A DNA stretch of 64,000 nucleotides, from the IMG/VR virus record IMGVR_UViG_3300020564_000003; one strand, given 5' to 3'. A program made the position numbers and the translations under genes. How positions within the stretch are numbered: the first letter of the stretch is position 1; every line of letters begins with the position of its first letter. The notes beneath the pieces are model-generated. The model searched no databases. It was not told the DNA's origin and saw only the letters and a list, made by a program, of their open reading frames with translations. Shown here in pieces: positions 1 to 64,000 of the stretch. Source of the DNA: an uncultured virus (IMG/VR IMGVR_UViG_3300020564_000003) (Duplodnaviria > Heunggongvirae > Uroviricota > Caudoviricetes).

Positions 1-579
1 GTTAAAATCCCTAACACTGTCTCTACAGTTGCAGGTGCAGCGGCATTTCAAAAGATGGGAACTTGGTTTGAAGCAGACTGCGGTCAAACCCCACAACCAG
101 GAGATATCCTGTACTTTGATTTCCCAGGAGACGGCGTCAACCGCATTTCTCACGTAGGTATCTGCACAGGCATTATTGCTGATGGCGTTGTAGCAACCAT
201 TGAAGGAAACACCTCTGGAAAGAAGAAGGGTGACCAACGCAATGGTGGCGAGGTATGCGAGCAGGTTCGTGCATACAAGCCAAACAAGAAGAAGGTTCTA
301 GTCTCTATCGTAGGTTGGGGCCGCCCTAACTACAAGGGTAACGAGGTCCAAGCTGAGGTACCCGCAGCAGAGGCTCCAGCGTTCCCAGGAACCATTAAGC
401 CAGGGGATAAGGGTGACGGCGTCAAGACCGTACAAGAGGCCCTAGGACTGCGTGCAGACGGCGTATACGGCGCTGCCACCAAGAAGGCAGTTATTGCTTT
501 CCAAGACAATCATGACCTAATTGACTCAAATGGCGTGGTTGGACCGAAGACTTGGGCTGAACTGGTCAAACTACTCTAA
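1..579 (+). CDS. Endolysin, CHAP amidase plus C-terminal peptidoglycan-binding domain (5' truncated by window)
   Basis: Frame open from base 1 (VKIPNTVSTVAG...). CHAP C-terminal motifs PQPGDILYF, SHVGI, TIEGNT. PG-binding motif GDKGDGVKTVQEAL...DGVYG..T..AV.AFQ...GVVGPKTW. Confidence 0.88.
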   Translation, partial: VKIPNTVSTVAGAAAFQKMGTWFEADCGQTPQPGDILYFDFPGDGVNRISHVGICTGIIADGVVATIEGNTSGKKKGDQRNGGEVCEQVRAYKPNKKKVLVSIVGWGRPNYKGNEVQAEVPAAEAPAFPGTIKPGDKGDGVKTVQEALGLRADGVYGAATKKAVIAFQDNHDLIDSNGVVGPKTWAELVKLL

Positions 580-594
580 TTGGACATTCCCCAA

Positions 595-630
595 AAGGCC
601 CCCCTGGATGGTAATCTAGGGGGGTTCTTC
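595..630 (+). terminator. Hairpin after endolysin, probable intrinsic terminator
   Basis: ggcccccctgga-tggtaa-tctaggggggtt followed by cttc, just past the stop codon. Confidence 0.55.
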
Positions 631-645
631 TATCTGGGGGTGAGT

Positions 646-1194
646 ATGACAACTATCGTTGCTGTTCAATACAAAGACAAATGTGTTATGGCTGCAGATA
701 ATCAGGTGACTGGTGATGGTGGTCGTCGTTACAACCATCCCGATATGAAGAAGATAGCAAAACGTGGAGCGTTCTTAATTGCAGGAAGTGGCGAAGTTCA
801 ACCTTGCGATGTTGTGCAACATATGTGGAACCCACCAAAACTAAGTTTGAAAGACTCTGAAGACATTTATCACTTTATGATTACTAAAGCTCTGCCTTCT
901 CTTCGTAAATGCCTTACTGATAATGGCTACGACTTCAATGAAGGTAAAGAAGGCGGCAAAGCAGGGGAAGGTCGGTTTAACTTCCTTATGGCTGTTTCTG
1001 GAGAAGTATTTGATATTGCCGATGATTTATCCGTTTGCCGTTCTGCAGATGGCATTTATGGCGTTGGTTCTGGTTCTGACTACGCTATTGGCGCTATTTA
1101 CGCAGGAGCCAAGCCAGAGAAGGCAATTGAGATTGCAGCAAAGCTAGATGTAAACACTTCTGGCCCAATCCAAATTGTTGAACAATACAAATAG
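646..1194 (+). CDS. HslV/proteasome beta-type Ntn threonine protease
   Basis: Start re-assigned to ATG 646, giving MTTIVAVQ...AADNQVT (N-terminal catalytic Thr). Also MKKI, GVGSGSDYAIGA and IAAKLDVNTSGPI motifs. Confidence 0.82.
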   Translation: MTTIVAVQYKDKCVMAADNQVTGDGGRRYNHPDMKKIAKRGAFLIAGSGEVQPCDVVQHMWNPPKLSLKDSEDIYHFMITKALPSLRKCLTDNGYDFNEGKEGGKAGEGRFNFLMAVSGEVFDIADDLSVCRSADGIYGVGSGSDYAIGAIYAGAKPEKAIEIAAKLDVNTSGPIQIVEQYK

Positions 1195-1211
1195 TCTGCT
1201 AGTGTGAGGGC

Positions 1212-1568
1212 ATGGACCAAACACACTACCAATCAAAATCTCAACTAAAGAGGGCTGAAAAGCAGCTAGAGGCAGATGCTTTTATTAAAGAGAAGAAAAT
1301 AAACGAAATTAAAAAGCGTTGGGAAGAATCCCAATTAAAAGCAGCAACTATGCAGTCTGTATTGACCTACATGGTTGAGCAGTATACCGAGCACCGTGAT
1401 GAACTTTCTGAAGAGGTAATTTCTCAAACAGAGGCGCAGATTGCTCTTCGTCGTACTGAGATTGAGGATTTCTTAATGTCTGAGCAAAAAGTATGTCTAG
1501 AAGCACTAGAAGAGTACAGCGATACCGTCACTACGATAAACTACGGAACAGAGGAGAAAAACGGATGA
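1212..1568 (+). CDS. Hypothetical helical protein
   Basis: 118 aa ORF; TAGTGT -10-like hexamer 6 nt before ATG. Confidence 0.6.
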   Translation: MDQTHYQSKSQLKRAEKQLEADAFIKEKKINEIKKRWEESQLKAATMQSVLTYMVEQYTEHRDELSEEVISQTEAQIALRRTEIEDFLMSEQKVCLEALEEYSDTVTTINYGTEEKNG

Positions 1569-1906
1569 GGAATCTAATGTCAACCTTGAAGAATGTATTG
1601 ATGCGTATTGTTGCGGTGTTTGCAGCAAGCGGTCTTGCAGTAATTGGAGCTGGTGCCGTTGCAGGTATTCCAGTAGCACAAGCAGTACTAGTTGCTGGTC
1701 TGACTGCGGTCGCCGCAGTTGTTGAGAAGTTAGCTCGTGCATTTATGGACGATGGAAAGCTTAGCCTTGATGAAATCAACGCTGCATTTTCAACTGTTGA
1801 TAAAGGCGCTAAAACTGTTGCAGACGTTGAAGTTGAAGAACGTCAAGCAGCAGACAAGGCAACTAAGTTTGGTGGACTTGTGACCAAAGAAGAGAACTCT
1901 AACTAA
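1565..1906 (+). CDS. Two-TM membrane protein (holin-like) with EF-hand-like DDGKLSLDE motif
   Basis: GAGGAG RBS before ATG 1565 (ATGA overlap); two hydrophobic segments; near endolysin. Confidence 0.6.
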   Translation: MRNLMSTLKNVLMRIVAVFAASGLAVIGAGAVAGIPVAQAVLVAGLTAVAAVVEKLARAFMDDGKLSLDEINAAFSTVDKGAKTVADVEVEERQAADKATKFGGLVTKEENSN

Positions 1907-2079
1907 CCACCAGTTTTATAAAACCCTGAGCCTTTGAACTGAAGGCCAAAAGAGTTAAAGACACGTTGAAGAGCGTAGCCACACTTGTTGCAGATGTATT
2001 CAGGTTCTGCATCATGGATGCTACGCTCTTTTTCGTAATCTAAATCGCACTGGATACAGGCGTATTCGTACTTAGGCAT
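1903..2079 (-). CDS. FmdB-family zinc-ribbon protein (58 aa, below ORF-track cutoff)
   Basis: Translated by hand: MPKYEYACIQC...ICNKCG..LQRVF....QFKGSGFYKTGG, the typical MPxYEYxC / FKGSGFY signature. Confidence 0.85.
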   Translation of the reverse strand: MPKYEYACIQCDLDYEKERSIHDAEPEYICNKCGYALQRVFNSFGLQFKGSGFYKTGG

Positions 2080-2188
2080 CAGAGTTCTCCAAGTGTTTTT
2101 TCTCGCACATACGTGCTAAATCAGGTACTACGTATCGTTTACTACACAGAGCACAAGTATAACGTTCCAAGAACTCTTTGGACTCCAT
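2072..2188 (-). CDS. Small zinc-finger-like protein (38 aa)
   Basis: MESKEFLERYTCALCSKRYVVPDLARMCEKKHLENSDA; CxxC...CxxxH; overlaps start of FmdB gene. Confidence 0.6.
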   Translation of the reverse strand: MESKEFLERYTCALCSKRYVVPDLARMCEKKHLENSDA

Positions 2189-2236
2189 CTCCGTATTATG
2201 CCCGTACTTATTCTAGGAAAGGGGTAAACTAAACCC

Positions 2237-2380
2237 ATGTTATCTAATGAAGAGTTCAAAGGAGCAATGCCTCAAACTAAAAAGTTTGAAGGAGAAAAGC
2301 CTCTTGCGATAAACGCTGCACAAGATAACTTTGCTGGAGCTACTGCAAGTAAGCCACCAAGCCCAGGGTTTAGCAATTGA
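2237..2380 (+). CDS. Small hypothetical protein (47 aa)
   Basis: MLSNEEFKGAMPQ...; TAAACT 6 nt upstream; stop overlaps next start. Confidence 0.5.
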   Translation: MLSNEEFKGAMPQTKKFEGEKPLAINAAQDNFAGATASKPPSPGFSN

Positions 2381-2583
2381 TAGACACAGCCCACGCACAA
2401 CGCGAGTTAACAGCATTAGACCGCTGTGACAAGTGTGCTGCACGAGCAATGGTTCGTGCAACCTTGTTAACTGGGGAGCTTTATTTTTGCGGACATCACG
2501 CACGGGAAACTGGGTACACTTTAGTTCAACAGTCAGTTCAAGTGCATGACCCAGAAGGTTTATTTATTTATGCCGACAGATAA
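2377..2583 (+). CDS. Small Cys/His zinc-binding protein of a type conserved in Actinobacteria
   Basis: LTALDRCDKC...GELYFCGHH motif. Confidence 0.7.
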   Translation: MIDTAHAQRELTALDRCDKCAARAMVRATLLTGELYFCGHHARETGYTLVQQSVQVHDPEGLFIYADR

Positions 2584-2611
2584 CCCACTGACAATGGTTG
2601 ACTATTACAAG

Positions 2612-2719
2612 TTGTGGCAACCACTTTCTGGTCAACAGTTTTATGGGCTAGGAATGTACGGAGCAGTAAAGCAAGACGTAGGTGCATACAACAAAGAGAA
2701 CTTGGATAAAACATCATGA
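2612..2719 (+). CDS. Possible small leaderless ORF (35 aa)
   Basis: TTG start 6 nt after GACTAT; MWQPLSGQQFYGLG...; TGA overlaps ATG of next gene. Confidence 0.35.
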   Translation: MWQPLSGQQFYGLGMYGAVKQDVGAYNKENLDKTS

Positions 2720-3012
2720 GCAACAGAAACTTAGGTCATCAGTTTGACGGAGCAATTGAGACCGCAGAAGACCAACAGCGTCAAAGATTTGCTCGCCCTG
2801 TAGGGGAACGAGGATTTGTTGGCAATGGTTACTGGTGGGGTTCCTACCCATATATGACTGGCTCACTTATGGCTGGAAATGTTTTACAAACACAGTCTTC
2901 AGGAACTAATACGCCAGGTAATCTAGAACCTTCTTCAGGTCAATCAGCAAGTGACTATAGTGGAATGGGCGGAACATCTGCTGGAAGTTACGGAGATGGC
3001 GGTAGTTACTAA
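2716..3012 (+). CDS. Hypothetical Gly/Ser-rich protein
   Basis: 98 aa ORF coupled to next gene (TAATG). Confidence 0.55.
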   Translation: MSNRNLGHQFDGAIETAEDQQRQRFARPVGERGFVGNGYWWGSYPYMTGSLMAGNVLQTQSSGTNTPGNLEPSSGQSASDYSGMGGTSAGSYGDGGSY

Positions 3013-3227
3013 TGGAGCCTCAGCTAAACCGACGACCACTTAAAGTTAACAACAGAAAAGGTGTTGAACAAAGATTTGTTTCTACACCGTCAAGGTTTAA
3101 ATCTGAGACACGTGCATCAATATTTGCTTGGGCAAGTAGAGGACGCGGTGTTCAGGGAGAGTCTGTTAACGCTTCAGGTGATGTTGGTTCAAAACAAATT
3201 ATTAATAAGCTAAGAAAACCAATGTAA
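3012..3227 (+). CDS. Hypothetical basic protein
   Basis: 71 aa ORF, translationally coupled. Confidence 0.55.
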   Translation: MEPQLNRRPLKVNNRKGVEQRFVSTPSRFKSETRASIFAWASRGRGVQGESVNASGDVGSKQIINKLRKPM

Positions 3228-3275
3228 CTTCTGCTTTAATACTCTCAGAGGGTCTTATTAACTTTTGAGGGGTTA

Positions 3276-5816
3276 ATGAAAGCACTGCGAAAATTCGCAG
3301 CACTATTCGTATTTATATCTGCGGCACTTTTACCCGCAGTATTTGTCACACCAGCATACGCAAATACTCTTGAAGAGTACAACGCACGAGTTGCTGCAGC
3401 GACTCAAGAAGTCAACGCTGCACAAGCAGCTGTGAGTATTGCACAAACAAACTATGACACCCTGTTAATACCTGACACTTCAACTGCAACTACTGCTTCA
3501 GGTTTAACTGCAAAAGTTTATAACAACACAATGAGCCGAACACCTGACGAAGCAAACCTATGTGCAACATTGACTGTGTCACAGATTGCATCTAACTGGG
3601 GTAGCGGTTCAGTACTTGGATGCAACTCAGACCATGTAACTGTGCACTATTACGGAACTATTACCGTCCCTAATACTGGTCAATACCAGTTCATGAATAT
3701 TGCAGATGACGGTTTCTACATGACAGTAAACGGTCAAGTAGCAATTGATGAGTGGGTTGATAAAGGATGCAACGGTGCCTGGGGTGCAGGGGTTCAACTA
3801 ACTGCAGGAACTCCGTATGCTATTGACGCCTGGTTCTACGAGAACGGTGGCGGAGCTTGCTCAACGCTTTACGTCACAGAGCCGTCTGGAAACTGGCAAG
3901 TAACGCCTGCCGCATGGTTTGGTGCAACAACTCCAACGATGATTAAAGACCCTGCTTTATTAGCCGTCTTGCAAGCAGCACAACAACGACTTGCTAATGC
4001 ACAAGCAGCTTTAGCAGCTATCCCTCCTTATGTCGCACCTGTGGTCAACGCACCAACAAACTTAATTGCAACAATAGATGGTGGCACTGTAACTCTTACT
4101 TGGAATGCCCCAAGCGGAGGAACACCTCCAGAGCGTTATGCAATCTTCTTTACTAACGGCACTTCTGCAGGTTGGGGTATTGCAACAGGTAATGTTGGAG
4201 ATGCTAATGCGTTAAACACAACTGTATCTATAGGACAAGAAGTGTTTGCTGGTAGTGGTGGTTTAGACTCTACATACACCTTCTCTATCCGAGGGGACAA
4301 CGACACTCAACGTCTTTACTCTGGTCGTTCCAATGAAGTGTCATTGCTAGTTCCTAATATGGCTCGTATCGCTGCAGAAGCAGCCGCAGCTGCAGCAGCA
4401 GAAGCGGCTCGTATAGCAGCTGAACAAGCAGCCGCAGCAGAAGCAGCCCGCATAGCTGCAGAGCAAGCTGCAGCTGCAGAAGCAGCAAGACAAGCAGCAT
4501 TGGCAGCAGAGGCTGCAAGAGTTGCAGCAGAACAAGCTGCAGCAGCAGAGGCCGCACGAGTTGCAGCAGAAGCAGAGGCAGCACGAGTTGCCGCTGAACA
4601 AGCAGCCGCTGCAGAGGCCGCACGAATCGCTGCTGCACAAGCAGCGGCCGCAGAAGCTGCACGTATTGCAGCAGAGCAAGCGGCAGCTCAAGCAGAAGCA
4701 GAAAGACTTGCAGCACTTGCAGCAGCCGAGAAAGCAAGGCTTGAAAAAGAAGCAGCAGAGAAGTTAGCAGCTGAAGCAGAAGCCGCACGTATTGCTGCGG
4801 AGAAAGCAGCAGCAGAACAAGCAGCACGAGATGCAGCAGCAGCTGAAGCAGCAGCAAAAGCGGAAGCTGAAAGGTTAGCTGCCGAAGCCGCTGCAGAAAA
4901 AGCTGAAGCTGACAGATTAGCTGCAGAAGCTGCTGCTGCAAAAGCTGAAGCAGAAAGAATTGCTGCTGAAGAAGCAGCAGCTAAAGCAGAGGCTGACCGT
5001 ATAGCAGCAGAGGAAGCGGCTGCAAAAGCAGAAGCTGACAGACTTGCTGCAGAGGCAGAAGCAAAAGCAAAGGCTGAAGAAGAAGCACGCTTAGAAGCAG
5101 AACGAATTGCTGCTGAAGAAGCTGCAGCTAAAGCTGAAGCAGACCGTCTTGCAGCAGAAGCTGAAGCAAAAGCTAAAGCTGAAGAAGCTGCAAAAGCAGA
5201 AGCAGACAAAGCAGCAGCAGAAGCTGAAGCAAAGGCACAAGCTGAAGAAGATGCTAAAGCTGAAGCAGCAAAACTTGCAGCAGAAGAAGCTGCTAAAAAA
5301 GCAGAAGAAGAAGCACTGAAGAAGGCTGCCGAAGAAGGTAAACTAACTGAAGAACAAAAAACGGTTGTTGTAACTGCACTTCTAGAGTCGGTTGCTCCTG
5401 GTGAAGCACTTTCTGCATCTGCTATACAAGAAGCAGGAATTGAATACAAAGACTTGCCTGCAGAAACACCAGTTGATGTGCGTACCGACGAAAACGGTAA
5501 TGCAGTTGTAATCACCGCTGAAGTTGCTGCACAAATTGAGTTGTTAGAAAATCCTGGAGAACTATTAGCAACAGCACTGTCAGACCCAGGCGCAGCTTTA
5601 GCAGCTCTTGGAAGTATTGGCGCAGATATGTCAGACGAAGAACGTGAAGAAGCAACCGAAGCGGTTGTTGCAACGGTTGTTGCTGCAGGTGCTGCGATAA
5701 ATGCAGCCGCTGCTGCAACAGGCTCTACTGGAAGTTCCTCTTCTGGTGGGGGTGGAAGTTCTGGTGGTGGAGGCCCATCAGGTGATAGCAAAGGCGTAAG
5801 GAGACGCAAGCAATGA
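3276..5816 (+). CDS. Secreted/membrane-anchored PA14-domain + Fn3 protein with long Ala/Glu helical stalk
   Basis: Signal peptide ending AYA. PA14 motifs (NWGSG, IADDGF, WFYENGGGA). Fn3 (APTNL...LTWNAP). About 325 aa of AEAARIAAE-type repeats, then a C-terminal hydrophobic segment and RRRK tail. Confidence 0.8.
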   Translation: MKALRKFAALFVFISAALLPAVFVTPAYANTLEEYNARVAAATQEVNAAQAAVSIAQTNYDTLLIPDTSTATTASGLTAKVYNNTMSRTPDEANLCATLTVSQIASNWGSGSVLGCNSDHVTVHYYGTITVPNTGQYQFMNIADDGFYMTVNGQVAIDEWVDKGCNGAWGAGVQLTAGTPYAIDAWFYENGGGACSTLYVTEPSGNWQVTPAAWFGATTPTMIKDPALLAVLQAAQQRLANAQAALAAIPPYVAPVVNAPTNLIATIDGGTVTLTWNAPSGGTPPERYAIFFTNGTSAGWGIATGNVGDANALNTTVSIGQEVFAGSGGLDSTYTFSIRGDNDTQRLYSGRSNEVSLLVPNMARIAAEAAAAAAAEAARIAAEQAAAAEAARIAAEQAAAAEAARQAALAAEAARVAAEQAAAAEAARVAAEAEAARVAAEQAAAAEAARIAAAQAAAAEAARIAAEQAAAQAEAERLAALAAAEKARLEKEAAEKLAAEAEAARIAAEKAAAEQAARDAAAAEAAAKAEAERLAAEAAAEKAEADRLAAEAAAAKAEAERIAAEEAAAKAEADRIAAEEAAAKAEADRLAAEAEAKAKAEEEARLEAERIAAEEAAAKAEADRLAAEAEAKAKAEEAAKAEADKAAAEAEAKAQAEEDAKAEAAKLAAEEAAKKAEEEALKKAAEEGKLTEEQKTVVVTALLESVAPGEALSASAIQEAGIEYKDLPAETPVDVRTDENGNAVVITAEVAAQIELLENPGELLATALSDPGAALAALGSIGADMSDEEREEATEAVVATVVAAGAAINAAAAATGSTGSSSSGGGGSSGGGGPSGDSKGVRRRKQ
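4360..5340 (+). repeat. Low-complexity Ala/Glu/Lys/Arg coding repeats (AEAARIAAEQAAA, AKAEADRLAAE)
   Basis: gca/gct/gaa-rich imperfect tandem repeats. Confidence 0.9.
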
Positions 5817-5977
5817 AAGTACTAAAGGACATGATTGACCAACTATGGACATTACTTGGCATGTTTATTGCTTGGGTAGTTCTAGATGGTTCTGCAAAAA
5901 CAATTGTTGGTTACGCAATTATTGCGACATTAGTTGCATGGGCTATCACGTATCCGCTGCGTAACCGCGAAGAATAA
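5813..5977 (+). CDS. Small two-TM membrane protein (54 aa)
   Basis: MKVLKDMIDQLWTLLGMFIAWVVLDGSAKTIVGYAIIATLVAWAITYPLRNREE; AGGAG RBS; ATGA overlap with PA14 gene. Confidence 0.7.
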   Translation: MKVLKDMIDQLWTLLGMFIAWVVLDGSAKTIVGYAIIATLVAWAITYPLRNREE

Positions 5978-6018
5978 GAGACTATTGTCTCTGAGTAGGG
6001 CACTCAGTAAGGAGAACC

Positions 6019-6210
6019 ATGGATATCAATACACTTAAGGCTGCAGGAGCTACTTGGCTTCGTGCATCTATTGCTGCTGTTGCTGCGCTCTATATGAGCG
6101 GAATTTCAGACCCAAAGACTTTGGTAAACGCTTTCATTGCAGGTCTTCTCGGTCCAGCAGCAAAGTTTGTAAACCCAAAAGACCCATCATACGGCTTCGG
6201 CTCAAAGTAA
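6019..6210 (+). CDS. Holin-like small membrane protein
   Basis: AGGAG RBS; 63 aa with two hydrophobic helices and NPKDPSYG tail. Confidence 0.6.
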   Translation: MDINTLKAAGATWLRASIAAVAALYMSGISDPKTLVNAFIAGLLGPAAKFVNPKDPSYGFGSK

Positions 6211-6228
6211 TTTAGAGGAGTAGCACCA

Positions 6229-6588
6229 GTGACAAACACTTTTATGACTTTAGGTATTGTCGCTGGTGCTCTCATTAGTGTGGGGGTGCTCTTGAGTCCA
6301 CTATACAAACGAGTAAAACGTTGGGCTCAATGGGCAGAGCGGTTCATGCGCGATTGGGAAGGTGAAGAAGAAGCCCCAGGTCGTGACCGTGTCCCAGGTG
6401 TGATGGAACGCCTTAACAACATGGATGGCGAATTAAGCCAAAACGGTGGTTTCACAACTGTAAAAGACCGTGTAGACAGGTTATACGAAAATCAAGTGTT
6501 GATAATGGACGCTTTTGATGACCTGAGTGAGCGACTTATCGGTATTGAAAATTGCTTAGTGAATAACAAAACAGAAGACCAAAAGTAA
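6229..6588 (+). CDS. Membrane protein with N-terminal TM and coiled coil (lysis-region type)
   Basis: GAGGAG RBS, GTG start; PGVMERL...NGG..VKD pattern. Confidence 0.6.
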   Translation: MTNTFMTLGIVAGALISVGVLLSPLYKRVKRWAQWAERFMRDWEGEEEAPGRDRVPGVMERLNNMDGELSQNGGFTTVKDRVDRLYENQVLIMDAFDDLSERLIGIENCLVNNKTEDQK

Positions 6589-6602
6589 GGGACTATTAGC
6601 AC

Positions 6603-7409
6603 ATGGACCTAAGCAGATACAACAAGCCAGTGAGCACATCTGGCCCAAGCAAATTCTTTAGCGATATGTCTGCTCGTGCAACAGGTACAAGCCAAATGGT
6701 GTTGTCACATCAGATGGGGTTAGAAGCAGCTCACCACAGTAACGAACTTGCAAAAGACTTAGCTTCTCATCAAGGTGGAATTGCTTCCGCACTATCTGCG
6801 CAAGGTCATGAACAAGCATCATCTCTTTCGGCTCAAGAGCACAATCAACGTTTAAAAGAAGATGGTGCGGGCCGTCGTCATGAGATAAAGAAGATTGTTC
6901 TTGGACACAACAACGACATAGAGAAGGCAGCTGTTGAGCATCATCTTTCAACAGGAAAGCTTCGTACAGAGTCCAGCCTACGCGTACGTGAAGCTGGAGT
7001 TGCACATAAGCACGCTACAGACTTGCTGTCTCGCGTTGCATCTGCAGGAGAAGGCGGAACACCTGTGTCCATTACTAGTGGCAAAGCATCCGCTAGTTTT
7101 ACTTTAAAGACACCGCCAAGTCCTGCAACTAACCCAACACCAACAGTTGCTCCAAGACAAACTAAATCTTTTGTTGGTATGCCAGGGAACCGTGCTTCTA
7201 CACCAGCAGCAGCTCCTGCAACTCCTAAAGGACCACAACCAACAGTTACACGCGGACCTGGTGGAAGAATGGTTTCTTTAAAAAACCCTACACCTACTGC
7301 TGCTCCTGCAAAGAAGGCAGCAGCTAAGAAAGCTGTTCCTGCTAAAGGACAGCCAACAGTAACTCGTGATAAGACAACTGGCCGCATGGTTGGTATTAAG
7401 AAGAAGTAA
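6603..7409 (+). CDS. Hypothetical protein, His-periodic helical N-half and Pro/Ala/Lys-rich basic C-half
   Basis: 268 aa ORF; duplicated QPTVTR...GRMV motif. Confidence 0.65.
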   Translation: MDLSRYNKPVSTSGPSKFFSDMSARATGTSQMVLSHQMGLEAAHHSNELAKDLASHQGGIASALSAQGHEQASSLSAQEHNQRLKEDGAGRRHEIKKIVLGHNNDIEKAAVEHHLSTGKLRTESSLRVREAGVAHKHATDLLSRVASAGEGGTPVSITSGKASASFTLKTPPSPATNPTPTVAPRQTKSFVGMPGNRASTPAAAPATPKGPQPTVTRGPGGRMVSLKNPTPTAAPAKKAAAKKAVPAKGQPTVTRDKTTGRMVGIKKK

Positions 7410-7699
7410 TGACTACAAAAAAGAAAGCGCATAAAAAAGCGCACAAAACCCCTGCATGGACTCGCAAAGAAGGAAAGAATCCTGAAGGCGGATTAAATGC
7501 TAAAGGTAGAGCTTCTGCAAAAGCGCAAGGACATAATTTAAAACCACCTGTGTCAGCAGACCAAGCAAAGAAATCTCCCAAGTCTGCAGCACGTCGTAAA
7601 TCTTTCTGCGCTAGGATGGGCGGAATGCCTGGTCCTATGAAGGACGAAAAAGGAAGACCAACAAGAAAGGCCCTCTCACTTCGTAAGTGGGACTGCTAA
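7409..7699 (+). CDS. DUF6321-like basic phage protein
   Basis: PAWTRKEGKNPEGGLNAKGRAS...RRKSFCARM...LRKWDC. Confidence 0.75.
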   Translation: MTTKKKAHKKAHKTPAWTRKEGKNPEGGLNAKGRASAKAQGHNLKPPVSADQAKKSPKSAARRKSFCARMGGMPGPMKDEKGRPTRKALSLRKWDC

Positions 7700-7714
7700 C
7701 TAAGGAGTAGAACA

Positions 7715-7978
7715 ATGACAACATGCGCTAATTGCACTAACGCTTCCGTTTGGATTTATGAGATTACACCTTCTCATACAATCCCTTACTGCTCTATGCA
7801 CTTGCCGAAGTTTCTCAATGACCGTAAAAACGCTGGTCTACTAAAGCGTTCTGAAGAAATGGTTCAAGAACAATCAAATGCATTTGAGGCTTTAGCAACA
7901 AAGTCCTCTAAGAAGGCATCAAAGACTGCGGTTGAAGAACCTGTCGTTGAAGAAGAGCCGACAACACCTGAAGAATAA
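7715..7978 (+). CDS. Hypothetical protein with CxxC...CxxH
   Basis: AGGAG RBS; 87 aa. Confidence 0.6.
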   Translation: MTTCANCTNASVWIYEITPSHTIPYCSMHLPKFLNDRKNAGLLKRSEEMVQEQSNAFEALATKSSKKASKTAVEEPVVEEEPTTPEE

Positions 7979-8208
7979 TGCCTGTCATTCGCAAATTTGC
8001 GGTACAGGGTCACGCAATACCTTCAGTAGTGCACGCTCCTAGAGGACCTTTTCCTCCAGAAGTTTTAGCTGAACCAGAAATGGCAGTTGACCCTAGTCAC
8101 TCAGATTCTTTACACGTTGGATTAGATGACATTAGATTCTTTAAATGCCGTCATTGTGAAGTCATCTTAATTCAAGAAGACCTTGATGACCACATCTGTG
8201 AGGAATAA
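7978..8208 (+). CDS. Hypothetical protein with C-terminal CxxC...HxC
   Basis: Coupled start (TAATG); 76 aa. Confidence 0.6.
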   Translation: MPVIRKFAVQGHAIPSVVHAPRGPFPPEVLAEPEMAVDPSHSDSLHVGLDDIRFFKCRHCEVILIQEDLDDHICEE

Positions 8209-8302
8209 ACGCTGACATCACGTCAATAGTCTTGGATACTATCTTTAAGGTTCCCCTAAGCGCATGGGGAAATTCCAAACCTCTCTAGAGAAAGTAGACA
8301 TC

Positions 8303-8968
8303 ATGGCAGTAAATAACAACGGAAATCTTTTAGATTCCGCAGGCGAAGTTGCAATTGACTTTGTATGGGGAAACTTCCCTATTCAACCAAACGATGCTCG
8401 CCCAGATACATCAACAGGTCGTCTAGACCCAGCATTAGATAACCACATCATTGCTCTTTCAGGATGGAACGGTTTTCCACAATATTCACCAAACACAGCA
8501 GGCGAAGATGTAGTTGGTGCAACTGACTATGTACTCGTACCTTCAGTACTTGGTCTTACAACAGCTCTTGCAACAGACGCAATGAAGGACGCATCACTCG
8601 TTCCTACAACTGCAACAGCAGCTACAAACGCAGCTTCAACAATCACAGCAGTATCACGTACAGGTACAACAGCAACAATCACCTCATCAGGTGCTGGTGC
8701 TAAGTACCCTGTTGGAACAAAGATTACAGTTGCAGACCTCGTATCACCAGATACAGCTCTCAACGGTACATGGACAGTTACAGCAGTTGCTACAAACACT
8801 GTTTCTTTCACAACCACAACTTCTGGTGCGCTTTCAACAACAGGTCTTACTGTTGCTGGTCTCACAGGTGTTGCTGGAACAATCAAGACACAGTCAGTTG
8901 CAGCAGGCGCAAACAACACAGCTCCAGGTGCAGCAGTAACAATCACACCATGGGCAGCAGCGTCCTAA
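8303..8968 (+). CDS. Probable virion structural protein (PASTA-like segment with inserted Thr-rich beta domain)
   Basis: Preferred ATG 8303; VPSVLGLT..A PASTA-like motif; strongly biased codons as in the capsid gene. Confidence 0.55.
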   Translation: MAVNNNGNLLDSAGEVAIDFVWGNFPIQPNDARPDTSTGRLDPALDNHIIALSGWNGFPQYSPNTAGEDVVGATDYVLVPSVLGLTTALATDAMKDASLVPTTATAATNAASTITAVSRTGTTATITSSGAGAKYPVGTKITVADLVSPDTALNGTWTVTAVATNTVSFTTTTSGALSTTGLTVAGLTGVAGTIKTQSVAAGANNTAPGAAVTITPWAAAS

Positions 8969-8986
8969 TTAATTAGGGCTTTATTT

Positions 8987-9760
8987 ATGGTACGTCCTAC
9001 AGGCGGAAGCAGCTCTTCTCGGAGGGCTGCTCCGTCTGCTCAGGAAATGATGAATGCAATAGGCCGAGATATTTTCGGTGATGATTTTCAAGGCGGAGTA
9101 ACCGCATCTTCTAAAGGTTCTTTCAACCGCATCTCTGACATCATGTTTGATGATAGTCAGTCAATGGATTATTACAATCCTACAAACTACGCTAATTGGG
9201 CTGGTGAAGACTACAGAACCGCAGAGGGCGATGCACCTGGCCGTAGCGTATACGAGATTATTGACTTTAATCATAATATGAACACAGACCAGTTAGACAA
9301 TCCATCTAACTGGAGAATACCTGGTTTTCAACCAGATGAGATGGAAGATACATCTCCAGCTGATATCACTGTAGTTCCAACCTCTACTACTAATCCAGAC
9401 CGACCAAGAACAGTTGCTGCTGGTTACGATGAAGATGAAGAAAAACTTACGGTTATTTTCCGCGACGGAACCTTCTACAACTACTACGAAGTTTCAGGCG
9501 GTGAGTGGGCTGCGTTTAAGGCCAACCGTTCTAAGGGAGCTATCATTGCTCGTATGCTTGACTTTAAGCCTCGTGGTCCAGCAGATGTATCAAGCCTGTC
9601 TAAGAAAGCACAGCAGGCGTTCTACCGCTATAGTCGTGGTGCTCAAATTGCAGTAAAAGGAAAAGTTCCAGGACAGACTAAGACTATGTACAAAACAATT
9701 GCTCAAAGCAAACGTGGTAAGAACCCATCTAAGGGTGGAAAAAACCCAAGAGGAAGATAA
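8987..9760 (+). CDS. KTSC-domain protein
   Basis: AAGYDEDEEKLTVIFRDGTFYNYYEV...W..F...SKG motif. Confidence 0.7.
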   Translation: MVRPTGGSSSSRRAAPSAQEMMNAIGRDIFGDDFQGGVTASSKGSFNRISDIMFDDSQSMDYYNPTNYANWAGEDYRTAEGDAPGRSVYEIIDFNHNMNTDQLDNPSNWRIPGFQPDEMEDTSPADITVVPTSTTNPDRPRTVAAGYDEDEEKLTVIFRDGTFYNYYEVSGGEWAAFKANRSKGAIIARMLDFKPRGPADVSSLSKKAQQAFYRYSRGAQIAVKGKVPGQTKTMYKTIAQSKRGKNPSKGGKNPRGR

Positions 9761-10168
9761 ATGCCAAAGGTACACAACATCGGACCAAAACACTTTGTAC
9801 AACTAATTGACTTACCTGTTATTTGGGGCAAAAAGTTTGTTGTGCGTGGATGGACGCAAGAAATAGAAGAACCTTTTAGGACTTCTGAACCCTTTTTAGT
9901 AAGATTACCTAAGTACAAAGCACTAGCCTTCGGCAAGTGGACTGGCTTTAAAACTGAAGAAGACGCACTTAAATCGGCACTCAACACACGGGAAGTAACC
10001 TACGATGATTTTACGGAAGAAGCAGGATGGACAGCCCCAGACTCAGATAGAGAAGAGAGTCTCAAAGATATCAACGCCAGACTTGATTCTGTGGATGGAG
10101 CAGTCCATGTACACGATTGGCAAACTTATTACAGAATGGCAGAAGAGTCACAACAACGACCTTCTTGA
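9761..10168 (+). CDS. Hypothetical protein
   Basis: GAGG RBS; 135 aa. Confidence 0.6.
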   Translation: MPKVHNIGPKHFVQLIDLPVIWGKKFVVRGWTQEIEEPFRTSEPFLVRLPKYKALAFGKWTGFKTEEDALKSALNTREVTYDDFTEEAGWTAPDSDREESLKDINARLDSVDGAVHVHDWQTYYRMAEESQQRPS

Positions 10169-10232
10169 TGAAGTTGTACTGGGAACTGAAGTTTTTAATG
10201 CAATCGCCAAGGAACTAAAGAAACGTGCGTAG
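10005..10232 (+). CDS. Hypothetical helical protein overlapping upstream gene
   Basis: 75 aa amphipathic helical ORF with purine-rich upstream sequence; fills gap before terminase. Confidence 0.5.
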   Translation: MILRKKQDGQPQTQIEKRVSKISTPDLILWMEQSMYTIGKLITEWQKSHNNDLLDEVVLGTEVFNAIAKELKKRA

Positions 10233-10319
10233 TGTGTGCTACTATTTTCCTGCTTCACCTCTCTCCTGGTCTGGCGATGGCCCACAGCAATGTGGGTCTA
10301 GTCAATTAATGAGGAAATA

Positions 10320-11915
10320 ATGCCTATTGATTTTGATGACGAGAAGTTTGAGGAAATTAATCCTGAGTTTTATTTACAGGAAGAAGACCTTGAGCAGATA
10401 GAGCTTGAAAAAGAAGAAGAGCTTGATGAGCTCTCTCAGCAATTTGTAGACAAGCTAATTGACAAGATGATGGACTTTTTAAAAGTTCTAGTAGGCCATG
10501 ACTTGCACCCATATCAAAAGCCTTTAGCACGACGCATTATGGAGTCAGTGATTATCAATGACGCTGAAGAGATAACTGCACTTGCTGCACGTCAGTCAGG
10601 TAAGTCAGAAACAGTTGCTGACACTGTAGTTACTCTAATGATTTTGTTACCTCGGTTAGCAAAGCTGTACCCAGAACTTCTTGGTAAGTTTAAAGACGGT
10701 GTGTGGGTTGGTTTATTTGCTCCAACAGAAGGACAGGCAGAAACACTGTTTGGTCGTGCAGTAACTCGTCTTACATCTGAGCGTGCACTAGAGATTTTAA
10801 ACGACGTTGAAATTGACGACAAAGCTGCACGTGTTGGCGGAGTAACTCGTCAGATTAAACTTACTAACTCTGGTTCAAGCATCACAATGATGACCGCTAA
10901 CCCACGTGCAAAAATTGAATCTAAGTCTTTTCATCTTATTGTAATTGATGAGTGCCAAGAAGCAGATGACTTTGTTGTATCTAAGTCTATTGCTCCAATG
11001 CTTGCGTACTACGCAGGAACAATGGTAAAGACAGGTACTCCAACAACAAGTAAGAACAACTTTTACAAAGCCATTCAGTTAAACCGCAGACGACAGACTA
11101 CTCGCGGTAATAGACAAAATCATTACCAGTGGGACTGGAAAGAAGTTATTAAGTACAACAAGAACTACGAACGCTCAATTAAAAAAGAGATGTTGCGTAT
11201 CGGTGAAGACTCTGACGAGTTCCAAATGTCTTACAACTGCAAGTGGTTACTTGAACGAGGTATGTTTATTACTTCGTCTAAGATGGATGAGCTAGGAGAT
11301 ACTTCGCAGGAGTTAGTTAAGTCTTGGCATAAGACTCCTTGTGTTGTTGGTATTGACCCTGCACGTAAAACTGACTCAACTGTTGTAACGGTTGTTTGGG
11401 TTGACTGGGATAGACCAGATGAGTTCGGTTACTTTGACCATCGCATCCTTAACTGGTTAGAACTACAGGGAGATGACTGGGAAGAGCAATATTTTCAAAT
11501 AGTTAACTTCTTAGAGAACTACGATGTACTTGCAGTTGGAGTAGACGCAAACGGTGTAGGCGATGCAGTAGCGCAACGTTTAAAGCTTCTACTACCAAGA
11601 GCTGAGGTTATGCCAATAACTTCAAGCCCAAGTGAGCAATCTAAACGATGGAAACACCTACAAGCGCTAATTCAACGAGAGATGATTTCCTGGCCTGCTC
11701 ATGCCAAGACACGACGATTACGCACCTGGAAACGCTTCTATCAACAGATGACTGATGCCGAAGTTCAGTTCAAAGGACCTAACTTTATGGTTGCAGCCCC
11801 TGACGAAAACTACGCCCACGATGACTTTGTGGACTCTTTATCTATTGCCTGTTCCTTAACTCAAGATTTAGTAATGCCAGAAGTTGTTGCTTCTTCAAAT
11901 CCTTTCTTCGGTTAA
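10320..11915 (+). CDS. terL: Terminase large subunit
   Basis: Walker A ARQSGKS, Walker B LIVIDE, motif III GTP, nuclease GIDPA...VDANG...HDDFVDS. Confidence 0.95.
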   Translation: MPIDFDDEKFEEINPEFYLQEEDLEQIELEKEEELDELSQQFVDKLIDKMMDFLKVLVGHDLHPYQKPLARRIMESVIINDAEEITALAARQSGKSETVADTVVTLMILLPRLAKLYPELLGKFKDGVWVGLFAPTEGQAETLFGRAVTRLTSERALEILNDVEIDDKAARVGGVTRQIKLTNSGSSITMMTANPRAKIESKSFHLIVIDECQEADDFVVSKSIAPMLAYYAGTMVKTGTPTTSKNNFYKAIQLNRRRQTTRGNRQNHYQWDWKEVIKYNKNYERSIKKEMLRIGEDSDEFQMSYNCKWLLERGMFITSSKMDELGDTSQELVKSWHKTPCVVGIDPARKTDSTVVTVVWVDWDRPDEFGYFDHRILNWLELQGDDWEEQYFQIVNFLENYDVLAVGVDANGVGDAVAQRLKLLLPRAEVMPITSSPSEQSKRWKHLQALIQREMISWPAHAKTRRLRTWKRFYQQMTDAEVQFKGPNFMVAAPDENYAHDDFVDSLSIACSLTQDLVMPEVVASSNPFFG

Positions 11916-11990
11916 CCACACAGGCTCTTTAAAAAGCGGGAAACTATTACCTGGAATGGCCTTCCATCTACAACCTTAAGGAGTCTTACT

Positions 11991-12386
11991 ATGGGAATTT
12001 CCCCAGCACCACAGTTTCCAGAGCGTGCACCACATGTGTACGAACTAAAGGAAGCAGGCAATGCAACACGTCGCGGACCACTTCGTTTTGAAGAAGGTAT
12101 TGCAACAGACACAGATGTACCAAATGATTTTCAAAAGGGCATGATGCAGGGTTACGCTCCTGCACCAGGTCGTCCTAATCACAATGCAAACGTATTCTTA
12201 AAGCCAGCTGCAGAAACTCTTGCAGAGCGAGCACACGTTGGTTCTGCCTCATGGGTAGAAGCACCAACATTCCTTGGCGAGTTTGCGCACGGAACAATGA
12301 ACGACTACGCAGCTCAAGTAATTGAGACCAAAGTAGTATCAGGCGGACGCTCACAGCGTCAATCTGCAACAGTCGTAAACGACTAA
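11991..12386 (+). CDS. Conserved hypothetical head-region protein
   Basis: AGGAG RBS; located between terminase and portal. Confidence 0.65.
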   Translation: MGISPAPQFPERAPHVYELKEAGNATRRGPLRFEEGIATDTDVPNDFQKGMMQGYAPAPGRPNHNANVFLKPAAETLAERAHVGSASWVEAPTFLGEFAHGTMNDYAAQVIETKVVSGGRSQRQSATVVND

Positions 12387-12405
12387 TTTAGACAGACGTC
12401 GGTAT

Positions 12406-12427
12406 GCCCCCACAGTAGTGTGGGGGC
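12406..12427 (+). terminator. GC-rich hairpin, possible terminator or binding site
   Basis: gcccccaca-gtag-tgtgggggc, perfect 9-bp stem; no clear U-tract. Confidence 0.45.
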
Positions 12428-12452
12428 TATCGGGTTATCAGGAGGAGATGTA

Positions 12453-12719
12453 ATGGCAAGTAAGCCAGCAAATGAAAAACTTTATTTGATGATTGTTGCT
12501 CAGGCAAAGGCTAAGTATTCTAACTACCCTAATCCTGGAGCAAGTCATTGGGTTCATGAGCGCTACATCCAATCAGGCGGCAAATTTATTGAAACAAATG
12601 AGCAAACTCGCAAATTAGAAATGCATAAAAAAAAGCATATTCGTGATGTTAAGAAAAAGAATGCTACAGTTGCTGATAAGAAGAAAGACTCTAAGAAAGA
12701 TAAGAAGAAAGATAAGTAA
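12453..12719 (+). CDS. Small basic hypothetical protein
   Basis: GGAGGAG RBS before ATG 12453; Lys-rich tail; coupled to portal. Confidence 0.65.
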   Translation: MASKPANEKLYLMIVAQAKAKYSNYPNPGASHWVHERYIQSGGKFIETNEQTRKLEMHKKKHIRDVKKKNATVADKKKDSKKDKKKDK

Positions 12720-14455
12720 TGTCATATCTTGATTTTTCTCCACCATCGTATAGAGCCGCATCCAGCGATTTAACTATCTCTATTTCTCCACTGGGTTTGG
12801 TGGAATTAGCTGACGAAGAATTTGAAGTACATGGTCCACGCTTAAACCGTTACTCACTAAACTGGGCAATGTACCTTGGGCACCACTGGGGCTATCGCCG
12901 TGAGTCTGGCGAAATGCAAATTGCGGTTAATTACTACCGTGCATTTAACGACTTTTTATCACGCTTTGTATTTGGTAAGGGTATTCATTTCCGTTCACCA
13001 AAAGCAACGGAAGCAATTATTCCAGACCGCCTAGAACGAATCTGGGAAGTAGACAACGAAAAAATGCGTGTGCTACTTGAGATGGGGCAACAAGGTGGCA
13101 TTACTGGGGACTGTTTTGTAAAAATTGCGTACGAAGAACCTTGGGTAGACTCTGCTGGAGGAAATCACCCAGGTAGAGTTCGTATTCTTCCTCTTAACTC
13201 TTCTTTTGCTTTCCCTGAGTTTCACCCACACGACCGTACGCGTCTATTGCGTTTTAAGCAGAAGTATCGTTTCTGGGGAACATCCCTTGAAGGCACACGT
13301 CAAGTATTTACCTACACTGAAATTCTTACAGACGACACAATTGAAGAGTACATAAACGATGAGTTAATTGATTCTCGTCCTAATCCACTTGGGTTAGTTC
13401 CTGTTGTACACATACCGAACGTTCCAGTTTCTGGTTCACCTTGGGGTCTCCCAGACGCACACGACATCATTACAATAAACCGCGCTTACAATGAGATATC
13501 AACTGACATAGCAGACATCATTAACTACCACGCTTCTCCTGTGACAGTTATTGTTGGTGCTAAAGCTTCTAACTTAGAAAAAGGCGCAAAGAAGGTTTGG
13601 GGCGGTCTTCCAAAAGATGCTCAAGTCTTCAACCTGGAAGGCGGTGCACAAGGCATTGACGGAGCCTTGAAGTACTTAGAACTTCTAAAGCGCTCAATGC
13701 ACGAGCTAATGAACATCCCAGAAACCGCACTGGGTCAAGTTCAACCTATCTCTAATACATCGGGTGTTGCACTTTCTATTCAGTACCAGCCATTAATGAA
13801 CCGTTACTCACAGAAGGTTGCTCAGTACGGTGTTGGTATTGAAAGAATTAACGAGCTTGCTCTTCGCACTCTTGCTCTAAAAGAGCCTATGCAGTTTATG
13901 TACAACCCTGATGAAGACGGCCCAATCAAAGAAGGCCAGTTAACACAGCTTGATTTTTCAGACCCAATTACTTTCCAAAATTCTGTTCAGTTCCCTCAGC
14001 CTCTCCCACTAGATAAGTTAATTGTCTTGAATGAGATTCAAACTAAAATTGGTATGGGTCTTGAGTCTAAAGAAGGTGCTTTACGTACACTTGGTGAGGA
14101 ATTCCCAGAAGAGAAGCTACAAGAGATTCGTCAAGAGCTTATCTCCGATGCTGGCGCAGATGGCGCTTTGCAACTCGTAAAGATTCAAATCCAGAAAGCA
14201 ATTATGGATATGACTGGAATGATGCCAGGACCTGATGGAAACTCTGCCATCCCTATGCAGCCAACCGAACTCGGTGATGGAGACATCATGGGAGACGGTA
14301 TTAATGGCCCTCAAACTGACGACAGCGTCAACGACCCAGCTCAGCAGCAAATGATGGGCATTGAAAAGAGCCAAGAAGCTGCAATCAGAGAAAGACTTGT
14401 CACTGAAGCCTACGGAACTAAAATTCCTCAGAGGAGAGCAGTAGACAAGAATTAA
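12719..14455 (+). CDS. Portal protein (SPP1 gp6-like)
   Basis: Position between terminase and scaffold; NPLGLVPVVHIPN, NTSGVAL motifs; 578 aa. Confidence 0.88.
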   Translation: MSYLDFSPPSYRAASSDLTISISPLGLVELADEEFEVHGPRLNRYSLNWAMYLGHHWGYRRESGEMQIAVNYYRAFNDFLSRFVFGKGIHFRSPKATEAIIPDRLERIWEVDNEKMRVLLEMGQQGGITGDCFVKIAYEEPWVDSAGGNHPGRVRILPLNSSFAFPEFHPHDRTRLLRFKQKYRFWGTSLEGTRQVFTYTEILTDDTIEEYINDELIDSRPNPLGLVPVVHIPNVPVSGSPWGLPDAHDIITINRAYNEISTDIADIINYHASPVTVIVGAKASNLEKGAKKVWGGLPKDAQVFNLEGGAQGIDGALKYLELLKRSMHELMNIPETALGQVQPISNTSGVALSIQYQPLMNRYSQKVAQYGVGIERINELALRTLALKEPMQFMYNPDEDGPIKEGQLTQLDFSDPITFQNSVQFPQPLPLDKLIVLNEIQTKIGMGLESKEGALRTLGEEFPEEKLQEIRQELISDAGADGALQLVKIQIQKAIMDMTGMMPGPDGNSAIPMQPTELGDGDIMGDGINGPQTDDSVNDPAQQQMMGIEKSQEAAIRERLVTEAYGTKIPQRRAVDKN

Positions 14456-14576
14456 AAATAAATAACAATATAACGAGATTTTTTATCCTAAATGGTATGA
14501 AATTGTCTTGTTAAACCCCAACGTGATACGCCGCAAGGCATACGGACAACGACACAAGAAAAACAGGTGATTAATA

Positions 14577-15326
14577 ATGGCCGATAATCAAGAAGTATTT
14601 GAAGCAGCAACTGCAGCAGCAGCTGTCGCTCAAGAAGTGAGTGAACCAGTGGAACAGGTTTTTACTGCAGACGACGTCGCAAAGGCTCGTGCGCAAGAAA
14701 AATCTAAGCTGTATCCTCAAATGGAAAAGATGGCTAAGGAACTTGAAGCTTTGAAGAAAGCACAAGAAGACGAAGCCGCACGTAAAGCTGCTCACGAGCA
14801 GTCTGTACGTGAGCTAGAAGAGCAAGCTAAAAAGTCCAGGGAAGAAGAAGAACTTTCTGCCAAGGAACTCCTCGCTAAGAAGGAGCAAGAATTTCAGGCT
14901 CAGTTAGAGAACGAACGTCTTGAAAGAGAAAAAGCTTTTGCTCTTCTACACAAAGAACAAGAACTCAACCACCTTACAAATTACCGCGCAACTCGTGTAG
15001 AGCAGGAACGTGACAACATTGTTCCTGAGCTCATTGACCTTGTTAACGGTAATACGCAAGACGAGGTTGAGGCAAGTATCACGCTATTGCGTGAGAAGTC
15101 ACAAAGTATTTTGCAATCTGCTCAAGCAGCAATGCAATCTGCAAAGCAACAAATGGTAGGCGCAAGAGTTACAGCGCCTGCATCAGGACCCCTGGATAAC
15201 AATTCGGAAAACACTTCGTACACGCCTGATTCAATCAGGGATATGTCATTGGCAGATTATGCGAAACAAAGAGCCAAGCTTCTTGGCACTGCAGCCAGCA
15301 ACCGTGGTCAGGGACTGTTCGGTTAA
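14577..15326 (+). CDS. Capsid scaffolding protein
   Basis: Glu/Lys/Ala coiled coil directly before the capsid gene; C-terminal IRDMSLADYAKQR helix. Confidence 0.75.
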   Translation: MADNQEVFEAATAAAAVAQEVSEPVEQVFTADDVAKARAQEKSKLYPQMEKMAKELEALKKAQEDEAARKAAHEQSVRELEEQAKKSREEEELSAKELLAKKEQEFQAQLENERLEREKAFALLHKEQELNHLTNYRATRVEQERDNIVPELIDLVNGNTQDEVEASITLLREKSQSILQSAQAAMQSAKQQMVGARVTAPASGPLDNNSENTSYTPDSIRDMSLADYAKQRAKLLGTAASNRGQGLFG

Positions 15327-15363
15327 TCCCCCACCAACCAACTACTGAAAGGACTTGACCTAA

Positions 15364-16494
15364 ATGGCAAGTGCAATTACAGGCTCCTCGCAACTAGCGA
15401 GTGCTCCAACAGCTTACTCTGGTTCAAACTCATCTTTGAACCAGGCAATTCAAACAATCTGGTCAAAAGAAATTTTGTTCCAGGCAATGCCAATTCTTCG
15501 TTTTGAACAGTTCGCAGTAAAGAAGACTGAACTAGGTGTTGCACCTGGTCTTCGCGTGAACTTCCTTCGTTACAAGAACTTCGCAGTAGACCCATCACCT
15601 CTTACTGAAGGTGTCCGTATGACAACTAACGCTCTCACAGCAGAGCAGATTGCAATCACAGTTGCAGAACACGGCTACGCAGTAGCAGTTTCTGAACTAC
15701 TTTTGAATGCATCATTTGATGACGTAATGGCTTCAGCCTCACGTCTTCTAGGTCGTCACATGGCACAGTACCTAGATGTACAAGCACGTAACACACTTTC
15801 TGCAGCAACTTCTGCAGTATTTGGTTATGACCGCTCAGGCATCACAGGTGGCGCTTTCACTAACTACGATGAAGGAACAGCTGCTACAGCAATCTCACAG
15901 CTTGATGGAAACCACAAGCTAACAACAGGCGCAATCAAGGATGCAGCTCTTACCCTTGCTGGTAAGAACATCCCTCGCTTAGGTGAGACATACGTACAGT
16001 TCGTACACCCAAAGCAGTCTCGTGACCTTCGCTCTAACCCAGAGTTCATTGAAGTCACAAAGTACGCTGCTCCAGGTAACTTCATGCTCGGTGAAATCGG
16101 TCGTCTATACGACGTAGTTTTCATTGAAACAACACAGATTAAGAAGCTTGCTGCTGGTGGTTCATACACCACATCATCACTTGTTGGTGCACCAGCATCA
16201 GCAGGTAGCATCCCTGTGTCTTCTAACACTGCTCCAGGCTCAGGTGGAAACCCAGAGTCTGCAGATTACACAGCTGAAAAGGGTTACCTAACTTCAGCTA
16301 CAGGTAACTCAGCAGATGTTTACGAATCAATCATGATTGGTGACAACGCATTTGGTCACGCAATCAGCCTTCCAGTTGAACTACGTGACGGTGGCGTTCT
16401 TGACTTCGGTCGTGAGCACGCTCTTGCATGGTACGCAATCTGGGGTCTTGGTGTTATCACCGACCAGGCTATCGTCAAGGTTTACACAAACTAA
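15364..16494 (+). CDS. Major capsid protein (N4-gp56-like, HK97 fold)
   Basis: LTEGV, EHGYAV, FVHPKQSRDL, GEIGRLYDVVFIET, DFGR..LAW motifs; highly biased codons. Confidence 0.92.
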   Translation: MASAITGSSQLASAPTAYSGSNSSLNQAIQTIWSKEILFQAMPILRFEQFAVKKTELGVAPGLRVNFLRYKNFAVDPSPLTEGVRMTTNALTAEQIAITVAEHGYAVAVSELLLNASFDDVMASASRLLGRHMAQYLDVQARNTLSAATSAVFGYDRSGITGGAFTNYDEGTAATAISQLDGNHKLTTGAIKDAALTLAGKNIPRLGETYVQFVHPKQSRDLRSNPEFIEVTKYAAPGNFMLGEIGRLYDVVFIETTQIKKLAAGGSYTTSSLVGAPASAGSIPVSSNTAPGSGGNPESADYTAEKGYLTSATGNSADVYESIMIGDNAFGHAISLPVELRDGGVLDFGREHALAWYAIWGLGVITDQAIVKVYTN

Positions 16495-16512
16495 GACTCG
16501 CTTTACCGATGT

Positions 16513-16543
16513 CTGGGGACCCTACTCCTTCCTGGGTCCCCAG
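16513..16543 (+). terminator. Hairpin after capsid gene
   Basis: ctggggaccc-tactccttcct-gggtccccag, perfect 10-bp stem. Confidence 0.55.
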
Positions 16544-16581
16544 CCATCATTAATCACAAACTAACATAGGAGAAATACACC

Positions 16582-16953
16582 GTGGCAAACACACCAACAA
16601 GTCCATTAGATGCGACAGGACGTGCAGCAGAAACTGCAGCAAAGAAAAACGCAAAAGCAATACAAGACCGCAAAGATGAAATTTCAATTGCGGCACAGGT
16701 TGAGGCGGAGAGTTTAGAGAACAACGTCTTTGACCCAAAGAAACCAGATGCTCCGCTTGTTTTAGACGAGATTGAGAACATCGGAGTTACAACAGCGAAC
16801 GACTCAGTAGTTATTCGCACAATTACAGATATTGACGAGATGACATACGGAGTAGGAAACCACTACAGTTTTAAAGCTGGAGTTAAGTACCGAGTGCCTG
16901 GTCATCTTGCTAACTACCTAGAAGAGCTCGGATATATTTGGCGGCCTAACTAA
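16582..16953 (+). CDS. Hypothetical head-associated protein
   Basis: AGGAG RBS, GTG start; follows capsid gene. Confidence 0.65.
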   Translation: MANTPTSPLDATGRAAETAAKKNAKAIQDRKDEISIAAQVEAESLENNVFDPKKPDAPLVLDEIENIGVTTANDSVVIRTITDIDEMTYGVGNHYSFKAGVKYRVPGHLANYLEELGYIWRPN

Positions 16954-16967
16954 GCCGTCAAAAAGTA

Positions 16968-17022
16968 GTCCGACCCTCAACTGGTTCCCGCCCTCCTCCC
17001 AGTTGGGGGTTGGACCTTTTTT
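16968..17022 (+). terminator. Intrinsic terminator
   Basis: 17-bp stem (two G-U pairs), 14-nt C/U-rich loop, followed by TTTTTT. Confidence 0.75.
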
Positions 17023-17070
17023 ATTAGGTTATTTTTGAGATGATTGCTTCATACAGCTTTTGGAGGTTAC

Positions 17071-18132
17071 GTGGCTATTCTTACCAGTTTGGCAGGCCGT
17101 TTACGGTCCGAGCTTGGTGACTTCCCTAAATCATTTGTTTACCAAACAACAGCTGATGGAACCTCAACACGTTACTTAGTTCCGTACTCTCCTCTTGATG
17201 GTATTAACTTAATTATTACGGTTAATGGTGTAGATGTTTCTACAACCGTAGAAGTTGAAGAAGCAACTGGATATATTGTTTTTGATACCGCTCCTATCTC
17301 AGGTCGGTTAATTGTTGTTGCTGGAAATTATTATCGTTACTTTACAAGTGCTGAAATTGAACAGTTTGTTACTACAGCTTTTCAACAGCATACTGCTAAC
17401 CACGTAGACTCTTATGGTCGTCCTGTATCCATTACAACTCTGCCTACGTTGGAAGAATATCCCGTACTTGTTTGGGCTTCTACCTTAGCTCTTTACACTC
17501 TTGCTACAGATGCATCCTTTGACATTGATATTACAGCTCCTGACGGAGTTCAGATTCCTCGTTCTGAACGTTACCGTCAGTTGATGCAAATGATTGAAGT
17601 TCGTAAAACCCAGTACAGAGAGCTGTGTTCACAGCTTGGTATTGGGTTGTACAAGATTGATGTGTTTAGTCTACGTCGTATCTCTAAGACCACAAACCAT
17701 TACGTACCAATTTATGTACCTCAAGAGATAGACGACAGAGAACCAAAGGAACGCGTTTACATACCAATACCTACCTACGGCGGTATAAAGAAACTGACCT
17801 CTGCGTTTACTCAAGACCTGTACGTCTACACTGGAGACAGCTACTCAGTGCAAATTCAGTTTGGGTTTGAGGTCAATAACTATGTTGCTAAATCAGAGAT
17901 TCGTCCTGCTCCAAATAGCCCAATCCTACTTGCATCTTTTGCAACCTCCTACCCAAATGTAGGAGCTGTAGATGGGACTGGGTTGCGTACACTGCAGCTA
18001 GACCTAACTGCTACACAGACAAAGAAGCTTCCTGGGGTCTGCTATTACGATGTACAGCTAACTGACTCAAACGGATTGGTTCACACCTACGTTACTGGAA
18101 AAATCTTTGTAACTGCGCAGGTGACTCAATGA
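17071..18132 (+). CDS. Head-to-tail adaptor-like virion protein
   Basis: GGAGG RBS before GTG 17071; LRSELGD N-terminal motif; position after capsid genes. Confidence 0.6.
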   Translation: MAILTSLAGRLRSELGDFPKSFVYQTTADGTSTRYLVPYSPLDGINLIITVNGVDVSTTVEVEEATGYIVFDTAPISGRLIVVAGNYYRYFTSAEIEQFVTTAFQQHTANHVDSYGRPVSITTLPTLEEYPVLVWASTLALYTLATDASFDIDITAPDGVQIPRSERYRQLMQMIEVRKTQYRELCSQLGIGLYKIDVFSLRRISKTTNHYVPIYVPQEIDDREPKERVYIPIPTYGGIKKLTSAFTQDLYVYTGDSYSVQIQFGFEVNNYVAKSEIRPAPNSPILLASFATSYPNVGAVDGTGLRTLQLDLTATQTKKLPGVCYYDVQLTDSNGLVHTYVTGKIFVTAQVTQ

Positions 18133-18449
18133 CCCAATACGTTCGCCCAGGAGATTCCGCAGGGACAAATCAAGACGTTATCCTAATTGCTGCCCCATCC
18201 CCAGGAAGTATCTCTGGAATAAATCCAGTAATAGTTGGGGGACCTACAGCTCAAACTCTCGCATATACTCATGTCCAGAGTATCTCGTCTAATATTTGGG
18301 TCATAAATCATAACTTAAACTTTCTCCCTAACGTGACAGTTGCCGATTCGTCTGGCGCTATCTGCGAAGGAGAGATTGAGTATACAAACAGTGATTCGTT
18401 AACTCTTACTTTTACTGGTGCATTTAGCGGAAAAGCGTACTTGTCCTAA
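18129..18449 (+). CDS. Small virion fibre-associated protein
   Basis: WVINHNLN.P.V.V...F....SGKAYL beta module, similar to C-terminus of next gene. Confidence 0.6.
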   Translation: MTQYVRPGDSAGTNQDVILIAAPSPGSISGINPVIVGGPTAQTLAYTHVQSISSNIWVINHNLNFLPNVTVADSSGAICEGEIEYTNSDSLTLTFTGAFSGKAYLS

Positions 18450-18462
18450 GGAGACACAAATA

Positions 18463-19827
18463 ATGGCACGTAAATTTTTAACATCAATTGACTTAGTCAA
18501 GAACGAGCTTCAAAATGCTCGTATACAAAACTTAGCTACTGACCCAGCAAGTCCTGTAACAGGCCAGGTTTACTACAACACCGTTGCTAATGAAATGCGT
18601 GTCTACAACGGTACTATCTGGGAAGCTGTTGGACTTAACGGCGTAACCGCAGATGCCGCAGAACTTAACATCCTTGATGGCGCAACACTTACCACTACAG
18701 AGCTTAACTACGTAGATGGCGTAACCTCTGGGATTCAAGGGCAGCTTGACCTTAAAGCTCCTCTTGCTGACCCAACCTTTACAGGTACGGTTTCGTTGGA
18801 CTCTACAATCGTATTTGAAGGTTCTACAGCAAACGGTAACGAAACCACGCTTACTGCAACTGACCCAACCGCTGACCGCACAATTACTCTTCCTGATGCT
18901 AGCGGAACAGTAATCCTTACCACAAACAAGGTAACAGATTTAACAGCACCAACTAGCTCATTCACAATGAATGGCCAGTTAATTACAAACGTAGCAGACC
19001 CAGTAAGTGCACAAGATGCTGCAACTAAGAACTACGTTGACTCTGTTGCACAAGGCCTTGATGTTAAGGCATCAGTTCGTGCAGCTACAACTACATCAGT
19101 AACTTTATCTACAGACCTTGAAAATGGAGATACTCTTGACGGAGTAACTCTTGCTACTGGTGACCGCATTCTTGTTAAGAATCAATCAACTGGTTCTGAA
19201 AATGGTATTTATGTAGTTAAGGCTTCAGGAACCCCAGACCGTGCTCCAGACGCAAACGTAAGCTCTGAAGTAACTGCTGGTCTCTTTACCTTTGTTAGCG
19301 AAGGTACAGTAAACGGAAATAGTGGTTGGGTATTAAACACCGATGACGCTATTACGCTAGGCACTACTGCTCTTACTTTTGCGCAGTTCTCAGGTGCTGG
19401 AACCTACACAGCCTCTAACGGCGTTCTTCTTACAGGAACTAACTTCACCTTTGCTCCCCTTTCTACAGGTGGTTTGCAAACAGCTGCTGGTGGCGCATCC
19501 ATCAAACTTGCCGCGAACTCAGGTGCCGCAACAGATGCTAACGGGTTTGCAATTGGCGCTGGAAACGGCATCACTGTTGGAACGAACACCATTTCTGTTG
19601 ATGCAGCCGTAGTAGCCAGAAAGTACTCAACAACCCTTTCTACATCAGCTACCTCATACACAGTAACTCACAACCTAGGCACACTAGATGTTCACGTTCA
19701 AGTATATGAAGTATCAACTGGAGAAGAGGTTATGGTAGACAACATACGAGCCACAACATCCACTATCACCCTCCTCTTTGCATCTGCACCGACAGCTAAC
19801 GCATACAGAGTCGTTGTAATCGGGTAA
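18463..19827 (+). CDS. Fibre/whisker-like structural protein
   Basis: AGGAG RBS; DAATKNYVD, GDRILVKNQ...ENGIY motifs common in phage fibres. Confidence 0.7.
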   Translation: MARKFLTSIDLVKNELQNARIQNLATDPASPVTGQVYYNTVANEMRVYNGTIWEAVGLNGVTADAAELNILDGATLTTTELNYVDGVTSGIQGQLDLKAPLADPTFTGTVSLDSTIVFEGSTANGNETTLTATDPTADRTITLPDASGTVILTTNKVTDLTAPTSSFTMNGQLITNVADPVSAQDAATKNYVDSVAQGLDVKASVRAATTTSVTLSTDLENGDTLDGVTLATGDRILVKNQSTGSENGIYVVKASGTPDRAPDANVSSEVTAGLFTFVSEGTVNGNSGWVLNTDDAITLGTTALTFAQFSGAGTYTASNGVLLTGTNFTFAPLSTGGLQTAAGGASIKLAANSGAATDANGFAIGAGNGITVGTNTISVDAAVVARKYSTTLSTSATSYTVTHNLGTLDVHVQVYEVSTGEEVMVDNIRATTSTITLLFASAPTANAYRVVVIG

Positions 19828-19832
19828 TATAA

Positions 19833-20117
19833 ATGAGTACAAAGGCATTAGTACCCTTAAACGTACTGGCTAAGAGCAGCGAGCCTGTTGGCCAACGTGC
19901 AGGTGACCTATACTTTGACACTACAACATTAAAGTTAAGAATATACGATGGCACACTTTGGATTGACATTGTCGGTACTGGTGGCTCTGGACAACTTAAC
20001 GTAGATGGTGGAAGACCAGCCTCTTTCTACGGTGGAACTCCAAATGTATTTGGTGGCTTCCCATCCTCTACATTTGAGGGGTCTTACACAGGGTCTTATG
20101 ACGGAGGAGTTTCGTAA
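19833..20117 (+). CDS. Small fibre-associated protein
   Basis: GDLYFDTT..LRIYDG..W and DGG motifs; coupled to next gene. Confidence 0.55.
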   Translation: MSTKALVPLNVLAKSSEPVGQRAGDLYFDTTTLKLRIYDGTLWIDIVGTGGSGQLNVDGGRPASFYGGTPNVFGGFPSSTFEGSYTGSYDGGVS

Positions 20118-22309
20118 TGGCAGTTGTTAATATTCTACTACGCAGAGGAACTGCGGCTGAGTGGACCGCATCAAACCCAATTCTTCTTGAAGGTGAAGTT
20201 GGCGTAGAAACTGACAGTAAAAAGCTTAAAGTTGGAGACGGGCTTACAGTTTGGGCTTCTCTACCTTACATCACACTAACTCCAGCAGCTGCATCTAGCC
20301 TCTACGCTACGATTGCTAACCCAACATTTACTGGAACAGTCTCCCTTGGAACTGGTGTTGGCATTCTGTTTGAAGGCGCAACTGCAAATGATTTTGAAAC
20401 TGCATTACAAGTAGTAGACCCTACAGCAGATAGAACACTGTCTCTGCCAGATGCAACAGGAACACTAGCTACACAGGAATATGTAACCACTGAAATAGGA
20501 ACACATAACTCAGACACAACCTCCGTTCATGGAATTGCGGATACATCAGCACTTGCCACAAAGACATATGCAGACACCGCTGTAAGCACCCATAGCTCAG
20601 ATACAACGTCTGTGCACGGTATTACGGATACAGCTGACCTTGCTACAAAGTCATACGCAGATACTGCAGCTGCTTCAGCAGTTTCTACATCAGTTTTTAA
20701 TCACTCATCAGACACTCTAGACGTTCACGGCATTGCAGACACAGCGGCACTTGCTACAAAAACGTATGCTGATACTGCAGTGTCTACGCACTCTTCAGAT
20801 ACGACTTCTGTTCATGGCATTACAGATACCGCCGAACTTGCTACAAAGACTTATGCAGATACTTCAGTTTCCACACACAGCTCAGATACAACCTCTATTC
20901 ACGGCATTGCAGACACTGCAGAGCTAGCTACAAAGACATATGCAGACACTGCTGTTTCAACACACTCTTCGGACACAACTTCTGTCCATGGTATTGCAGA
21001 TACCGCAAATCTTGCTACAAAGTCATACGCAGATGGTGCTGTGTCTACTCACGAAGCAGACACAACTTCTGTACATGGGATTGCAGACACTGCAGAGCTA
21101 GCTACAAAGACATATGCAGACACTGCTGTTTCAACACACTCTTCGGACACCACTTCTGTACATGGGATTGCAGATACCAGTCTGCTCGTAACAACAACTG
21201 GAACTCAAAACCTTACCAATAAAACGTTAACTACCCCAATTATTAATGGTCCAGAAATTACTGCTACTGGTGGAGTTCCACGTATTCACGGTATTTATCT
21301 TCCAGAGCCACACACCATTACGTTTGAAGGCTCAACAACAGATGAGTTTGAAACAGTGTTAACAGTTGCAAACCCAACAGCAGATAGAACTGTAACTATT
21401 CCAGATGCAACTACTACTCTCGTTGGAAGAGATACGACAGATACTCTTACAAATAAAACTTTAACTTCACCAGTAATTAATACTCCTACTGGAATTACTA
21501 AATCTGATGTTGGTCTGGCTAACGTTGATAATACAACAGATGCGAACAAGCCAATCTCAACTGCTACACAAGCAGCCCTTGACCTTAAGGCCCCAAAATC
21601 AACGCCAACATTTACTGGCACAGTTACAGCGTCAAACGACCTTGTTGTTGATGGAAACTTAACTGTAAACGGTACAACGTTTAACGCATCATCAACATCT
21701 ATCGTAATTGAAGATAACATTCTTCAGCTTGCTCATCAAAATGCAGCTAACGCAGTTGACCTTGGTCTTGTCGTTGGGTATAACGATGGCGCAACAAAGC
21801 ATGCAGGTCTTGTAAGAGACGTATCTGACGCTAAGTGGAAGTTGTTTCAAGGCGTAACTACAGAGCCTACAACAACTGTAAACTTTGGCCAAGGGTCACT
21901 AGATAACCTTGCAGTTGCAGCACTTGAGGCAACAACAGTAACCCCTTCATCTGGAGTAGTGTTTACAGACGGCACTCAGACAAAAGAAGGCGTCCCATCA
22001 CGCACACCAATTATTCAAAAGACGGCTTCTTATACGCTTTCAGCCTTGACTGAAAGAGACACTTTAATTGAGGTCGCTAGTTCAAGTGGTACAACAATTA
22101 CTATCCCATTGAACTCAACAGTAGCCTTTCCAGTAGGGACATCAATTGATATTCTTCAAACTTCTACAGGGCAAGTGACCATCGCTGGAGCTGTTGGAGT
22201 AACAGTTAACGCAACACCTGGCTTAAAACTTCGCACAACTTGGTCATCTGCAACTCTCTTCAAGAGAGCAGAAAATACCTGGGTTGTCTTTGGCGACTTG
22301 ACGGCTTAA
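20117..22309 (+). CDS. Tail/head fibre protein with Mtd-N (hyaluronidase-N-like) domain and His repeats
   Basis: LRRGTAAEWTASNPILLEGEVGVETD..KLKVGDG; eight ~29-aa repeats; TKSDVGLANVDNT fibre motif. Confidence 0.8.
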   Translation: MAVVNILLRRGTAAEWTASNPILLEGEVGVETDSKKLKVGDGLTVWASLPYITLTPAAASSLYATIANPTFTGTVSLGTGVGILFEGATANDFETALQVVDPTADRTLSLPDATGTLATQEYVTTEIGTHNSDTTSVHGIADTSALATKTYADTAVSTHSSDTTSVHGITDTADLATKSYADTAAASAVSTSVFNHSSDTLDVHGIADTAALATKTYADTAVSTHSSDTTSVHGITDTAELATKTYADTSVSTHSSDTTSIHGIADTAELATKTYADTAVSTHSSDTTSVHGIADTANLATKSYADGAVSTHEADTTSVHGIADTAELATKTYADTAVSTHSSDTTSVHGIADTSLLVTTTGTQNLTNKTLTTPIINGPEITATGGVPRIHGIYLPEPHTITFEGSTTDEFETVLTVANPTADRTVTIPDATTTLVGRDTTDTLTNKTLTSPVINTPTGITKSDVGLANVDNTTDANKPISTATQAALDLKAPKSTPTFTGTVTASNDLVVDGNLTVNGTTFNASSTSIVIEDNILQLAHQNAANAVDLGLVVGYNDGATKHAGLVRDVSDAKWKLFQGVTTEPTTTVNFGQGSLDNLAVAALEATTVTPSSGVVFTDGTQTKEGVPSRTPIIQKTASYTLSALTERDTLIEVASSSGTTITIPLNSTVAFPVGTSIDILQTSTGQVTIAGAVGVTVNATPGLKLRTTWSSATLFKRAENTWVVFGDLTA
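20468..21187 (+). repeat. Eight ~87-bp coding repeats (ATKTYADTAVSTHSSDTTSVHGIADTAEL)
   Basis: Visible in protein and DNA; third copy has an 8-aa insertion. Confidence 0.9.
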
Positions 22310-22330
22310 GAAAACACACAGGAGAGTTAA

Positions 22331-23413
22331 ATGGCATCGGGTAAAAGAATTGGAAAAAAGTCACAGGCTTCAAATGACTTTTTAGAGCCATTAGCTCCTA
22401 CAGGCGTATCTGCTTCAAATGTTGGAACAGGCAGAGCGTACAATAACGGCGCAGCGGTTGTTTCATTCTCTTTACCTGCACTTTCTCCAGCAGCAACTTC
22501 ATTTACAGTAACAGCAAGTTCAGGCCAGACAGCAAGCGGGTCATCATCTCCAATTACAGTTACTGGCATTCCTGTTAGTGCATCTGTAACATTTACAGTA
22601 ACAGCTACAAATGCTGCAGGAACTTCTCCCGCCTCTACTGCCTCGTCTGCAATCGCTATTACAACAAGGCCACAGGCACCACAGTCAGTTTCTGCAGCCA
22701 CAGTTTCTGCAAACCTTAATAGAATTAGCTGGACTGCTGGAGCCAATGGCGGTAGTGCAATTACCTCTTACACAATTACTGGCTCTGACGGCACAAGTTA
22801 CACTGGCATTTCTGGCTCAGCAGTGTCGTATGATGCTGCAGATAGCACGCCTTCTGGCCCAGCTCCAGGCTCACAGAGCTATACTATTGTTGCTATCACT
22901 TCGGTAGGAACTTCAGATGCAGCCTCTACAAGTTCTATTACGACTATTTCTCCATTCTTCCCATTCTTTCCTCCGTTCTTTCCTCCGTTCTTTCCATTCT
23001 TTCCATTCTTCCCTCCATTCTTCCCTCCATTCTTCCCATTCTTTCCTCCGTTCTTCCCACCATTCTTCCCATTCTTCCCATTCTTCCCTCCATTCTTCCC
23101 TCCATTCTTCCCATTCTTTCCTCCATTCTTCCCACCATTCTTCCCATTCTTCCCACCATTCTTCCCACCATTCTTCCCATTCTTCCCATTCTTCCCATTC
23201 TTCCCACCATTCTTCCCACCATTCTTCCCACCATTCTTCCCATTCTTCCCACCATTCTTCCCACCATTCTTCCCACCATTCTTCCCATTCTTCCCACCAT
23301 TCTTCCCACCATTCTTCCCACCATCCTTCCCATCATTTGGTGGCTGTGGGTCAGACTGTTTCTACTGTCTGTATGACTTCGGTGCAGGGTGCGGTTGTTC
23401 GTGCGCTTTCTAA
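22331..23413 (+). CDS. Fn3-domain protein with 129-aa Pro/Phe repeat and Cys-rich C-terminus
   Basis: GGAG RBS; two Fn3-like domains (YTITG, TFTVTATNAAG); (P)PFF repeats; GGCGSDCFYC...CGCSCAF. Confidence 0.85.
   Translation: MASGKRIGKKSQASNDFLEPLAPTGVSASNVGTGRAYNNGAAVVSFSLPALSPAATSFTVTASSGQTASGSSSPITVTGIPVSASVTFTVTATNAAGTSPASTASSAIAITTRPQAPQSVSAATVSANLNRISWTAGANGGSAITSYTITGSDGTSYTGISGSAVSYDAADSTPSGPAPGSQSYTIVAITSVGTSDAASTSSITTISPFFPFFPPFFPPFFPFFPFFPPFFPPFFPFFPPFFPPFFPFFPFFPPFFPPFFPFFPPFFPPFFPFFPPFFPPFFPFFPFFPFFPPFFPPFFPPFFPFFPPFFPPFFPPFFPFFPPFFPPFFPPSFPSFGGCGSDCFYCLYDFGAGCGCSCAF
22952..23338 (+). repeat. 9/12-bp tandem array CCATTCTTC / CCACCATTCTTC encoding 14 PFF + 20 PPFF + PPSF + PSF
   Basis: Counted from sequence; only three G in 387 nt on + strand; variation is synonymous in the P/F frame. 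Confidence 0.95.
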
Positions 23414-23454
23414 GATATGGTATATTTATTAAGTAACTACAAAAGGAGCACTTG

Positions 23455-23886
23455 ATGAACACATATGTATTTGCAACAAAAATATCTGAAGACTCGTACG
23501 AAGTCTTTAATATGCTGCATCTTGAGAGTCCTAATGCGGACCCTCTAATTCAGCGCATTGAGAATGCGCTAGATAGCGGTCTTCCAATAACAACAATGGT
23601 TACTACAGACATTGAAAATGTATACCCTGGGGCAGTTTGGGATGGTGAAGCTTTTGTGGGAGGAGAGAGGCCTGAAAGGTACAACGATACCCCTGACTGG
23701 GGAAAGTACTCTTTCCTAGTAGATAACACCATGTTCTTAACAACAGTATCCCCAAAAGGTGGTCACACAGATTTGATGAATGCCGCTGCTTTTGCACAAG
23801 AAGTTATTCTTCTTAGAGTACCAGAGGGCCAAACCGTTAATCGCGGTTCTATCTGGGACGGCACAACCTTTACGTCTCCAGAGTAA
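23455..23886 (+). CDS. Hypothetical protein with two internal repeats ending GxxWDGxxF (possible fibre chaperone)
   Basis: AGGAG RBS; GAVWDGEAF and GSIWDGTTF. Confidence 0.7.
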   Translation: MNTYVFATKISEDSYEVFNMLHLESPNADPLIQRIENALDSGLPITTMVTTDIENVYPGAVWDGEAFVGGERPERYNDTPDWGKYSFLVDNTMFLTTVSPKGGHTDLMNAAAFAQEVILLRVPEGQTVNRGSIWDGTTFTSPE

Positions 23887-23889
23887 CCT

Positions 23890-24135
23890 ATGTCTAAATG
23901 GAGTGAATGGAAAGAGGCTCTTGGAGACTCAAGGCCTTGGCACTTAATTGATTCTGGTAAAAAGCTTGATGACCAGGAGATTATTAAAAAAAGACTTGAT
24001 GAATGCATGTCTTGTGAAAACCTCATTAAAATTACAAAAAGCTGTAAACTATGCGGGTGCATTATGCCGTTAAAAACAACGCTTGCAGATGCAGAATGCC
24101 CTATTGGAAAATGGAAAAGACAGTCACTTAATTAG
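23890..24135 (+). CDS. Cys-rich DUF6171-like small protein, copy 1
   Basis: RxxxCxxC...CxxCGC...K......CPxxKW. Confidence 0.75.
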   Translation: MSKWSEWKEALGDSRPWHLIDSGKKLDDQEIIKKRLDECMSCENLIKITKSCKLCGCIMPLKTTLADAECPIGKWKRQSLN

Positions 24136-24153
24136 ATTATAGGAAGGCAAAAA

Positions 24154-24861
24154 ATGCACAATGAAAATGAAAATATCTGGTTTACAAAAGATAGGTCAGA
24201 GACTGCATCAAATAGAGTTCCTGAAAGAGCTCTAGACGATAAAGTAAGTGTTAAAAATTTAGGTTTGGGACTACACCTCTACCAAAACACTTTCTCACGT
24301 GAAGATGCCGCAAGATACATTAACACTCTTGAGTCCAATCTATCATCAGGCAACAAATATAAGTGGTCAGAGGCGCAAGTTACACAATCTGCTGTCCCAG
24401 TTAAGCGGGCAAGAGACTGTGTAGATTTTAAGTATAAGCAGGAGAACCTTGGGCCAAGAGATGAGTCAAACGCTGAACTTATAGACTTGCATGAGGAGAT
24501 ATACCAAAAGCTTAAGTACTGTATAGACGACTATGCTAGGTATTGGGGTATTAACGTCGTATATTACGAAGCTTTTAACTTTGTAAAGTATGAGGGGGCA
24601 GGGACTCACTTCAACATTCACGCAGACCACGGTCCTGCATACAACTGCACAGTATCTGCGGTTATTTATATTAATGATGATTATGAAGGTGGAGACCTTA
24701 AGTTCCCAAGACTTGATAACTTAGTTTATAAGCCAAAAGTAGGGGACATTGCAGTATTCCCATCAAACTATATTTATGAGCACGCTTCTCTGCCGATGGT
24801 TTCAGGTACAAAATATTGCGTTGTTGTGATGACAGACATTAACGAGTTAGGGCACAAGTAA
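24154..24861 (+). CDS. 2OG-Fe(II) oxygenase, prolyl-4-hydroxylase-like (1)
   Basis: HAD...YINDDYEGG...YEH...GTKY. Confidence 0.9.
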   Translation: MHNENENIWFTKDRSETASNRVPERALDDKVSVKNLGLGLHLYQNTFSREDAARYINTLESNLSSGNKYKWSEAQVTQSAVPVKRARDCVDFKYKQENLGPRDESNAELIDLHEEIYQKLKYCIDDYARYWGINVVYYEAFNFVKYEGAGTHFNIHADHGPAYNCTVSAVIYINDDYEGGDLKFPRLDNLVYKPKVGDIAVFPSNYIYEHASLPMVSGTKYCVVVMTDINELGHK

Positions 24862-25628
24862 TGGCTTTAGTAGCCATATTTAGGTCATTTAGGCCGTGGA
24901 TAGATAAAAAGCATATCTCTGTTCCAGTACCGACACAGACGCAAATGCCTGCCTGGTATAAAAATGCAGACAGATTTGCAAAAATGCCAAACGGAGAATA
25001 TTACAAAGCTCCAAAAGAAATTTGCCCATTTCCTAAAGAGGGTACAACAGATGATTATGGAAAAATTCCTACATGGAAAGCGTGCCCAGCTATTATGGAC
25101 GCCTTTACAACTGGGTACATCTTTAAAACACCGTGCGATTTAACTTTCTATAAAAATACTCAAGGAATCATAGATGTAAAAATCAATAACCCTAAGTACC
25201 AAGACTTCTGTACCCAAAGGCCCCCAATGCCACAGTTTGAGCATCCAAAAGGATACTATCAAACTCATTTTGCTTGGAGCTCTCCTTGGGGACTAGAACT
25301 TCCAGAGGGATACAGCGCACTGTTTATGACACCAATGAATAGGTTTGACTTACCGTTCCTAAACACTACTGGCGTTGTAGACTCAGACAAGCTTCACTTA
25401 CTTGGAACTTTTCCATTCTTTCTTCCAGAAGGTTGGGAAGGTACCATCCCAGAAGGAACTCCGTATATGCAGGTTCTCCCGTTTAAACGAGAAAACTGGG
25501 AACACAAAATAGACATTCCAGACCAATCTACAATGTATGATAAATTAGTAAAGAACATGCAATTTTACCGTCAGCCTGATGGCGGCGTATACCAAACCAA
25601 AGTTTGGTCAAAACGAGACTACAAATAG
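24861..25628 (+). CDS. DUF6065-related protein
   Basis: KACPAIMDAFTTGY, PWGLELPEGYSAL, GVVDSD, GTPYMQVLPFKR; C-terminal pattern shared with 26294 gene. Confidence 0.55.
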   Translation: MALVAIFRSFRPWIDKKHISVPVPTQTQMPAWYKNADRFAKMPNGEYYKAPKEICPFPKEGTTDDYGKIPTWKACPAIMDAFTTGYIFKTPCDLTFYKNTQGIIDVKINNPKYQDFCTQRPPMPQFEHPKGYYQTHFAWSSPWGLELPEGYSALFMTPMNRFDLPFLNTTGVVDSDKLHLLGTFPFFLPEGWEGTIPEGTPYMQVLPFKRENWEHKIDIPDQSTMYDKLVKNMQFYRQPDGGVYQTKVWSKRDYK

Positions 25629-25637
25629 GAGAATGCA

Positions 25638-26294
25638 ATGCAAACATGGACAGAAAAAGTTGATTTAGGTAGTGGCATCTTTTGCTATAAGGGCGTCATC
25701 AATAAAGACATTGATGTTATAGGTAGAATTGAAGCAAACCTTAAGCCAGAAGGAGATATGACTGGGTATGCTTGGCAACCAGCGTACGTTGGGTATAGGC
25801 AGCTTATGCCAGAGTACAGAGACTGCAACGACTTTAAATTTAAGAAGACTGATATAGAAAATGACAAGAGTCAGGTCAGCTTAAATCTTCAAGCTTTGTG
25901 GCAAGATTTGTATGACGTTAAGTTACCTGCGGTTGAAGACTACTGCAGAATGTACAACATTAACAATTTAAAGTATTGGGAAGCATTCAACTTCATTAAG
26001 TATGGTCCAGGACAACACTTTATGGAGCACCATGACCATGGATTTTCTTACAACTGTACAGTTTCTTTAGTTGGGTATCCAAACGATGATTACGAAGGTG
26101 GCGAGCTTTACTTTAGGTTACAGAACTTAAAGGTTAAAGCAGATGCTGGGGACCTGTTTATTTTTCCATCAAATTTTATGTACCCACATCAAGCAATGCC
26201 AGTGACTTCTGGCGTCAAATACTCTATTGTGACAATGCTTGACTACAGCAAAAAGTTTCATACTCCAGAGATGTATAGCGCAGAATCAGATTAA
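25638..26294 (+). CDS. 2OG-Fe(II) oxygenase, prolyl-4-hydroxylase-like (2)
   Basis: HHD...YPNDDYEGG...YPH...GVKY; close paralog of copy 1 (RDCxDFK, EAFNFxKY, YNCTVS). Confidence 0.9.
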   Translation: MQTWTEKVDLGSGIFCYKGVINKDIDVIGRIEANLKPEGDMTGYAWQPAYVGYRQLMPEYRDCNDFKFKKTDIENDKSQVSLNLQALWQDLYDVKLPAVEDYCRMYNINNLKYWEAFNFIKYGPGQHFMEHHDHGFSYNCTVSLVGYPNDDYEGGELYFRLQNLKVKADAGDLFIFPSNFMYPHQAMPVTSGVKYSIVTMLDYSKKFHTPEMYSAESD

Positions 26295-27010
26295 TGTTCA
26301 ACATCTCAGTTGAAAAAACACACGGGGCTCTCTTTGATGTCCAACCTATGCCCATTAAAAGAGACTGGATGGATGCAACGTCAGAGAATCACGCTTACAG
26401 GTGTTTTCCAGTAACCCAGTCAAATGTAATTGGCTGGAGTTTATCGTGCTTACAGGACATTGAGTTTATTTGGGATGGAATAAACGACCAAACACCAGAC
26501 CGTGTCCAAGTGTTTAGTCCAGAAGGGGCTTACTCTGGTAGAGGTCAATCCTCTATAAGCTTAAACACGGGACTGGTTTTTAGGACAGATGAAGATGTCA
26601 GTATCTTTACTATTAACCCAGTAAATTATTTTAGTGATGAGTTTGAAACTATGTCGTCCCTAATCAGCACATCTTTTTACGACAACCCTTTGCCTTTAGC
26701 TATCAAGGCAAAGATTGCAAATAAAAGGGTAGTTATTAAGGCTGGAACCCCAGTTGCCACAATTATCCCAATATCTTTGTCAAAGTTAAATGGAACAAAC
26801 ATTGAGGTTGTTGAGTACCAAGACCCAGGTAGCAAACGATTAAATGCAAACATTTCTTACGGAGAGGCTGCACAAAAAGTAAACTCTTCTGGAAAATGGA
26901 CAGATTGGTACAGAGACGCTGTAAACGAAAGAGAAGAAAGCCTAGGCTCTCATGAAGTAAAGACCCTAAAATTAGGGGTAATAGATAAAACGAAAAGGGA
27001 TACACTATGA
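26294..27010 (+). CDS. DUF6065-like protein
   Basis: RDWMDAT...HAYRCFP....N..GW; GTPVATIIP. Confidence 0.65.
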   Translation: MFNISVEKTHGALFDVQPMPIKRDWMDATSENHAYRCFPVTQSNVIGWSLSCLQDIEFIWDGINDQTPDRVQVFSPEGAYSGRGQSSISLNTGLVFRTDEDVSIFTINPVNYFSDEFETMSSLISTSFYDNPLPLAIKAKIANKRVVIKAGTPVATIIPISLSKLNGTNIEVVEYQDPGSKRLNANISYGEAAQKVNSSGKWTDWYRDAVNEREESLGSHEVKTLKLGVIDKTKRDTL

Positions 27011-27693
27011 GCATGGAACAAAACAAAGATTCGTATACCGTAGTAAAAAGAACCCCATCTATAACTCCATCAGGCTGGTTTGGGGATAGCAAAGACATGA
27101 TTGTTGAGCTAGAAAACTTCATGACCCAAGAAGAGATAGAGTTCTTAGAAAAAGCTGCTAAGTCTTTAACAATTTGGGATGTTACGGAAAGCCATACAAA
27201 TGAGAATGGGACCGTTACCTACGACTCAGATTATTGGAAAGACCGAGTCGCAACTCAGCCAACTTTAGATAAAAATGACCCAAAGATATCTCCAGTAATT
27301 GCTGGGCTATTTCAAAGACTACGACCAATTATTGAAGAGTTCTACCAGGTAGAAGTTATACCAACTGGGACAACTATTGTTAAATGGCTTCCTGGGCAGT
27401 TTCAAAAACCACACGCTGATAAAGAGCTCCACGAGGGCCCCGACGCTGGAACACCTAACGACTTTCCAAACTATGACCTATCAAGTTTGTTTTATTTAAA
27501 TGATGACTATGAGGGCGGAGAGCTGTATTTCCCACTACAGGGTGTGCAGTTTAAGCCTAAAAAAGGCGCTGCTTACTTCTTCCCAGGTGACAAAAACTAC
27601 ATCCATGGGGTTACTGAGGTAAAAAGCGGCTTACGTTTTACATGCCCTTTCTTTTGGGAAATAACAAAGCATACAGGACCTAGACAACCATAA
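27007..27693 (+). CDS. 2OG-Fe(II) oxygenase, prolyl-4-hydroxylase-like (3)
   Basis: HAD...YLNDDYEGG...YIHGV...GLRF. Confidence 0.9.
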   Translation: MSMEQNKDSYTVVKRTPSITPSGWFGDSKDMIVELENFMTQEEIEFLEKAAKSLTIWDVTESHTNENGTVTYDSDYWKDRVATQPTLDKNDPKISPVIAGLFQRLRPIIEEFYQVEVIPTGTTIVKWLPGQFQKPHADKELHEGPDAGTPNDFPNYDLSSLFYLNDDYEGGELYFPLQGVQFKPKKGAAYFFPGDKNYIHGVTEVKSGLRFTCPFFWEITKHTGPRQP

Positions 27694-27701
27694 CGACGAG
27701 G

Positions 27702-27714
27702 TACAATCAACCCT
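27702..27714 (+). promoter_or_regulatory. Internal -10 element for probable leaderless transcript
   Basis: TACAAT 7 nt upstream of ATG 27715. Confidence 0.45.
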
Positions 27715-28488
27715 ATGAAATCAATTTACGACATCCCTCTTAACTCAGCTGAGGGCTCTCCTGACTTCTTAAGTCAATTTAAAGGCAAAGTAACCTTGTT
27801 GACGAATACAACCGTCGGCTGCGGCAACGCTAATCAAATGGAAGTTCTCCAATGGCTTCAAGATAAGTACGGTGGAGATGATTTCCAAGTTATTGCAATT
27901 CCTACTAATGACTATTGTGGCCCAGGAGTAACTAAGGGCAAGTGGTCTGAAGGCATTACCTGTGGCTTAGATTCACAAGAGTATGGTCAAGAAGTCTACG
28001 GAACCACGTTTAAGTTCTCAGAGATGGTGTCGTCAAACCCAAATGAGAGTGCTACTGAGCTTAGCCCTTACAAGGGCGATAACTCTGTAAACGGACTAGG
28101 TCAACCAAGAAAAGAAACTCATGAGCTATACAAAGAAATAGCTGAGCAAATGCTTGCGTTTGCTGAAAAACAAAGAGAACTTGGCATTCCAGACAGAGAT
28201 GGCTATTTGTCACCTTGGTTAAATCAACCTTTTGGCAACGGCGCAATGCAGGGCGGTAACTTTGAGAAGTACCTTATTGATAGAGATGGGTATGTAGCTA
28301 ACTGGTTTCAATGCACAGTACTAAATTACGATATTGAAAAGACACTAAAAGAAGCCCTAATAGCTGCGGGAAACCCTGCGGGTATGGGAGAAGGCAGAAC
28401 CCCAGAAGTATTTGAAGAAGAGTATGCCCTTGTTCAACAAGAGATAGAAAAGTTAATTGCTGGAGATAAATCCCTATTAAATAACTAA
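27715..28488 (+). CDS. Divergent glutathione peroxidase-like (thioredoxin-fold) protein
   Basis: SIYDI....G....LSQFKGKV.L..N....CG, Q...LQ..Y....F.VIAIP.N, NFEKYLIDRDG. Confidence 0.8.
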   Translation: MKSIYDIPLNSAEGSPDFLSQFKGKVTLLTNTTVGCGNANQMEVLQWLQDKYGGDDFQVIAIPTNDYCGPGVTKGKWSEGITCGLDSQEYGQEVYGTTFKFSEMVSSNPNESATELSPYKGDNSVNGLGQPRKETHELYKEIAEQMLAFAEKQRELGIPDRDGYLSPWLNQPFGNGAMQGGNFEKYLIDRDGYVANWFQCTVLNYDIEKTLKEALIAAGNPAGMGEGRTPEVFEEEYALVQQEIEKLIAGDKSLLNN

Positions 28489-28504
28489 ACGGAGTAAAAG
28501 TACA

Positions 28505-29260
28505 ATGAACCTAGCAAACAAAAAACGACTAACAAAAGACATCGTTGTTTATGAGAACTTCATAAGCAAAGAAGATTGCAAAAAGATGATTCAAGCCCTA
28601 GATGCTCAGGCAGAGAATGGGGCAATTTCTTGGATGCCAATTTCATTTTACGAGTCCTATTCCTCAGTTTTGCCACAAGACAACGACCAAGAGGTTATTG
28701 ACGCTGGTCTATCTCCAACTATATTTTCAGATATTGAAAAGGCAATGCCTGAAGCAATTGCTTCAGTCCACGACCTTGACCCAAAAACAATCTGTAAAAT
28801 TGGGTACCACACACAGAAGTGGGAGCCAGGAGCATATGCAAGAATTCACTCTGACAACACAGATGCTGAGGGAAACTCAGGTGCGTTTACAAGAAGCCGC
28901 TACGCAGGGTTTCTATACTTAAACGATGATTTTGAAGGTGGGCTTTTACGGTTCCCAGCACAAAACTTAGAGATTAAACCAGAAGTTGGGCTGCTTGCTG
29001 TATTTGACGGCGGGTTTAACAATATGCACGAAGTATCTCTTATTACAGGTGGTGTCAGATACACCATTGGTTCTTTCTGGGATGACCGAGAAGAGTCAGC
29101 GTACCCACAAGAGGTGCGAGATGCATGGGCTGAAGAGATGAAGGCTACTAGAGCGCAACAAGAGATTGAACGAGCAGAGTGGCAAGAGCTTCTTAAGCAA
29201 GGCTGGAAGTTAGACGCAGCAGGAAATAAGTACAAACTAGAAGATGTTGCAAATGATTGA
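28505..29260 (+). CDS. 2OG-Fe(II) oxygenase, prolyl-4-hydroxylase-like (4)
   Basis: HSD...YLNDDFEGG...MHEV...GVRY. Confidence 0.9.
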   Translation: MNLANKKRLTKDIVVYENFISKEDCKKMIQALDAQAENGAISWMPISFYESYSSVLPQDNDQEVIDAGLSPTIFSDIEKAMPEAIASVHDLDPKTICKIGYHTQKWEPGAYARIHSDNTDAEGNSGAFTRSRYAGFLYLNDDFEGGLLRFPAQNLEIKPEVGLLAVFDGGFNNMHEVSLITGGVRYTIGSFWDDREESAYPQEVRDAWAEEMKATRAQQEIERAEWQELLKQGWKLDAAGNKYKLEDVAND

Positions 29261-29912
29261 GTCTTTTAAACAACAGTTGATAGACAGCGGATACGTAGTT
29301 ACAGATATTACCCCAGAGCTATTCTCTGTTGAGAACTTTTTATCCCAAGACCAAATAAACACTTTTTGGGAGATTATCCACAGTACGTCACAAGAAGACT
29401 GGGAAGTAGAGTACCACGCAAACTTAAAGTATTTTTGTTTGGAAAAATTTGGTAGAGATGATGTAGATAATCTGGTTGCTGAAGGTAAGTTTGAGATTAC
29501 CCAAAATTGGAAAGATAAAAACTTTAACATACTACATCATGAAATCCAAAGGCCTTTATACGATGTTGTAAACTCTATGGTGGTCAAAGCTGACCCAGAA
29601 TTAATTTTAAGTGGATTTGCAACAATTCAACGAATGCAAGCAGGGGTAGAGTTAAAAGCGCACACTGACCAAAAAACAGACCCATCTATAAAGTATGCCA
29701 CCATCGTATACATCAATGACGACTACGTAGATGGTGAGTTATTTTTTCCAAACCTTGATATCCAGTTAAAACCTAAGCCAGGAACTATGTTATTTTTTCC
29801 AGGAAACGAAGAGTATGAGCACGGAGTCAAGCATGTAGGAGATGGACCAATACGATATGTTCTTGTTGGGTTCATTAAAGAAAAAGACCATTACGCAAAA
29901 AATAAGTACTAA
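29253..29912 (+). CDS. 2OG-Fe(II) oxygenase, prolyl-4-hydroxylase-like (5)
   Basis: HTD...YINDDYVDG...YEHGV...PIRY; start 29244 or 29253. Confidence 0.88.
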   Translation: MIESFKQQLIDSGYVVTDITPELFSVENFLSQDQINTFWEIIHSTSQEDWEVEYHANLKYFCLEKFGRDDVDNLVAEGKFEITQNWKDKNFNILHHEIQRPLYDVVNSMVVKADPELILSGFATIQRMQAGVELKAHTDQKTDPSIKYATIVYINDDYVDGELFFPNLDIQLKPKPGTMLFFPGNEEYEHGVKHVGDGPIRYVLVGFIKEKDHYAKNKY

Positions 29913-29923
29913 GGGAGAAACAG

Positions 29924-30679
29924 ATGAACAGAGAAATACTGGACCCAAAAGCGTACTACTATACAGATGCTATTGAGGACTTTGATACCTTTAAAAAGGT
30001 TTGGAAAGAGTTAGACACTCTTGAGCAATACACAGACTTAGGCGTAAACGTTTGGGACACCTGGACCGCTTCTAATGATAAAAACTTTATTTATGGAGAA
30101 ACAAAAACATTTGATATTAATGCAATTAATAGGCTTAGCGTCATTTACGATTCAGATAGCGGAAAAGTAGCGGAAAAAAGTAAGTATATATACGACGCGG
30201 TTATGACTGCAATGTATAACGTTTGCAAAGACTATGCTTCTTCTTTAGGGGACTTTGATGAGCCAAGACTTTTTCCAACGTTTAATATAAAAAAGTACAA
30301 TACTGGAATGGGCATGGGCGCACATTTTGACCAGCTAGATGGCGATAAGACCTTAAGATATTCATTAGTAATGTACTTAAACGACGACTGTGAAGGCGGC
30401 GAAATCTCTTTTCAGTTAAAAGATTATGATGGAGGATGGACTAGCGCTGATGGTTTTTCTAAGGGGTCAGCTCCAGCCGTAGACTTGGACTACGACGTAT
30501 CTGTTGCAAATAAAGCAATTGATTTTGGACTAAAGCCAAAAGAAAATAGCGTTGTCATATTCCCAGCCTTTCCCCCATACTTTCATACCGCACACGTTGT
30601 AAAGTCTGGTTTTAAATACATGATTCCTGGTCACTGGATTCATAACAATATGGAGCTTAATAAGAACCAGGGTATGTAA
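29924..30679 (+). CDS. 2OG-Fe(II) oxygenase, prolyl-4-hydroxylase-like (6)
   Basis: HFD...YLNDDCEGG...YFH...GFKY. Confidence 0.88.
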   Translation: MNREILDPKAYYYTDAIEDFDTFKKVWKELDTLEQYTDLGVNVWDTWTASNDKNFIYGETKTFDINAINRLSVIYDSDSGKVAEKSKYIYDAVMTAMYNVCKDYASSLGDFDEPRLFPTFNIKKYNTGMGMGAHFDQLDGDKTLRYSLVMYLNDDCEGGEISFQLKDYDGGWTSADGFSKGSAPAVDLDYDVSVANKAIDFGLKPKENSVVIFPAFPPYFHTAHVVKSGFKYMIPGHWIHNNMELNKNQGM

Positions 30680-31345
30680 TTGAAAACAGCAATTGTTACT
30701 GGAGCAAGTAAGGGCGTAGGCCTAGCAACAGTCAAGCGTCTATCTGAAAATGGGTACAAGGTTATTGCTGTTTCAAGAAACCTGTCTAAAGTATCTGAGC
30801 TTGTATCTGACAACGTTGAAGTATACAGCCTAGATGTAACAGACTCTAAAGCAATAGAGGGCTTCTTTGAAAAGTATAAGGATATTACTTTAGACCTTCT
30901 AGTTAATAATGCTGGTGGTGGTTCTAGCCCAACTAACATTATTAATGAGACTATGGATAACTTTAGACGAGCCTACGATATAAACGTATCTGGGCCTATG
31001 TACCTTTCTCAATTATTTGTGCCGTGTATGGAAAAGTCAGATTCCCCAACAATTGTATTTATCACCTCTTTTGGAGGTAAGGTGCCGTATCGCGGTGGAG
31101 GAAATTACACAAATGCCAAGAGGGGTGAACGCGGTTTAATTGACACAATGAGACTTGAGTTCCCACAATTTGGCATTAAAATTACAGAAATTTGTCCAGC
31201 AACTATTGATACCCAAGAGCAAAAACGAGACCAAGCCTTAACTGCAGAGGATTTAGCAGAAGCTATTTACTGGGTAGGGTCGCTACCAAGTCACGTTAAT
31301 ATAAATGAGATTGAAATTTGCCATATTAACAGTAGTAAGTACTAG
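30680..31345 (+). CDS. Short-chain dehydrogenase/reductase (YdfG-like)
   Basis: TGASKGVG, LVNNAG, YxxxK (YTNAK), LTAEDLAEAIYWV..LP.HVNI. Confidence 0.92.
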   Translation: MKTAIVTGASKGVGLATVKRLSENGYKVIAVSRNLSKVSELVSDNVEVYSLDVTDSKAIEGFFEKYKDITLDLLVNNAGGGSSPTNIINETMDNFRRAYDINVSGPMYLSQLFVPCMEKSDSPTIVFITSFGGKVPYRGGGNYTNAKRGERGLIDTMRLEFPQFGIKITEICPATIDTQEQKRDQALTAEDLAEAIYWVGSLPSHVNINEIEICHINSSKY

Positions 31346-31351
31346 CCTTGT

Positions 31352-32002
31352 ATGCCTAAAGATGTTCCTAAGATAATTTGGCAAACACATAACTACCTAT
31401 ATGAAGATTTGCCAGAACATTTAAAGCAAGTAACCCAGACTTGGATAAATTTAAATCCAACCTGGGAGTATAGGTACGTTAATCATGTGGATAGGGCAGA
31501 ATTCGTAAAGACAGAAGACCCCGTGCTCTATACTCACTATGAAAAATTAGCTCCTATAACTCAAGGTGATATATGGAGATACCTAGTAACCTATAAATAT
31601 GGTGGGGCGTATGCAGATATGGATTCGGTATGTACAGTTCCTCTAGACTACATGCTTGAAACCTTGCAGTGTGAGCATGACCTTTTAGCAACTAGCCAAT
31701 CAGGTATGCCCCCGCTTGACTATAATAATTGTAATTATGTTGTTGGAAAAAACTCAAAAAATCTTGAAATAATTATAAAAAGTATGAAAGATGAATACTA
31801 TTTAACTGATAAGTTAAACAAGTGGGCTTGCCCCTTAACGCGTTTTTGTGTACAAGCTTCCATAAGTGATACTGCCTGTAAAGACTTTTACGGTGCCCTT
31901 CATTCAGAGGGGTTTAAGTCAGCTTTTGACGATACTTTTGAGGTAAACTATTACGGGAAGCATATAGCCTACAAGCAATTAATCCGTGACTTGCCCCGCT
32001 AA
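31352..32002 (+). CDS. Glycosyltransferase family 32 (OCH1-like, DxD)
   Basis: VPKIIWQT, W..LNP.WEY, DIWRY...YKYGGAYADMD. Confidence 0.85.
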   Translation: MPKDVPKIIWQTHNYLYEDLPEHLKQVTQTWINLNPTWEYRYVNHVDRAEFVKTEDPVLYTHYEKLAPITQGDIWRYLVTYKYGGAYADMDSVCTVPLDYMLETLQCEHDLLATSQSGMPPLDYNNCNYVVGKNSKNLEIIIKSMKDEYYLTDKLNKWACPLTRFCVQASISDTACKDFYGALHSEGFKSAFDDTFEVNYYGKHIAYKQLIRDLPR

Positions 32003-32080
32003 AAGAAGCAGCCCGCTCTACAATATAGGAATGAGTAATATCTCAGAGTATTCTCCTTGTTTTGTGATAGGAATTAACTA

Positions 32081-34957
32081 ATGTCAATTGTTGGAGTAAC
32101 GGCTTCTAGCCGTAGGCAAGTACCTAACGCTCCAACAATTGGCACAGCTACAGATGTAGGAACAGATAGAGCGTTCAATAATGGCGCAGCAGTAGTTACC
32201 TTTACCCCAAGTCCAATTGGCTTTGAAGCAACCTCTTACACAGTAACCTCTAGCCCTGGAGGATTCACAGCCTCTGGTACCTCTTCTCCTTTAACTGTAA
32301 CTGGGTTGCAATCTAATACCGCTTATACTTTTACAGCAACAGCAACAAACTTTGTAGGAACAGGTCTTGCCTCTGCTGCATCAGATAGTATTACTGCAAC
32401 TACCGTTCCACAGGCTCCAACTATCGGAACTCCCACTCTTGCTAGTGGTCAGCCATACACTGGTTCTGCAAACATTGGGGTTGTCTTTACCGCTGGCGCA
32501 ACTGGTGGAAAATCAATCACAACTTTTACAGCAACCTCTTCTAGCACTACAGTTGTTTCTGGAGCAACTTCTCCAATTACTATATCTGAAACTGTGGGTA
32601 TCTCTAGAAACTACACAGTTACCGCAACTAACGATAATGGAACAAGCTTAGCTTCTTCTGCAAGTACCTTCATTACTCCGTCTTCTATTCCTGAATCTGC
32701 TCCTACTATCGGAACTCTTTCAAATGTTACTGGTATTGCTTTTGGTTCTAACCCACAGTTTACTTTGACCTTTACAGCACCAACAAGCACAGGTGGCTCA
32801 GCAATAACCTCGTACAAGTACTCAACAGATGGTGGAACTACTTACATAACAGCGCCAAGCAATACAAGCCCAATGACTTTAACTACGCAAAGCACCTCTG
32901 GAACTCCAGCATTTGTAGCGGGAACTTCTTACTCTGTAATCCTTAAAGCAGTAAATGCAAATGGAGATTCTCCAGCATCTGCATCAAGTAACTCACGGGT
33001 TGCTGCAACTATCCCAAGCACTCCTACATTTACCCTGTCTAGTACTGGCAACACCAACATTACTGGAACGTACTCCTATAGCACTGGTGGACAAGCTGTT
33101 ACTTCATATGTTTCAGAAGTCTCTGGAATCTCACCAACTACCGCAGGGACAAGTCCTGTAGGAAACACGTCAGGCGCTTTAACTTACACAGCTAGTTATG
33201 TGCAGGGAACTCAATACACTGTGTCCTTTAGCGTTACTAACCCTATGGGCACTGCAACTGCTTCCTCTCAATCTATTACGCCGTTTGCACCAGCAACTCC
33301 TGGTACTCCAGCAAGTTTAAGCGCTGCTGTTGCAACCACTACATCTGTAAACCTAACGTACGGAGCCATTGTACAAAACGGGTCCGCACTTACTGCGTGG
33401 CAAGGAAGTGGGACAAGTACTGGAGATATTGTCTCTAGCCCTGCGATTGCTTTGACTTACTCTGGAACACCTAGCGCTGCAGGTGGCGTTGTAAGCGTTT
33501 CAGGAACATTTGCGGCAACTCAGTCATACACATTTACTCTAAAAGCAAGAAACGGAGCTGGTGTAGGAGGAGGAATAACCTCAAACAGTGTTCTTCCACT
33601 GCCTTCTATTACAGACAACTTTAACCGTTCTGGTTCTACTTTAGGAACAACCTCTTCTGGTAGTCCTTGGACCTCTCACTCTGGTTCCTGGTCTACCAAC
33701 GGAAGTCGTGGCGTTTCATCTTCGTCTGGTGTTGCCTCTGTATCGTTTGGTAATGGAACTGCAACGGTAACAGCCGATGTAAGTAACGGTTACGGAGTTG
33801 CGTGGTGGGTAACGGGTAGCGGGTCTTACTATAGTTCGTATTACCAACAGTACACCTACACGTATTCAACAGGTAACAACTACTGTACTGACTGTAGTTA
33901 TAGAAACTATTATTGTACTGGAACGACATTTTATTCTTGCCCAGGTGGTCAAAACCAATTTAACGGGCAGTGTTACACCTGTAGTTCTGGAACTTTTTCC
34001 TTTCCTAATTGCCTTAGTTGTGCTCAAGGTTCAGCCGTTTGTCCTTCTGGAACTACAGAGTACAACGGAAGCTGTTACAGCTGTAGTAGTGGAACTCTCT
34101 ACAACAATACTCAGTGTCAGGTTTATGCTGGAACTACTGGTAATGGTATTTACTCATACGTTGGCGGTGCTACTACTTACAGCGCAACTCCATCTGCACG
34201 AAGCTGTACATCAATAGATGTTCAAAGCTATTCCAACCCATGTTTTTACATTGGAGAATGCCTTCCTGAAGGAAGCGGCTCTATTTGTTTAAGAGATTGT
34301 TTACAAGGTGGCTATCAGCTTACGCCAACTTCCAGCACATGCTACTTGTGCGGTAGCGGTACTGTGAATGGACCAAACCCAACAACTGGTTCTGGGTCCT
34401 ACGCTTCTTGCTACGCCGAAGGCACAATGCCTGTTTATTCCTACACAAACGCAACTGTAAGCTCTAAGGTAACCCCAGCCTCTGGCACATACCCAAACTG
34501 TAATTACGGAACTACTGCAATTAGTGCTACATATCAAGGTCAAGCGACTGCAACCTCTAGCACAAACAACGGAACATACCCAAACTGTACTTATGGTTCG
34601 GCATCCTACGATTCAACTGGTGCGGCTGTAAACTCTTACCCAACATGCGGTTGCCTTGGAAATACCTCCGACAGAACTACTCTTGGAGGAGGACAACCAG
34701 TTACACCAACAGCTACCGCTACTGGTGACAGAATTATTACTGGTGGAACAACAGGTGGGCTACTTGGGTCTACCCCTACAAAGATTACAGCGGTAGTAAG
34801 TGCGGCTGGTTCTTGGACAGTATATGCTTACAACTCAAGCGGTACTCAGATTTACACCACAACAGGTACAGGTACTCCTGTTGGAAATTACGGTGTATTT
34901 TTAGGCACTAGCACACTAGCCCTTGGAGCAGGGGTAGACAACTTCTCGGTATCATAA
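32081..34957 (+). CDS. Multi-Fn3 virion appendage protein with C-terminal beta-sandwich interrupted by a Cys-rich insertion
   Basis: About five Fn3-like units; N-terminal unit paralogous to 22331 protein; TDNFNRS...VDNFSVS flanking 24 Cys. Confidence 0.8.
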   Translation: MSIVGVTASSRRQVPNAPTIGTATDVGTDRAFNNGAAVVTFTPSPIGFEATSYTVTSSPGGFTASGTSSPLTVTGLQSNTAYTFTATATNFVGTGLASAASDSITATTVPQAPTIGTPTLASGQPYTGSANIGVVFTAGATGGKSITTFTATSSSTTVVSGATSPITISETVGISRNYTVTATNDNGTSLASSASTFITPSSIPESAPTIGTLSNVTGIAFGSNPQFTLTFTAPTSTGGSAITSYKYSTDGGTTYITAPSNTSPMTLTTQSTSGTPAFVAGTSYSVILKAVNANGDSPASASSNSRVAATIPSTPTFTLSSTGNTNITGTYSYSTGGQAVTSYVSEVSGISPTTAGTSPVGNTSGALTYTASYVQGTQYTVSFSVTNPMGTATASSQSITPFAPATPGTPASLSAAVATTTSVNLTYGAIVQNGSALTAWQGSGTSTGDIVSSPAIALTYSGTPSAAGGVVSVSGTFAATQSYTFTLKARNGAGVGGGITSNSVLPLPSITDNFNRSGSTLGTTSSGSPWTSHSGSWSTNGSRGVSSSSGVASVSFGNGTATVTADVSNGYGVAWWVTGSGSYYSSYYQQYTYTYSTGNNYCTDCSYRNYYCTGTTFYSCPGGQNQFNGQCYTCSSGTFSFPNCLSCAQGSAVCPSGTTEYNGSCYSCSSGTLYNNTQCQVYAGTTGNGIYSYVGGATTYSATPSARSCTSIDVQSYSNPCFYIGECLPEGSGSICLRDCLQGGYQLTPTSSTCYLCGSGTVNGPNPTTGSGSYASCYAEGTMPVYSYTNATVSSKVTPASGTYPNCNYGTTAISATYQGQATATSSTNNGTYPNCTYGSASYDSTGAAVNSYPTCGCLGNTSDRTTLGGGQPVTPTATATGDRIITGGTTGGLLGSTPTKITAVVSAAGSWTVYAYNSSGTQIYTTTGTGTPVGNYGVFLGTSTLALGAGVDNFSVS

Positions 34958-34967
34958 TAGGAGCACA

Positions 34968-35228
34968 ATGAGCAACAAACCACGTAATGCACGTCCTTGG
35001 GATTTATTCAATAAAAACCTTGGAAGAGTTCAAACAACTGTTGCAGAAGAACGGTACGAAATCTGTTCTGCTTGCCCTAAGTTAATAAAACTAACAGGTC
35101 AGTGTAAAGAATGTGGCTGCTTTATGCAGTCAAAAGTAAAACTTCCAAATGCATTTTGTCCACTAGACAAGTGGGCCGCTGTAGAGATTAGCTACACAGA
35201 AGACCAATCAGAAGAGGAAACAAAGTAA
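34968..35228 (+). CDS. Cys-rich DUF6171-like small protein, copy 2
   Basis: RPWDL...RYEICSAC...CKECGC...K..LP...CPLDKW. Confidence 0.75.
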   Translation: MSNKPRNARPWDLFNKNLGRVQTTVAEERYEICSACPKLIKLTGQCKECGCFMQSKVKLPNAFCPLDKWAAVEISYTEDQSEEETK

Positions 35229-35428
35229 TGGAACCATTTGACCCAAACCGTCCACTTCCCCCAAAAAAAGTTGCTTTTGTTATTGACGGAGTTATTCAAG
35301 ACATCCTTCACACAGATGAGCGCTTAGCTGCAATCTTGTTAAGTGAGCCATTGACTATAGATGTAACAAACGAACCAGAGAGCGTTGTTCCTGGCACTCA
35401 TTACCCTTTTGAGACCCCAGAAGCTTAG
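35228..35428 (+). CDS. Small hypothetical protein, resembles one repeat of the 23455 protein
   Basis: KVAFVIDG...HTDERLAAILL vs KYSFLVDN...HTDLMNAAAF. Confidence 0.6.
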   Translation: MEPFDPNRPLPPKKVAFVIDGVIQDILHTDERLAAILLSEPLTIDVTNEPESVVPGTHYPFETPEA

Positions 35429-35464
35429 CCCACTTTCTACTCTTCTTTAAGAGATAATCCTCGT

Positions 35465-36070
35465 ATGCGTGGTAACAAAGTACAGGGGCGTTTTAAAATT
35501 GACTTTGAAAGTAAGTCAATGGATGAGGGCATGGTTGATGACCTTCGTGACCCTGTTGGTACCACCGTATCCTGGTGGGTATGGGACCAAGACTACTTAG
35601 ATGCAAATCCAAACCTAGTTGTTGATGACATCTACGATGTCTCAAGTACCACTCCTGGAGAAGGACGTCGTTGGAAGAACCCATTTGAACTGCCTGTAAT
35701 TATGGCTCAACAGATGCGCTCTACAAACGTTATGAACGAACGAGGCTTCTACGTCACAGATACTCTGCGCCTTGTTGTGTCGGTTTCTGATGTAAACATA
35801 CTTCTTCCAGATATGATTACAAACCCAACGACCCACATTAAAGATAGAATTGCATTCCAACAAAAAGTATTTGTTCCTACACGGGTTATGCCACGTGGAC
35901 GGTATAAAGAGCGCTATTCTGTAGTCACCATTGACTGCAACCAGGTTAACGCCGAAGAGCTTGTCAATGACCCACAGTTCCAAAGCTACGCCTCACCAAG
36001 CGTTGGTTCTGGAAATGGTGTACTCGGTTATGGTGTTGGACTTTATGGTAGCTATGGATATGGAAGGTAA
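35465..36070 (+). CDS. Probable head-closure/neck protein
   Basis: Position before the tail genes; 201 aa; leaderless-type start. Confidence 0.5.
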
Positions 36071-36075
36071 TAATT

Positions 36076-36327
36076 ATGCCGTTAAATAAACCTGTTGATG
36101 GAGAGCTTAACTGGGATGTAAAACTAAATACTGCACTTGATTATTTAGATGCGCAAACTATTTTAAAAGCACCTATTGCATCTCCAACCTTTACTGGAAA
36201 AGTAAACCTTACTAATACGACTGCACCTACTGCCAATATGACAGGTGGAGGAATTTTGTATGTAGAAGCTGGAGCTCTGAAGTACAGAGGCTCTTCAGGA
36301 ACGATTACAACGATTGGACCAGCATAA
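36076..36327 (+). CDS. Small virion protein
   Basis: P..G..NWDVKLN.AL N-terminus and [21 protein letters not shown]-terminus, both seen in actinophage tail proteins. Confidence 0.6.
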
Positions 36328-36452
36328 TGTCAGAGTTTGAAGATGACATCATTGAGGATGTTGACTTTGAAGATTTTGAGCCTGAGCTAGATGAAGACCT
36401 GTTTGATGAGGACTTTGACTTTGAAGACGACGAAGAAGAGGAAGACGAATGA
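36327..36452 (+). CDS. Extremely acidic micro-protein (41 aa)
   Basis: [46 protein letters not shown] coupling. Confidence 0.55.
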   Translation: MSEFEDDIIEDVDFEDFEPELDEDLFDEDFDFEDDEEEEDE

Positions 36453-36467
36453 GACCAGAATGTAAAT

Positions 36468-36722
36468 GTGGCAACTGTGGCTGCGGCAAAAAAGACCCAA
36501 GCTAAGGTTGAAAAGCCAGTAACTTTGGCTATCAAGGTCCCAGGCAAGCCTGCACGGGAAACGCATAAGATTTCTAAGAACAAAAAAGGTGAGGTCATTG
36601 TTGACCATACCAACCGTGACAAAGGCACTTACGACAAGATTAACCTGACAAAGAAGGCTGGCGCTAAAACAATTAAGCAAGGCGTTAAAGCAACTAAAGA
36701 TTGGCATAAGACAAATGGCTAA
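36468..36722 (+). CDS. Small basic protein
   Basis: Lys-rich 84 aa ORF; start uncertain. Confidence 0.55.
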   Translation: MATVAAAKKTQAKVEKPVTLAIKVPGKPARETHKISKNKKGEVIVDHTNRDKGTYDKINLTKKAGAKTIKQGVKATKDWHKTNG

Positions 36723-36852
36723 AGGACCTTGTTGGGATGGCTATGTTCAAGTAGGCATGAAGATGAAGAACGGTAAGAAAGTGCCAAACTGTGTTCCTGA
36801 AGGTTCTGGTAAGAAAAAAATCGCTAAACCTAAAAAGAAAGTGAGCAAGTAA
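36715..36852 (+). CDS. Small basic protein with CWxGY...VPNCVP motif (45 aa)
   Basis: MAKGPCWDGYVQVGMKMKNGKKVPNCVPEGSGKKK... Confidence 0.7.
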   Translation: MAKGPCWDGYVQVGMKMKNGKKVPNCVPEGSGKKKIAKPKKKVSK

Positions 36853-37038
36853 ATGTGTGCAGCATGTGGATGTGGTAAGAAAAAGGGCGAGCCAGGTTTT
36901 GGCAAAGGCCCAAAGAAGACTGCTAAGAAAGCGGCTTCTAAAGGGATGTCACCAAAGCAGAAGAAGCTTGATGCAGACAAAGACGGCAAGCTAGAAGGCT
37001 CTGACTTCGCTGCCCTTCGCAAGAAGAAGAAGAAGTAA
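36853..37038 (+). CDS. Small basic protein with CxxCGC and EF-hand-like DADKDGKLEGSDF
   Basis: 61 aa; abuts previous stop. Confidence 0.65.
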   Translation: MCAACGCGKKKGEPGFGKGPKKTAKKAASKGMSPKQKKLDADKDGKLEGSDFAALRKKKKK

Positions 37039-37166
37039 TGTGCGCCACCTGTGGCTGCGCTAAGCCAAAAGATAAGCACGGCATGAAGACCCTTGCTGCA
37101 GCAAACAAGAAGTTTGCTAAAAAAGATAGCAGCAAAAAGTCCAAACCAAAGCCAAAGGGGAAGTAA
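37038..37166 (+). CDS. Small basic CxxCGC protein (42 aa)
   Basis: MCATCGCAKPKDKHGMKT...; TAATG coupling on both sides. Confidence 0.6.
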   Translation: MCATCGCAKPKDKHGMKTLAAANKKFAKKDSSKKSKPKPKGK

Positions 37167-37342
37167 TGTCAAAGTACACAAAAGCCTCTGACAAAAAGCA
37201 GGACGCTAAGACCACTAAAGGTCTTAGTAAAGAGGAAAAAGCCAAGTTTGAAAAAATGGACAAGAAACATCGTAAACCTAAGTCTCAAGAAGACGATACA
37301 AAGATGGATAAGGCCCTAGTTAAAAAGATTAAAAAGAAGTAA
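37166..37342 (+). CDS. Small Lys-rich protein (58 aa)
   Basis: MSKYTKASDKKQD...KKIKKK; ends just before a terminator. Confidence 0.6.
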   Translation: MSKYTKASDKKQDAKTTKGLSKEEKAKFEKMDKKHRKPKSQEDDTKMDKALVKKIKKK

Positions 37343-37348
37343 GTAGTT

Positions 37349-37375
37349 AGGCCCCGAAAGGGGCCTTTCTTCTTT
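37349..37375 (+). terminator. Intrinsic terminator
   Basis: aggcccc-gaaa-ggggcct followed by ttcttcttt. Confidence 0.8.
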
Positions 37376-37482
37376 ATCATAGGTTTATCAGTAACCCGCT
37401 GCGGGCCTGTGCAGTCCCAACTGCTTGCGTTGTATAAGGGGTTTATCCATGTTGCTTTGCCTTACCAAAAAAAAGGTACACA

Positions 37483-37800
37483 ATGGCTGACACCCACGCT
37501 CATACATCGCTAGATAAGAGCAGTCACGAAACTGCTAAGTATCTCTCCTCACACCTCCGTAATGAAGCTACCGCAGCTGGCTGGCCTGACCATATCGTTA
37601 AGGGTATGAAGGTCCATTACCACGAAGGTGAATTTAAAATTTCCGCTAATAAAAAGCACACCAAGCAGATTAATGACTTGGAATACGGCACCCAAAATAG
37701 CCGTCCTACCGCAGCTATGCGACGTTTTTCTAACAACACCTCTGAAGCTGAAGAGTTCCTTGTAGGTAGAATGCTAAAGCACATGGGAGGCGAACTATGA
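37483..37800 (+). CDS. Probable neck/tail-completion protein
   Basis: DLEYGT motif; position before tail terminator and sheath. Confidence 0.5.
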   Translation: MADTHAHTSLDKSSHETAKYLSSHLRNEATAAGWPDHIVKGMKVHYHEGEFKISANKKHTKQINDLEYGTQNSRPTAAMRRFSNNTSEAEEFLVGRMLKHMGGEL

Positions 37801-38462
37801 CCTTTCTTCTTTCAGAAGACGAAGCTTTGCGTAATCTTCTTTTGGGTATGACCGTAGTTGACCAAAAGTCAACTAATGACAATACCTCCCGCAGTGTAAA
37901 AGTTTATTTTGGGCAACCTGACCAAGAAATCCGTGAGCAATCATATCCTTATGTCACAATTGACATGATTGACATCGCAGAAGACCCTGCACGTGCTCAT
38001 CGTGGACTAGTAAAACCAGACTACTTGCCAAACCCAACGAGTTCTCCGTCAGGAACTGGAACGTACGATGCGGACGAGAACGATTGGTACATTCACTACC
38101 CTATTCCTGTAAATATTGATTACCAAGTGACTACCTACTCTCGTCAACCGCGACACGACCGTCAAATCTTGGCGCAAATGCTCACAAATAAAATTCCAAT
38201 GCGGTTTGCTGTATTGGAGCCAGATGATGGAACAGTCCGTCGTCTAGACCTTCTGGATGTCTCAAAGCGAGACGTTACAGAGCAAGGAAAGCGTTTATTT
38301 ATGAACGCTTTTACAGTGAGAGTCTCATCCGAGATTGCCTCACAAACCTATACAAAAGTGTATAAAACGTTGCAGGTTATCGGCACTGGCACAACTGGAG
38401 AGTTTGTTCAAGGACAAACTACATCTCCGTTTGATGCCGCTTATCCATGGACTAATTCGTAA
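37797..38462 (+). CDS. Probable tail terminator protein
   Basis: GGAGG RBS; YPYVTI, P.PVNIDYQV motifs; immediately before sheath. Confidence 0.6.
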   Translation: MTFLLSEDEALRNLLLGMTVVDQKSTNDNTSRSVKVYFGQPDQEIREQSYPYVTIDMIDIAEDPARAHRGLVKPDYLPNPTSSPSGTGTYDADENDWYIHYPIPVNIDYQVTTYSRQPRHDRQILAQMLTNKIPMRFAVLEPDDGTVRRLDLLDVSKRDVTEQGKRLFMNAFTVRVSSEIASQTYTKVYKTLQVIGTGTTGEFVQGQTTSPFDAAYPWTNS

Positions 38463-38500
38463 TAACACGGAACCCCTACCCAACTAGTTAGGAGAAAACA

Positions 38501-40057
38501 ATGGCTTATAGCCGTCCAGGTGTTTACATTAGTGAGCGCCTACTACCCGCACCAATTGGAACTGGAGCTGAAGCTAACGCTGCAGGTGCAATTGCTGCAC
38601 CATTTGCTCAAGGTCCAGAAATTGTAACTCTTGTTAATTCTTGGTATGAATTTACCAAGTATTTTGGAGGATACAACAACGCATACCCATCTACTTTTGG
38701 AGTTGCTCAATTCTTCGCCAATGGTGGTCGTGAGTTATACGTAAAGCGTATTCTCTCATCAAACGCATCTAGCGCTGCAGTGACAGTATCTACTGCTGGT
38801 TCAGTAGCTGTTTTTACTGCTACAGCTAGGAACCGTGGCTCAGACGGAACTAACCTTCGTATACAAGTTGAAGCTGGAACTGTTGCTGGTACTTACACGC
38901 TAACTCTTACTAGAGAGACTGTGTCAGGAACTGCTTCAAACACTGCTAACGATATTCTTCTTGAGCGTTATGAGAACGTTATTTTTGACCCATCATTTTC
39001 AACCAGCTCAGATTACGCAAACAATGTAATTAACAATACTTCTGCGTACATCACTATTGCCAACAATGCTGCTGGTGTACCTGCTTCAGGTATCTACCCA
39101 CTTACAGTTGGCGGCTCACCAGTAAATGGTGGAGATGGTGCAACAGTGGTTGCATCTGACTACACCTCTTATGCTGCAACATCAACTGCCGTTTGGAACG
39201 AGTTCAACTTCGTAAATCGTCCTCTAGTTATCTTTACACCAAACATCTACGATGTAGTTCCAACCTCTACCGCAACAGTTACAGCCGCAGCATCAGCATG
39301 GGCTGAAGCTAACAACGGCTTTTACGTTGCAGAAACAGCTGCTGGCCTAACTGTGGATGCTGCAATCGCTGTAGCTCAAGCACTCAGTGGCAAGAGCTCA
39401 ACTGCTATGTACTACCCACACGCTTACATCGCAGACCCAGTTGGTCGTGGAAACGGCGCACTTCGTTTGGTAGGTCCTTCAGGAGCAGTTGTAGGAAGAT
39501 ACCTAGCAACAGATGCAAGCATCGGCGTGTTTAAAGCACCTGCTGGTCTACGAAGCCCAGTTGCTGGAATGGTTGCTCTTGAGCGCGTATTCACAACAGC
39601 TGAGCTAGACCGAATGAACGTTGGCTTGCCAGCAACAGGAACAGGCTCAGTTGCACCAATTAATCCTCTGCGTCAGATTCCTGGCGCAGGAATTGTAGTT
39701 ATGGGTGCTCGCACTCTGCTACAAGATGGAACTGCAAACCGTTATGTAAATATGCGTCGTTCTTTGATTTACATCAAAGCACGTCTAAAGGCTCTAACTG
39801 AGTTTGCAATCTTTGAAAACAATGATGAGCGCCTATGGTCACAAATCAACGGTGTCATTGATTCATTCCTTAATGAGTACCGCAATCAAGGAGGTCTTCG
39901 TGGAGGACCTGCACAAGCTTACTTCATCAAGTGCGACGCAGAAAACAACCCTGCAAACCTAATCGCTCAAGGTGAAGTCCACATTGAAGTTGGCGTTGCA
40001 CTGCAGTACCCTGCAGAGTTCATCGTCATTGACCTCAGCCAAAAGACGCTGAACTAA
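38501..40057 (+). CDS. Tail sheath protein
   Basis: RPGVYI.E, FFANGG, GVFKAPAG, GARTL, YVNMRR, FENND..LW, PAEFIVI. Confidence 0.95.
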   Translation: MAYSRPGVYISERLLPAPIGTGAEANAAGAIAAPFAQGPEIVTLVNSWYEFTKYFGGYNNAYPSTFGVAQFFANGGRELYVKRILSSNASSAAVTVSTAGSVAVFTATARNRGSDGTNLRIQVEAGTVAGTYTLTLTRETVSGTASNTANDILLERYENVIFDPSFSTSSDYANNVINNTSAYITIANNAAGVPASGIYPLTVGGSPVNGGDGATVVASDYTSYAATSTAVWNEFNFVNRPLVIFTPNIYDVVPTSTATVTAAASAWAEANNGFYVAETAAGLTVDAAIAVAQALSGKSSTAMYYPHAYIADPVGRGNGALRLVGPSGAVVGRYLATDASIGVFKAPAGLRSPVAGMVALERVFTTAELDRMNVGLPATGTGSVAPINPLRQIPGAGIVVMGARTLLQDGTANRYVNMRRSLIYIKARLKALTEFAIFENNDERLWSQINGVIDSFLNEYRNQGGLRGGPAQAYFIKCDAENNPANLIAQGEVHIEVGVALQYPAEFIVIDLSQKTLN

Positions 40058-40075
40058 CCAAGGAGATAATAAATT

Positions 40076-40762
40076 ATGGCTACCATAACTAACAATCGCT
40101 CAAGCCTATTGACAGACCCATTACGTAACTTTAGGTTTTTGGTTACGTTTAAACAACAGACTGGCGCAAGCGCCGCAACTAAAGCGTTAGCTGAAACCAC
40201 TGCTGTTATGGGTTTTACATCTGTATCGGGAATGGCTGTAACAACAGACTCTATTCCTTACCGTGAAGGCGGTTACAACACTACTGTTCACCAAATTCCA
40301 GGGCAAACAACCTTTGCTCCTATCACTCTACAGCGTGGAATGATTCTTGGAACTGCCAAAAACTGGAATTGGATGCGAGAGCTGTTTGCCACAGTTCAAG
40401 GTGGTGCAGGTTCACGTGGAGTTAAAGAAAACTTCCGTTGCGACCTAGAAATCGCAGTTCTGTCTCACCCAATCCCAGGCGTTGGAACCGAAGGAAGTGG
40501 CGATACCACCCTACCAACAGACCACGTAGCTATGCGCTTTAAGGTGTATAACTGCTGGCCTACCTCAGTTGCTTACTCAGACCTAAATGCAGGAGATAAC
40601 GCTCTGTTCGTAGAACAGATGACACTCGTACACGAAGGTTTTGACGTTAACTTTGCAACTGACCTTGAAAGCAGTGCACCAACTGATTTTGGTTTGGCTG
40701 GAACACCAGCTACTTCCCAGCTTGTCGGTGGCGGTGGCGGAAGAGTACAGCTCGTCAATTAA
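40076..40762 (+). CDS. Tail tube protein (T4 gp19-like)
   Basis: DPLRNFRFLV, YREGG, ITLQRG, NCWP, LNA, EQMTLVHEG. Confidence 0.92.
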   Translation: MATITNNRSSLLTDPLRNFRFLVTFKQQTGASAATKALAETTAVMGFTSVSGMAVTTDSIPYREGGYNTTVHQIPGQTTFAPITLQRGMILGTAKNWNWMRELFATVQGGAGSRGVKENFRCDLEIAVLSHPIPGVGTEGSGDTTLPTDHVAMRFKVYNCWPTSVAYSDLNAGDNALFVEQMTLVHEGFDVNFATDLESSAPTDFGLAGTPATSQLVGGGGGRVQLVN

Positions 40763-40788
40763 TTACAACAATCTAACAAAGGAATAAA

Positions 40789-41604
40789 ATGACAACGAAA
40801 ACAATCAATGCAGCGGCTAATCCCGCAATGGCTAACAATCTCATAAACCAAGTCATGAATGAGCAGATTGAAGACAGTTTCAATCCGCAAATTAAATCTC
40901 CTGTGGATACTACGGTGGAACTTCCTGGCGGATACATAACATCCGCTGGGGAGCTCCTCCGTACCGCAGAGGTGCGAGAGCTAAACGGACGCGATGAAGA
41001 GGCAATTGCTAAAGCAACAACTGTAGGAAAAGCTCTATCAGCAATAATTCAACGTGGAACGGTTTCTGTTGGAAGTATCAAAGCCGAAGAAGCTGTTTTA
41101 GACCAATTGCTAGCAGGAGACTTAGATGCTCTTCTACTTGGAATTATCAAAGCAACTTTTGGAGTAGATATTGAAATACCTTCTTACTGCGATAAGTGCG
41201 AAGACTACAAGATTGTTACTGTAGATTTGAACGAAGATGTAAAAGTTAAAATTTTAACAGACCCAATTAATGACCGTGTTTTTACTGTAAAAGGAAAGAA
41301 AGATGTTTTTACAATCTCTCTACCTGATGGTGCTACACAAAAGGCTTTAATTAAAAACGCTGAAAAAACAGAGGCAGAACAAACAACCGTTTTGCTTGAA
41401 CACTGCGTACTAAAGATTAACGACAACCCTGTCTATAGCCCATTACAAGTGCAAAACCTTGGAATGGTAGACAGAAAGAACATCGTTAAAGAGATTAATA
41501 AGCGAGTACCTGGACCTCAGTTTACTGACCTACAAGTTACGTGCCCTGAGTGTGAAGGCGAGGTAACGGTATCCATTAATTTGGGAACCTTGTTTCGCTT
41601 GTAG
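40789..41604 (+). CDS. Tail/baseplate-hub assembly chaperone
   Basis: VRELNGRDEE, GD.DALL, CxxC...CPEC; between tube and tape measure. Confidence 0.75.
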   Translation: MTTKTINAAANPAMANNLINQVMNEQIEDSFNPQIKSPVDTTVELPGGYITSAGELLRTAEVRELNGRDEEAIAKATTVGKALSAIIQRGTVSVGSIKAEEAVLDQLLAGDLDALLLGIIKATFGVDIEIPSYCDKCEDYKIVTVDLNEDVKVKILTDPINDRVFTVKGKKDVFTISLPDGATQKALIKNAEKTEAEQTTVLLEHCVLKINDNPVYSPLQVQNLGMVDRKNIVKEINKRVPGPQFTDLQVTCPECEGEVTVSINLGTLFRL

Positions 41605-41764
41605 TTATACCTCGTACTTAGAACTGTTCTCACAGTGGGCAGCAATAAGTGCAAATCATGAAGGATGGACACTATCTGATATAAAAGATATGTCAGTAAG
41701 AGAGAGAAAAAATTGGCTAGAACTAGCCAAGGCAAAGGCAGAAAGGACAAGTAGTGGCATTTAA
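41594..41764 (+). CDS. Start-less +1-frame extension of the tail assembly chaperone (probable frameshift product)
   Basis: FACSYTSYLELFSQWAAISANHEGWTLSDIKDMSVRERKNWLELAK...; no ATG/GTG/TTG before the conserved-looking GWTLS motif. Confidence 0.65.
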   Translation, partial: FACSYTSYLELFSQWAAISANHEGWTLSDIKDMSVRERKNWLELAKAKAERTSSGI

Positions 41765-44660
41765 CTTTATGGGTAATGTGAAAACGCTTACCTCCTCTGT
41801 CACCTCCCTTAAAAAAGAGCTCTCTGGTGTCTATGACGTCTTAAAAAAGATTAAAGGACTTGGACCATCAGCATTTGGGGACGTCAATGCGGTTCTTTCC
41901 AAAAGCGGTCAGTTTGGTAATGGGCAAGGAACGCCTGTATTTGGAAAAACAGCTATAAATGGTGCGCCAAAGTTTTCAAACCAAACACCGATGGCAGCAG
42001 CTAAGCCTGCGTCAAATGCGCAGCAAGCAAACTACGAAAGCACTTCCGAAAGAATAAACAGTGCGTACCTAGACGTCGGTATACGACAAGCCTCATTCGG
42101 TAAGATGGCTGCAGGAGCTCAGATAGCAACGGCTATTGTTGGTGGGTTCTCAAGTATGCTTCCAGACGTTGGAGCAGTAGCACAACGAGCTGGTTCTTTT
42201 TACGGTTCTTCAGCTATGTTTGGTGGAAGTAATAGAACTCAAAACCAATTAAGCACAATGGCAGCCATGAAGGGCGGCATCACAGGCCCTATGGGTACTG
42301 CCGAAGCTTTTGGTACATTTACTAACTACAGCTTTATGCCTGGTAGTTCAAACATGAAGATGGGCTTGGAACAAACCAGCGCAGCAGCAAAAGCATTGAA
42401 TATGGACAACGCAGCTGCTTCATCTGCAATTGGAGCGTTGTCTACAGGAAGTATGGGAGCTCAGCTCTACCAGTACGGTATTAACCAGTACGACACAAAA
42501 GGTAACTTGCGCACACCTGGCGCTATAGCAAAAGACCTTATGAAAAACGTCTTTTATGCTGGAAAAGATGTAACTAAAATTGGTGCAGAACAATTTGCAA
42601 GAGACTCTATGGGTATGAACCTTGATTACCAACTATCTACTATGGGTATTACAGGTGAAACAGCAACTTTAATAAAAGCTTCAATGGGACAAATCGCTTC
42701 AGGAAAAAGTGGCGAATTAAAAGATATGAAAACATCTGATAATCCTCTTAATCCTTTCTACAGGATTAATGACTCAGAAGAAAGTCTTACTCAAGATTCC
42801 GAAAAAGGCCTGTTAAAAGGAGCGGAAACTGCAGCAGGGGCTTTAGAGAAACTAAATAAAGCTTTAGAACAGACACCTGAATTAATCTTGCAAATGAAGG
42901 GCGCACTGCAAACCTTCAATGGAACAAAATCAGGCAGTGGCTTAACGGGTACGGTTACAAGCGTACTCACAGGACTTGGAGCATGGAAGGCAGCATCTGC
43001 AGCTAAGGCTGCCCTTACTGCTGCAAAAGCTGGTGGTGCAGCCGCAACTACTTCAGCGGCTACTGCTGCTACCGCTACTACAGCAGCCACTACAGCAGCT
43101 GCCGCTACAGGAACTGCTGCTACTGCTACTACAGCAGCTACTGCTGCATCTGCTGCAACTGCAGCAGCAACAGCTAGAGCAGCTAGATTAGCTACGTTAG
43201 CTAAAGTTGCTAAAGGTGCAACTGTTGCAGGAGTTGTTGCGATGGCGGGAGGCTATGCTGGTGACAAAATAAAAGGAGATTCAGAAAAAGGTAGCTTAAG
43301 AAGTCGTGCTGGAAATGCAGCCAAATGGGGAGCAACTGCGTTCGGTGCAACAGCGCTGATAAATGCTATACCTGGTATTGGCAATGTCAGTTCTGCAGCG
43401 ATTACAGCGTTAGCTGCAGGTGCAGGATTTATAATGGGTGGACCAACAACTGGGTTCTCTTCTTCAGCGGGTTCCCAAGTAAACGCATTTACATTTAATT
43501 CTGGCTCTCAACCTATGGCTTATGGTGCTTTAGCTGCTTCAATGGGTTCAACTTCTCTCTCTAAACAAATGGGAGCTGGGTTTGGCGCAAAAGACTCGTC
43601 ATTAACCATGGTTGGAGCTCTGAACTATCACACAGGTCAAGACACCCCTATGCCAACTGGTACGCCTGTCTATGCTCGTTTTCCTGGAAAAGTAGTAACT
43701 AGAAACTTAAGTAGAGATTTAGGTATTGCAGTAGAAGTAGACCATGGAGATGGATACTCATCTATTTACGGTCACTTAAACTTAAAGTCAGTTCGTTCTG
43801 GTCAAGAAATTAAAGTTGGAGATTTAATTGGTAAATCTGGTTCCACAGGCAACGTTCGCGGTCCTCACTTACACTTTGAATTACGCAAAGGAAAAGTACC
43901 TACTGACCCTAACGGTTACTACCCAGCTACTCCAGGCGGCGATGGAAAGAAAAACACAGCTTCTAGCGCAGCGGGTGGGTCTCCTACTGCGTCTGCATCA
44001 CCTACGGCTGCTGCTGTTGGGGAAGGTGTTAGAGCAAATGCTAAAGAGATACACGCTTGGCTTATGGCTCAAGGCCTAAGCCACAATGGAGCCACTGGCG
44101 TGGTCGGTAACTTAATCCAAGAATCTGGTCTGCGTACTGGAGCGGTTGGAGATGGCGGAACTTCTTTTGGAATTGCTCAATGGCATAAGGGCCGTGGAGA
44201 TGCGCTAAAGAAATTTGCTGTCTCTAAAGGCATGAGTTACCTAGATATTGAACTTCAAAAAATGTTTTTGTTAAAAGAAATGAAAACGTACGGTTCAATG
44301 ATGAAAAAGTTAAAAGACCCTAATGTCTCAATTATGGATGCTGCAAGAGTCTTTATGACAGATTTTGAGCGACCAAAAGACCAAAGTGATAAAGCTGCTT
44401 CTACACGAGCAAGCCTTGGAATTGGCGCAATGCAAGGTGGTCCAACAGATGGGTTTAACACAAATGTTATTAATGCAAAGCCGTATGAGATGTCCCTTCC
44501 CACCGCAAGAGGTAAAGGAACTTCACAGGGTGACACAAATAACATCTACGTTACCTTACAGATACAGCAGGCTAATCAGCATGAAGCAGAAGCTTTTGCA
44601 AAAACTTTGAAAAAGTATCTTGAAAAAGACAATAAACTTGAGAAGATAGGAAGCAACTAA
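41754..44660 (+). CDS. Tape measure protein with M23 peptidase and phage-tail lysozyme domains
   Basis: Ala/Gly-rich helical body; HTGQD...YGHL...GPHLHFE; GNLIQESGL...GIAQW...FERP. Confidence 0.85.
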   Translation: MAFNFMGNVKTLTSSVTSLKKELSGVYDVLKKIKGLGPSAFGDVNAVLSKSGQFGNGQGTPVFGKTAINGAPKFSNQTPMAAAKPASNAQQANYESTSERINSAYLDVGIRQASFGKMAAGAQIATAIVGGFSSMLPDVGAVAQRAGSFYGSSAMFGGSNRTQNQLSTMAAMKGGITGPMGTAEAFGTFTNYSFMPGSSNMKMGLEQTSAAAKALNMDNAAASSAIGALSTGSMGAQLYQYGINQYDTKGNLRTPGAIAKDLMKNVFYAGKDVTKIGAEQFARDSMGMNLDYQLSTMGITGETATLIKASMGQIASGKSGELKDMKTSDNPLNPFYRINDSEESLTQDSEKGLLKGAETAAGALEKLNKALEQTPELILQMKGALQTFNGTKSGSGLTGTVTSVLTGLGAWKAASAAKAALTAAKAGGAAATTSAATAATATTAATTAAAATGTAATATTAATAASAATAAATARAARLATLAKVAKGATVAGVVAMAGGYAGDKIKGDSEKGSLRSRAGNAAKWGATAFGATALINAIPGIGNVSSAAITALAAGAGFIMGGPTTGFSSSAGSQVNAFTFNSGSQPMAYGALAASMGSTSLSKQMGAGFGAKDSSLTMVGALNYHTGQDTPMPTGTPVYARFPGKVVTRNLSRDLGIAVEVDHGDGYSSIYGHLNLKSVRSGQEIKVGDLIGKSGSTGNVRGPHLHFELRKGKVPTDPNGYYPATPGGDGKKNTASSAAGGSPTASASPTAAAVGEGVRANAKEIHAWLMAQGLSHNGATGVVGNLIQESGLRTGAVGDGGTSFGIAQWHKGRGDALKKFAVSKGMSYLDIELQKMFLLKEMKTYGSMMKKLKDPNVSIMDAARVFMTDFERPKDQSDKAASTRASLGIGAMQGGPTDGFNTNVINAKPYEMSLPTARGKGTSQGDTNNIYVTLQIQQANQHEAEAFAKTLKKYLEKDNKLEKIGSN

Positions 44661-46036
44661 TGGCATACACATCTCCAACACCTACTGACGCTCAACGAGA
44701 TGCTGCTGCTGCAGCACGCGCTAAAGATGCCATAAAAAAAGCAGAAGCAGCTGCTGCAGAGAAAAAAAGACAAGCATTAATTACAAAAGAGGTTAAAGAG
44801 CTACAAAAAAAGAGAGACAGAGCTAATCTCCTACTAAAATCTTATGCAGACGGTAAAGCTGCTATTAAAAAAGCTTTAGAAGCTATTTATGCAGCCAATA
44901 CACCTCCTTACAGCGTTCAAGTAGCTAAAAATATTCTTGCACTACAAAAAAACTCAAACTCATACGAAGAGTTAGCTAAAAAAAAGAAAAAAGAATTAGA
45001 TGACATCAATGCTAGAATTAAAGAACTTTTAGCTTCTAGAAAAGCGGGTTATGTCTTTAAACCTAAATACATTTTTCCAGTAAAGCCAAAGGATGAAAAA
45101 CCCCCTGTTCCTGCTCCACCCTCAAGCTATGACGGAGTAAAGTATAAATACAATATACCTATGATGAAAAGTGCTATGCACAATCCTTTTGGTGTGCAAT
45201 CCAGGTCGGTTTTAGACCCCAGCTCACTTGGCGGCCCAACTTACACAAATGGAAGACAAGCATTTAAAGGATTAACAACTAAAGACTACGTCGGTGGCGC
45301 ACAGGAATGGCAAGGAATTGTCCCTTCTAGAGGCACCATTCAAATGAGCAAAATGTTTGCAGAAAATGCAATCACTACTCAAGCTGAAAAAGATGCAGCT
45401 AAAAAAGCAGGCATAAAGTTTAACGACACTCCATATGGTTTCAGGTTCTTGTACAACCCAACTGACGTGTCAATGGCTTGGGGTATTGTGGACGCCTTTT
45501 CTCCTCAATACGCAGCAAGTGGTGCTAATGGTATGACGGGAGTTGCAGCGGGCCTTATGAAAGGAACGATTGCTTTTACCCTAATACTAAACCGAATTGA
45601 AGACATGGGAATAATTTACCCAGACGGCTCTTACGCACAACTACTGGATGGTGGGTGGCCTACAGACCCAGACATAACTGAAACTAAAATGATTTACAAA
45701 AAAGGCACAATGTATGACATAGAATACTTATTCAGAGCAATGAATGGCTTTTATGCAGATTATCAATCTGGATTGAACGGTATTACTGCTGATAAAGGTT
45801 GGTTACAACCAATTCCTATGGAATTGCATTTAGGTGCTGGATTAAGATACTTGGTACGTGTAAGTAGCTTAGACTTAAAACACATGATGTTTAATGAGCG
45901 AATGGTTCCTATACTTACTACCGTAAACATTGTATGTACAAGATACTACGACACAGCAACTGGTCTTGACCAAAACGGTGAGTTTGACAGGTCAGTTTAT
46001 AACCCAGAGAGTCCAGGGAGTACCGCCACATCATGA
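44660..46036 (+). CDS. Tail tube-initiator/baseplate protein with N-terminal coiled coil
   Basis: FRFLYNP motif; position after tape measure. Confidence 0.55.
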   Translation: MAYTSPTPTDAQRDAAAAARAKDAIKKAEAAAAEKKRQALITKEVKELQKKRDRANLLLKSYADGKAAIKKALEAIYAANTPPYSVQVAKNILALQKNSNSYEELAKKKKKELDDINARIKELLASRKAGYVFKPKYIFPVKPKDEKPPVPAPPSSYDGVKYKYNIPMMKSAMHNPFGVQSRSVLDPSSLGGPTYTNGRQAFKGLTTKDYVGGAQEWQGIVPSRGTIQMSKMFAENAITTQAEKDAAKKAGIKFNDTPYGFRFLYNPTDVSMAWGIVDAFSPQYAASGANGMTGVAAGLMKGTIAFTLILNRIEDMGIIYPDGSYAQLLDGGWPTDPDITETKMIYKKGTMYDIEYLFRAMNGFYADYQSGLNGITADKGWLQPIPMELHLGAGLRYLVRVSSLDLKHMMFNERMVPILTTVNIVCTRYYDTATGLDQNGEFDRSVYNPESPGSTATS

Positions 46037-46308
46037 TATATTTAGACAGTAGATACGCTGACTCTACAGTGTTTAAAGCTTGGGACTCTAGAAAATCCCA
46101 ATACAACTTAACTTGCTTTAGAAACTTCCCAAGTTACAGACGAAATTTTTTTATGTACGAGTATGTAGAAAAAGACCGTCTAGACACATTAGCTCAAAAG
46201 TTTTTAAATAATCCTGGTTTGTGGTATGAGATTTTAGATATAAATCCTGAGATTATTAACCCGAATGAAATTGCTCCTGGAACTTTATTGCGGATACCTA
46301 ATGCGTGA
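46033..46308 (+). CDS. LysM-like baseplate protein (tail X type)
   Basis: DRLDTLA.KF.....W..I.DINP......PGTLLRIP. Confidence 0.8.
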   Translation: MIYLDSRYADSTVFKAWDSRKSQYNLTCFRNFPSYRRNFFMYEYVEKDRLDTLAQKFLNNPGLWYEILDINPEIINPNEIAPGTLLRIPNA

Positions 46309-47539
46309 CCCACAGCGTCAAAATAGATATGGAAGCTCGTTCACTGTTTCATTCCCAGATTTTCCTGGGTTTACTCAGCTTCCATACTCACTCACCTTAA
46401 CTCAAAAAATAGGTAGTCACGATGTATTAGAGATGCATTACACCTCTCTCAATGTTTACTACGTAAAAGCTTTATCTACAGGTGTAGCTGTAACTGTTAC
46501 TTGGTCTAATGACCTTACTTCAGGTACTTTTATTGGGTATGTATCTGATTTAGAGTACCCAACCTCTACTAGCATTGAAAAACCGTTAAAGATTACTTGT
46601 TTAGCAGCTTCTTATCCCTTAAAGGAAACCCGTCAAAAAATTTGGAAAAACGCAACTGCAAGTGAAGTAGTAACAGACATCGCTACGTTCAACAACTTAA
46701 AACCAGTAGTTACAAAATCAGATATTCGTTTTCCTCAAATATCCTTTTCTGGACAGTCTCAATGGCAAAAAGTGCAAGAATTAGCTCGCTCAATTGGTTA
46801 CGCATGTCAAGTTGTAGGAGTAGAGCTTCATTTTCATCCTGTAGATGTAATGCTACAAAGGTCGTTAACTACAATACCTGTAATGGCATTTTTAGAACGA
46901 GATATCCCCTCTACATCTCAACCTATGTCACAGACACTAGACCACTTTGAAAGCACACAAGGTGATTTTGGGAACTTTTGTGGTAATTCAAAATCTACAA
47001 AAATTGTAGGAGGAGTTGACCCATTAACAGGGAAAGTGTACAGAGCTACCTCTTCACCAACCTCTGTTGGAAAAAACATGAGAGTAAAGAATAGAGACCC
47101 TCTATTCAGTGACGTTGATACAACCATTGTAGTAATAGACAAATTAAGTGCACAAAGTCTATCTGACGCAAAAGCAAAACTTGCTAAGTTATCTATCCCT
47201 GGGTATGGTTTTGGTCAAGGAGACCCTAGAATTGCTCCTTGGAGAACCATTCAAATAGAGGGCAGTGCAACAGGAAGCAATGGTTTTTGGGTAACATCAA
47301 AAGCGGTACACACTATAGTTACAGATGGTAAATACACCATAGAATTTGAGTGTGTAACTGACGGTACTGGAGATAACACTAGCTCTATTATTCCAGGTGC
47401 TCCTACAGTAGACCTAAATGACGCCCTTACAACAGGTGCAAATAGACCTACCAGGTATAAACTAAGTAACTCAGCACCTATGACTAATCAAGCTGTGACT
47501 GGATATAATGTTGTTCCAAGAAGGTGGGTAACAGTATAA
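46301..47539 (+). CDS. Baseplate hub protein (gpD/gp27-like)
   Basis: Preferred ATG 46301; W...TASEVV..IA, Q.Q...LAR.IGY, GDPRI motifs. Confidence 0.7.
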   Translation: MRDPQRQNRYGSSFTVSFPDFPGFTQLPYSLTLTQKIGSHDVLEMHYTSLNVYYVKALSTGVAVTVTWSNDLTSGTFIGYVSDLEYPTSTSIEKPLKITCLAASYPLKETRQKIWKNATASEVVTDIATFNNLKPVVTKSDIRFPQISFSGQSQWQKVQELARSIGYACQVVGVELHFHPVDVMLQRSLTTIPVMAFLERDIPSTSQPMSQTLDHFESTQGDFGNFCGNSKSTKIVGGVDPLTGKVYRATSSPTSVGKNMRVKNRDPLFSDVDTTIVVIDKLSAQSLSDAKAKLAKLSIPGYGFGQGDPRIAPWRTIQIEGSATGSNGFWVTSKAVHTIVTDGKYTIEFECVTDGTGDNTSSIIPGAPTVDLNDALTTGANRPTRYKLSNSAPMTNQAVTGYNVVPRRWVTV

Positions 47540-47943
47540 TGGCTTATGAAAAAACAATATCCCTTCCTTTTTCAATTGACACATTTGGAATGGTAGGAAC
47601 TACAACCCAGCAAACTAAAATTTGGGCTGATAAAGTTCGTTCTGTAATTGGCACTTCAGTTCGTGAAAGAGTTATGAGACCTACATTTGGTACTTTAATT
47701 CCTTTTGCACTTTTTGATGGTGAAGAAAATGCTGCACTGGAAGTACAAGATGAAGTCACCAGTGCATTTGCAAAACGATTAAACTTACTAACATTAATAG
47801 ACGTAGAGTCTGAACCAGGAACTGCGCCAGGTACTTTCAATGTAACTGTTACATACAGCTTACCTAACGAGGAAGTTCAAAAAACTTCAATAGGATTTAT
47901 TGACATTAAAGGAATCTTTCCACCGTATGAGGAGAAACTATGA
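47539..47943 (+). CDS. Baseplate wedge protein (gp25/gpW-like)
   Basis: T...ERVMRPTFG motif; TAATG coupling. Confidence 0.85.
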   Translation: MAYEKTISLPFSIDTFGMVGTTTQQTKIWADKVRSVIGTSVRERVMRPTFGTLIPFALFDGEENAALEVQDEVTSAFAKRLNLLTLIDVESEPGTAPGTFNVTVTYSLPNEEVQKTSIGFIDIKGIFPPYEEKL

Positions 47944-49958
47944 GTATCACACAAGTATCTACTATCCCAATTTCCGTTGACTATACGGGAAGAGATTACT
48001 ACTCAATTCGTGAGCAACTTATTGCTAGAATTCAAGAACGTATACCAGAGTGGACAGCTTCAGACCCAGCAGATTTTGGTGTAGCTCTGGTAGAAGCGTT
48101 TGCATATATGGGAGACTTAATCTCTTACTACATTGATAGAACAGCTAATGAGTTCTCTCTTGCAACAGCTACTCAACGTAACAGCTTGCTAAATATTGCT
48201 CAAACTTACGGGTATATTCCAGCTGGCCATCGTAGTGCTACGGTTGAATTGACTTTTTTTAATAACAACACTTCTGCTGTGTCAGGTACCTTAACAGCAA
48301 CTGGAAATGGCACTACCATAACCTATATAGGAAGCAATCCTTTTGTTGTAAACGGACTTGTTACGGTAACTGGGTTTAGCACAACTTCGTTTAACGTAAC
48401 AGCCGCAACGATTACCTCTGCTTCATCAACCCAGTTTACCGTGGCTGTATCGGGAGTTAGTGGAACTGCTTCTGGTACAGGTGCTTCAACCATGACATAC
48501 CCAGCAATCACAATCCCTGCAGGAACAGTTGTAAGTACCGATGTTGTTACAGCAGACGTGGTTACTCCAGTGTACTTTACTACTACTAGCGACTCTGTAG
48601 TGTTTTCTTCTGATACAGACGTCGTATACGCCGAAGAAGGACGTTACATAAACGTCATTGATTCAGCTGCAGACTTTACTTACGGACAGCAAATTGGGGT
48701 CTCTGACCAAACACCTAACATGACTTTTGAGTTACCAAACACACCTGTGGTAGAAGGGTCTATCTCTGTCTACGTTCAATACGGAACCATTTATGCTAAG
48801 TGGACTCAAGTACAACACTTATTAGATTATGGCCCAAACGATTTGGTGTACACAGTCAAATCCGATGAAAATAACGTTGTCTCTATTTTCTTTGGAGACG
48901 GAGTTTCAGGCGCAATTCCAGTAAACAGCTCTGTAATTCGTGCAATGTATGTTGTTGGTGGAGGAAATATCGGTAACGTTTCTGCTAACACAATTGACAC
49001 AATTGTATACATACCCTCTTTAACTTCATCTCAAACAAGCGCTTTGGCTTCTGCTATAACGGTTATAAATGGAACTGCAGCAACAGGTGGTTCAGACCCA
49101 GAAAGCAATGACGAAATCAGAGCTTCTGCTCCTCTTTCTTTGCGCTCTTCTAACCGTGCTATTACCCTGCAAGATTATGAAGATTTAGCAGTAACTGTAA
49201 CAGGTATTGGGAAAGCAAAAGCTTACGGGTCAACATGGACATCAGTCACTGTATACATTGCTCCAAGCAGAAACTTAAACGACACTGACATACAACCAGG
49301 TCTTACAGAAACTGGAGCAGTCTCTACTGAATACACAGAGTTGGCAACTGCTGCTACGGAGTATTTGTCAGATAAACTTTTAATTGGAAGCTCAGTAACA
49401 ATTCAGCCCCCTACCTACTCTGACTTAGTTATCACAGTTCAATATGTAAAGGTACCTCAGTACACACAAGCAGAGGCAGACATAAATATAAAAAAAGCAC
49501 TTCTGATTGTTTATGGCTACACGGGAATGAACTTTCAAGACACCATTTATCCTCAAGACATTGAGTACATTTTAAATCAAACAGAGGGAGTTAAAACAGC
49601 AAAATTAATTTCTCTATACAAAAATGGGTCAACTATTACTGGAAATGCAACTAACGTTAAGGTCGGATACAACTTAGACACTGTTGCTTCAGGATACGTT
49701 ACCTACACTGTAACCCAGCGCCATGCAATGAAAGCAGGCGGAACTGTAAGTATTTCAGGGTTGTCTGCAGCTGGGTTTAATGTTTCTAACGCTTCCATCG
49801 TAGCTGTAGATGATTACCGAATCGTTGTTGCCAACGCTACTACTGGAACTGCTTCTGGAACAGGCATTGTTACTGGACTTGCTCCTCTAACTGGTTTTGC
49901 AAATGAAATCTTTAGATTTAAAGAAAGTAATATGAACATTGCGGCATACAATGGCTGA
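47940..49958 (+). CDS. Baseplate J-like protein
   Basis: DYTGRDY.SIR, PEWT..D.ADFG..L.E, FGDG..G.IP, GG.DPES, RAIT..DYE. Confidence 0.9.
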   Translation: MSITQVSTIPISVDYTGRDYYSIREQLIARIQERIPEWTASDPADFGVALVEAFAYMGDLISYYIDRTANEFSLATATQRNSLLNIAQTYGYIPAGHRSATVELTFFNNNTSAVSGTLTATGNGTTITYIGSNPFVVNGLVTVTGFSTTSFNVTAATITSASSTQFTVAVSGVSGTASGTGASTMTYPAITIPAGTVVSTDVVTADVVTPVYFTTTSDSVVFSSDTDVVYAEEGRYINVIDSAADFTYGQQIGVSDQTPNMTFELPNTPVVEGSISVYVQYGTIYAKWTQVQHLLDYGPNDLVYTVKSDENNVVSIFFGDGVSGAIPVNSSVIRAMYVVGGGNIGNVSANTIDTIVYIPSLTSSQTSALASAITVINGTAATGGSDPESNDEIRASAPLSLRSSNRAITLQDYEDLAVTVTGIGKAKAYGSTWTSVTVYIAPSRNLNDTDIQPGLTETGAVSTEYTELATAATEYLSDKLLIGSSVTIQPPTYSDLVITVQYVKVPQYTQAEADINIKKALLIVYGYTGMNFQDTIYPQDIEYILNQTEGVKTAKLISLYKNGSTITGNATNVKVGYNLDTVASGYVTYTVTQRHAMKAGGTVSISGLSAAGFNVSNASIVAVDDYRIVVANATTGTASGTGIVTGLAPLTGFANEIFRFKESNMNIAAYNG

Positions 49959-50430
49959 CAAAAACAGTCTTACTGGATTTTTTAGGGGAGTTGTACAAAA
50001 CAATAGAGACCCTCTAAATCAACGACGACTTCAAGTCTTAGTGCCTCAAGCTACTGGGTCTGAAGTTACTGACTGGATTTGGCCTGTTGAGCCACACGGT
50101 GTACACACGTCTCCTCCTAAAATAGGTCAAGGTGTTTGGGTTTCTTACGTTTCTGGGGATTCCGAGTACCCTGTTTGGATTGGGTCTTTTGGAAAGCATC
50201 AAGAAGCAAGCAAACCATACTTAGTAAAGCCTTTACTAAATACTGTATCCCTTTCTGGATTAACACCTTATTTAATAGTGGAGTCTGAGCCAGACGGAAC
50301 TCAAGTAATAGAGCTTACAAAAACTTTGCTAGCAATGGCGAAAACTCTTCTAAACCATGAACAACGAATTCTAGCTCTAGAAGGACAAATGCCTAATAAA
50401 GCAGACATTGGTCATGAACACTCAGTTTAA
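49951..50430 (+). CDS. Baseplate spike protein, gp5/gpV N-terminal OB fold
   Basis: RGVV.NN.DP....RL.V.VP...W...P.IG..VWV....GD..YPVWIG. Confidence 0.85.
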   Translation: MADKNSLTGFFRGVVQNNRDPLNQRRLQVLVPQATGSEVTDWIWPVEPHGVHTSPPKIGQGVWVSYVSGDSEYPVWIGSFGKHQEASKPYLVKPLLNTVSLSGLTPYLIVESEPDGTQVIELTKTLLAMAKTLLNHEQRILALEGQMPNKADIGHEHSV

Positions 50431-50486
50431 CCAGTAATTAACCTGTAAACCAGAGAAAATACAACATTACGATGGAAAGGTAACAA

Positions 50487-51170
50487 ATGGCAGTCTATTA
50501 TCCAGGAAATATTAAGAATGACTTTAGCTCTAAAGTTGACTTCACAGACACAGTTATTGCCTCCCATATTAACGACTTACAAGGTGAAGTAACAGCTATT
50601 GAAACAACGCTAGGCACTTTTCCGTTAACAAGTTCTGGTTGGGGAACATCTGGCTTTGACACTACAACAACAGTTTGGTCAACCGTTAAAGACCGCCTTA
50701 ACAATATTGAAATTGGCATTGCAAATACCCGTGCCCAAGTAGCAGCTATAACCGCAGAAACATTGGCAGGAACAACTTTAAAAAGTACAATCACTAGTTC
50801 TTCCTTAGTCTCTTTTGGTGCTTCTCCAGTATTAAACGACCCAAAGATTTATATGAGCATAAATAATAGAACTGCTTCTTACACAGCTGTTCTTGCAGAT
50901 GCAGACAAACTTGTGACTATGACTGTTGCTACAGCAAACGTGTTTTCAATCCCAACAGACGCAACCGTCCCATTCCCAGTTGGGACTAAAATTCACGTTG
51001 CTCAATTTGGGGCAGGAACAACAACTATCTCTGCAGCAACACCTGGCACAACAACAGTAGTTTCAGCTGGAACAGAGCCTGCTGCACCATTTACTCGTGT
51101 TCAGTATGCTTCTGCAACATGCATTAAAGTAGGAACCAATAGCTGGTTTGTCCTTGGCGATATCCGATAG
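50487..51170 (+). CDS. Short fibre/adaptor protein
   Basis: A.HINDLQ.EV.AIE..LG N-terminus; C-terminal domain paralogous to that of the 20117 fibre. Confidence 0.65.
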   Translation: MAVYYPGNIKNDFSSKVDFTDTVIASHINDLQGEVTAIETTLGTFPLTSSGWGTSGFDTTTTVWSTVKDRLNNIEIGIANTRAQVAAITAETLAGTTLKSTITSSSLVSFGASPVLNDPKIYMSINNRTASYTAVLADADKLVTMTVATANVFSIPTDATVPFPVGTKIHVAQFGAGTTTISAATPGTTTVVSAGTEPAAPFTRVQYASATCIKVGTNSWFVLGDIR

Positions 51171-51178
51171 GATTTTAA

Positions 51179-53395
51179 ATGGCTAATTACGGTAATGCAA
51201 TCTATGGAATATCTAAGTACGGCATTAGCCCTCTACTTGCGTATTCTGTTGAGCCGATGACGTTACTTGTCACGGACTTTCACGAGTCTTACGTGTACTG
51301 GCAAACTCCAACAGGAACATACTCCGCAGTAAGACTGGTACGTAACCAAAGTAGCTACCCAGAAACAGCGGAAGACGGAATCATTGTTTATGAGGCTAGT
51401 ACAACAACGCTTACTAAAACCATGTTTAACGACGGAGGTGGAGTAGAAGACTTAGCGTCAACTCCAGCCCTTGTTCCTGGAAAACCTCTTTACTATAAAC
51501 TGTTTTTGTTTACAGACCCTGGAAAATCCTGGGTAGACGCTGGCTCTATTGAAGGTATAGTTCCTACAGACCATAAAACCGCAGAAAAACTCTTAGAACT
51601 TTTGCCTAGAGTTTTCACTAGTAAAGAGCAGAGCCCTCTTTCTCCTATTGATTATACCTCAGCTTTAGCTACGTTTCTTGACGCGTACGGTTTTGATTTA
51701 GATGAAGCAATAACCTATTTAGACCTGCTACTTCCTGACCACACACGTGTAGCAACTGTTGCTTCAATGCTTCCATTAGAAGTAGCTAACTTTGGGCTTT
51801 TAAACGAACCTGGTTTACCAGTAAAAAATCAAAAACAGTTAATTCGTGAGTCTGTATATATGTATAACAATAAAGGAACTCTAAATGGGCTAGGAACTTA
51901 TGTTGAGTCCCTAACGGGTTACGCACCAACTTTGACGATGTCTAAAAACTTAATGCTAACTCCTCAAGACTCAACTTTCTACAAATCAACAGGTAATTGG
52001 GTTGCAACAGGTGCCACGATATCCTCAAGCACAGAACAAACCCCACCAACTAACTCAAACAACATTGATTTAACCTACTCGTGCAAAATTGTTGCTACAG
52101 GTGCTGGGTCAATGAAGCTAGGAGATGTAGACCCTGTACGTAAAGGCATACCTGTATCTACTGCAACTTATTACTCTTTATCTGCGCAAGTAAAGTCACC
52201 TGCAAGTGCTGGAACTATAACCCCAAAGATTACATACTATGATGGTAACGGAACTCAAATAGGAAGCACTGTTTCTGGCTCAGCAACTAACGCAACAAAC
52301 ACTTACGCGCAAGCATCTGTAAGCGCTAGAGCCACTAAGAACGTGTCTGTGTCTGTGGACTTTGCTACAGGAGCTTCTGGAACAATAACTTACACAACAT
52401 CAGAACCGCACAATCTTATTGCTGGAGAAGTAGTCACAATTGCTGGATTTATTGCTCCAGATACGGCGTTTAACTTAACGGGAGCTACAATAGCAACAGT
52501 ACCTACAACTAATACTTTTACAGTAACGGCTGCTGTGACAGGTACAACCACTACAACAGCTTTAGTTACTAACTCTGGAACAGATTCTGTATATGCAGGT
52601 ATAGAGCTAGCGTGGTCTGCTGCTGGAACTTACTTTGTAGATATGGTCTGTGTTCAAAGTGGGCAAACTATTGCATACGACGAAGCTCGTGCACTTGATA
52701 TCTTTTTAAATCCAAACAAAACAAACTTTATTAATAATCCAACTTTTGAAACAAACGTAACAAACAGTTGGACAAAAGTTGGGGCTAATCTAACTGTAAC
52801 TAAAGACACTGATGAACCAACAGGCTCTTACTCTGGTGAACACAGCGCTAAGTTAGTAAATACAAGTGGTGCATGGTCGTTTACTTCTAATTCTTTTCCT
52901 GTTGAAGAAGGTCAGTTTTATACCTTCTCGTTCTACAAAAAAGCAACAGCTAATTTAACTCTTTCTATTGTTGCTAAAGATGACTTAGGGGCAGTGGTAA
53001 CAGTAAATGCCCCTCCTCCTTACACAGTTGGTTTGTCTACAAGTTGGGTGCGTGATTCCTACACAGTCCTCGTAGGAAGCAATACAGGTATCTCTACTTT
53101 AGAGATGGTTTTCTCTGGAACGGGTGCAAACACTGTCTTCTTAGACTCAATTCAAGCAGAGAAGTCTCCTAAAGCAACTGACTACTTTGATGGAAGTCTA
53201 TCTTCAATTAGCGGTAACCCATTTGGTGCCGTCTGGCAGGGTGCTGTTGGTGACTCTTACTCTTCAGTATACAATAGCAAGCCACTTAAGTTGCCTCGCC
53301 TTGGTTACACCCTTAAGGATTGGATTCCTCAAAACCTATTTTGGAGAATTAGAACCTACGAAGGCTTGGAGTATACAAACCTAACAGCGGTGTAG
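51179..53395 (+). CDS. Baseplate wedge/tail protein I-like with carbohydrate-binding-like domains
   Basis: LLELLPRVF, Y..KGT..GL..Y.ESLTG, two NL..P.F CBM-like units, TDYFDG. Confidence 0.7.
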   Translation: MANYGNAIYGISKYGISPLLAYSVEPMTLLVTDFHESYVYWQTPTGTYSAVRLVRNQSSYPETAEDGIIVYEASTTTLTKTMFNDGGGVEDLASTPALVPGKPLYYKLFLFTDPGKSWVDAGSIEGIVPTDHKTAEKLLELLPRVFTSKEQSPLSPIDYTSALATFLDAYGFDLDEAITYLDLLLPDHTRVATVASMLPLEVANFGLLNEPGLPVKNQKQLIRESVYMYNNKGTLNGLGTYVESLTGYAPTLTMSKNLMLTPQDSTFYKSTGNWVATGATISSSTEQTPPTNSNNIDLTYSCKIVATGAGSMKLGDVDPVRKGIPVSTATYYSLSAQVKSPASAGTITPKITYYDGNGTQIGSTVSGSATNATNTYAQASVSARATKNVSVSVDFATGASGTITYTTSEPHNLIAGEVVTIAGFIAPDTAFNLTGATIATVPTTNTFTVTAAVTGTTTTTALVTNSGTDSVYAGIELAWSAAGTYFVDMVCVQSGQTIAYDEARALDIFLNPNKTNFINNPTFETNVTNSWTKVGANLTVTKDTDEPTGSYSGEHSAKLVNTSGAWSFTSNSFPVEEGQFYTFSFYKKATANLTLSIVAKDDLGAVVTVNAPPPYTVGLSTSWVRDSYTVLVGSNTGISTLEMVFSGTGANTVFLDSIQAEKSPKATDYFDGSLSSISGNPFGAVWQGAVGDSYSSVYNSKPLKLPRLGYTLKDWIPQNLFWRIRTYEGLEYTNLTAV

Positions 53396-53404
53396 TATGC
53401 GCCT

Positions 53405-53680
53405 ATGGTCAACCTACTTATAGCAGTACTCCTATCGGGGTTAGCAGTAACTTTCACTATTGAACTTATATCTCTTGGCTTAGGGCGGTTAATAAGCAAA
53501 GAGAAACTATATGCATTTCTTTCATTGCCATTAAGCTTTGGTGCGCTACTGTGCTTTTATGAAGTTAACTTAAAGTTTGCTGTCTCTGTTCCAGCAGTGT
53601 CTTTTATAGCTTTACTCATCAATAAGTACATTAATAAACCGATAACAATTCAATCACCAAGACGACTACCACCTCTCTAG
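53405..53680 (+). CDS. Small multi-TM membrane protein
   Basis: Three hydrophobic segments; TAGTAT 6 nt upstream. Confidence 0.6.
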   Translation: MVNLLIAVLLSGLAVTFTIELISLGLGRLISKEKLYAFLSLPLSFGALLCFYEVNLKFAVSVPAVSFIALLINKYINKPITIQSPRRLPPL

Positions 53681-53687
53681 GAGCATA

Positions 53688-54281
53688 ATGAAAATAGCTA
53701 TCTTTTCAGACGATGATTTGGACGTCGCACTTGGCATTGACCAACTTCTCACGAAGTACTCTGAACAATCGCCCGAAGTACTTTTTCCAGTAAAGACAGA
53801 CTATGATGACTTTTCTCAAAGCATTATACGAAAGTGTTTAGAGAACCAGGTTAAAGTAACTGCTTTCCTAAGCGATGCTACAGATGTAGGCCACATCATT
53901 AAACAAGTTGACTCTTTTGTAGTTTGTGAAGACCCAGTGAACGACCTGTTACGACAGCTATCTATTGGGGATGCAGTAGGGATTGTTTGGACAGATAGCC
54001 TCACTGACCACCTCATCATCCATACGGTTGAAGATTTGGCTTTAGACACTTGGGATATAACTGATGGGATGGACCCGATTGAAATGGACGAGAACCCGTT
54101 CTTAGGTATGGACCCAGATGACCTCCACGATGGTATGCACAAGGCTCTAGGAGTTTTTGTAGATATGATGGCAGCCTTCATAGCCAGCACAGTTATGGAA
54201 TCGTTAGGTCAAGCAGTTGTGCAGCACCTAAATGAGCAGATAGACAAAAAAGACATTTCACCCTTTGATGATGAGGAGTAG
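53688..54281 (+). CDS. Hypothetical acidic protein
   Basis: AGGAG RBS; 197 aa. Confidence 0.6.
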   Translation: MKIAIFSDDDLDVALGIDQLLTKYSEQSPEVLFPVKTDYDDFSQSIIRKCLENQVKVTAFLSDATDVGHIIKQVDSFVVCEDPVNDLLRQLSIGDAVGIVWTDSLTDHLIIHTVEDLALDTWDITDGMDPIEMDENPFLGMDPDDLHDGMHKALGVFVDMMAAFIASTVMESLGQAVVQHLNEQIDKKDISPFDDEE

Positions 54282-54290
54282 GCAAAGCCT

Positions 54291-55256
54291 GTGTACATCC
54301 CGTCAGAAGCCTATTCAGCCAAGATAACGGATTTCCAGTTCCGTCTCTTCGCCATATTGTGCCGTTCTGCAGGCCCTGGCGGGCTCGTAGAGACCACAGT
54401 AGCCCAGCTCTGTGTAGAGACTGGCAAATCAAGCGACAAGACCATCCGTAGCGCCTTGCAAGGCCTAGAGGCATCGGGGCTTATTGAGACTTCCCAGACT
54501 AAGCGTGCTAACGGTTACCAGGGACGGAAGAAAATTATGGTAAAAAATTACCAAGAAGAAAAGCAGGAGTTGGTAGAAAATTACCGCACCTCACATGACT
54601 ATAAGTCACATAGCAGTATAGCTAATAAGCTATTAGTACCTAATAGCCAATCTAGTTATAAATTAAAAGAATCTGAAACCGTAGGTTTCACAAAGGAGAT
54701 AAGGGTTCCTATGAGAAGATGGGAAGATGATGGAGACTCTCTTGCAGGTTTTGGACTCGTTGAACCAAAAGACGCCCCGCAGCCGAAGATACGAAAGAGC
54801 GACCCTAAGACCAGAGGTAAGCGACCAGAGCACGAGTGGACAGCGATGGATGTTGCTGCAGAGTTTAGTTACCAAGTGGGCCGCAAATACCCGCTACTTC
54901 CAGGAACTGTTTCCGTCAAACAACTATCTGGTGCGCTCAGAAAGTTCAGAACGCAGTACGGAACAACCCCGCTCATAGAGCTTGAACTGCTTAGGCTGTT
55001 CCTGCAGGATGAGCGTAACTTTAAAGATATTGGGGATGAGGCTCCTCACCTTTACAAGAAGTACCTTGCCTCCTTCGGCACGAAGATGAACCAAGCAAGA
55101 GAGAACCTTGGACTAAACAAAGTTACTGCTAAAGTTGAGACCACCCCAGCATCTGGTACTCTCAGCTCCAGTGACGGTCGTGTGTTCCAGAACTCTTTGA
55201 GTGGACGTGCACAACTAGAGCGACATGAAAAACGATTGAAAGGCAAGGAGAACTAA
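54291..55256 (+). CDS. Winged-HTH protein, probable replication initiator
   Basis: N-terminal TVAQLC..TG.S..TIR.AL..LE..GLI; upstream of DnaC-like loader. Confidence 0.6.
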   Translation: MYIPSEAYSAKITDFQFRLFAILCRSAGPGGLVETTVAQLCVETGKSSDKTIRSALQGLEASGLIETSQTKRANGYQGRKKIMVKNYQEEKQELVENYRTSHDYKSHSSIANKLLVPNSQSSYKLKESETVGFTKEIRVPMRRWEDDGDSLAGFGLVEPKDAPQPKIRKSDPKTRGKRPEHEWTAMDVAAEFSYQVGRKYPLLPGTVSVKQLSGALRKFRTQYGTTPLIELELLRLFLQDERNFKDIGDEAPHLYKKYLASFGTKMNQARENLGLNKVTAKVETTPASGTLSSSDGRVFQNSLSGRAQLERHEKRLKGKEN

Positions 55257-55258
55257 AC

Positions 55259-55567
55259 GTGGCAAAAAAGATTACTAAAAAGTTTACAGCAACACTTACA
55301 CTAAACACCGAACAAGGTGGCGCATGGTTGGCTAACGTCAGCCTTCTTACTCCAATGATTGATGATGACAATCCCAACTCAATGCAACCAGCAGAGGCTG
55401 TAAGTGCAGAAGCAGCTTGGAAAAATGCATCAGCAGGTAAGCGTTGGATTAAATCACAGGTGTTAGCAATGACACCTCGCAAAAGCGTAAAGTTAGAAGC
55501 AACTAAAGTTGATAAAACAACTGACAAGCCAACGGCTTTCGTTGGAGTACTGGAGTTTAAAGCATAA
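55259..55567 (+). CDS. Hypothetical protein
   Basis: AGGAG RBS, GTG start. Confidence 0.6.
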   Translation: MAKKITKKFTATLTLNTEQGGAWLANVSLLTPMIDDDNPNSMQPAEAVSAEAAWKNASAGKRWIKSQVLAMTPRKSVKLEATKVDKTTDKPTAFVGVLEFKA

Positions 55568-55710
55568 TGAATCCACTAGCTTATTCAGAACCACTTGCTG
55601 ACCTTACAAAGGACGCAGACTTCTTGGAATACCTTGAAGAACACTCAGTTCCAGAAGCAGAAACGCAAATTGCTTTTGCTGCTTGGCTTAAGGAAAACGA
55701 AGACAAGTAA
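55567..55710 (+). CDS. Small acidic hypothetical protein (47 aa)
   Basis: MNPLAYSEPLADLTKDADFLEYL...; TAATG coupling. Confidence 0.5.
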   Translation: MNPLAYSEPLADLTKDADFLEYLEEHSVPEAETQIAFAAWLKENEDK

Positions 55711-55866
55711 TTGGAAGAAGACGAACTAGAGCAAGCCCTAATGAATTTATTTGCATTAGGGCTTGTTTCAGTTGACTACGATGAAGACTTAAATCCTCGG
55801 TTTGCCATAACGGATGCTGGCCGAATAAAGTTAGAAAAAGAATTGGGGGGTAACACAGATGTATGA
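55711..55866 (+). CDS. Small hypothetical protein (51 aa)
   Basis: TTG start; L..LGLVSVDYD....F.IT..G; fills gap to next gene. Confidence 0.5.
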   Translation: MEEDELEQALMNLFALGLVSVDYDEDLNPRFAITDAGRIKLEKELGGNTDV

Positions 55867-56581
55867 CATCAACACTTTGTCTCCATTAAAAAAGCACTGG
55901 CTACTGCGGACTTCAAACATTCCACGCAGATTTATAGGGCTAGAACCAAGTGACATTACTGAGAAAGTAGGGTCATTCCCAGGAGAGGTATCTTCGTGGG
56001 TTGATGATGTGACTTCAGGTCAGGTCATTAAAAGTATTGGGAACATCGGTGTAAACGGCGTAGGTCTTGTCTTTGACGGCGGTCCTGGTCTTGGTAAAAC
56101 AACTCACGCTGTTGTTGCAGCGATGGAGATTGTCCGTAACCTTCCAGACGACGATGCTTTAGCAAGCAAACTATTGGGGTTAAACTCAACTGAGTACGGG
56201 TTAAAGTTTCGCCCTGTTTACTATATGACTTATCCAGAGTTCTTATCTCGTAAGAAGTCAACTTTTGATATGGATGGCGAAGATAAAAGAGAGATGAGCT
56301 ATGAGTTAGATGGGTTTCACGGTCGTTGCCGTTTTGACTGGTTAAACGTCAGAGTATTAATACTTGATGATTTAGGTAAAGAATACGGGTCTAAGTATGA
56401 CGACACATCATTTGATGAGATTCTAAGACTGCGCTACGACAAGGGATTACCTACAATTGTTACTACCAATGTTCGTTTAGAAAATTGGGAATCGCAGTAC
56501 AGCGAAGCAATGGCGAGTTTTGCTAACGAAGCGTTTATAAGAGTGCCTATACTAGGTTCAGACCTAAGAGGTGCCCAATGA
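55859..56581 (+). CDS. DnaC/IstB-like AAA+ helicase loader
   Basis: IP.RF, GGPGLGKT, LILDDLGKE, R......PTIVTTN. Confidence 0.88.
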   Translation: MYDINTLSPLKKHWLLRTSNIPRRFIGLEPSDITEKVGSFPGEVSSWVDDVTSGQVIKSIGNIGVNGVGLVFDGGPGLGKTTHAVVAAMEIVRNLPDDDALASKLLGLNSTEYGLKFRPVYYMTYPEFLSRKKSTFDMDGEDKREMSYELDGFHGRCRFDWLNVRVLILDDLGKEYGSKYDDTSFDEILRLRYDKGLPTIVTTNVRLENWESQYSEAMASFANEAFIRVPILGSDLRGAQ

Positions 56582-56883
56582 AAGGACCAAGCATGAAAGC
56601 AGAGTGGATGACTGTTCAGCAGTTCATCTCTGCCCAAGGCGTGGGCGTATTTGAGGTTGAGTTAGAGACTAAGTCCAAGCAAACCCGTTGCAACTGCCCA
56701 GTGTGGACTAAGAAGAGCACTTGCAAACACACCTCCTTTGTAAACAATAAGATTAAAAGCACAGGTCATTACTCAATCAATGTCCCTAACTCAGTGCCAG
56801 AAGAGTGGGCATACGAGGCTAGCGAAGACCCTAAGAAGTTCCGTGAGTTCGTAGTTAACTACGCGACGATAGAAGTTATATGA
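56578..56883 (+). CDS. SWIM zinc-finger protein
   Basis: CNCP......CKH. Confidence 0.7.
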   Translation: MKGPSMKAEWMTVQQFISAQGVGVFEVELETKSKQTRCNCPVWTKKSTCKHTSFVNNKIKSTGHYSINVPNSVPEEWAYEASEDPKKFREFVVNYATIEVI

Positions 56884-57296
56884 AAAACGGAGACATTTCC
56901 AACGTCTCCTCTCCGCAGGTAGTCTGTGTAACAGACGTAGCTCTCAAACTAAAAGAAGAAGTCTCTAAACGTCTTTTGGTGAAGAAGACTTCTTTTGCGG
57001 TAGGAGATATTGATTTACTTGCAGCTAACAAGCTGTGGCACCTGTCAAACAACTATGCATTTTCTTTAGAGCTAGCTGGCTTTGAGAGCGAAGGCTGGAC
57101 AGAAGAGCTCCTTGATAAAGCCTTTGAGAAACTTGAGCGCAGGGTTGTTAATCCCTTTAACTATTGGCAACTTTACGAGGACCCACACGAGTTGGTAGGT
57201 GCTCTGCCATATCGTGCTAATCTTAAGGCTGTAATAGATGTTCCAAGCCGAGTCGCTATGTATGGCTCGGCAGGAGTACAGTTAGACAACATCTAG
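56880..57296 (+). CDS. Hypothetical protein
   Basis: 138 aa, ATGA coupling. Confidence 0.6.
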   Translation: MKNGDISNVSSPQVVCVTDVALKLKEEVSKRLLVKKTSFAVGDIDLLAANKLWHLSNNYAFSLELAGFESEGWTEELLDKAFEKLERRVVNPFNYWQLYEDPHELVGALPYRANLKAVIDVPSRVAMYGSAGVQLDNI

Positions 57297-57314
57297 TCCT
57301 TGAGGGAGGGCGCT

Positions 57315-57431
57315 ATGTTCAGTATTGCAAACACAAATTGTAAAATGTGTCGTTCAAATGACATTGCACGTATTTGGGTGCATGGAAATTCGTATTTACA
57401 ATGTCAAACATGCGGGGAGCGGTGGAAGTAA
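57315..57431 (+). CDS. Small zinc-ribbon protein (38 aa)
   Basis: GGAGGG RBS; MFSIANTNCKMCRS...LQCQTCGERWK. Confidence 0.55.
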   Translation: MFSIANTNCKMCRSNDIARIWVHGNSYLQCQTCGERWK

Positions 57432-58685
57432 TTGGCAGCAGATAACGAACATAGGTTAGTTAGCAAGGTAATCAAAGACCGTGAGATTACTCCTGTACTT
57501 CAACGTGGAATAACGGATGTTTGGTTCTTAGACGACGACAACCGAAAAGTTTGGACGTTTGTCCGTAAACATTACAGTGAATACAGTGAAGTTCCTACGG
57601 CAACAACTGTTCTTGACCATTATCCAAACTACAAAGTTCTCAATGTTGAAGACAGTATGGATTACTTGTTGGACACAATGGTGGACTTCCGCCGTCGTAT
57701 GCTCACACGACAGGGGTTGGAAAACGCGGTTGAGCAGTTGCAGGATAACAACCACAACGCTGCAATCCTTGCGATGGAACAAACTGTTTCCAAAGTTAAT
57801 GAGCAAGGAGTACTTGGTACTCACGAGATTGATTTAACAAAGAACACAGAAGAGCGTTACAAGGAATATCAAGCAATTCAGAATCAAGAGTTCTTAGGTA
57901 TACCTACAGGGTTTAAAGATATTGACGAAGCAACCGCAGGGCTACAGGGTGGTCAGTTAGTTACCATCATTGCTCCACCTAAGACAGGTAAGTCTCAAGT
58001 GGCATTACAAGTTGCTATAAATATTCACAAACTTGGTAAGACACCTATGTTCCAATCATTTGAGATGAACAATCACGAGCAACAACAGCGCCACGACGCG
58101 ATGCGTTCTCACATTGACCACGGACGATTACGTCGCGGAAAGCTATTGCCGAAAGAAGAGTCCAGATACATTGATATGTTGAATGCTATGGAAACCGAAC
58201 ATCCTTTTCATTTAGTAGATGCAGTAAACGGTATTACTGTCTCTGCTTTGTCAGCAAAGATTGAGCAGTTAAAGCCAGACATTGTTTTTGTAGACGGTGT
58301 GTATTTGATGCTTGATGATTTGACTGGTGAGATGAACACACCACAAGCAATTACAAACATTACCCGTGCCCTCAAGCGTTTAGCGCAAAAGATTGACAAG
58401 CCAATTGTTATTACCACCCAGACTTTGCTGTGGAAGATGCGTGCTGGAAAAGTTACCGCAGACTCCATCGGTTACTCATCTTCTTTCTTCCAAGACTCAG
58501 ATGTAATTCTAGGTTTAGAGCCAGTAGAAGAAGATGATTCCATTCGTCTATTAAAGGTTGTTGCTTCTCGTAACTGCCCTCCTAAAGAGACCTCACTAAC
58601 TTGGAAGTGGGAGACAGGATGCTTCCACGATGAGTCAGCAATGATGAGTTGTGAGTTCTGTTCTAACTGGGATAACAATGGTTGA
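57432..58685 (+). CDS. dnaB: Replicative DNA helicase, DnaB-like
   Basis: GIPTGF..ID, APPKTGKS, SFEM, VFVDGVYL, LKRLA, QDSDVI. Confidence 0.92.
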   Translation: MAADNEHRLVSKVIKDREITPVLQRGITDVWFLDDDNRKVWTFVRKHYSEYSEVPTATTVLDHYPNYKVLNVEDSMDYLLDTMVDFRRRMLTRQGLENAVEQLQDNNHNAAILAMEQTVSKVNEQGVLGTHEIDLTKNTEERYKEYQAIQNQEFLGIPTGFKDIDEATAGLQGGQLVTIIAPPKTGKSQVALQVAINIHKLGKTPMFQSFEMNNHEQQQRHDAMRSHIDHGRLRRGKLLPKEESRYIDMLNAMETEHPFHLVDAVNGITVSALSAKIEQLKPDIVFVDGVYLMLDDLTGEMNTPQAITNITRALKRLAQKIDKPIVITTQTLLWKMRAGKVTADSIGYSSSFFQDSDVILGLEPVEEDDSIRLLKVVASRNCPPKETSLTWKWETGCFHDESAMMSCEFCSNWDNNG

Positions 58686-59616
58686 TGTAGAAAAAGTTTT
58701 ACTTTCATTAGATATACCCCTTGTTTCTCAGAGAGGTGAAGAGGTACAAGGGCTATGTCCAATGCACAAAGCTCGCACTGGAAAAGAAGACCACAATCCG
58801 TCGTGGTGGATTAACTCCGTAACTGGAGCACACATCTGCTTCTCCTGTGGTTACAAAGGCAACGTGTATACGTTGGTTGCAGATATCAAAGGCATTGATT
58901 ATTTTGATGCAAAAGATTATGTAACTTCTAGTGCAGAGCTTGATGTGGATGTACTGTTAAAGCGTATCCGTGAATTGCCACAGTATGTCACCACTGAAGA
59001 ACCTATAGCGATGTCAGAGGCTCGTCTTGCGGTGTACACAGAGCCACCAGAGAAAGAACTACGAAAGAGGTATATCAGTGCAGAAGCAGCAAGACATCAC
59101 GGCGTCCTATGGGATGCTGCTAACGAAGCCTGGATTGTCCCAATACGTGAGCCTAACGATTACTCTTTATGGGGATGGCAAGAAAAAGGTGCACGTGGTC
59201 GTTTCTTCCGTAACCAGCCGCAAGGTGTTAAAAAATCAAGAACCGTCTTTGGTGTAGAGGTTATGTCTACGGAGACACTAGTTGTTGTTGAGTCTCCGCT
59301 AGACGTTGCAAGGCTTGCTTCCGCAGGGGTTGCAGGAGCAATATCTACCTATGGTGCAATCATCAGTGAAGAGCAAGCAAAAATTATGCGTAGAGCAGAC
59401 CGCGTTATTGCAGCCTTTGATAAGGATGATGCTGGAATACACGCAAATGAACTTATGCGTGGTTTTGCTCGCAAGTATGGTATTGAATTGGCCTACTTCA
59501 ACTACACAGGTATTGATGTAAAGGACCCAGGAGATATGACTGAAGCAGAGATAAGGCAAGGGCTTGATACAGCTCGTGACATGATTTATGGCAAAGCAGC
59601 CTACGTATGGCGTTAG
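58678..59616 (+). CDS. dnaG: DNA primase (CHC2 zinc finger + Toprim)
   Basis: CPMH...D..PS...CFSCG; VVES.LD; FDKDDAG; KDPGD. Confidence 0.9.
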   Translation: MVDVEKVLLSLDIPLVSQRGEEVQGLCPMHKARTGKEDHNPSWWINSVTGAHICFSCGYKGNVYTLVADIKGIDYFDAKDYVTSSAELDVDVLLKRIRELPQYVTTEEPIAMSEARLAVYTEPPEKELRKRYISAEAARHHGVLWDAANEAWIVPIREPNDYSLWGWQEKGARGRFFRNQPQGVKKSRTVFGVEVMSTETLVVVESPLDVARLASAGVAGAISTYGAIISEEQAKIMRRADRVIAAFDKDDAGIHANELMRGFARKYGIELAYFNYTGIDVKDPGDMTEAEIRQGLDTARDMIYGKAAYVWR

Positions 59617-59792
59617 ATGCTCGTGGAGTACCAACGCACGCCTGTCCTAACTGTGGGTGTCTAGTGTTAAAAATTAAAGCAATGTTTGAGGATTACGATA
59701 TTGCATTGTGGTTTACTGACGCTGAGTGCAGTGACTGTGGAACTTTGCTTACAGCTCCTACTCCTGTGGATGACCCAGATGTTCAAAGGTGA
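59607..59792 (+). CDS. Small zinc-binding protein
   Basis: PTHACPNCG...ECSDCG...APTPVD. Confidence 0.7.
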   Translation: MALDARGVPTHACPNCGCLVLKIKAMFEDYDIALWFTDAECSDCGTLLTAPTPVDDPDVQR

Positions 59793-61398
59793 GCTAAAAC
59801 CATATCAAGTAGAAGACGTTAAGAAAATGGCGTCTCGTCAAAAGATGCTTGTTGCCTATGAAATGGGTTTAGGAAAAACCTGTATGACTATTGCTGCACT
59901 AGAGAAACTAAAAGAAGACGGTGAGTTAACAAAGCCAACACTTGTTATTGCTTTATCTAGCTTGAAGTACCAGTGGCAAAAAGAAATTAATAAGTTTTCA
60001 GATGATTACTCTTCCGTAATTGACGGTTCCAAAGGTACTCGTTTCATTCGTTGGGAAAGAGATATGACGTGGGAAGACCACACTGGGTACATAATTGCTA
60101 ACTATGAAACTATCGTGGCTGATTGGGATATTATCAAAGACTATGAGTGGGGCGCAGTAGTTTGCGACGAGGCAACTGCAATTAAAGGGTTCCGTTCTCA
60201 ACGGTCAAAACGAGTAAAAGAACTTGCACGTAAAGTCCCAATTCGTTTTGCCTTAACAGGTACACCTATTGAGAACGGACGCCCAGAAGAACTCTATAGC
60301 ATTATGCAGTTTGTTGACCCAACAGTTTTAGGGCGCTTTGATTTATTTGACCAAACTTTTATTGTAAGAAATCATTTTGGTGGAGTTCAACGTTACCGCA
60401 ACCTACCTATCTTCCACGAAAAAATGAAGCAGGTTGCGGTACGCAAAACCCAGAAAGACCCAGATGTTGCTCCACACCTACCAGAGACAATCCATTTAGA
60501 GCCTTACCTAATCCCCCTAGACAAAGCTGGCGCAGAACTTTATGCCAAGATTTCTTCAGACTTGATACAAGAGCTTATGGACGCACAAGAGTTACTAGGG
60601 GGTTCTTTTTCTTTAGACGCCCACTACGGACAAGGCCACAAAGCAGGAGGACCAGCTGATAAGCTACGTGGTTCCATAATGTCTAAGATAACTTCTTTAA
60701 GGATGTTATGTGATTCCCCACAGCTTTTAGTTGAAAGTTCAACTAAGTTTCATAATGGATGGCAGGAGATTGATGGTGAAAAAGTCAACCTTGAAGGGTC
60801 TAAAGGCGGCAGTGTTTACGTGGCTGGTCTTGAAGCTTCTGGAGCTCTTGCAAAGGCGACGAAATCTCCGAAGCTAGACGCTGTAATAAACTATGTAGTA
60901 GAACACATAGAGGCAAATGAAGACCACAAGGTGGTCATCTTTACTTGCTACCTGGGTATGCTCCCCCTTATCCAAGAAGCACTTACTGCAAAAAAGATAG
61001 TTAGCACTCTCTACTCAGGACTGCTAAATGCAAAAGAAAAAGAAGAGTCTAAAACTTCTTTTCAAACCTCTAAAGAAGTTAGGGTACTTGTTTCTTCCGA
61101 TGCAGGAGGCTATGGTGTAGACCTGCCTCAAGCAAACTTGCTAGTTAACTTTGACTTGCCCTGGTCTTCTGGCACCGCAGTCCAACGCAACTCTCGCATC
61201 CGACGCGCCTCCAGTACTTGGTCCCATGTTGTCATACAAGACTTCCTCGTGCTAAACTCCATTGAGGAAAGACAACACCAAATGTTAATGCAAAAAAACG
61301 CTGTAGCAGACGCTGTTATGGATGGAACAGGCATCAACGTAAAAGGTGGCGTAGACTTAACAGTAGGAAGTCTCTTGAGTTTCTTAAAGGGGGAATAA
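59779..61398 (+). CDS. SNF2-family helicase
   Basis: Preferred ATG 59779; LKPYQ, EMGLGKT, CDEA, LTGTPIEN, G.GVDL, QR..RI.R. Confidence 0.92.
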   Translation: MFKGELKPYQVEDVKKMASRQKMLVAYEMGLGKTCMTIAALEKLKEDGELTKPTLVIALSSLKYQWQKEINKFSDDYSSVIDGSKGTRFIRWERDMTWEDHTGYIIANYETIVADWDIIKDYEWGAVVCDEATAIKGFRSQRSKRVKELARKVPIRFALTGTPIENGRPEELYSIMQFVDPTVLGRFDLFDQTFIVRNHFGGVQRYRNLPIFHEKMKQVAVRKTQKDPDVAPHLPETIHLEPYLIPLDKAGAELYAKISSDLIQELMDAQELLGGSFSLDAHYGQGHKAGGPADKLRGSIMSKITSLRMLCDSPQLLVESSTKFHNGWQEIDGEKVNLEGSKGGSVYVAGLEASGALAKATKSPKLDAVINYVVEHIEANEDHKVVIFTCYLGMLPLIQEALTAKKIVSTLYSGLLNAKEKEESKTSFQTSKEVRVLVSSDAGGYGVDLPQANLLVNFDLPWSSGTAVQRNSRIRRASSTWSHVVIQDFLVLNSIEERQHQMLMQKNAVADAVMDGTGINVKGGVDLTVGSLLSFLKGE

Positions 61399-61835
61399 TG
61401 GCAAGAGTAAAAAATGATGAACCGCGTTTCTCAGACGAGAATGATTTAATTGCTCGCACTAAGAAGTACGCTTTTTTAAAGTCACAGTTAGATTTTCTTG
61501 AGAAGGAACAGAAAGCACTCCGTGCATTGTTGTTTGAGAACCTTGATGAAATTGGCGAAGAAGATGACAAAGGCAATGTTGTTATTGAACTTCCAGAAGA
61601 AGTAGAGGGTTACTCCGCAGTAGTTAAACAACGCCGTGTATCTCGCAAGATTGACGAAGCGCGAGCAGAAGAAATCATTACTGAACACGAGCTTGAAGAT
61701 GTTTTGTATAAGACAATTCGTGTTGTAGATGAAGACGCATTAATGGCCGCTCTATACGAAGACGTTCTTACGGAAGAAGAAGTAGACGAGATGTATCCAC
61801 AGTCAATTACTTGGGCATTGGTGCTAAAGAAGTAA
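61398..61835 (+). CDS. Hypothetical acidic coiled-coil protein
   Basis: 145 aa, TAATG coupling. Confidence 0.6.
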   Translation: MARVKNDEPRFSDENDLIARTKKYAFLKSQLDFLEKEQKALRALLFENLDEIGEEDDKGNVVIELPEEVEGYSAVVKQRRVSRKIDEARAEEIITEHELEDVLYKTIRVVDEDALMAALYEDVLTEEEVDEMYPQSITWALVLKK

Positions 61836-61836
61836 C

Positions 61837-62313
61837 ATGGCTGGATTAAGAGGGCAGGATGAAATTGAAAAGGCATTTGCCGATTTAGAATACATACCTG
61901 GCTCAAAGAAGAAACGCCGTGAGGCAGACCCAAAGGTTTCTCGTCGTAAGGCGGGAGAAACAAACGGTTGGGATGCAAACCCAATCATTAAGCGATTAGG
62001 CGGAGAAGACACAGAAGTATTTACAATCGGTGCATTAGCACTAGCGTTGGAAAAACAGATTGTGACTATCCGTTTATGGGAGCGCAAAGGTTACATACCA
62101 AGAGCGCCATACAGACTTCGTGCCAAGACACTTGGTGGCAAGAAAACTGGAGGCAATCGGGTATACACTAGAGCGCTGATTGAAGCCACTGTTGACGAGT
62201 TCGCCAAGAGAGGCTTGATAGGCACTGCTCGCGTAGAGTGGGGCCAGCACGAAGACCTTACAGAGGCACTAATTAGCCGCTGGAAGGACATCACATCCAC
62301 CGAGAGCCGTTAG
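61837..62313 (+). CDS. MerR-like HTH DNA-binding protein
   Basis: FTIGALA.AL.....TIRLWERKGYIP...R.YT. Confidence 0.75.
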   Translation: MAGLRGQDEIEKAFADLEYIPGSKKKRREADPKVSRRKAGETNGWDANPIIKRLGGEDTEVFTIGALALALEKQIVTIRLWERKGYIPRAPYRLRAKTLGGKKTGGNRVYTRALIEATVDEFAKRGLIGTARVEWGQHEDLTEALISRWKDITSTESR

Positions 62314-62335
62314 GCCTCATTACCAAAGGAACCAA

Positions 62336-62986
62336 ATGCCGATTGCAAAACCGTCAGTTGATGCTGACACATACCTCGCTGAAGACAGCGAAACAATCCA
62401 GCCAAAGGTTGGAACAACCGTACAAGAAGGTTGGGATGCAGTAGATGCTCTGTTAAAGACAGACAACTCAGAGTTCCCAACTGATTTCCGTTTCTCAGAT
62501 GAGCCACAGCTCATCAAGTTCCTCCAAGACCGTCCGTTTGCTACTTACGAGCAGCACTGGATTGAACGTCCAAAGGGCAAGAAGTCCTTTGTATGTATCG
62601 GAGACACATGCCCACTTTGCGACATCCTTGGTGATAAGCCTCGTGGCAAATTTGCTTTTAACATTCTCGTTCTTGTTGGCGAGACTACAGGTGTGCAGGT
62701 TCTAACTGCTCCACCATCATTGGCTCGTCAGATTAAGAAGGCTCATGACGATGAGCGTAAGGGACCACTTGACCGTGAGTTCTGGGAAATTTCTCGCATG
62801 GGAACAGGTCCAACGACACAGTACACCCTCAACTATGTACGTGGACGTGACCTTGCCGAGGAGTGGAAGTTAGACCTTGAAAACGTTAATGAACAGATTG
62901 CATCTGCTGAGTCATTTACGGCAGACGAAGTAGTCCGAGAGACCCCTCGCTCTGAACTTCTTGAAATCGCACGTTCAATAGCGTAA
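62336..62986 (+). CDS. Single-stranded DNA-binding protein (gp32-like)
   Basis: QHWI...SFVC....CPLC; ISR.G.G..TQY; located before polymerase. Confidence 0.65.
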   Translation: MPIAKPSVDADTYLAEDSETIQPKVGTTVQEGWDAVDALLKTDNSEFPTDFRFSDEPQLIKFLQDRPFATYEQHWIERPKGKKSFVCIGDTCPLCDILGDKPRGKFAFNILVLVGETTGVQVLTAPPSLARQIKKAHDDERKGPLDREFWEISRMGTGPTTQYTLNYVRGRDLAEEWKLDLENVNEQIASAESFTADEVVRETPRSELLEIARSIA

Positions 62987-62996
62987 AACTTCCACA

Positions 62997-63035
62997 GTAG
63001 TAGGGGCCTGTCTTCCGTTTCCAGGCCCCTACTAC
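62997..63035 (+). terminator. Strong hairpin between SSB and polymerase
   Basis: gtagtaggggcctg-tcttccgtttc-caggcccctactac, perfect 14-bp stem; no U-tract. Confidence 0.55.
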
Positions 63036-63057
63036 ACACTAACTTGAGGGGTATTAA

Positions 63058-64000
63058 ATGAACATAATTACAACTAAGAAACAACTTGAAGAACTTGTTG
63101 AGTTTTACTCCAAGGTAGATGGTTTTGCATTTGACGTAGAAACAGTTGGAGAAAATAGAATCCAACCTGTTGTAAATGATGTGTTGTGGCTGTCATTAGC
63201 TACTGAGGGTCGTACAGATGTAATTCCTATGGGTCATCCTAATGGTGACTTTTTAAAGTGGGATAAAGAACTATTGTTAAGTGGTCAAAAGAAACTTGCT
63301 GCAGGTAAAGAGCTAAAAGAAACTGACTACTCAAAGAACCAAGCCAAGTGGACTCCAGTGTTTGATGCGCCACCAGAGCAGTTGTTGCCAGGCGATGTGT
63401 TTAAAGCATTAAAGCCATTGTTTTTTAGTGACCAGTTAAAGGTTGGTCATAACATTAAGTTTGACCTCAAATCAATTGCTAAGTATTACAGAGGCGTAGT
63501 ACCCAAGAAGCCTTTCTTTGACACTTTGATGGCTGCTTTTGTTATTGACAACCGTAATCGTGGAAAGCTTGGCCTAAAAGACTGTGCTGAAAAGTATCTG
63601 AAGATTAAAGTTGAAAAAGGTATTGGAGCAATGGTTGAGGTCCACTCCTTTTCAGAGGTAGCACATTACTCAGGGTTTGACTCTGAGGTTACTTGGAAGT
63701 TGTACAAAGAGTTGGCGCCTAAGTTAACTGGAAGTCTTGCTCGTGTGTGGGGTTTAGAGATGGATATTGTTGGCGCACTTTGTGACATGGAGTTAGCTGG
63801 AGCAACTGTTGATGTGGAAGAGTTAACTAATTTAAAAAAACGCCTTGAGATAGACATTGATGCTGCAGTTGCTCGTGCATACCGACTTGCAGGTAAGCCA
63901 TTTCCTATGAACTCTGTGCAAGAAAAACAGAAACTGTTATTTTCACCTAAAGAAGAAGGTGGTCGTGGTATTAAACCTAATCTCAAGGTTAAGATTGCTT
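63058..64000 (+). CDS. polA: DNA polymerase family A, 3'-5' exonuclease part (3' truncated; absent from ORF track)
   Basis: GAGGGG RBS; MNIITT...FAFDVET (ExoI), GHNIKFD (ExoII), FDTL.A, YSGFD (ExoIII), LEM......ME.AG..VD. Confidence 0.88.
   Translation, partial: MNIITTKKQLEELVEFYSKVDGFAFDVETVGENRIQPVVNDVLWLSLATEGRTDVIPMGHPNGDFLKWDKELLLSGQKKLAAGKELKETDYSKNQAKWTPVFDAPPEQLLPGDVFKALKPLFFSDQLKVGHNIKFDLKSIAKYYRGVVPKKPFFDTLMAAFVIDNRNRGKLGLKDCAEKYLKIKVEKGIGAMVEVHSFSEVAHYSGFDSEVTWKLYKELAPKLTGSLARVWGLEMDIVGALCDMELAGATVDVEELTNLKKRLEIDIDAAVARAYRLAGKPFPMNSVQEKQKLLFSPKEEGGRGIKPNLKVKIA

What the first reader, a model, noticed from the sequence alone, without database searches (positions are those of the whole stretch)
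22331..32002. Candidate phage-encoded protein-modification system: Pro/Phe-repeat substrate plus six prolyl-hydroxylase-like oxygenases, peroxidase, SDR and glycosyltransferase
Seen: an Fn3 protein with 57 prolines in a 129-aa (P)PFF tract lies among virion fibre genes. A tightly packed same-strand run follows: two small genes, six 2OG-Fe(II) oxygenases with intact HxD...H triads, two DUF6065-like proteins, a GPx-like protein, an SDR and a GT32, several joined by TAATG/ATGA overlaps. Established: prolyl 4-hydroxylases act on Pro-rich repeat proteins (collagen, plant extensins), and hydroxyproline is a glycosylation site in plant and algal wall proteins. Inference: the repeat is the dedicated substrate and the cassette is a substrate-plus-tailoring operon. 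It could make a hydroxylated, possibly oxidised and glycosylated virion appendage, or RiPP-like peptides. Phage 2OG oxygenase clusters are usually labelled auxiliary metabolic genes with no known substrate; here a plausible substrate is adjacent. I know of no description of this system but could not search.
Basis: partly seen in the sequence, partly recalled or inferred. Interest (0 to 1): 0.93.

Follow-up and report, generated by a model that had tools for sequence, protein, structure and literature searches.

The report
Phage Pro-Phe fibre tract with hydroxylases
An uncultured lake phage encodes a fibre-region protein with a 129-residue chain of only proline and phenylalanine, followed by six proline-hydroxylase-like enzymes, so the chain is a likely but untested target of phage oxygenases whose role is unknown.

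Summary
Residues 208-336 of the 22331-23413 protein hold 57 Pro, 70 Phe and 2 Ser. A tightly packed same-strand run follows: six PF13640 oxygenases with intact HxD...H, two DUF6065 paralogues, a GPx-like protein, an SDR and a GT32.

The substrate reading is supported by comparative genomics only. In an unbiased DNA-pattern sample of IMG/VR, 62 of 72 testable Pro-Phe loci have at least 3 such oxygenases downstream. All 66 testable cassette loci have a Pro-Phe protein upstream. Independent evolutionary contrasts number only 2-3, so there is no statistical proof. No chemistry is shown.

- The DUF6065 proteins have a dUTPase fold and are homologous to Syn9 gp43. This ties the cassette to the cyanophage tandem dioxygenase arrays of Iyer et al. 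2010, which also sit behind fibre genes.
- Oxy1's model is closest to protein prolyl hydroxylases: PHD2, algal P4H and PBCV-1 vCPH.
- The make-up of the tract covaries with the enzyme set.
- Relatives with Phe-Gly-type repeats carry a different, probably PF13759-like, enzyme family.

This scan found the same system eight times before on other DNA. My searches found no published description.

The parts
20117..22309 (+). Fibre protein A (730 aa). It has an Mtd_N N-terminus, 29-residue tandem repeats and a C-terminus ending in GDLTA. It always precedes the Pro-Phe protein in relatives.
   Evidence: Pfam Mtd_N 56 bits; tail-fibre PHROGs; tandem repeat at 20723-21178; A-B gene order in the loci.
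22331..23413 (+). Protein B (360 aa): conserved N-terminus, Fn3-like body, Pro-Phe tract and a small Cys-rich tip.
22952..23338 (+). Pro-Phe tract, residues 208-336: 57 P, 70 F, 2 S, as 20 PPFF and 14 PFF units. This is the candidate substrate.
   Evidence: Phe codons are TTC in 63 of 70 in the tract, against TTT 148: TTC 53 in 15 other genes.
23339..23410 (+). C-terminal tip of B: 24 residues with 7 Cys.
   Evidence: Translation; tip classes in relatives.
23452..23886 (+). Protein C (144 aa; the likely start is the ATG at 23455). No family found. There is a weak lead to tail-fibre assembly proteins.
   Evidence: No Pfam, PHROG or NCBIfam hit; Atlas nearest named clusters score 0.76-0.79, a lead only.
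23890..24135 (+). Small Cys protein D, DUF6171-like (81 aa).
   Evidence: Pfam 23.9 bits, under the cut-off of 27; phrog_13558 at E 2e-15.
24154..24861 (+). Oxygenase 1 (PF13640), with a prolyl-hydroxylase-like fold.
   Evidence: Pfam 42 bits; triad; model pLDDT 92.4; Foldseek top hits are PHD2, P. putida P4H, algal P4H and PBCV-1 vCPH.
24861..25628 (+). DUF6065-like paralogue F (255 aa), with a dUTPase-like fold and an invariant Cys75.
   Evidence: phrog_7084 at E 2e-34; its HMM finds the H family at 1e-5 to 1e-7; model pLDDT 91.6; fold searches; hhalign to Syn9 gp43 at 96.4%.
25638..26294 (+). Oxygenase 2 (PF13640), 41% identical to oxygenase 1.
26294..27010 (+). DUF6065 protein H (238 aa).
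   Evidence: Pfam 91.3 bits.
27007..27693 (+). Oxygenase 3 (PF13640).
27715..28488 (+). GPx-like thioredoxin-fold protein J (257 aa) with a Cys at the GPx active-site position.
   Evidence: Pfam GSHPx 34.3 bits; NCBIfam glutathione peroxidase and gpx7, far under their cut-offs.
28505..29260 (+). Oxygenase 4 (PF13640).
29244..29912 (+). Oxygenase 5 (PF13640).
29924..30679 (+). Oxygenase 6 (PF13640) with a roughly 33-residue insert.
30680..31345 (+). Short-chain dehydrogenase/reductase N.
   Evidence: Pfam adh_short 138 bits.
31352..32002 (+). GT32-type glycosyltransferase O. It occurs only in the closest relatives.
   Evidence: Pfam Gly_transf_sug 50.8 bits; distribution among loci.
32081..34957 (+). 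Protein P (958 aa), a paralogue of B's N-terminal part. It has more Fn3 units and a Cys-rich region but no Pro-Phe tract.
34968..35228 (+). Second DUF6171 protein, Q (86 aa).
   Evidence: Pfam 30.9 bits.

Best explanation
Protein B is a distal part of a two-gene tail-fibre unit (fibre A plus B). Its Pro-Phe tract links the Fn3 body to a small Cys-rich tip.

The cassette embedded in the late virion gene module is a protein-tailoring battery made together with the virion. At least some of the six prolyl-hydroxylase-like oxygenases hydroxylate prolines of the PFF/PPFF units. The other paralogues, the two dUTPase-fold DUF6065 proteins, the SDR and (in this subclade) the GT32 would add further steps: other positions, oxidation of the new hydroxyls, and sugar addition. 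Together these would turn a very hydrophobic polymer into a soluble, stiff stalk.

What is shown: the gene content, the catalytic residues, the folds of two proteins, and the conserved linkage of tract and enzymes. What is inferred: that B is in the virion, that the tract is the substrate, the residue attacked, and every chemical step.
For: 1. Linkage.
- The order A-B-(C-D)-E-F-G-H-I-(J or an extra Oxy1-like gene)-K-L-M-N recurs across the 157 loci then held.
- In 80 IMG/VR loci sampled only by a degenerate Pro-Phe DNA pattern, 62 of 72 testable loci have at least 3 oxygenase genes downstream on the same strand. Ten do not, and 8 have too little flank to test.
- I searched the whole contigs of five of the ten exceptions. 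Three carry arrays elsewhere (6, 13 and 7 PF13640 hits), one carries a single hit, and a 38-kb fragment carries none.
- In the reverse direction, 66 of 66 testable cassette loci have a Pro-Phe protein upstream; 14 were too short to test.

2. In another lineage the cassette is flanked by two Pro-Phe proteins, one on an Fn3 body and one on a PASTA body. Of the 66 loci examined, 55 have a Pro-Phe protein plus at least 3 oxygenases.

3. Enzymes track the repeat.
- Of 109 non-redundant proteins with mixed PFF+PPFF tracts, families E, F, G, H, I, K and M are each present in about 90%.
- Of 9 proteins with PP-only tracts, G and H are present in 9 of 9 and J in 8 of 9, but F, K, L, M and N are present in 0 of 9.
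- B-family proteins with Phe-Gly-type repeats lack this cassette. They are followed instead by 1-3 copies of another family (18 proteins). That family's nearest named Atlas clusters are PF13759 oxygenases, at score 0.96.

4. Enzyme kind.
- All six are PF13640 over the cut-off and have intact triads.
- Oxy1's model (pLDDT 92.4) is closest to protein prolyl hydroxylases: PHD2, P. putida P4H with EF-Tu, Chlamydomonas P4H with (Ser-Pro)5, and PBCV-1 vCPH, at TM 0.55-0.67 by query.
- Weak sequence hits point to B. anthracis P4H and to lysyl hydroxylase LH3.

5. Position. The 9.7-kb cassette lies on the same strand between the fibre genes and the sheath, tube and baseplate genes, with gaps of -17 to +38 bases.

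6. The tract is translated as Pro-Phe. In relatives the same frame runs on into Cys-rich tips or into Hint-like domains, despite very different tract lengths.
Against: - No chemistry of any kind has been shown.
- On a tree of 68 B N-termini the tract changes state only 3 times. There are 2-3 independent contrasts, all in the same direction, but the sign test gives p = 0.5. Shared descent can therefore explain most of the co-occurrence.
- Ten of 72 testable Pro-Phe loci lack an adjacent array.
- Syn9 has a related array (PF13640 genes plus a DUF6065 homologue) behind its fibre genes. No Pro-rich stretch was found in the 12 neighbouring gene products scanned (gp32-40, gp43, gp44, gp55).
- DUF6065-like genes stand alone next to ribonucleotide reductase in haloarchaeal viruses.
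- Six to ten paralogues are more than simple proline hydroxylation of a two-unit repeat needs.
- Only Oxy1 was modelled.
- Whether B is in the virion is untested.
Confidence: 0.55

Rival explanations
1. The cassette is a fibre-adjacent metabolic or secondary-metabolite array of the kind Iyer et al. 2010 proposed for Syn9. It acts on a small molecule or on a non-ribosomal or host peptide. It sits next to B only because this site tolerates insertions and the whole block is inherited together.
For: Iyer et al. 2010 (PMC2938197, passages read) read the Syn9 array as secondary-metabolite synthesis. The window's cassette shares two components with that array: PF13640 genes and a gp43 homologue. Syn9 has no Pro-Phe tract. 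There are few independent contrasts. An SDR and a GPx-like protein would fit small-molecule chemistry.
Against: No synthetase, halogenase, transporter or precursor-making gene lies in the cassette. The cassette sits inside the late virion module. The enzyme set changes with the repeat type. Oxy1's nearest folds are protein hydroxylases.
Confidence: 0.2
2. The enzymes do tailor virion proteins, but not the Pro-Phe tract. The targets would be the Cys-rich tips, fibre A, or the 958-aa Fn3/Cys-rich protein P. The tract would be an unmodified hydrophobic spacer.
For: The cassette is flanked by B and by P, which has no tract. A GPx-like thiol protein and two small 4-Cys DUF6171 proteins accompany Cys-rich tips. 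In Syn9 the array follows fibre and Gly-rich proteins that have no tract.
Against: Tips vary freely among 168 non-redundant Pro-Phe proteins: 63 Cys-rich, 56 short with fewer than 4 Cys, 34 Hint-like and 15 other long. The tract and the enzymes stay constant through that variation. The enzyme set follows the make-up of the tract.
Confidence: 0.15
3. The cassette modifies nucleotides or phage DNA, through dUTPase-fold proteins working with base-oxidising dioxygenases and a glycosyltransferase.
For: DUF6065-like F has a dUTPase/dCTP-deaminase fold. Its homologues sit next to ribonucleotide reductase in HF2 and in loci L049 and L074. Oxy3 has a sub-threshold Tet_JBP hit, 21.4 bits against a cut-off of 34.9.
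Against: Oxy1's nearest folds are protein prolyl hydroxylases rather than TET, JBP or AlkB. The cassette lies in the structural module, far from the replication genes at 54-64 kb. Its strict linkage to Pro-Phe proteins would be unexplained.
Confidence: 0.05
4. The tract is a RiPP-like precursor, cut into small Pro-Phe peptides. PPFF occurs in cyclolinopeptide A and FFPPFF-type cores in Amanita MSDIN genes.
For: The PPFF/FFPP motifs appear in papers on plant and fungal cyclic peptides (search listing and abstracts only). Oxy4 has a very weak hit to a cyclophane-peptide oxygenase model, E 0.006 at 16 bits against a cut-off of 150.
Against: No protease, cyclase or exporter was found. The tract is fused in frame between a folded Fn3 body and a tip or Hint domain. 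It follows a fibre gene in every lineage.
Confidence: 0.03

Closest known systems
Tandem dioxygenase array of Synechococcus phage Syn9, gp41-gp54 (Iyer, Abhiman, de Souza, Aravind 2010, PMC2938197; passages read)
   Same: Both have many tandem, mutually distant 2OG-Fe(II) dioxygenases on one strand directly behind fibre genes. Both include PF13640 members. Both include a dUTPase-fold protein with a conserved Cys: Syn9 gp43 matches the window's DUF6065 profile at 96.4% probability, E 1.4e-9, over 178 columns.
   Different: Syn9 adds two tryptophan halogenases, a JmjC protein and PF13759 members, none of which is in the window. No Pro-rich stretch was found in the 12 Syn9 products scanned (gp32-40, gp43, gp44, gp55). 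The authors proposed secondary metabolites and named no protein substrate. That gp43 is the dUTPase-fold protein they mention is my inference; I did not see their figure or supplement.
Chlorovirus PBCV-1 prolyl 4-hydroxylase (vCPH, PDB 5c5t) with that virus's own Pro-rich repeat proteins
   Same: A virus-encoded P4H-type enzyme occurs with virus-encoded Pro-rich repeats as presumed substrates. Oxy1's model aligns to 5c5t at E 2e-9, TM 0.55 by query and 0.70 by target.
   Different: PBCV-1 is a eukaryotic algal virus with a single enzyme and charged Pro-rich repeats. That its substrates are the virus's own repeats is recalled (Eriksson et al. 1999); it was not read here, and PMC4613865 is not held. 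Here there are six to ten paralogues, a Pro-Phe polymer with no other residues, and accessory DUF6065, SDR and GPx-like genes, all in a tailed phage.
Bacterial operons of beta-hydroxylase-family dioxygenases and sulfotransferases with tail-collar or collagen-like proteins (Iyer et al. 2010, passages read)
   Same: A structural repeat protein is encoded beside its predicted hydroxylases, and substrate status is inferred from gene neighbourhood.
   Different: Those repeats are Gly-rich and collagen-like, and sulfation follows hydroxylation. Here there is no Gly-X-Y and no sulfotransferase in the window. One relative, L083, has a sulfotransferase-like gene and an Asp/Asn-hydroxylase-like gene.
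Plant and algal extensin-type hydroxyproline-rich glycoproteins with P4H (for example Chlamydomonas P4H, PDB 3gze/2jig)
   Same: The proposed logic is the same: Pro-rich repeat, then Hyp, then O-glycosylation, giving a stiff extended rod. The fold is similar, and a GT gene is present here.
   Different: Extensin repeats are Ser-Pro(n). GT32 is not the known Hyp-arabinosyl or galactosyl transferase family (recalled). GT32 is absent from most relatives.

Membership tests
PF13640 (P4H-like 2OG-Fe(II) oxygenases) | Profile match over the curated cut-off | tested here: met
   Six of six proteins score 32.1-47.5 bits against a cut-off of 27.
PF13640 (P4H-like 2OG-Fe(II) oxygenases) | HxD...H iron triad and a basic residue for the 2OG C5 carboxylate | tested here: met
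   All six align with HxD, the distal H, and a K/R about ten residues later. The role assigned to the K/R is recalled from the family.
Protein prolyl 4-hydroxylases | Fold closest to solved prolyl hydroxylases | tested here: met
   Tested for Oxy1 only. The top Foldseek hits are PHD2, P. putida P4H, Chlamydomonas P4H, PBCV-1 vCPH and Dictyostelium PHD, at E 7e-11 to 1e-8. The other five oxygenases were not modelled.
Protein prolyl 4-hydroxylases | Hydroxylation of peptidyl proline | not testable with these tools
   This needs an enzyme assay or mass spectrometry.
DUF6065 (PF19541) | Profile match over the cut-off | tested here: met
   H scores 91.3 bits against 26.6. F is missed by Pfam, but its family HMM finds H-family members at E 2e-7 to 9e-4, and both align with an invariant Cys.
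dUTPase/dCTP-deaminase fold | Structural similarity over the beta core | tested here: met
   VIA-align ranks 1-21 and rank 23 are dUTPases, dCTP deaminases or viral proteins of that superfamily, at Z 9.0-5.3. Foldseek's best hits are also dUTPases, at E 1e-3. Z values of 8-9 are only moderately above background.
dUTPase enzymes | The five conserved dUTPase motifs and nucleotide hydrolysis | not tested
   Identity to dUTPases is 8-16%. The motifs were compared only by eye and from memory.
Syn9-type tandem dioxygenase array (Iyer et al. 2010) | Several tandem dioxygenases of distinct families | tested here: met
   Six paralogues share 19-41% pairwise identity.
Syn9-type tandem dioxygenase array (Iyer et al. 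2010) | Accompanying dUTPase-fold protein with a conserved Cys | tested here: met
Syn9-type tandem dioxygenase array (Iyer et al. 2010) | Tryptophan halogenases and a JmjC (MINA-clade) member | tested here: not met
   No such Pfam hit occurs among the window's cassette proteins. In Syn9, gp41 and gp42 are annotated as halogenases, and gp49 hits Pfam JmjC_2.
Glutathione peroxidase | Profile match; catalytic Cys/Sec with Gln, Trp and Asn | tested here: inconclusive
   Pfam GSHPx scores 34.3 against 27. NCBIfam equivalogs score far below their cut-offs, 45 against 270. A Cys is present at the active-site position. By my reading of the sequence against recalled motifs, Gln and Trp appear to be replaced.
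SDR | adh_short profile, TGxxxGxG and YxxxK | tested here: met
   138 bits. Both motifs are visible in the translation.
GT32 | Gly_transf_sug profile with a DXD motif | tested here: met
   50.8 bits against 23. DMD is present in the translation.
Collagen-like proteins | Gly-X-Y triplets | tested here: not met
   The tract contains no Gly.
RiPP precursor systems | Leader/core peptide with a dedicated protease or cyclase | tested here: not met
   No protease or cyclase family was found among the 15 cassette proteins scanned. The tract is internal to a 360-aa protein.

The most novel reading that the evidence does not exclude
Phage tandem dioxygenase arrays, unexplained since 2010, are in general fibre-tailoring systems. 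In this phage each paralogue would read one position of the PFF/PPFF repeat pattern. Some would make 3- or 4-Hyp and others would attack Phe. The dUTPase-fold DUF6065 proteins would be a new class of peptide-handling partner. Together with the SDR and GT32 they would convert an insoluble Pro-Phe polymer into a hydroxylated, partly oxidised and glycosylated rod, a collagen- or extensin-like material invented independently by phages. Sister phages with Phe-Gly-type repeats would use a different oxygenase family on a different repeat.
Probability: 0.3. Interest if true: 0.9.

Novelty: new variant of a known kind. Interest (0 to 1): 0.8.

Why it matters
Multi-copy 2OG oxygenases are among the commonest unexplained genes of aquatic phages and are usually filed as auxiliary metabolic genes. 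Here a chemically simple candidate substrate lies next to them in hundreds of contigs. Short synthetic peptides or simple co-expression can therefore test the idea directly.

If the idea holds, three things follow:
- It would show post-translational hydroxylation of a virion protein in a tailed phage.
- It would give a function to DUF6065 and to the Syn9-type arrays.
- It would add a natural Pro-Phe polymer to the known structural protein repeats. [quoted passage not shown]

Tried and rejected
- Complex prediction with Oxy1 (alignment A2), Fe and tract residues 204-250 gave no answer: score 0.00 against a mark of 0.32, and the controls were not run. This counts neither way.
- Megablast of the region, and tblastn of B and of H, against 50,697 phage records found no match. 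tblastn of F found only 49 haloarchaeal virus records.
- The window's own assembly is not held. The nearest record, G001, ends inside the cassette.
With protein H alone it returned three MAG contigs assigned to three different phyla, which is probably mis-binned phage DNA and gives no host.
- The promoter and terminator scan found no more sites than shuffled sequence.
- The family following the Phe-Gly-type repeats: Pfam matched 0 of 18 members to any oxygenase family. hhalign gave 1% against Syn9 gp48 and 0.4% against A2. Only the Atlas (0.96) and motif resemblance suggest PF13759.
- RNA run X22 laid only short, mismatched tract pieces and nothing on the flanks, so it gives no evidence of expression of this phage.
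- Literature searches. 'DUF6065' returned 0 papers. The prolyl hydroxylase/bacteriophage terms returned 17, the freshwater actinophage terms 931, of which I looked at the 15 listed, the PPFF-type strings 407, of which I looked at the 25 listed, and the cyanophage 2OG/tail-fibre terms 15. From the listings, none of the papers listed describes a phage Pro-Phe tract. The library lacks most subscription journals.
- Weak hits that I did not rely on: the YhhC cyclophane oxygenase model and Tet_JBP.

Full report
**What is there.** The window is a tailed phage with a contractile-tail gene set: terminase, portal, major capsid protein, sheath, tube, tape measure and baseplate, followed by replication genes. 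It has no near relative among 50,697 deposited phage records.

The host is probably an actinobacterium, though this is not shown. Four observations point that way:
- The capsid protein is 62% identical to those of Streptomyces phages.
- The window carries a PASTA-domain protein and a CHAP/PG_binding_1 lysin fragment.
- It carries a DUF7455 protein. That DUF7455 is mainly actinobacterial is recalled, not tested.
- The same DNA occurs in lake and freshwater metagenomes of many studies.

ORF 22331-23413 encodes 360 residues: a conserved N-terminus, an Fn3-like body (Pfam 25.6 bits against a cut-off of 25), then residues 208-336, then a 24-residue tip with 7 Cys. Residues 208-336 are 57 Pro, 70 Phe and 2 Ser, arranged as 20 PPFF, 14 PFF, one PPSF and one PSF. 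It is the only such tract in the window. Phe is coded TTC in 63 of 70 cases inside the tract, whereas 15 other genes prefer TTT by 148 to 53.

All six oxygenases keep HxD...H and a K/R. They share only 19-41% identity, so they are old paralogues. The second 'DUF6065-like' gene (24861-25628) is missed by Pfam but is a true paralogue: an HMM of its family finds the DUF6065 family at E 1e-5 to 1e-7.

One caveat concerns length. In contigs of three independent DNA runs the flanks are identical to the window, but nothing spans the tract. The unit count therefore rests on the window's own assembly.

**Relatives.** Searches with B and with the DUF6065-like protein F each returned 80 IMG/VR loci, out of 364 and 376 confirmed relatives. 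The order fibre A, B, (C, D), Oxy1, F, Oxy2, H, Oxy3, (GPx-like or another Oxy1-like gene), Oxy4, Oxy5, Oxy6, SDR recurs throughout. GT32 appears only in the closest relatives.

The tract is kept at the protein level. Its length varies widely, yet the same frame always continues into a tip. Among 168 non-redundant complete Pro-Phe proteins the tips fall into four classes:

| Tip class | Count |
|---|---|
| Small, Cys-rich | 63 |
| Short, fewer than 4 Cys | 56 |
| Hint/intein-like domain starting with Cys and ending ..HNK | 34 |
| Other long domain | 15 |

Pfam support for the Hint-like class is weak: 4 of 11 tested, all under the cut-off.

A word search with the tract alone found 74 proteins. 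Most have Fn3 bodies. Six have a PASTA domain. One (P0054) is a 603-aa repeat protein with PF09479 and PF18998 domains. One (P0002) carries several tracts separated by Cys-containing modules. The tract is therefore a portable linker between variable bodies and variable tips.

**Is the tract linked to the enzymes?** I ran three tests.

1. *An unbiased sample.* A degenerate DNA pattern for four Pro-Phe units returned 80 loci. Of the 72 that can be tested, 62 have at least 3 oxygenase genes downstream on the same strand and 10 do not. I searched the whole contigs of five of those exceptions. Three hold arrays elsewhere (6, 13 and 7 PF13640 matches), one holds a single match, and a 38-kb fragment holds none.
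2. *The reverse direction.* All 66 testable loci found through the cassette have a Pro-Phe protein upstream; 14 were too short to test.
3. *A second lineage, found with a PASTA/Pro-Phe/Hint protein.* Here the arrangement is fibre, Fn3/Pro-Phe/Hint protein, cassette, fibre, PASTA/Pro-Phe/Hint protein, so the enzymes are flanked by two tract proteins. Of 66 loci, 55 have a tract protein and at least 3 oxygenases.

Against this, a tree of 68 non-redundant B N-termini shows that most tract-bearing proteins form one clade. The tract changes state only 3 times. The 2-3 independent contrasts all go the same way, but the sign test cannot reach significance (p = 0.5). Shared descent therefore explains much of the raw co-occurrence.

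**Enzymes follow the repeat type.** Two observations go beyond simple presence or absence.

- *Tract composition.* Tracts that mix PFF and PPFF units (109 proteins with at least 8 kb downstream) come with families E, F, G, H, I, K and M in about 90% of cases. Nine proteins whose tracts have only PP-x-F units have G and H in 9 of 9 and the GPx-like gene in 8 of 9, but F, Oxy4, Oxy5, Oxy6 and the SDR in 0 of 9. These nine may be one clade, and best-hit labels are rough for distant loci.
- *Phe-Gly-type repeats.* Some B-family proteins carry repeats such as FSPFGVFG instead of Pro-Phe. My first count gave 12 of 12 such rows fewer than 3 oxygenases. That count used similarity to the window's own proteins and missed something: 9 of the 11 such loci whose downstream genes I examined carry 1-3 tandem copies of one unknown family directly behind B (18 proteins). 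Its conserved motifs (W.NIN, WHDH, GH.H, RITIAYD) resemble PF13759-type oxygenases. The ESM Atlas places it beside viral PF13759 clusters at 0.96. Pfam finds nothing in 18 of 18 and profile comparison is not significant, so this is a lead only. If it holds, the contrast is not cassette against no cassette. It is one oxygenase family on Pro-rich repeats against another on Pro-poor repeats, which is what a substrate relationship predicts.

**What the enzymes look like.** Oxy1, modelled with 44 sequences (pLDDT 92.4), is closest to protein prolyl hydroxylases: human PHD2 with HIF peptides, P. putida P4H with EF-Tu, Chlamydomonas P4H with (Ser-Pro)5, PBCV-1 vCPH and Dictyostelium PHD. One small-molecule enzyme, PolD, appears at rank 40. 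Sequence-only searches give weak hits to B. anthracis P4H, lysyl hydroxylase LH3 and PiuC.

The DUF6065-like protein F, modelled with 57 sequences (pLDDT 91.6), has a dUTPase/dCTP-deaminase fold. The VIA-align list is dUTPase-superfamily proteins down to rank 23 with one exception (rank 22), at Z 9.0-5.3. Foldseek agrees weakly. The F+H alignment has an invariant Cys.

**Link to known work.** Iyer et al. 2010 (PMC2938197, passages read) described a cluster of ten tandem dioxygenases in cyanophage Syn9. [quoted passage not shown]

Syn9 gp43 matches the window's DUF6065 profile at 96.4% probability (E 1.4e-9, 178 columns, Cys aligned). gp46 does not match. The Syn9 array lies directly behind the fibre genes gp32-gp39. 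It includes PF13640, PF13759 and JmjC members. No Pro-rich stretch was found in the 12 Syn9 gene products scanned (gp32-40, gp43, gp44, gp55); Gly-rich proteins sit there instead.

The window's cassette is thus a freshwater counterpart of a known but unexplained array type. It differs in having an obvious candidate substrate beside it. The same comparison also shows that such arrays exist without Pro-Phe tracts. In addition, DUF6065-like genes stand alone beside ribonucleotide reductase in haloarchaeal viruses.

**Reading.** The most likely reading (about 0.55) is that B is the distal partner of fibre A, and that the cassette, co-transcribed inside the virion module, tailors the tract. Proline hydroxylation is the core step. 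The other steps (other positions, oxidation by the SDR, sugar addition by GT32 in this subclade) are conjecture, as are the roles of the DUF6065 and GPx-like proteins.

The rivals are:
- an array acting on a small molecule (0.2)
- tailoring of other virion parts, such as the Cys-rich tips (0.15)
- nucleotide or DNA modification (0.05)
- a RiPP-like precursor (0.03)

A structure-based docking test gave no verdict.

**Novelty.** My searches found no paper on a phage Pro-Phe tract or on DUF6065; for the two searches with many hits I saw only the listed rows. The kind of system is known: a virus-encoded P4H with virus-encoded Pro-rich repeats in PBCV-1 (recalled; structure 5c5t seen), and tandem dioxygenase arrays in cyanophages. 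I therefore class this as a new variant of a known kind.

This scan reported the same system eight times before on other genomes. I used those notes as leads and re-tested the linkage, the Syn9 connection and the PBCV-1 similarity myself.

Noticed in passing
Loci L026, L040, L045, L058, L078, L080-L084; proteins P0045, P0056, P0033, P0011: In many relatives the Pro-Phe or Phe-Gly tract is followed directly by a Hint/intein-like domain that starts with Cys and ends ..HNK at the stop codon. Thirty-four of 168 non-redundant tract proteins are of this kind. Self-cleavage at that Cys would leave the tract as the mature C-terminus, possibly joined to another molecule. Pfam support is weak: Hint_2 or Intein_splicing under the cut-off in 4 of 11 tested.
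   Followed up: partly
L035, L058, L068, L075, L077, L078, L080, L083 (genes directly after the B homologue): Eighteen proteins of about 220 aa form one family, in 1-3 tandem copies behind B proteins with Phe-Gly-type repeats. The conserved motifs are W.NIN, WHDH, GH.H and RITIAYD. The Atlas places the family next to PF13759 oxygenases at 0.96, but Pfam and hhalign do not.
   Followed up: partly
L083 4632-5835; L075 7059-7928: Loci with Phe-Gly-type repeats also carry a sulfotransferase-like gene, an Asp/Asn beta-hydroxylase-like gene (PF05118, E 4e-14) and a GlcNAc-transferase-like gene. These are further protein-tailoring-type enzymes next to B homologues.
   Followed up: no
L225 (Halorubrum phage HF2 48119-49003) and 48 other haloarchaeal virus records: DUF6065-like homologues (25-32% identity) occur in haloarchaeal tailed viruses. 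In HF2 the gene stands alone next to ribonucleotide reductase, with no oxygenase nearby. In loci L049 and L074 an F-like gene is also followed by a class II ribonucleotide reductase.
   Followed up: partly
L224 (Syn9) 8856-12328: Directly upstream of the Syn9 dioxygenase array lie a poly-Gly/Cys protein (gp36) and two Gly_rich_2 proteins (gp38, gp39). These are possible counterparts of the Pro-Phe proteins as low-complexity neighbours of an array.
   Followed up: no
window 20723-21178: Fibre protein A contains about 5 copies by DNA, and more at the protein level, of an 87-base/29-residue repeat (..HGIADTAELATKTYADTAVSTHSSDTTSV..).
   Followed up: no
window 36468-37342: A run of small, very Lys-rich ORFs lies here. 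Two of them begin MCxxCGC (36853-37038 and 37038-37166), and an acidic 41-aa ORF lies at 36327-36452. None has a Pfam match.
   Followed up: no
window 2377-2583 and 7409-7699: Two small proteins with families of unknown function: DUF7455 (69.8 bits) and DUF6321 (90.3 bits).
   Followed up: no
window 3276-5816: An 846-aa protein with a PA14 domain, which is a carbohydrate-binding type, lies upstream of the head genes and has no PHROG match.
   Followed up: no
L354-L356: Contigs carrying this cassette (72-88% identity to H) are binned into MAGs labelled Flavobacteriales, Luteolibacter and Acidimicrobiaceae. These are most likely phage contigs mis-binned into bacterial genomes.
   Followed up: no
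window 22952-23338; contigs behind L071, L087 and G001: Short-read assemblies break at or near the tract. Several related contigs end inside it or inside the cassette, and unitigs of three runs stop at 22979 and resume at 23295. Tract-bearing phages are therefore likely to be fragmented in metagenome assemblies.
   Followed up: partly

Follow-up and report, generated by a model that had tools for sequence, protein, structure and literature searches.

Collagen-like segments occur in phage tail fibres, and collagen is found with a C-terminal cystine knot. In the Synechococcus phage Syn9 tandem classical 2OG-Fe(II) dioxygenases were described together with a dUTPase-fold protein carrying a conserved Cys (Iyer, Abhiman, de Souza and Aravind, 2010; PMC2938197). 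In the available part of that paper the array also contains tryptophan halogenases and a JmjC-type member, and the authors propose secondary-metabolite synthesis. The chlorovirus PBCV-1 has a prolyl 4-hydroxylase (Eriksson et al., 1999, cited in PMC7019647), and according to the excerpted text hydroxyproline was not detected in its virions (PMC7019647). Prolyl-hydroxylase-like genes are carried in large numbers by lake and ocean phages, and in the text available from PMC9301287 their use is called 'cryptic'. As to peptide chemistry, crystals of synthetic tripeptides, Pro-Phe-Phe as well as Hyp-Phe-Phe, are described as helical-like arrays with a dry aromatic zipper, and hydroxylation of Pro in Pro-Phe-Phe alters hydrogen bonding and mechanics (PMC8113556, available portion).

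The stretch of 64,000 nucleotides analysed here (the window) encodes a protein of 360 amino acids which consists of a conserved N-terminus, two FN3 domains, a tract almost exclusively of Pro and Phe (residues 208-336) and a tail of 24 residues with 7 Cys. Taken as a whole, the data are best explained by an extended Pro/Phe stalk of a phage fibre accessory protein, with a tract that is genuine, translated and selected; we consider this reading probable. The gene is built as follows.

22331 to 23413, plus strand: whole gene, 360-aa putative fibre-accessory protein (ORF list, homologue searches)
22331 to 22387, plus strand: N-terminal segment (residues 1-19), conserved, with the motif ..GK..G.KSQASNDFLEP.. 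(alignment A2, AlphaFold2)
22388 to 22951, plus strand: pair of FN3-like beta-sandwiches, covering residues about 20-207 (Pfam fn3, AlphaFold2, profile search)
22952 to 23338, plus strand: Pro/Phe tract, residues 208-336 (translation, Tandem Repeats Finder, codon counts)
23339 to 23410, plus strand: C-terminal tail rich in Cys, GGCGSDCFYCLYDFGAGCGCSCAF, with 7 Cys among its 24 residues, followed by the stop codon at 23411-23413 (translation)

In alignment A2 G8, F17 and P20 were invariant and K5 nearly invariant, and AlphaFold2 placed a helix at residues 9-17. This N-terminal segment is likely the docking end of the protein. Pfam fn3 (PF00041) matched residues 116-163 above the gathering score (E 1.4e-5; 25.6 bits, cutoff 25). 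Homologues scored up to 53.9 bits, and the family profile matched FN3 structures of titin and fibronectin with E-values down to 7.6e-62 (summed). AlphaFold2 returned all-beta segments over residues 24-190, as in a seven-stranded beta-sandwich, with 10-residue block means between residues 21 and 200 mostly above 90 and dips to 86 and 61. The tract was modelled without secondary structure and at low confidence (pLDDT 53-60). The Protein Atlas yielded generic viral FN3 clusters only for the 360-aa protein. In a phage record collection positions 20000-26000 had no megablast match and the Pro/Phe protein no tblastn match with the low-complexity filter on.

Translation of 22952-23338 gave 129 residues, 70 Phe, 57 Pro and 2 Ser. 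This reproduced the original prediction of a near-pure Pro/Phe tract made of 14 PFF and 20 PPFF units and ending in PPSF-PSF (one unit each). With 1 for one Pro and 2 for two Pro, the unit order was 112211221221122122122111222122212221. Tandem Repeats Finder detected arrays with periods of 12, 21 and 33 nt (scores 247-383). Such a composition is far beyond chance because in a tally of 54 further window ORFs Pro makes up 4.8% and Phe 3.6% of the residues. A collagen triple helix (Gly-X-Y) was excluded because Gly, needed at every third position, was absent from all 129 tract residues. Ser-Pro(3-5) motifs as in extensins and other hydroxyproline-rich glycoproteins were likewise not found, as Pro runs did not exceed two and Ser was present only in PPSF and PSF. 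An FG-nucleoporin-like domain was ruled out as well: FG occurred only at or past the end of the tract (..PSF-GG.., ..DFGAG..) and without spacers.

Logan contigs from four runs of separate lake studies served as an independent check of the tract. In runs X1, X3 and X5 long flanking contigs ended at 22974-22979 and restarted at 23295-23296; in run X6 a shorter piece ended at 22979 and the downstream contig restarted at 23377. Within the tract only short pieces were present (45-104 nt among the pieces listed), and none of the contigs from these four runs bridged it completely. Because the edges were reproduced in four runs, both edges and the existence of the tract are independently confirmed. 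The unit number (14 + 20), lacking a bridging contig, therefore rests on the assembly of the window itself. As the units are 9 or 12 nt long, a collapsed or expanded assembly would leave the reading frame intact. In related loci 6 of 75 family ORFs reached a contig end within their own tract, and one locus (L066) that began inside the tract was 100% identical over residues 211-360.

In the tract Phe was encoded by TTC in 63 of 70 cases and Pro by CCA in 46 of 57, whereas in the 54 other ORFs TTC made up 29% of Phe codons. Non-major codons were synonymous in 18 of 20 cases versus 21% expected, and the 3' half consisted of CCA and TTC codons exclusively. The same was seen across the family: 85% of tract Phe codons were TTC (n = 3091, 79 tracts) against a TTC share of 19% among the neighbouring genes of these loci (n = 8167), and TAC was used at 77% in tracts versus 34% elsewhere in these loci. 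Among 69 distinct tracts TTC amounted to 90% if Pro-rich and 41% if Pro-poor, and TTT-TTT encoded 15 of 1171 FF pairs. Conserved in-frame tails behind tracts of varied length and the TTC bias show that translation takes place through the tract and that selection acts on it. Probably it lengthens and shortens via unit slippage, and the 3' half has been homogenised recently.

The Pro/Phe protein is a member of a large, nameless family of lake-phage proteins. At least 842 homologues were found at E<=1e-3 among 8000 candidates scored, and 364 relatives were located on viral contigs. An aromatic low-complexity tract was present in 118 of the 120 listed homologues, with 23-132 residues and a median of 80; overall its length ranged from 23 to 192 residues. 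Tracts were Pro-rich in 109 of the 120 and Pro-poor, of a Phe/Gly type, in 9. In Pro-poor relatives FSVFGF, FGAFGAFG or FSPFGVFG units replaced PFF/PPFF, and Pro contributed 3-21%. Thus, comparison of the repeats among homologues, as proposed in the original prediction, established a conserved Pro/aromatic repeat. The universally retained tract feature is Phe, not Pro; because relatives with Pro-poor Phe/Gly tracts exist, proline is dispensable for the role of the tract. Unlike FG-nucleoporins, the window tract is devoid of FG units, whereas the Pro-poor relatives do have units of the FG type. A helical periodicity of 3.6 residues was considered in view of the mean unit length of 3.58 and was discarded, as relatives with only 4- or 5-residue units break it.

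The C-terminal ends differed among the 118 tract-bearing listed homologues: 64 were long, 20 Cys-rich and 34 short. A profile of 35 long tails matched the bacterial intein-like (BIL/Hint) domain 2lwy (E 6.1e-8) and inteins. A Hint-type end of about 155-170 aa was assigned to 64 of the 120 listed homologues; the window protein has its Cys-rich tail instead, and with just 24 residues after the tract a Hint domain was ruled out. In four relatives (L008, L047, L050 and L051) the tail shares with that of the window protein the pattern CGxxCxxCxYDFGAGCGCxCA[FY], with every Cys retained, behind tracts of about 73-94 residues versus 129 in the window. The C-terminal cap would be small and freely swappable: a 7-Cys knot here, and in relatives either a self-processing Hint domain or a tail that is short and basic. 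This modularity of the caps (Cys knot, self-cleaving Hint domain or short tail) points to a phage fibre tip that can be exchanged.

The gene is located in a module of myovirus structural genes (terminase, portal, capsid, sheath), between a fibre gene and a block of enzymes.

20117 to 22309, plus strand: fibre gene upstream of the Pro/Phe gene, 730 aa, begins with Mtd_N, carries about nine repeats of 29 residues and ends ..VVFGDLTA (Pfam, PHROG, synteny)
23452 to 23886, plus strand: protein of 144 aa without a family (in many loci conserved right behind the Pro/Phe gene)
23890 to 24135, plus strand: DUF6171-like protein, 81 aa, Cys-containing (Pfam DUF6171 E 5.6e-5, below cutoff)
24154 to 24861, plus strand: 2OG-Fe(II) oxygenase a, PF13640 (Pfam; best solved relatives prolyl 4-hydroxylase and lysyl hydroxylase LH3)
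24861 to 25628, plus strand: DUF6065-like protein a, dUTPase-like fold, invariant Cys (phrog_7084 2.2e-34; AlphaFold2 pLDDT 90.5)
25638 to 26294, plus strand: 2OG-Fe(II) oxygenase b, PF13640 (Pfam; structure-database relatives)
26294 to 27010, plus strand: DUF6065 protein b (Pfam DUF6065 8.9e-26)
27007 to 27693, plus strand: 2OG-Fe(II) oxygenase c, PF13640 (Pfam; profile match to prolyl hydroxylases)
27715 to 28488, plus strand: glutathione-peroxidase-like (thioredoxin-fold) protein (Pfam GSHPx 1.9e-8; in part of the related loci)
28505 to 29260, plus strand: 2OG-Fe(II) oxygenase d, PF13640 (Pfam; profile match to prolyl hydroxylases)
29244 to 29912, plus strand: 2OG-Fe(II) oxygenase e, PF13640 (Pfam)
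29924 to 30679, plus strand: 2OG-Fe(II) oxygenase f, PF13640 (Pfam)
30680 to 31345, plus strand: short-chain dehydrogenase/reductase, FabG-like (Pfam adh_short 3.2e-40; phrog_3142)
31352 to 32002, plus strand: glycosyltransferase with a DXD sugar-binding region (Pfam Gly_transf_sug 2.8e-13)
32081 to 34957, plus strand: 958-aa protein, last of the block (Pfam fn3; FN3 array paralogous to the one in the Pro/Phe protein)

The 730-aa protein matched Pfam Mtd_N (3.4e-15) and tail-fibre and minor-tail families of PHROG, and its gene always directly preceded the Pro/Phe gene. Where related loci had sufficient flanking sequence, nearly all of them showed the order fibre, Pro/Phe, (144-aa, DUF6171) and alternating oxygenase/DUF6065 genes; a reduced form was retained where the module precedes the portal gene. 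For the 144-aa protein no Pfam or PHROG family was found, and the Protein Atlas gave a weak, sub-threshold lead (0.76-0.79) to tail-fibre assembly proteins. A second DUF6171 copy at 34968-35228 scored 30.9 bits (cutoff 27). Over residues 13-141 the FN3 regions of the 958-aa and the Pro/Phe protein were 50% identical (E 2e-16). The idea that the glutathione-peroxidase-like gene goes with Cys-rich tails was dropped, as many Cys-tailed loci are without this gene. Promoter- and terminator-like sites between 14000 and 33500 were at the level of shuffled sequence (33 versus 33.6 and 15 versus 16.3, respectively), and a scan of the window detected no tRNA genes.

All six PF13640 genes, encoding prolyl-hydroxylase-like 2OG-Fe(II) oxygenases, are downstream of the Pro/Phe gene. 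Among 17 orthologues of oxygenase d H115, D117, H175 and R185 were invariant; for oxygenase c (18 orthologues) this held for H136, D138 and H200, and R210 was nearly invariant. Both enzymes thus possess HxD...H and a basic, putatively 2-oxoglutarate-binding residue, and by motif order we take the H/D/H residues to be the iron triad. The profile of oxygenase d matched prolyl 3-hydroxylase 1 at 6.5e-11 and prolyl 4-hydroxylases at 5e-6. That of oxygenase c reached 1.1e-8 with prolyl 3-hydroxylase 1 and 1.6e-6 to 2.8e-6 with prolyl 4-hydroxylases, the last value for PDB 5c5t, presumably the enzyme of PBCV-1. Without exception the closest solved relatives of the oxygenases were peptidyl-prolyl or peptidyl-lysyl hydroxylases. 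As regards the interspersed DUF6065 proteins, exhaustive structural alignment of the DUF6065a model to 48,161 chains had dUTPases in the top 12 positions (Z 6.7-9.1), and C75 was invariant. Foldseek with this model against the PDB gave no hit at E<=1e-3; its best, weak rows were dUTPases, and the sequence had no match in the PDB. In a haloarchaeal virus DUF6065 relatives adjoin the genes for thymidylate synthase and for DNA polymerase, and in Pro-poor loci that for ribonucleotide reductase. Because of the dUTPase-like fold and these neighbours, some of the block may be devoted to the chemistry of nucleotides or small molecules.

The six PF13640 genes together with a dUTPase-fold protein with an invariant Cys match the arrangement in Syn9. 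Unlike there, no Pfam family of tryptophan halogenases or JmjC-type proteins was detected in the ORFs between 23452 and 36070, the host lineage is another one (the capsid is 59-62% identical to that of Streptomyces myophages), and the array follows directly behind a Pro-rich structural protein, i.e. a candidate substrate. With PBCV-1, as far as the available text describes it, the locus shares the combination of a collagen-type prolyl hydroxylase and Pro-rich repeats in one virus; it differs in having six paralogues instead of one enzyme, and the host of PBCV-1 is eukaryotic. To our knowledge, the Pro-rich repeats of PBCV-1 contain no Phe. Like collagen-type fibres, the protein would have a fibre-associated stalk of Pro-rich repeats whose length varies, and hydroxylase genes are nearby. 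The small Cys-rich element at the C-terminus could lock chains together as in cystine-knot collagen. Unlike in collagen, half of the tract residues are Phe. The tract contains the same PFF unit as the synthetic tripeptides, which, in the portion of the work available, are free and crystalline, in contrast to a covalent polymer of 129 residues, and have neither PPFF nor a biological setting.

Is the type of tract related to the number of oxygenases? Loci with at least 7 kb of downstream sequence were compared (47 loci). At least five oxygenase genes were present at 37 of 37 Pro-rich loci and at most one at 10 of 10 Pro-poor loci. This concordance in 47 of 47 loci corresponds to four changes on the tree, two of them forced by well-supported branches, i.e. 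to just 2-4 independent contrasts (sign test, p 0.5), and neighbouring genes are expected to swap jointly whatever their function. Most rearranged Pro-poor loci still had at least one PF13640 gene near the Pro/Phe gene. The original prediction had spoken of adjacent tailoring enzymes. This stands in so far as prolyl-hydroxylase-like genes adjoin the tract gene and travel with Pro-rich tracts, which makes a link between tract and enzymes a reasonable candidate; the DUF6065 genes, being dUTPase-like, do not fit the claim.

The stalk that we propose would be part of the virion. The N-terminal segment would dock, possibly to the product of the tail-fibre gene directly upstream, and would be followed by the two FN3 domains and by the tract as an uncharged, non-globular aromatic stalk. 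As a polyproline-II-like extended chain it would measure about 40 nm. Most likely, stalk and cap would act as a sticky or rigid spacer with a tip that aids contact of the fibre with the host envelope. The rod or adhesive suggested earlier is consistent with the place behind the fibre gene and with the modular build. For the chemistry we put forward a tentative proposal, namely that the tract is a natural substrate of the tandem dioxygenase arrays of phages. The six oxygenases would hydroxylate tract prolines, and the glycosyltransferase might then decorate the hydroxylated residues, which would convert a very insoluble polymer into a soluble and stiff Hyp/aromatic rod. If true, this would be a glycine-free fibre material unrelated to collagen and the natural counterpart of synthetic Hyp-Phe-Phe assemblies. 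The family places a large, codon-optimised proline polymer directly beside a prolyl-hydroxylase-like array and so offers a concrete and easily tested candidate substrate. The tract is also a naturally occurring polymer of Pro-Phe-Phe, a unit that is of interest in materials chemistry as a rigid motif which self-assembles (PMC8113556, available portion).

Alternatively, the tract may be an unmodified, cohesive, disordered aromatic tail in which dense Phe is selected, next to an oxygenase block that is unrelated, serves secondary-metabolite or nucleotide chemistry or modifies host proteins, and is adjacent only by way of a variable island flanked by structural genes. We regard this as possible, yet rather unlikely. 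The exchange of PFF/PPFF for Phe/Gly units in relatives, the tract without regular structure in AlphaFold2, the dUTPase-like fold of DUF6065 with its nucleotide-metabolism contexts and the secondary-metabolite synthesis proposed for the Syn9 array in the available text (PMC2938197) are all compatible with it. In addition, similar PF13640 genes are present in cyanophages (113 phage records matched), and no phage record matched the Pro/Phe protein. Against it are the concordance of Pro-rich tracts with oxygenase number in all 47 loci, the fact that all closest solved relatives of the enzymes hydroxylate peptidyl-proline or peptidyl-lysine, the glycosyltransferase at the end of the block and the PF13640 genes that persist near the Pro/Phe gene in most rearranged Pro-poor loci.

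Two further explanations fared much worse. According to the original prediction the tract might be a multi-core precursor of a ribosomal peptide that is cut into linear or cyclic PFF/PPFF peptides in the style of antamanide or orbitides. PPFF is indeed present in known cyclic peptides: a literature search with motif strings such as PPFFPPFF or PFFPFF returned mostly Amanita cyclic-peptide work and no phage papers. Hint-ended relatives could in principle generate a C-terminal thioester. However, the units abut over 129 residues as a continuous polymer without spacers for recognition or cleavage, they are preceded by a conserved N-terminus and two folded FN3 domains and followed by a conserved tail, the tracts are anywhere between 23 and 192 residues long, and the gene is within a structural module behind a fibre gene. 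Moreover, the window ORFs that were scanned (13 + 5 + 48) included no member of a protease, macrocyclase or transporter family. Precursors of the cyanobactin, orbitide or MSDIN type, with core-flanking sequences and a dedicated protease or macrocyclase, thus do not compare, and we consider this claim of the prediction highly improbable. An assembly artefact or an untranslated repeat, which the prediction had named as its own refutation, is hardly conceivable. It would account for the lack of an independent bridging contig and for several related contigs that end within the tract; it is contradicted by tract edges which recur in four runs from separate lake studies, by more than 100 homologues from many assemblies with tracts in frame with conserved downstream domains, and by the family-wide codon reversal and synonymous-only variation as signatures of translation. 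The tract is therefore taken as real and translated.

The phages of this family seem to be freshwater viruses. A broader search of the literature retrieved nothing relevant among the papers listed, and the main text of a freshwater actinophage paper, as available (PMC6802176), had no mention of fibronectin, oxygenase, hydroxylase, proline or intein. The hosts are probably abundant freshwater Actinobacteria. All sequencing runs that matched the window were from lakes, except for one wastewater run with a small share; none of the 24 runs listed was an RNA run. A pattern search for DNA encoding PPFFPFFPPFF in 185,579 species genomes returned five stretches, all on lake MAG contigs; four of them contained the same phage module, and the fifth, on a contig of 1.8 kb, had a DUF6171-like gene as the sole companion of the Pro/Phe gene.

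The stretch at 22952-23338 (+) translates into 129 residues, of which 70 are Phe, 57 Pro and 2 Ser. They form 14 PFF and 20 PPFF units plus one PPSF and one PSF, and Tandem Repeats Finder reported tandem arrays with periods of 12, 21 and 33 nt across the tract. The residue background in the 54 other ORFs of the window was 4.8% Pro and 3.6% Phe. Composition, unit counts and coordinates of the original prediction were thus correct. Two long overlapping ORFs, 22917-23432 (+) and 22944-23462 (-), read HSS.. and GRM.. repeats; these are shadows, i.e. by-products of the repeat, and not genes. The tract lies in the following surroundings, in which oxygenases a-f denote six 2OG-Fe(II) genes.

20117-22309: upstream fibre gene, 730 aa, with an Mtd_N start, about nine tandem ~29-residue repeats (..THSSDTTSVHGIADTAELATKTYADTAVS..) and the end ..VVFGDLTA
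22331-23413 (+): Pro/Phe gene, 360 aa, tract at residues 208-336
23452-23886: 144-aa protein without family, conserved directly 3' of the Pro/Phe gene
23890-24135: small DUF6171-like Cys protein
24861-25628: DUF6065a, preceded by oxygenase a and followed by oxygenase b
26294-27010: DUF6065b, followed in order by oxygenase c, a glutathione-peroxidase-like protein, oxygenases d, e and f, a short-chain reductase and a DXD glycosyltransferase
34968-35228: second copy of the DUF6171 gene, at the end of the downstream block

This gene order recurred in almost every related locus whose flanks were long enough. The nearest named Atlas clusters of the 144-aa protein were tail-fibre assembly proteins, with sub-threshold scores of 0.76-0.79. 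Both FN3-array proteins of the window, the Pro/Phe protein and a 958-aa protein, are closely trailed by a small DUF6171-type Cys protein, which may be an assembly factor. In other loci it is the DUF6171 type of the second copy that is located directly 3' of the Pro/Phe gene.

The assembly was checked against four lake runs, taken from separate studies, by aligning their contigs to the window. In three of them (X1, X3 and X5) long flanking contigs stopped at 22974-22979 and restarted at 23295-23296. In the fourth (X6) a shorter piece ended at 22979 and the downstream contig restarted at 23377. No contig in the four runs crossed the whole tract; only short pieces were located inside. The near-identical viral contig L066 starts within the tract, and 6/75 family ORFs in related loci reach a contig end inside their own tract. 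Existence of the tract and both junctions were independently confirmed, the exact number of units was not. That the tract is an artefact is extremely improbable.

Pfam detected one FN3 domain at threshold in the Pro/Phe protein. AlphaFold2, using 49 aligned sequences, placed a short helix at residues 9-17 and predicted two beta-sandwich domains with confidence, with 10-residue block means mostly >90 over residues 21-200. The tract was modeled without regular secondary structure (pLDDT 53-60), and confidence was low for the C-terminal tail, GGCGSDCFYCLYDFGAGCGCSCAF, which contains 7 Cys. A search of 5.8 billion clustered proteins, with 8000 candidates scored, yielded at least 842 relatives at E<=1e-3. 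Their source names were few and generic ('Fibronectin type III', 'titin', 'trimeric autotransporter adhesin'). Tract and tail statistics refer to 120 listed relatives. Of these, 118 have a low-complexity tract that is aromatic and uncharged, with a length of 23-132 residues (median 80). Tracts were Pro-rich in 109, with units PFF, PPFF, PPYF, PPHF, VPPYF and PPMF/PPRF, and Pro-poor in 9, e.g. with TPFSF or TPFGF units. Thus, a Pro/aromatic repeat is kept among homologues. Viral contigs yielded 364 confirmed relatives, with 80 loci retained; in these, tracts extended to 192 residues and additional Pro-poor units were FSVFGF, FGAFGAFG, FSPFGVFG and APPGFF. Because relatives have Pro-poor units, the universal feature, as judged by sequence, is dense Phe in an uncharged repeat; Pro is not universal. 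The tails after the tract were long in 64 listed relatives, Cys-rich in 20, the class of the window protein, and short and Cys-poor in 34. Long tails start at a Cys with basic residues before it. Pfam alone was mostly sub-threshold on them; in one member PT-HINT scored 29.9 against a cutoff of 27.7. Because a profile from 35 long-tailed members matched the solved bacterial intein-like domain 2lwy (E 6.1e-8) and inteins, the long tails are assigned as Hint domains. One locus, L068, carries a tandem pair of Pro/Phe genes (8217-9182 and 9995-10972) with differing Cys-containing tails.

Is the tract translated? In four related loci (L008, L047, L050 and L051) the tail pattern CGxxCxxCxYDFGAGCGCxCA[FY] was retained with all Cys intact, while tracts measured about 73-94 residues vs 129 in the window and the N-terminal part differed from the window at as many as roughly one in three compared codons. 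A conserved tail after tracts of unequal length indicated that the frame was maintained through length changes. In the window tract 18/20 codons departing from the major CCA/TTC were synonymous, compared with ~21% if single changes struck at random; as unit copies are not independent, the nominal p (7e-11) makes this look stronger than it is. TTC accounted for 63/70 Phe codons vs 29% in other window genes. Over 79 tracts this reversal was general: Phe TTC was 85% (n=3091) vs 19% (n=8167) for the remaining genes in those loci, and the corresponding figures were 77% vs 34% for TAC and 26% vs 4% for CCG. Among 69 distinct tracts TTC was 90% in Pro-rich vs 41% in Pro-poor ones, and only 15/1171 FF pairs were TTT-TTT. 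This suggests that selection favours FF doublets being decoded smoothly and accurately and disfavours slippage-inviting U/T runs. The 3' half of the window tract uses CCA/TTC exclusively and variant codons are confined to the 5' part; recent addition of units towards the 3' end would produce this pattern. Taken from codon use and frame, the evidence argues that the tract is translated and under selection.

All six oxygenases belong to PF13640. Single-sequence matches of four of them to prolyl 4-hydroxylase, lysyl hydroxylase LH3 and prolyl 3-hydroxylase were weak (E 1e-4 to 1e-2). Orthologue profiles matched prolyl 3-hydroxylase 1 at 6.5e-11 (oxygenase d) and 1.1e-8 (oxygenase c), and prolyl 4-hydroxylases at about 1e-6 (both). 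HxD...H and Arg are invariant in oxygenase d; oxygenase c has an invariant triad and a nearly invariant Arg. Because of these matches and the conserved residues the oxygenases are considered relatives of collagen-type peptidyl hydroxylases. The DUF6065a model (pLDDT 90.5) was compared exhaustively with 48,161 chains. The best 12 matches were all dUTPases (Z 6.7-9.1, top nine 8.1-9.1; rmsd about 3 A over 107-127 residues). Down to Z 5.2 all were of the dUTPase superfamily or viral derivatives save one unrelated structure, 1tul (Z 5.4); the next unrelated match was at Z 3.9. One Cys is invariant. A dUTPase-like fold containing an invariant Cys is thus predicted for the DUF6065 proteins. By eye, a GVVDSDK stretch in them resembles dUTPase motif 3. 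DUF6065 relatives were present in 49 haloarchaeal virus records, in one of which the gene adjoins thymidylate synthase and DNA polymerase, and in Pro-poor loci they adjoin class II ribonucleotide reductase. In cyanophage Syn9, too, Iyer et al. 2010 reported a dUTPase-fold protein with a conserved Cys within an array of ten dioxygenases (PMC2938197).

Are the oxygenases acting on the tract? Such a link is supported by the genes' adjacency and their conserved order, by the enzyme family and the glycosyltransferase, and by a clean split between Pro and oxygenases. Of 47 loci with >=7 kb of sequence downstream, the 37 with Pro-rich tracts (31-43% Pro) all have 5-10 oxygenase genes after the tract, and the 10 with Pro-poor tracts (3-21% Pro) all have 0-1. 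On a tree of the N-terminal region Pro content and oxygenase cassette changed four times each, always jointly, and L079, Pro-rich with cassette, was nested in a Pro-poor clade. Because well-supported branches force only 2 changes, this amounts to 2-4 independent contrasts, and a sign test on the contrasts gave p 0.5. The link is weakened because neighboring genes would be swapped together anyway and because the dUTPase-fold genes point to other chemistry. Also counted against it is that no hydroxyproline was detected in the virions of the closest viral precedent (PMC7019647). Hydroxylation of the tract by its neighbors is therefore a tentative candidate, somewhat short of an even chance. That the tail is sticky, aromatic and unmodified, next to an unrelated oxygenase island, is possible though doubtful. 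A multi-core peptide precursor, also considered in the original prediction, is very unlikely. In the Pro-poor locus L078 (FSPTPPF.VFG tract) Asp/Asn beta-hydroxylase-type and sulfotransferase-like genes replace the oxygenase block at 4632-5835, which fits a general theme of protein-modifying enzymes beside such tails.

As to location in the virion, conformation and function, we infer that the Pro/Phe protein would be a fibre accessory protein. Its conserved N-terminus would dock onto the fibre apparatus, and the FN3 pair and Pro/Phe stalk would project a small, exchangeable cap. The stalk is a codon-optimized polymer prone to slippage, its dense aromatic surface would provide stiffness and/or adhesion, and it is a candidate for proline hydroxylation. 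Literature searches by motif strings returned no phage paper, and none of the papers listed by broader term searches described this family. New here are the repeat check at read level, the family-wide codon reversal, the dUTPase fold of DUF6065 with its nucleotide-metabolism contexts, and an explicit count of independent contrasts for the tract/oxygenase link.

The window encodes a contractile-tailed phage (terminase, portal, major capsid, sheath, tube, tape measure and baseplate proteins). Its capsid protein shares 59-62% identity with the capsid proteins of Streptomyces myophages (112-116 kb). The Pro/Phe protein had no match in the phage record collection, these myophages included, and in one of them no such protein is annotated at the corresponding place. 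Across 185,579 species genomes, a DNA pattern for PPFFPFFPPFF hit five stretches, each on a lake MAG contig (L082-L086) assigned to a different bacterial group. The same phage module is present on four of these contigs, and the fifth, of 1.8 kb, has only the Pro/Phe gene and a DUF6171-like gene. Most likely these are mis-binned phage DNA and uninformative on the host. The window sequence was present in 24 runs, all lake or freshwater but one small-share wastewater run, and its G+C is 43%. The host is probably a freshwater actinobacterium. A lysin with CHAP and peptidoglycan-binding domains (55-579), an 846-aa PA14-domain protein (3276-5816) and a protein that weakly matches PASTA (8264-8968) hint at a Gram-positive host.
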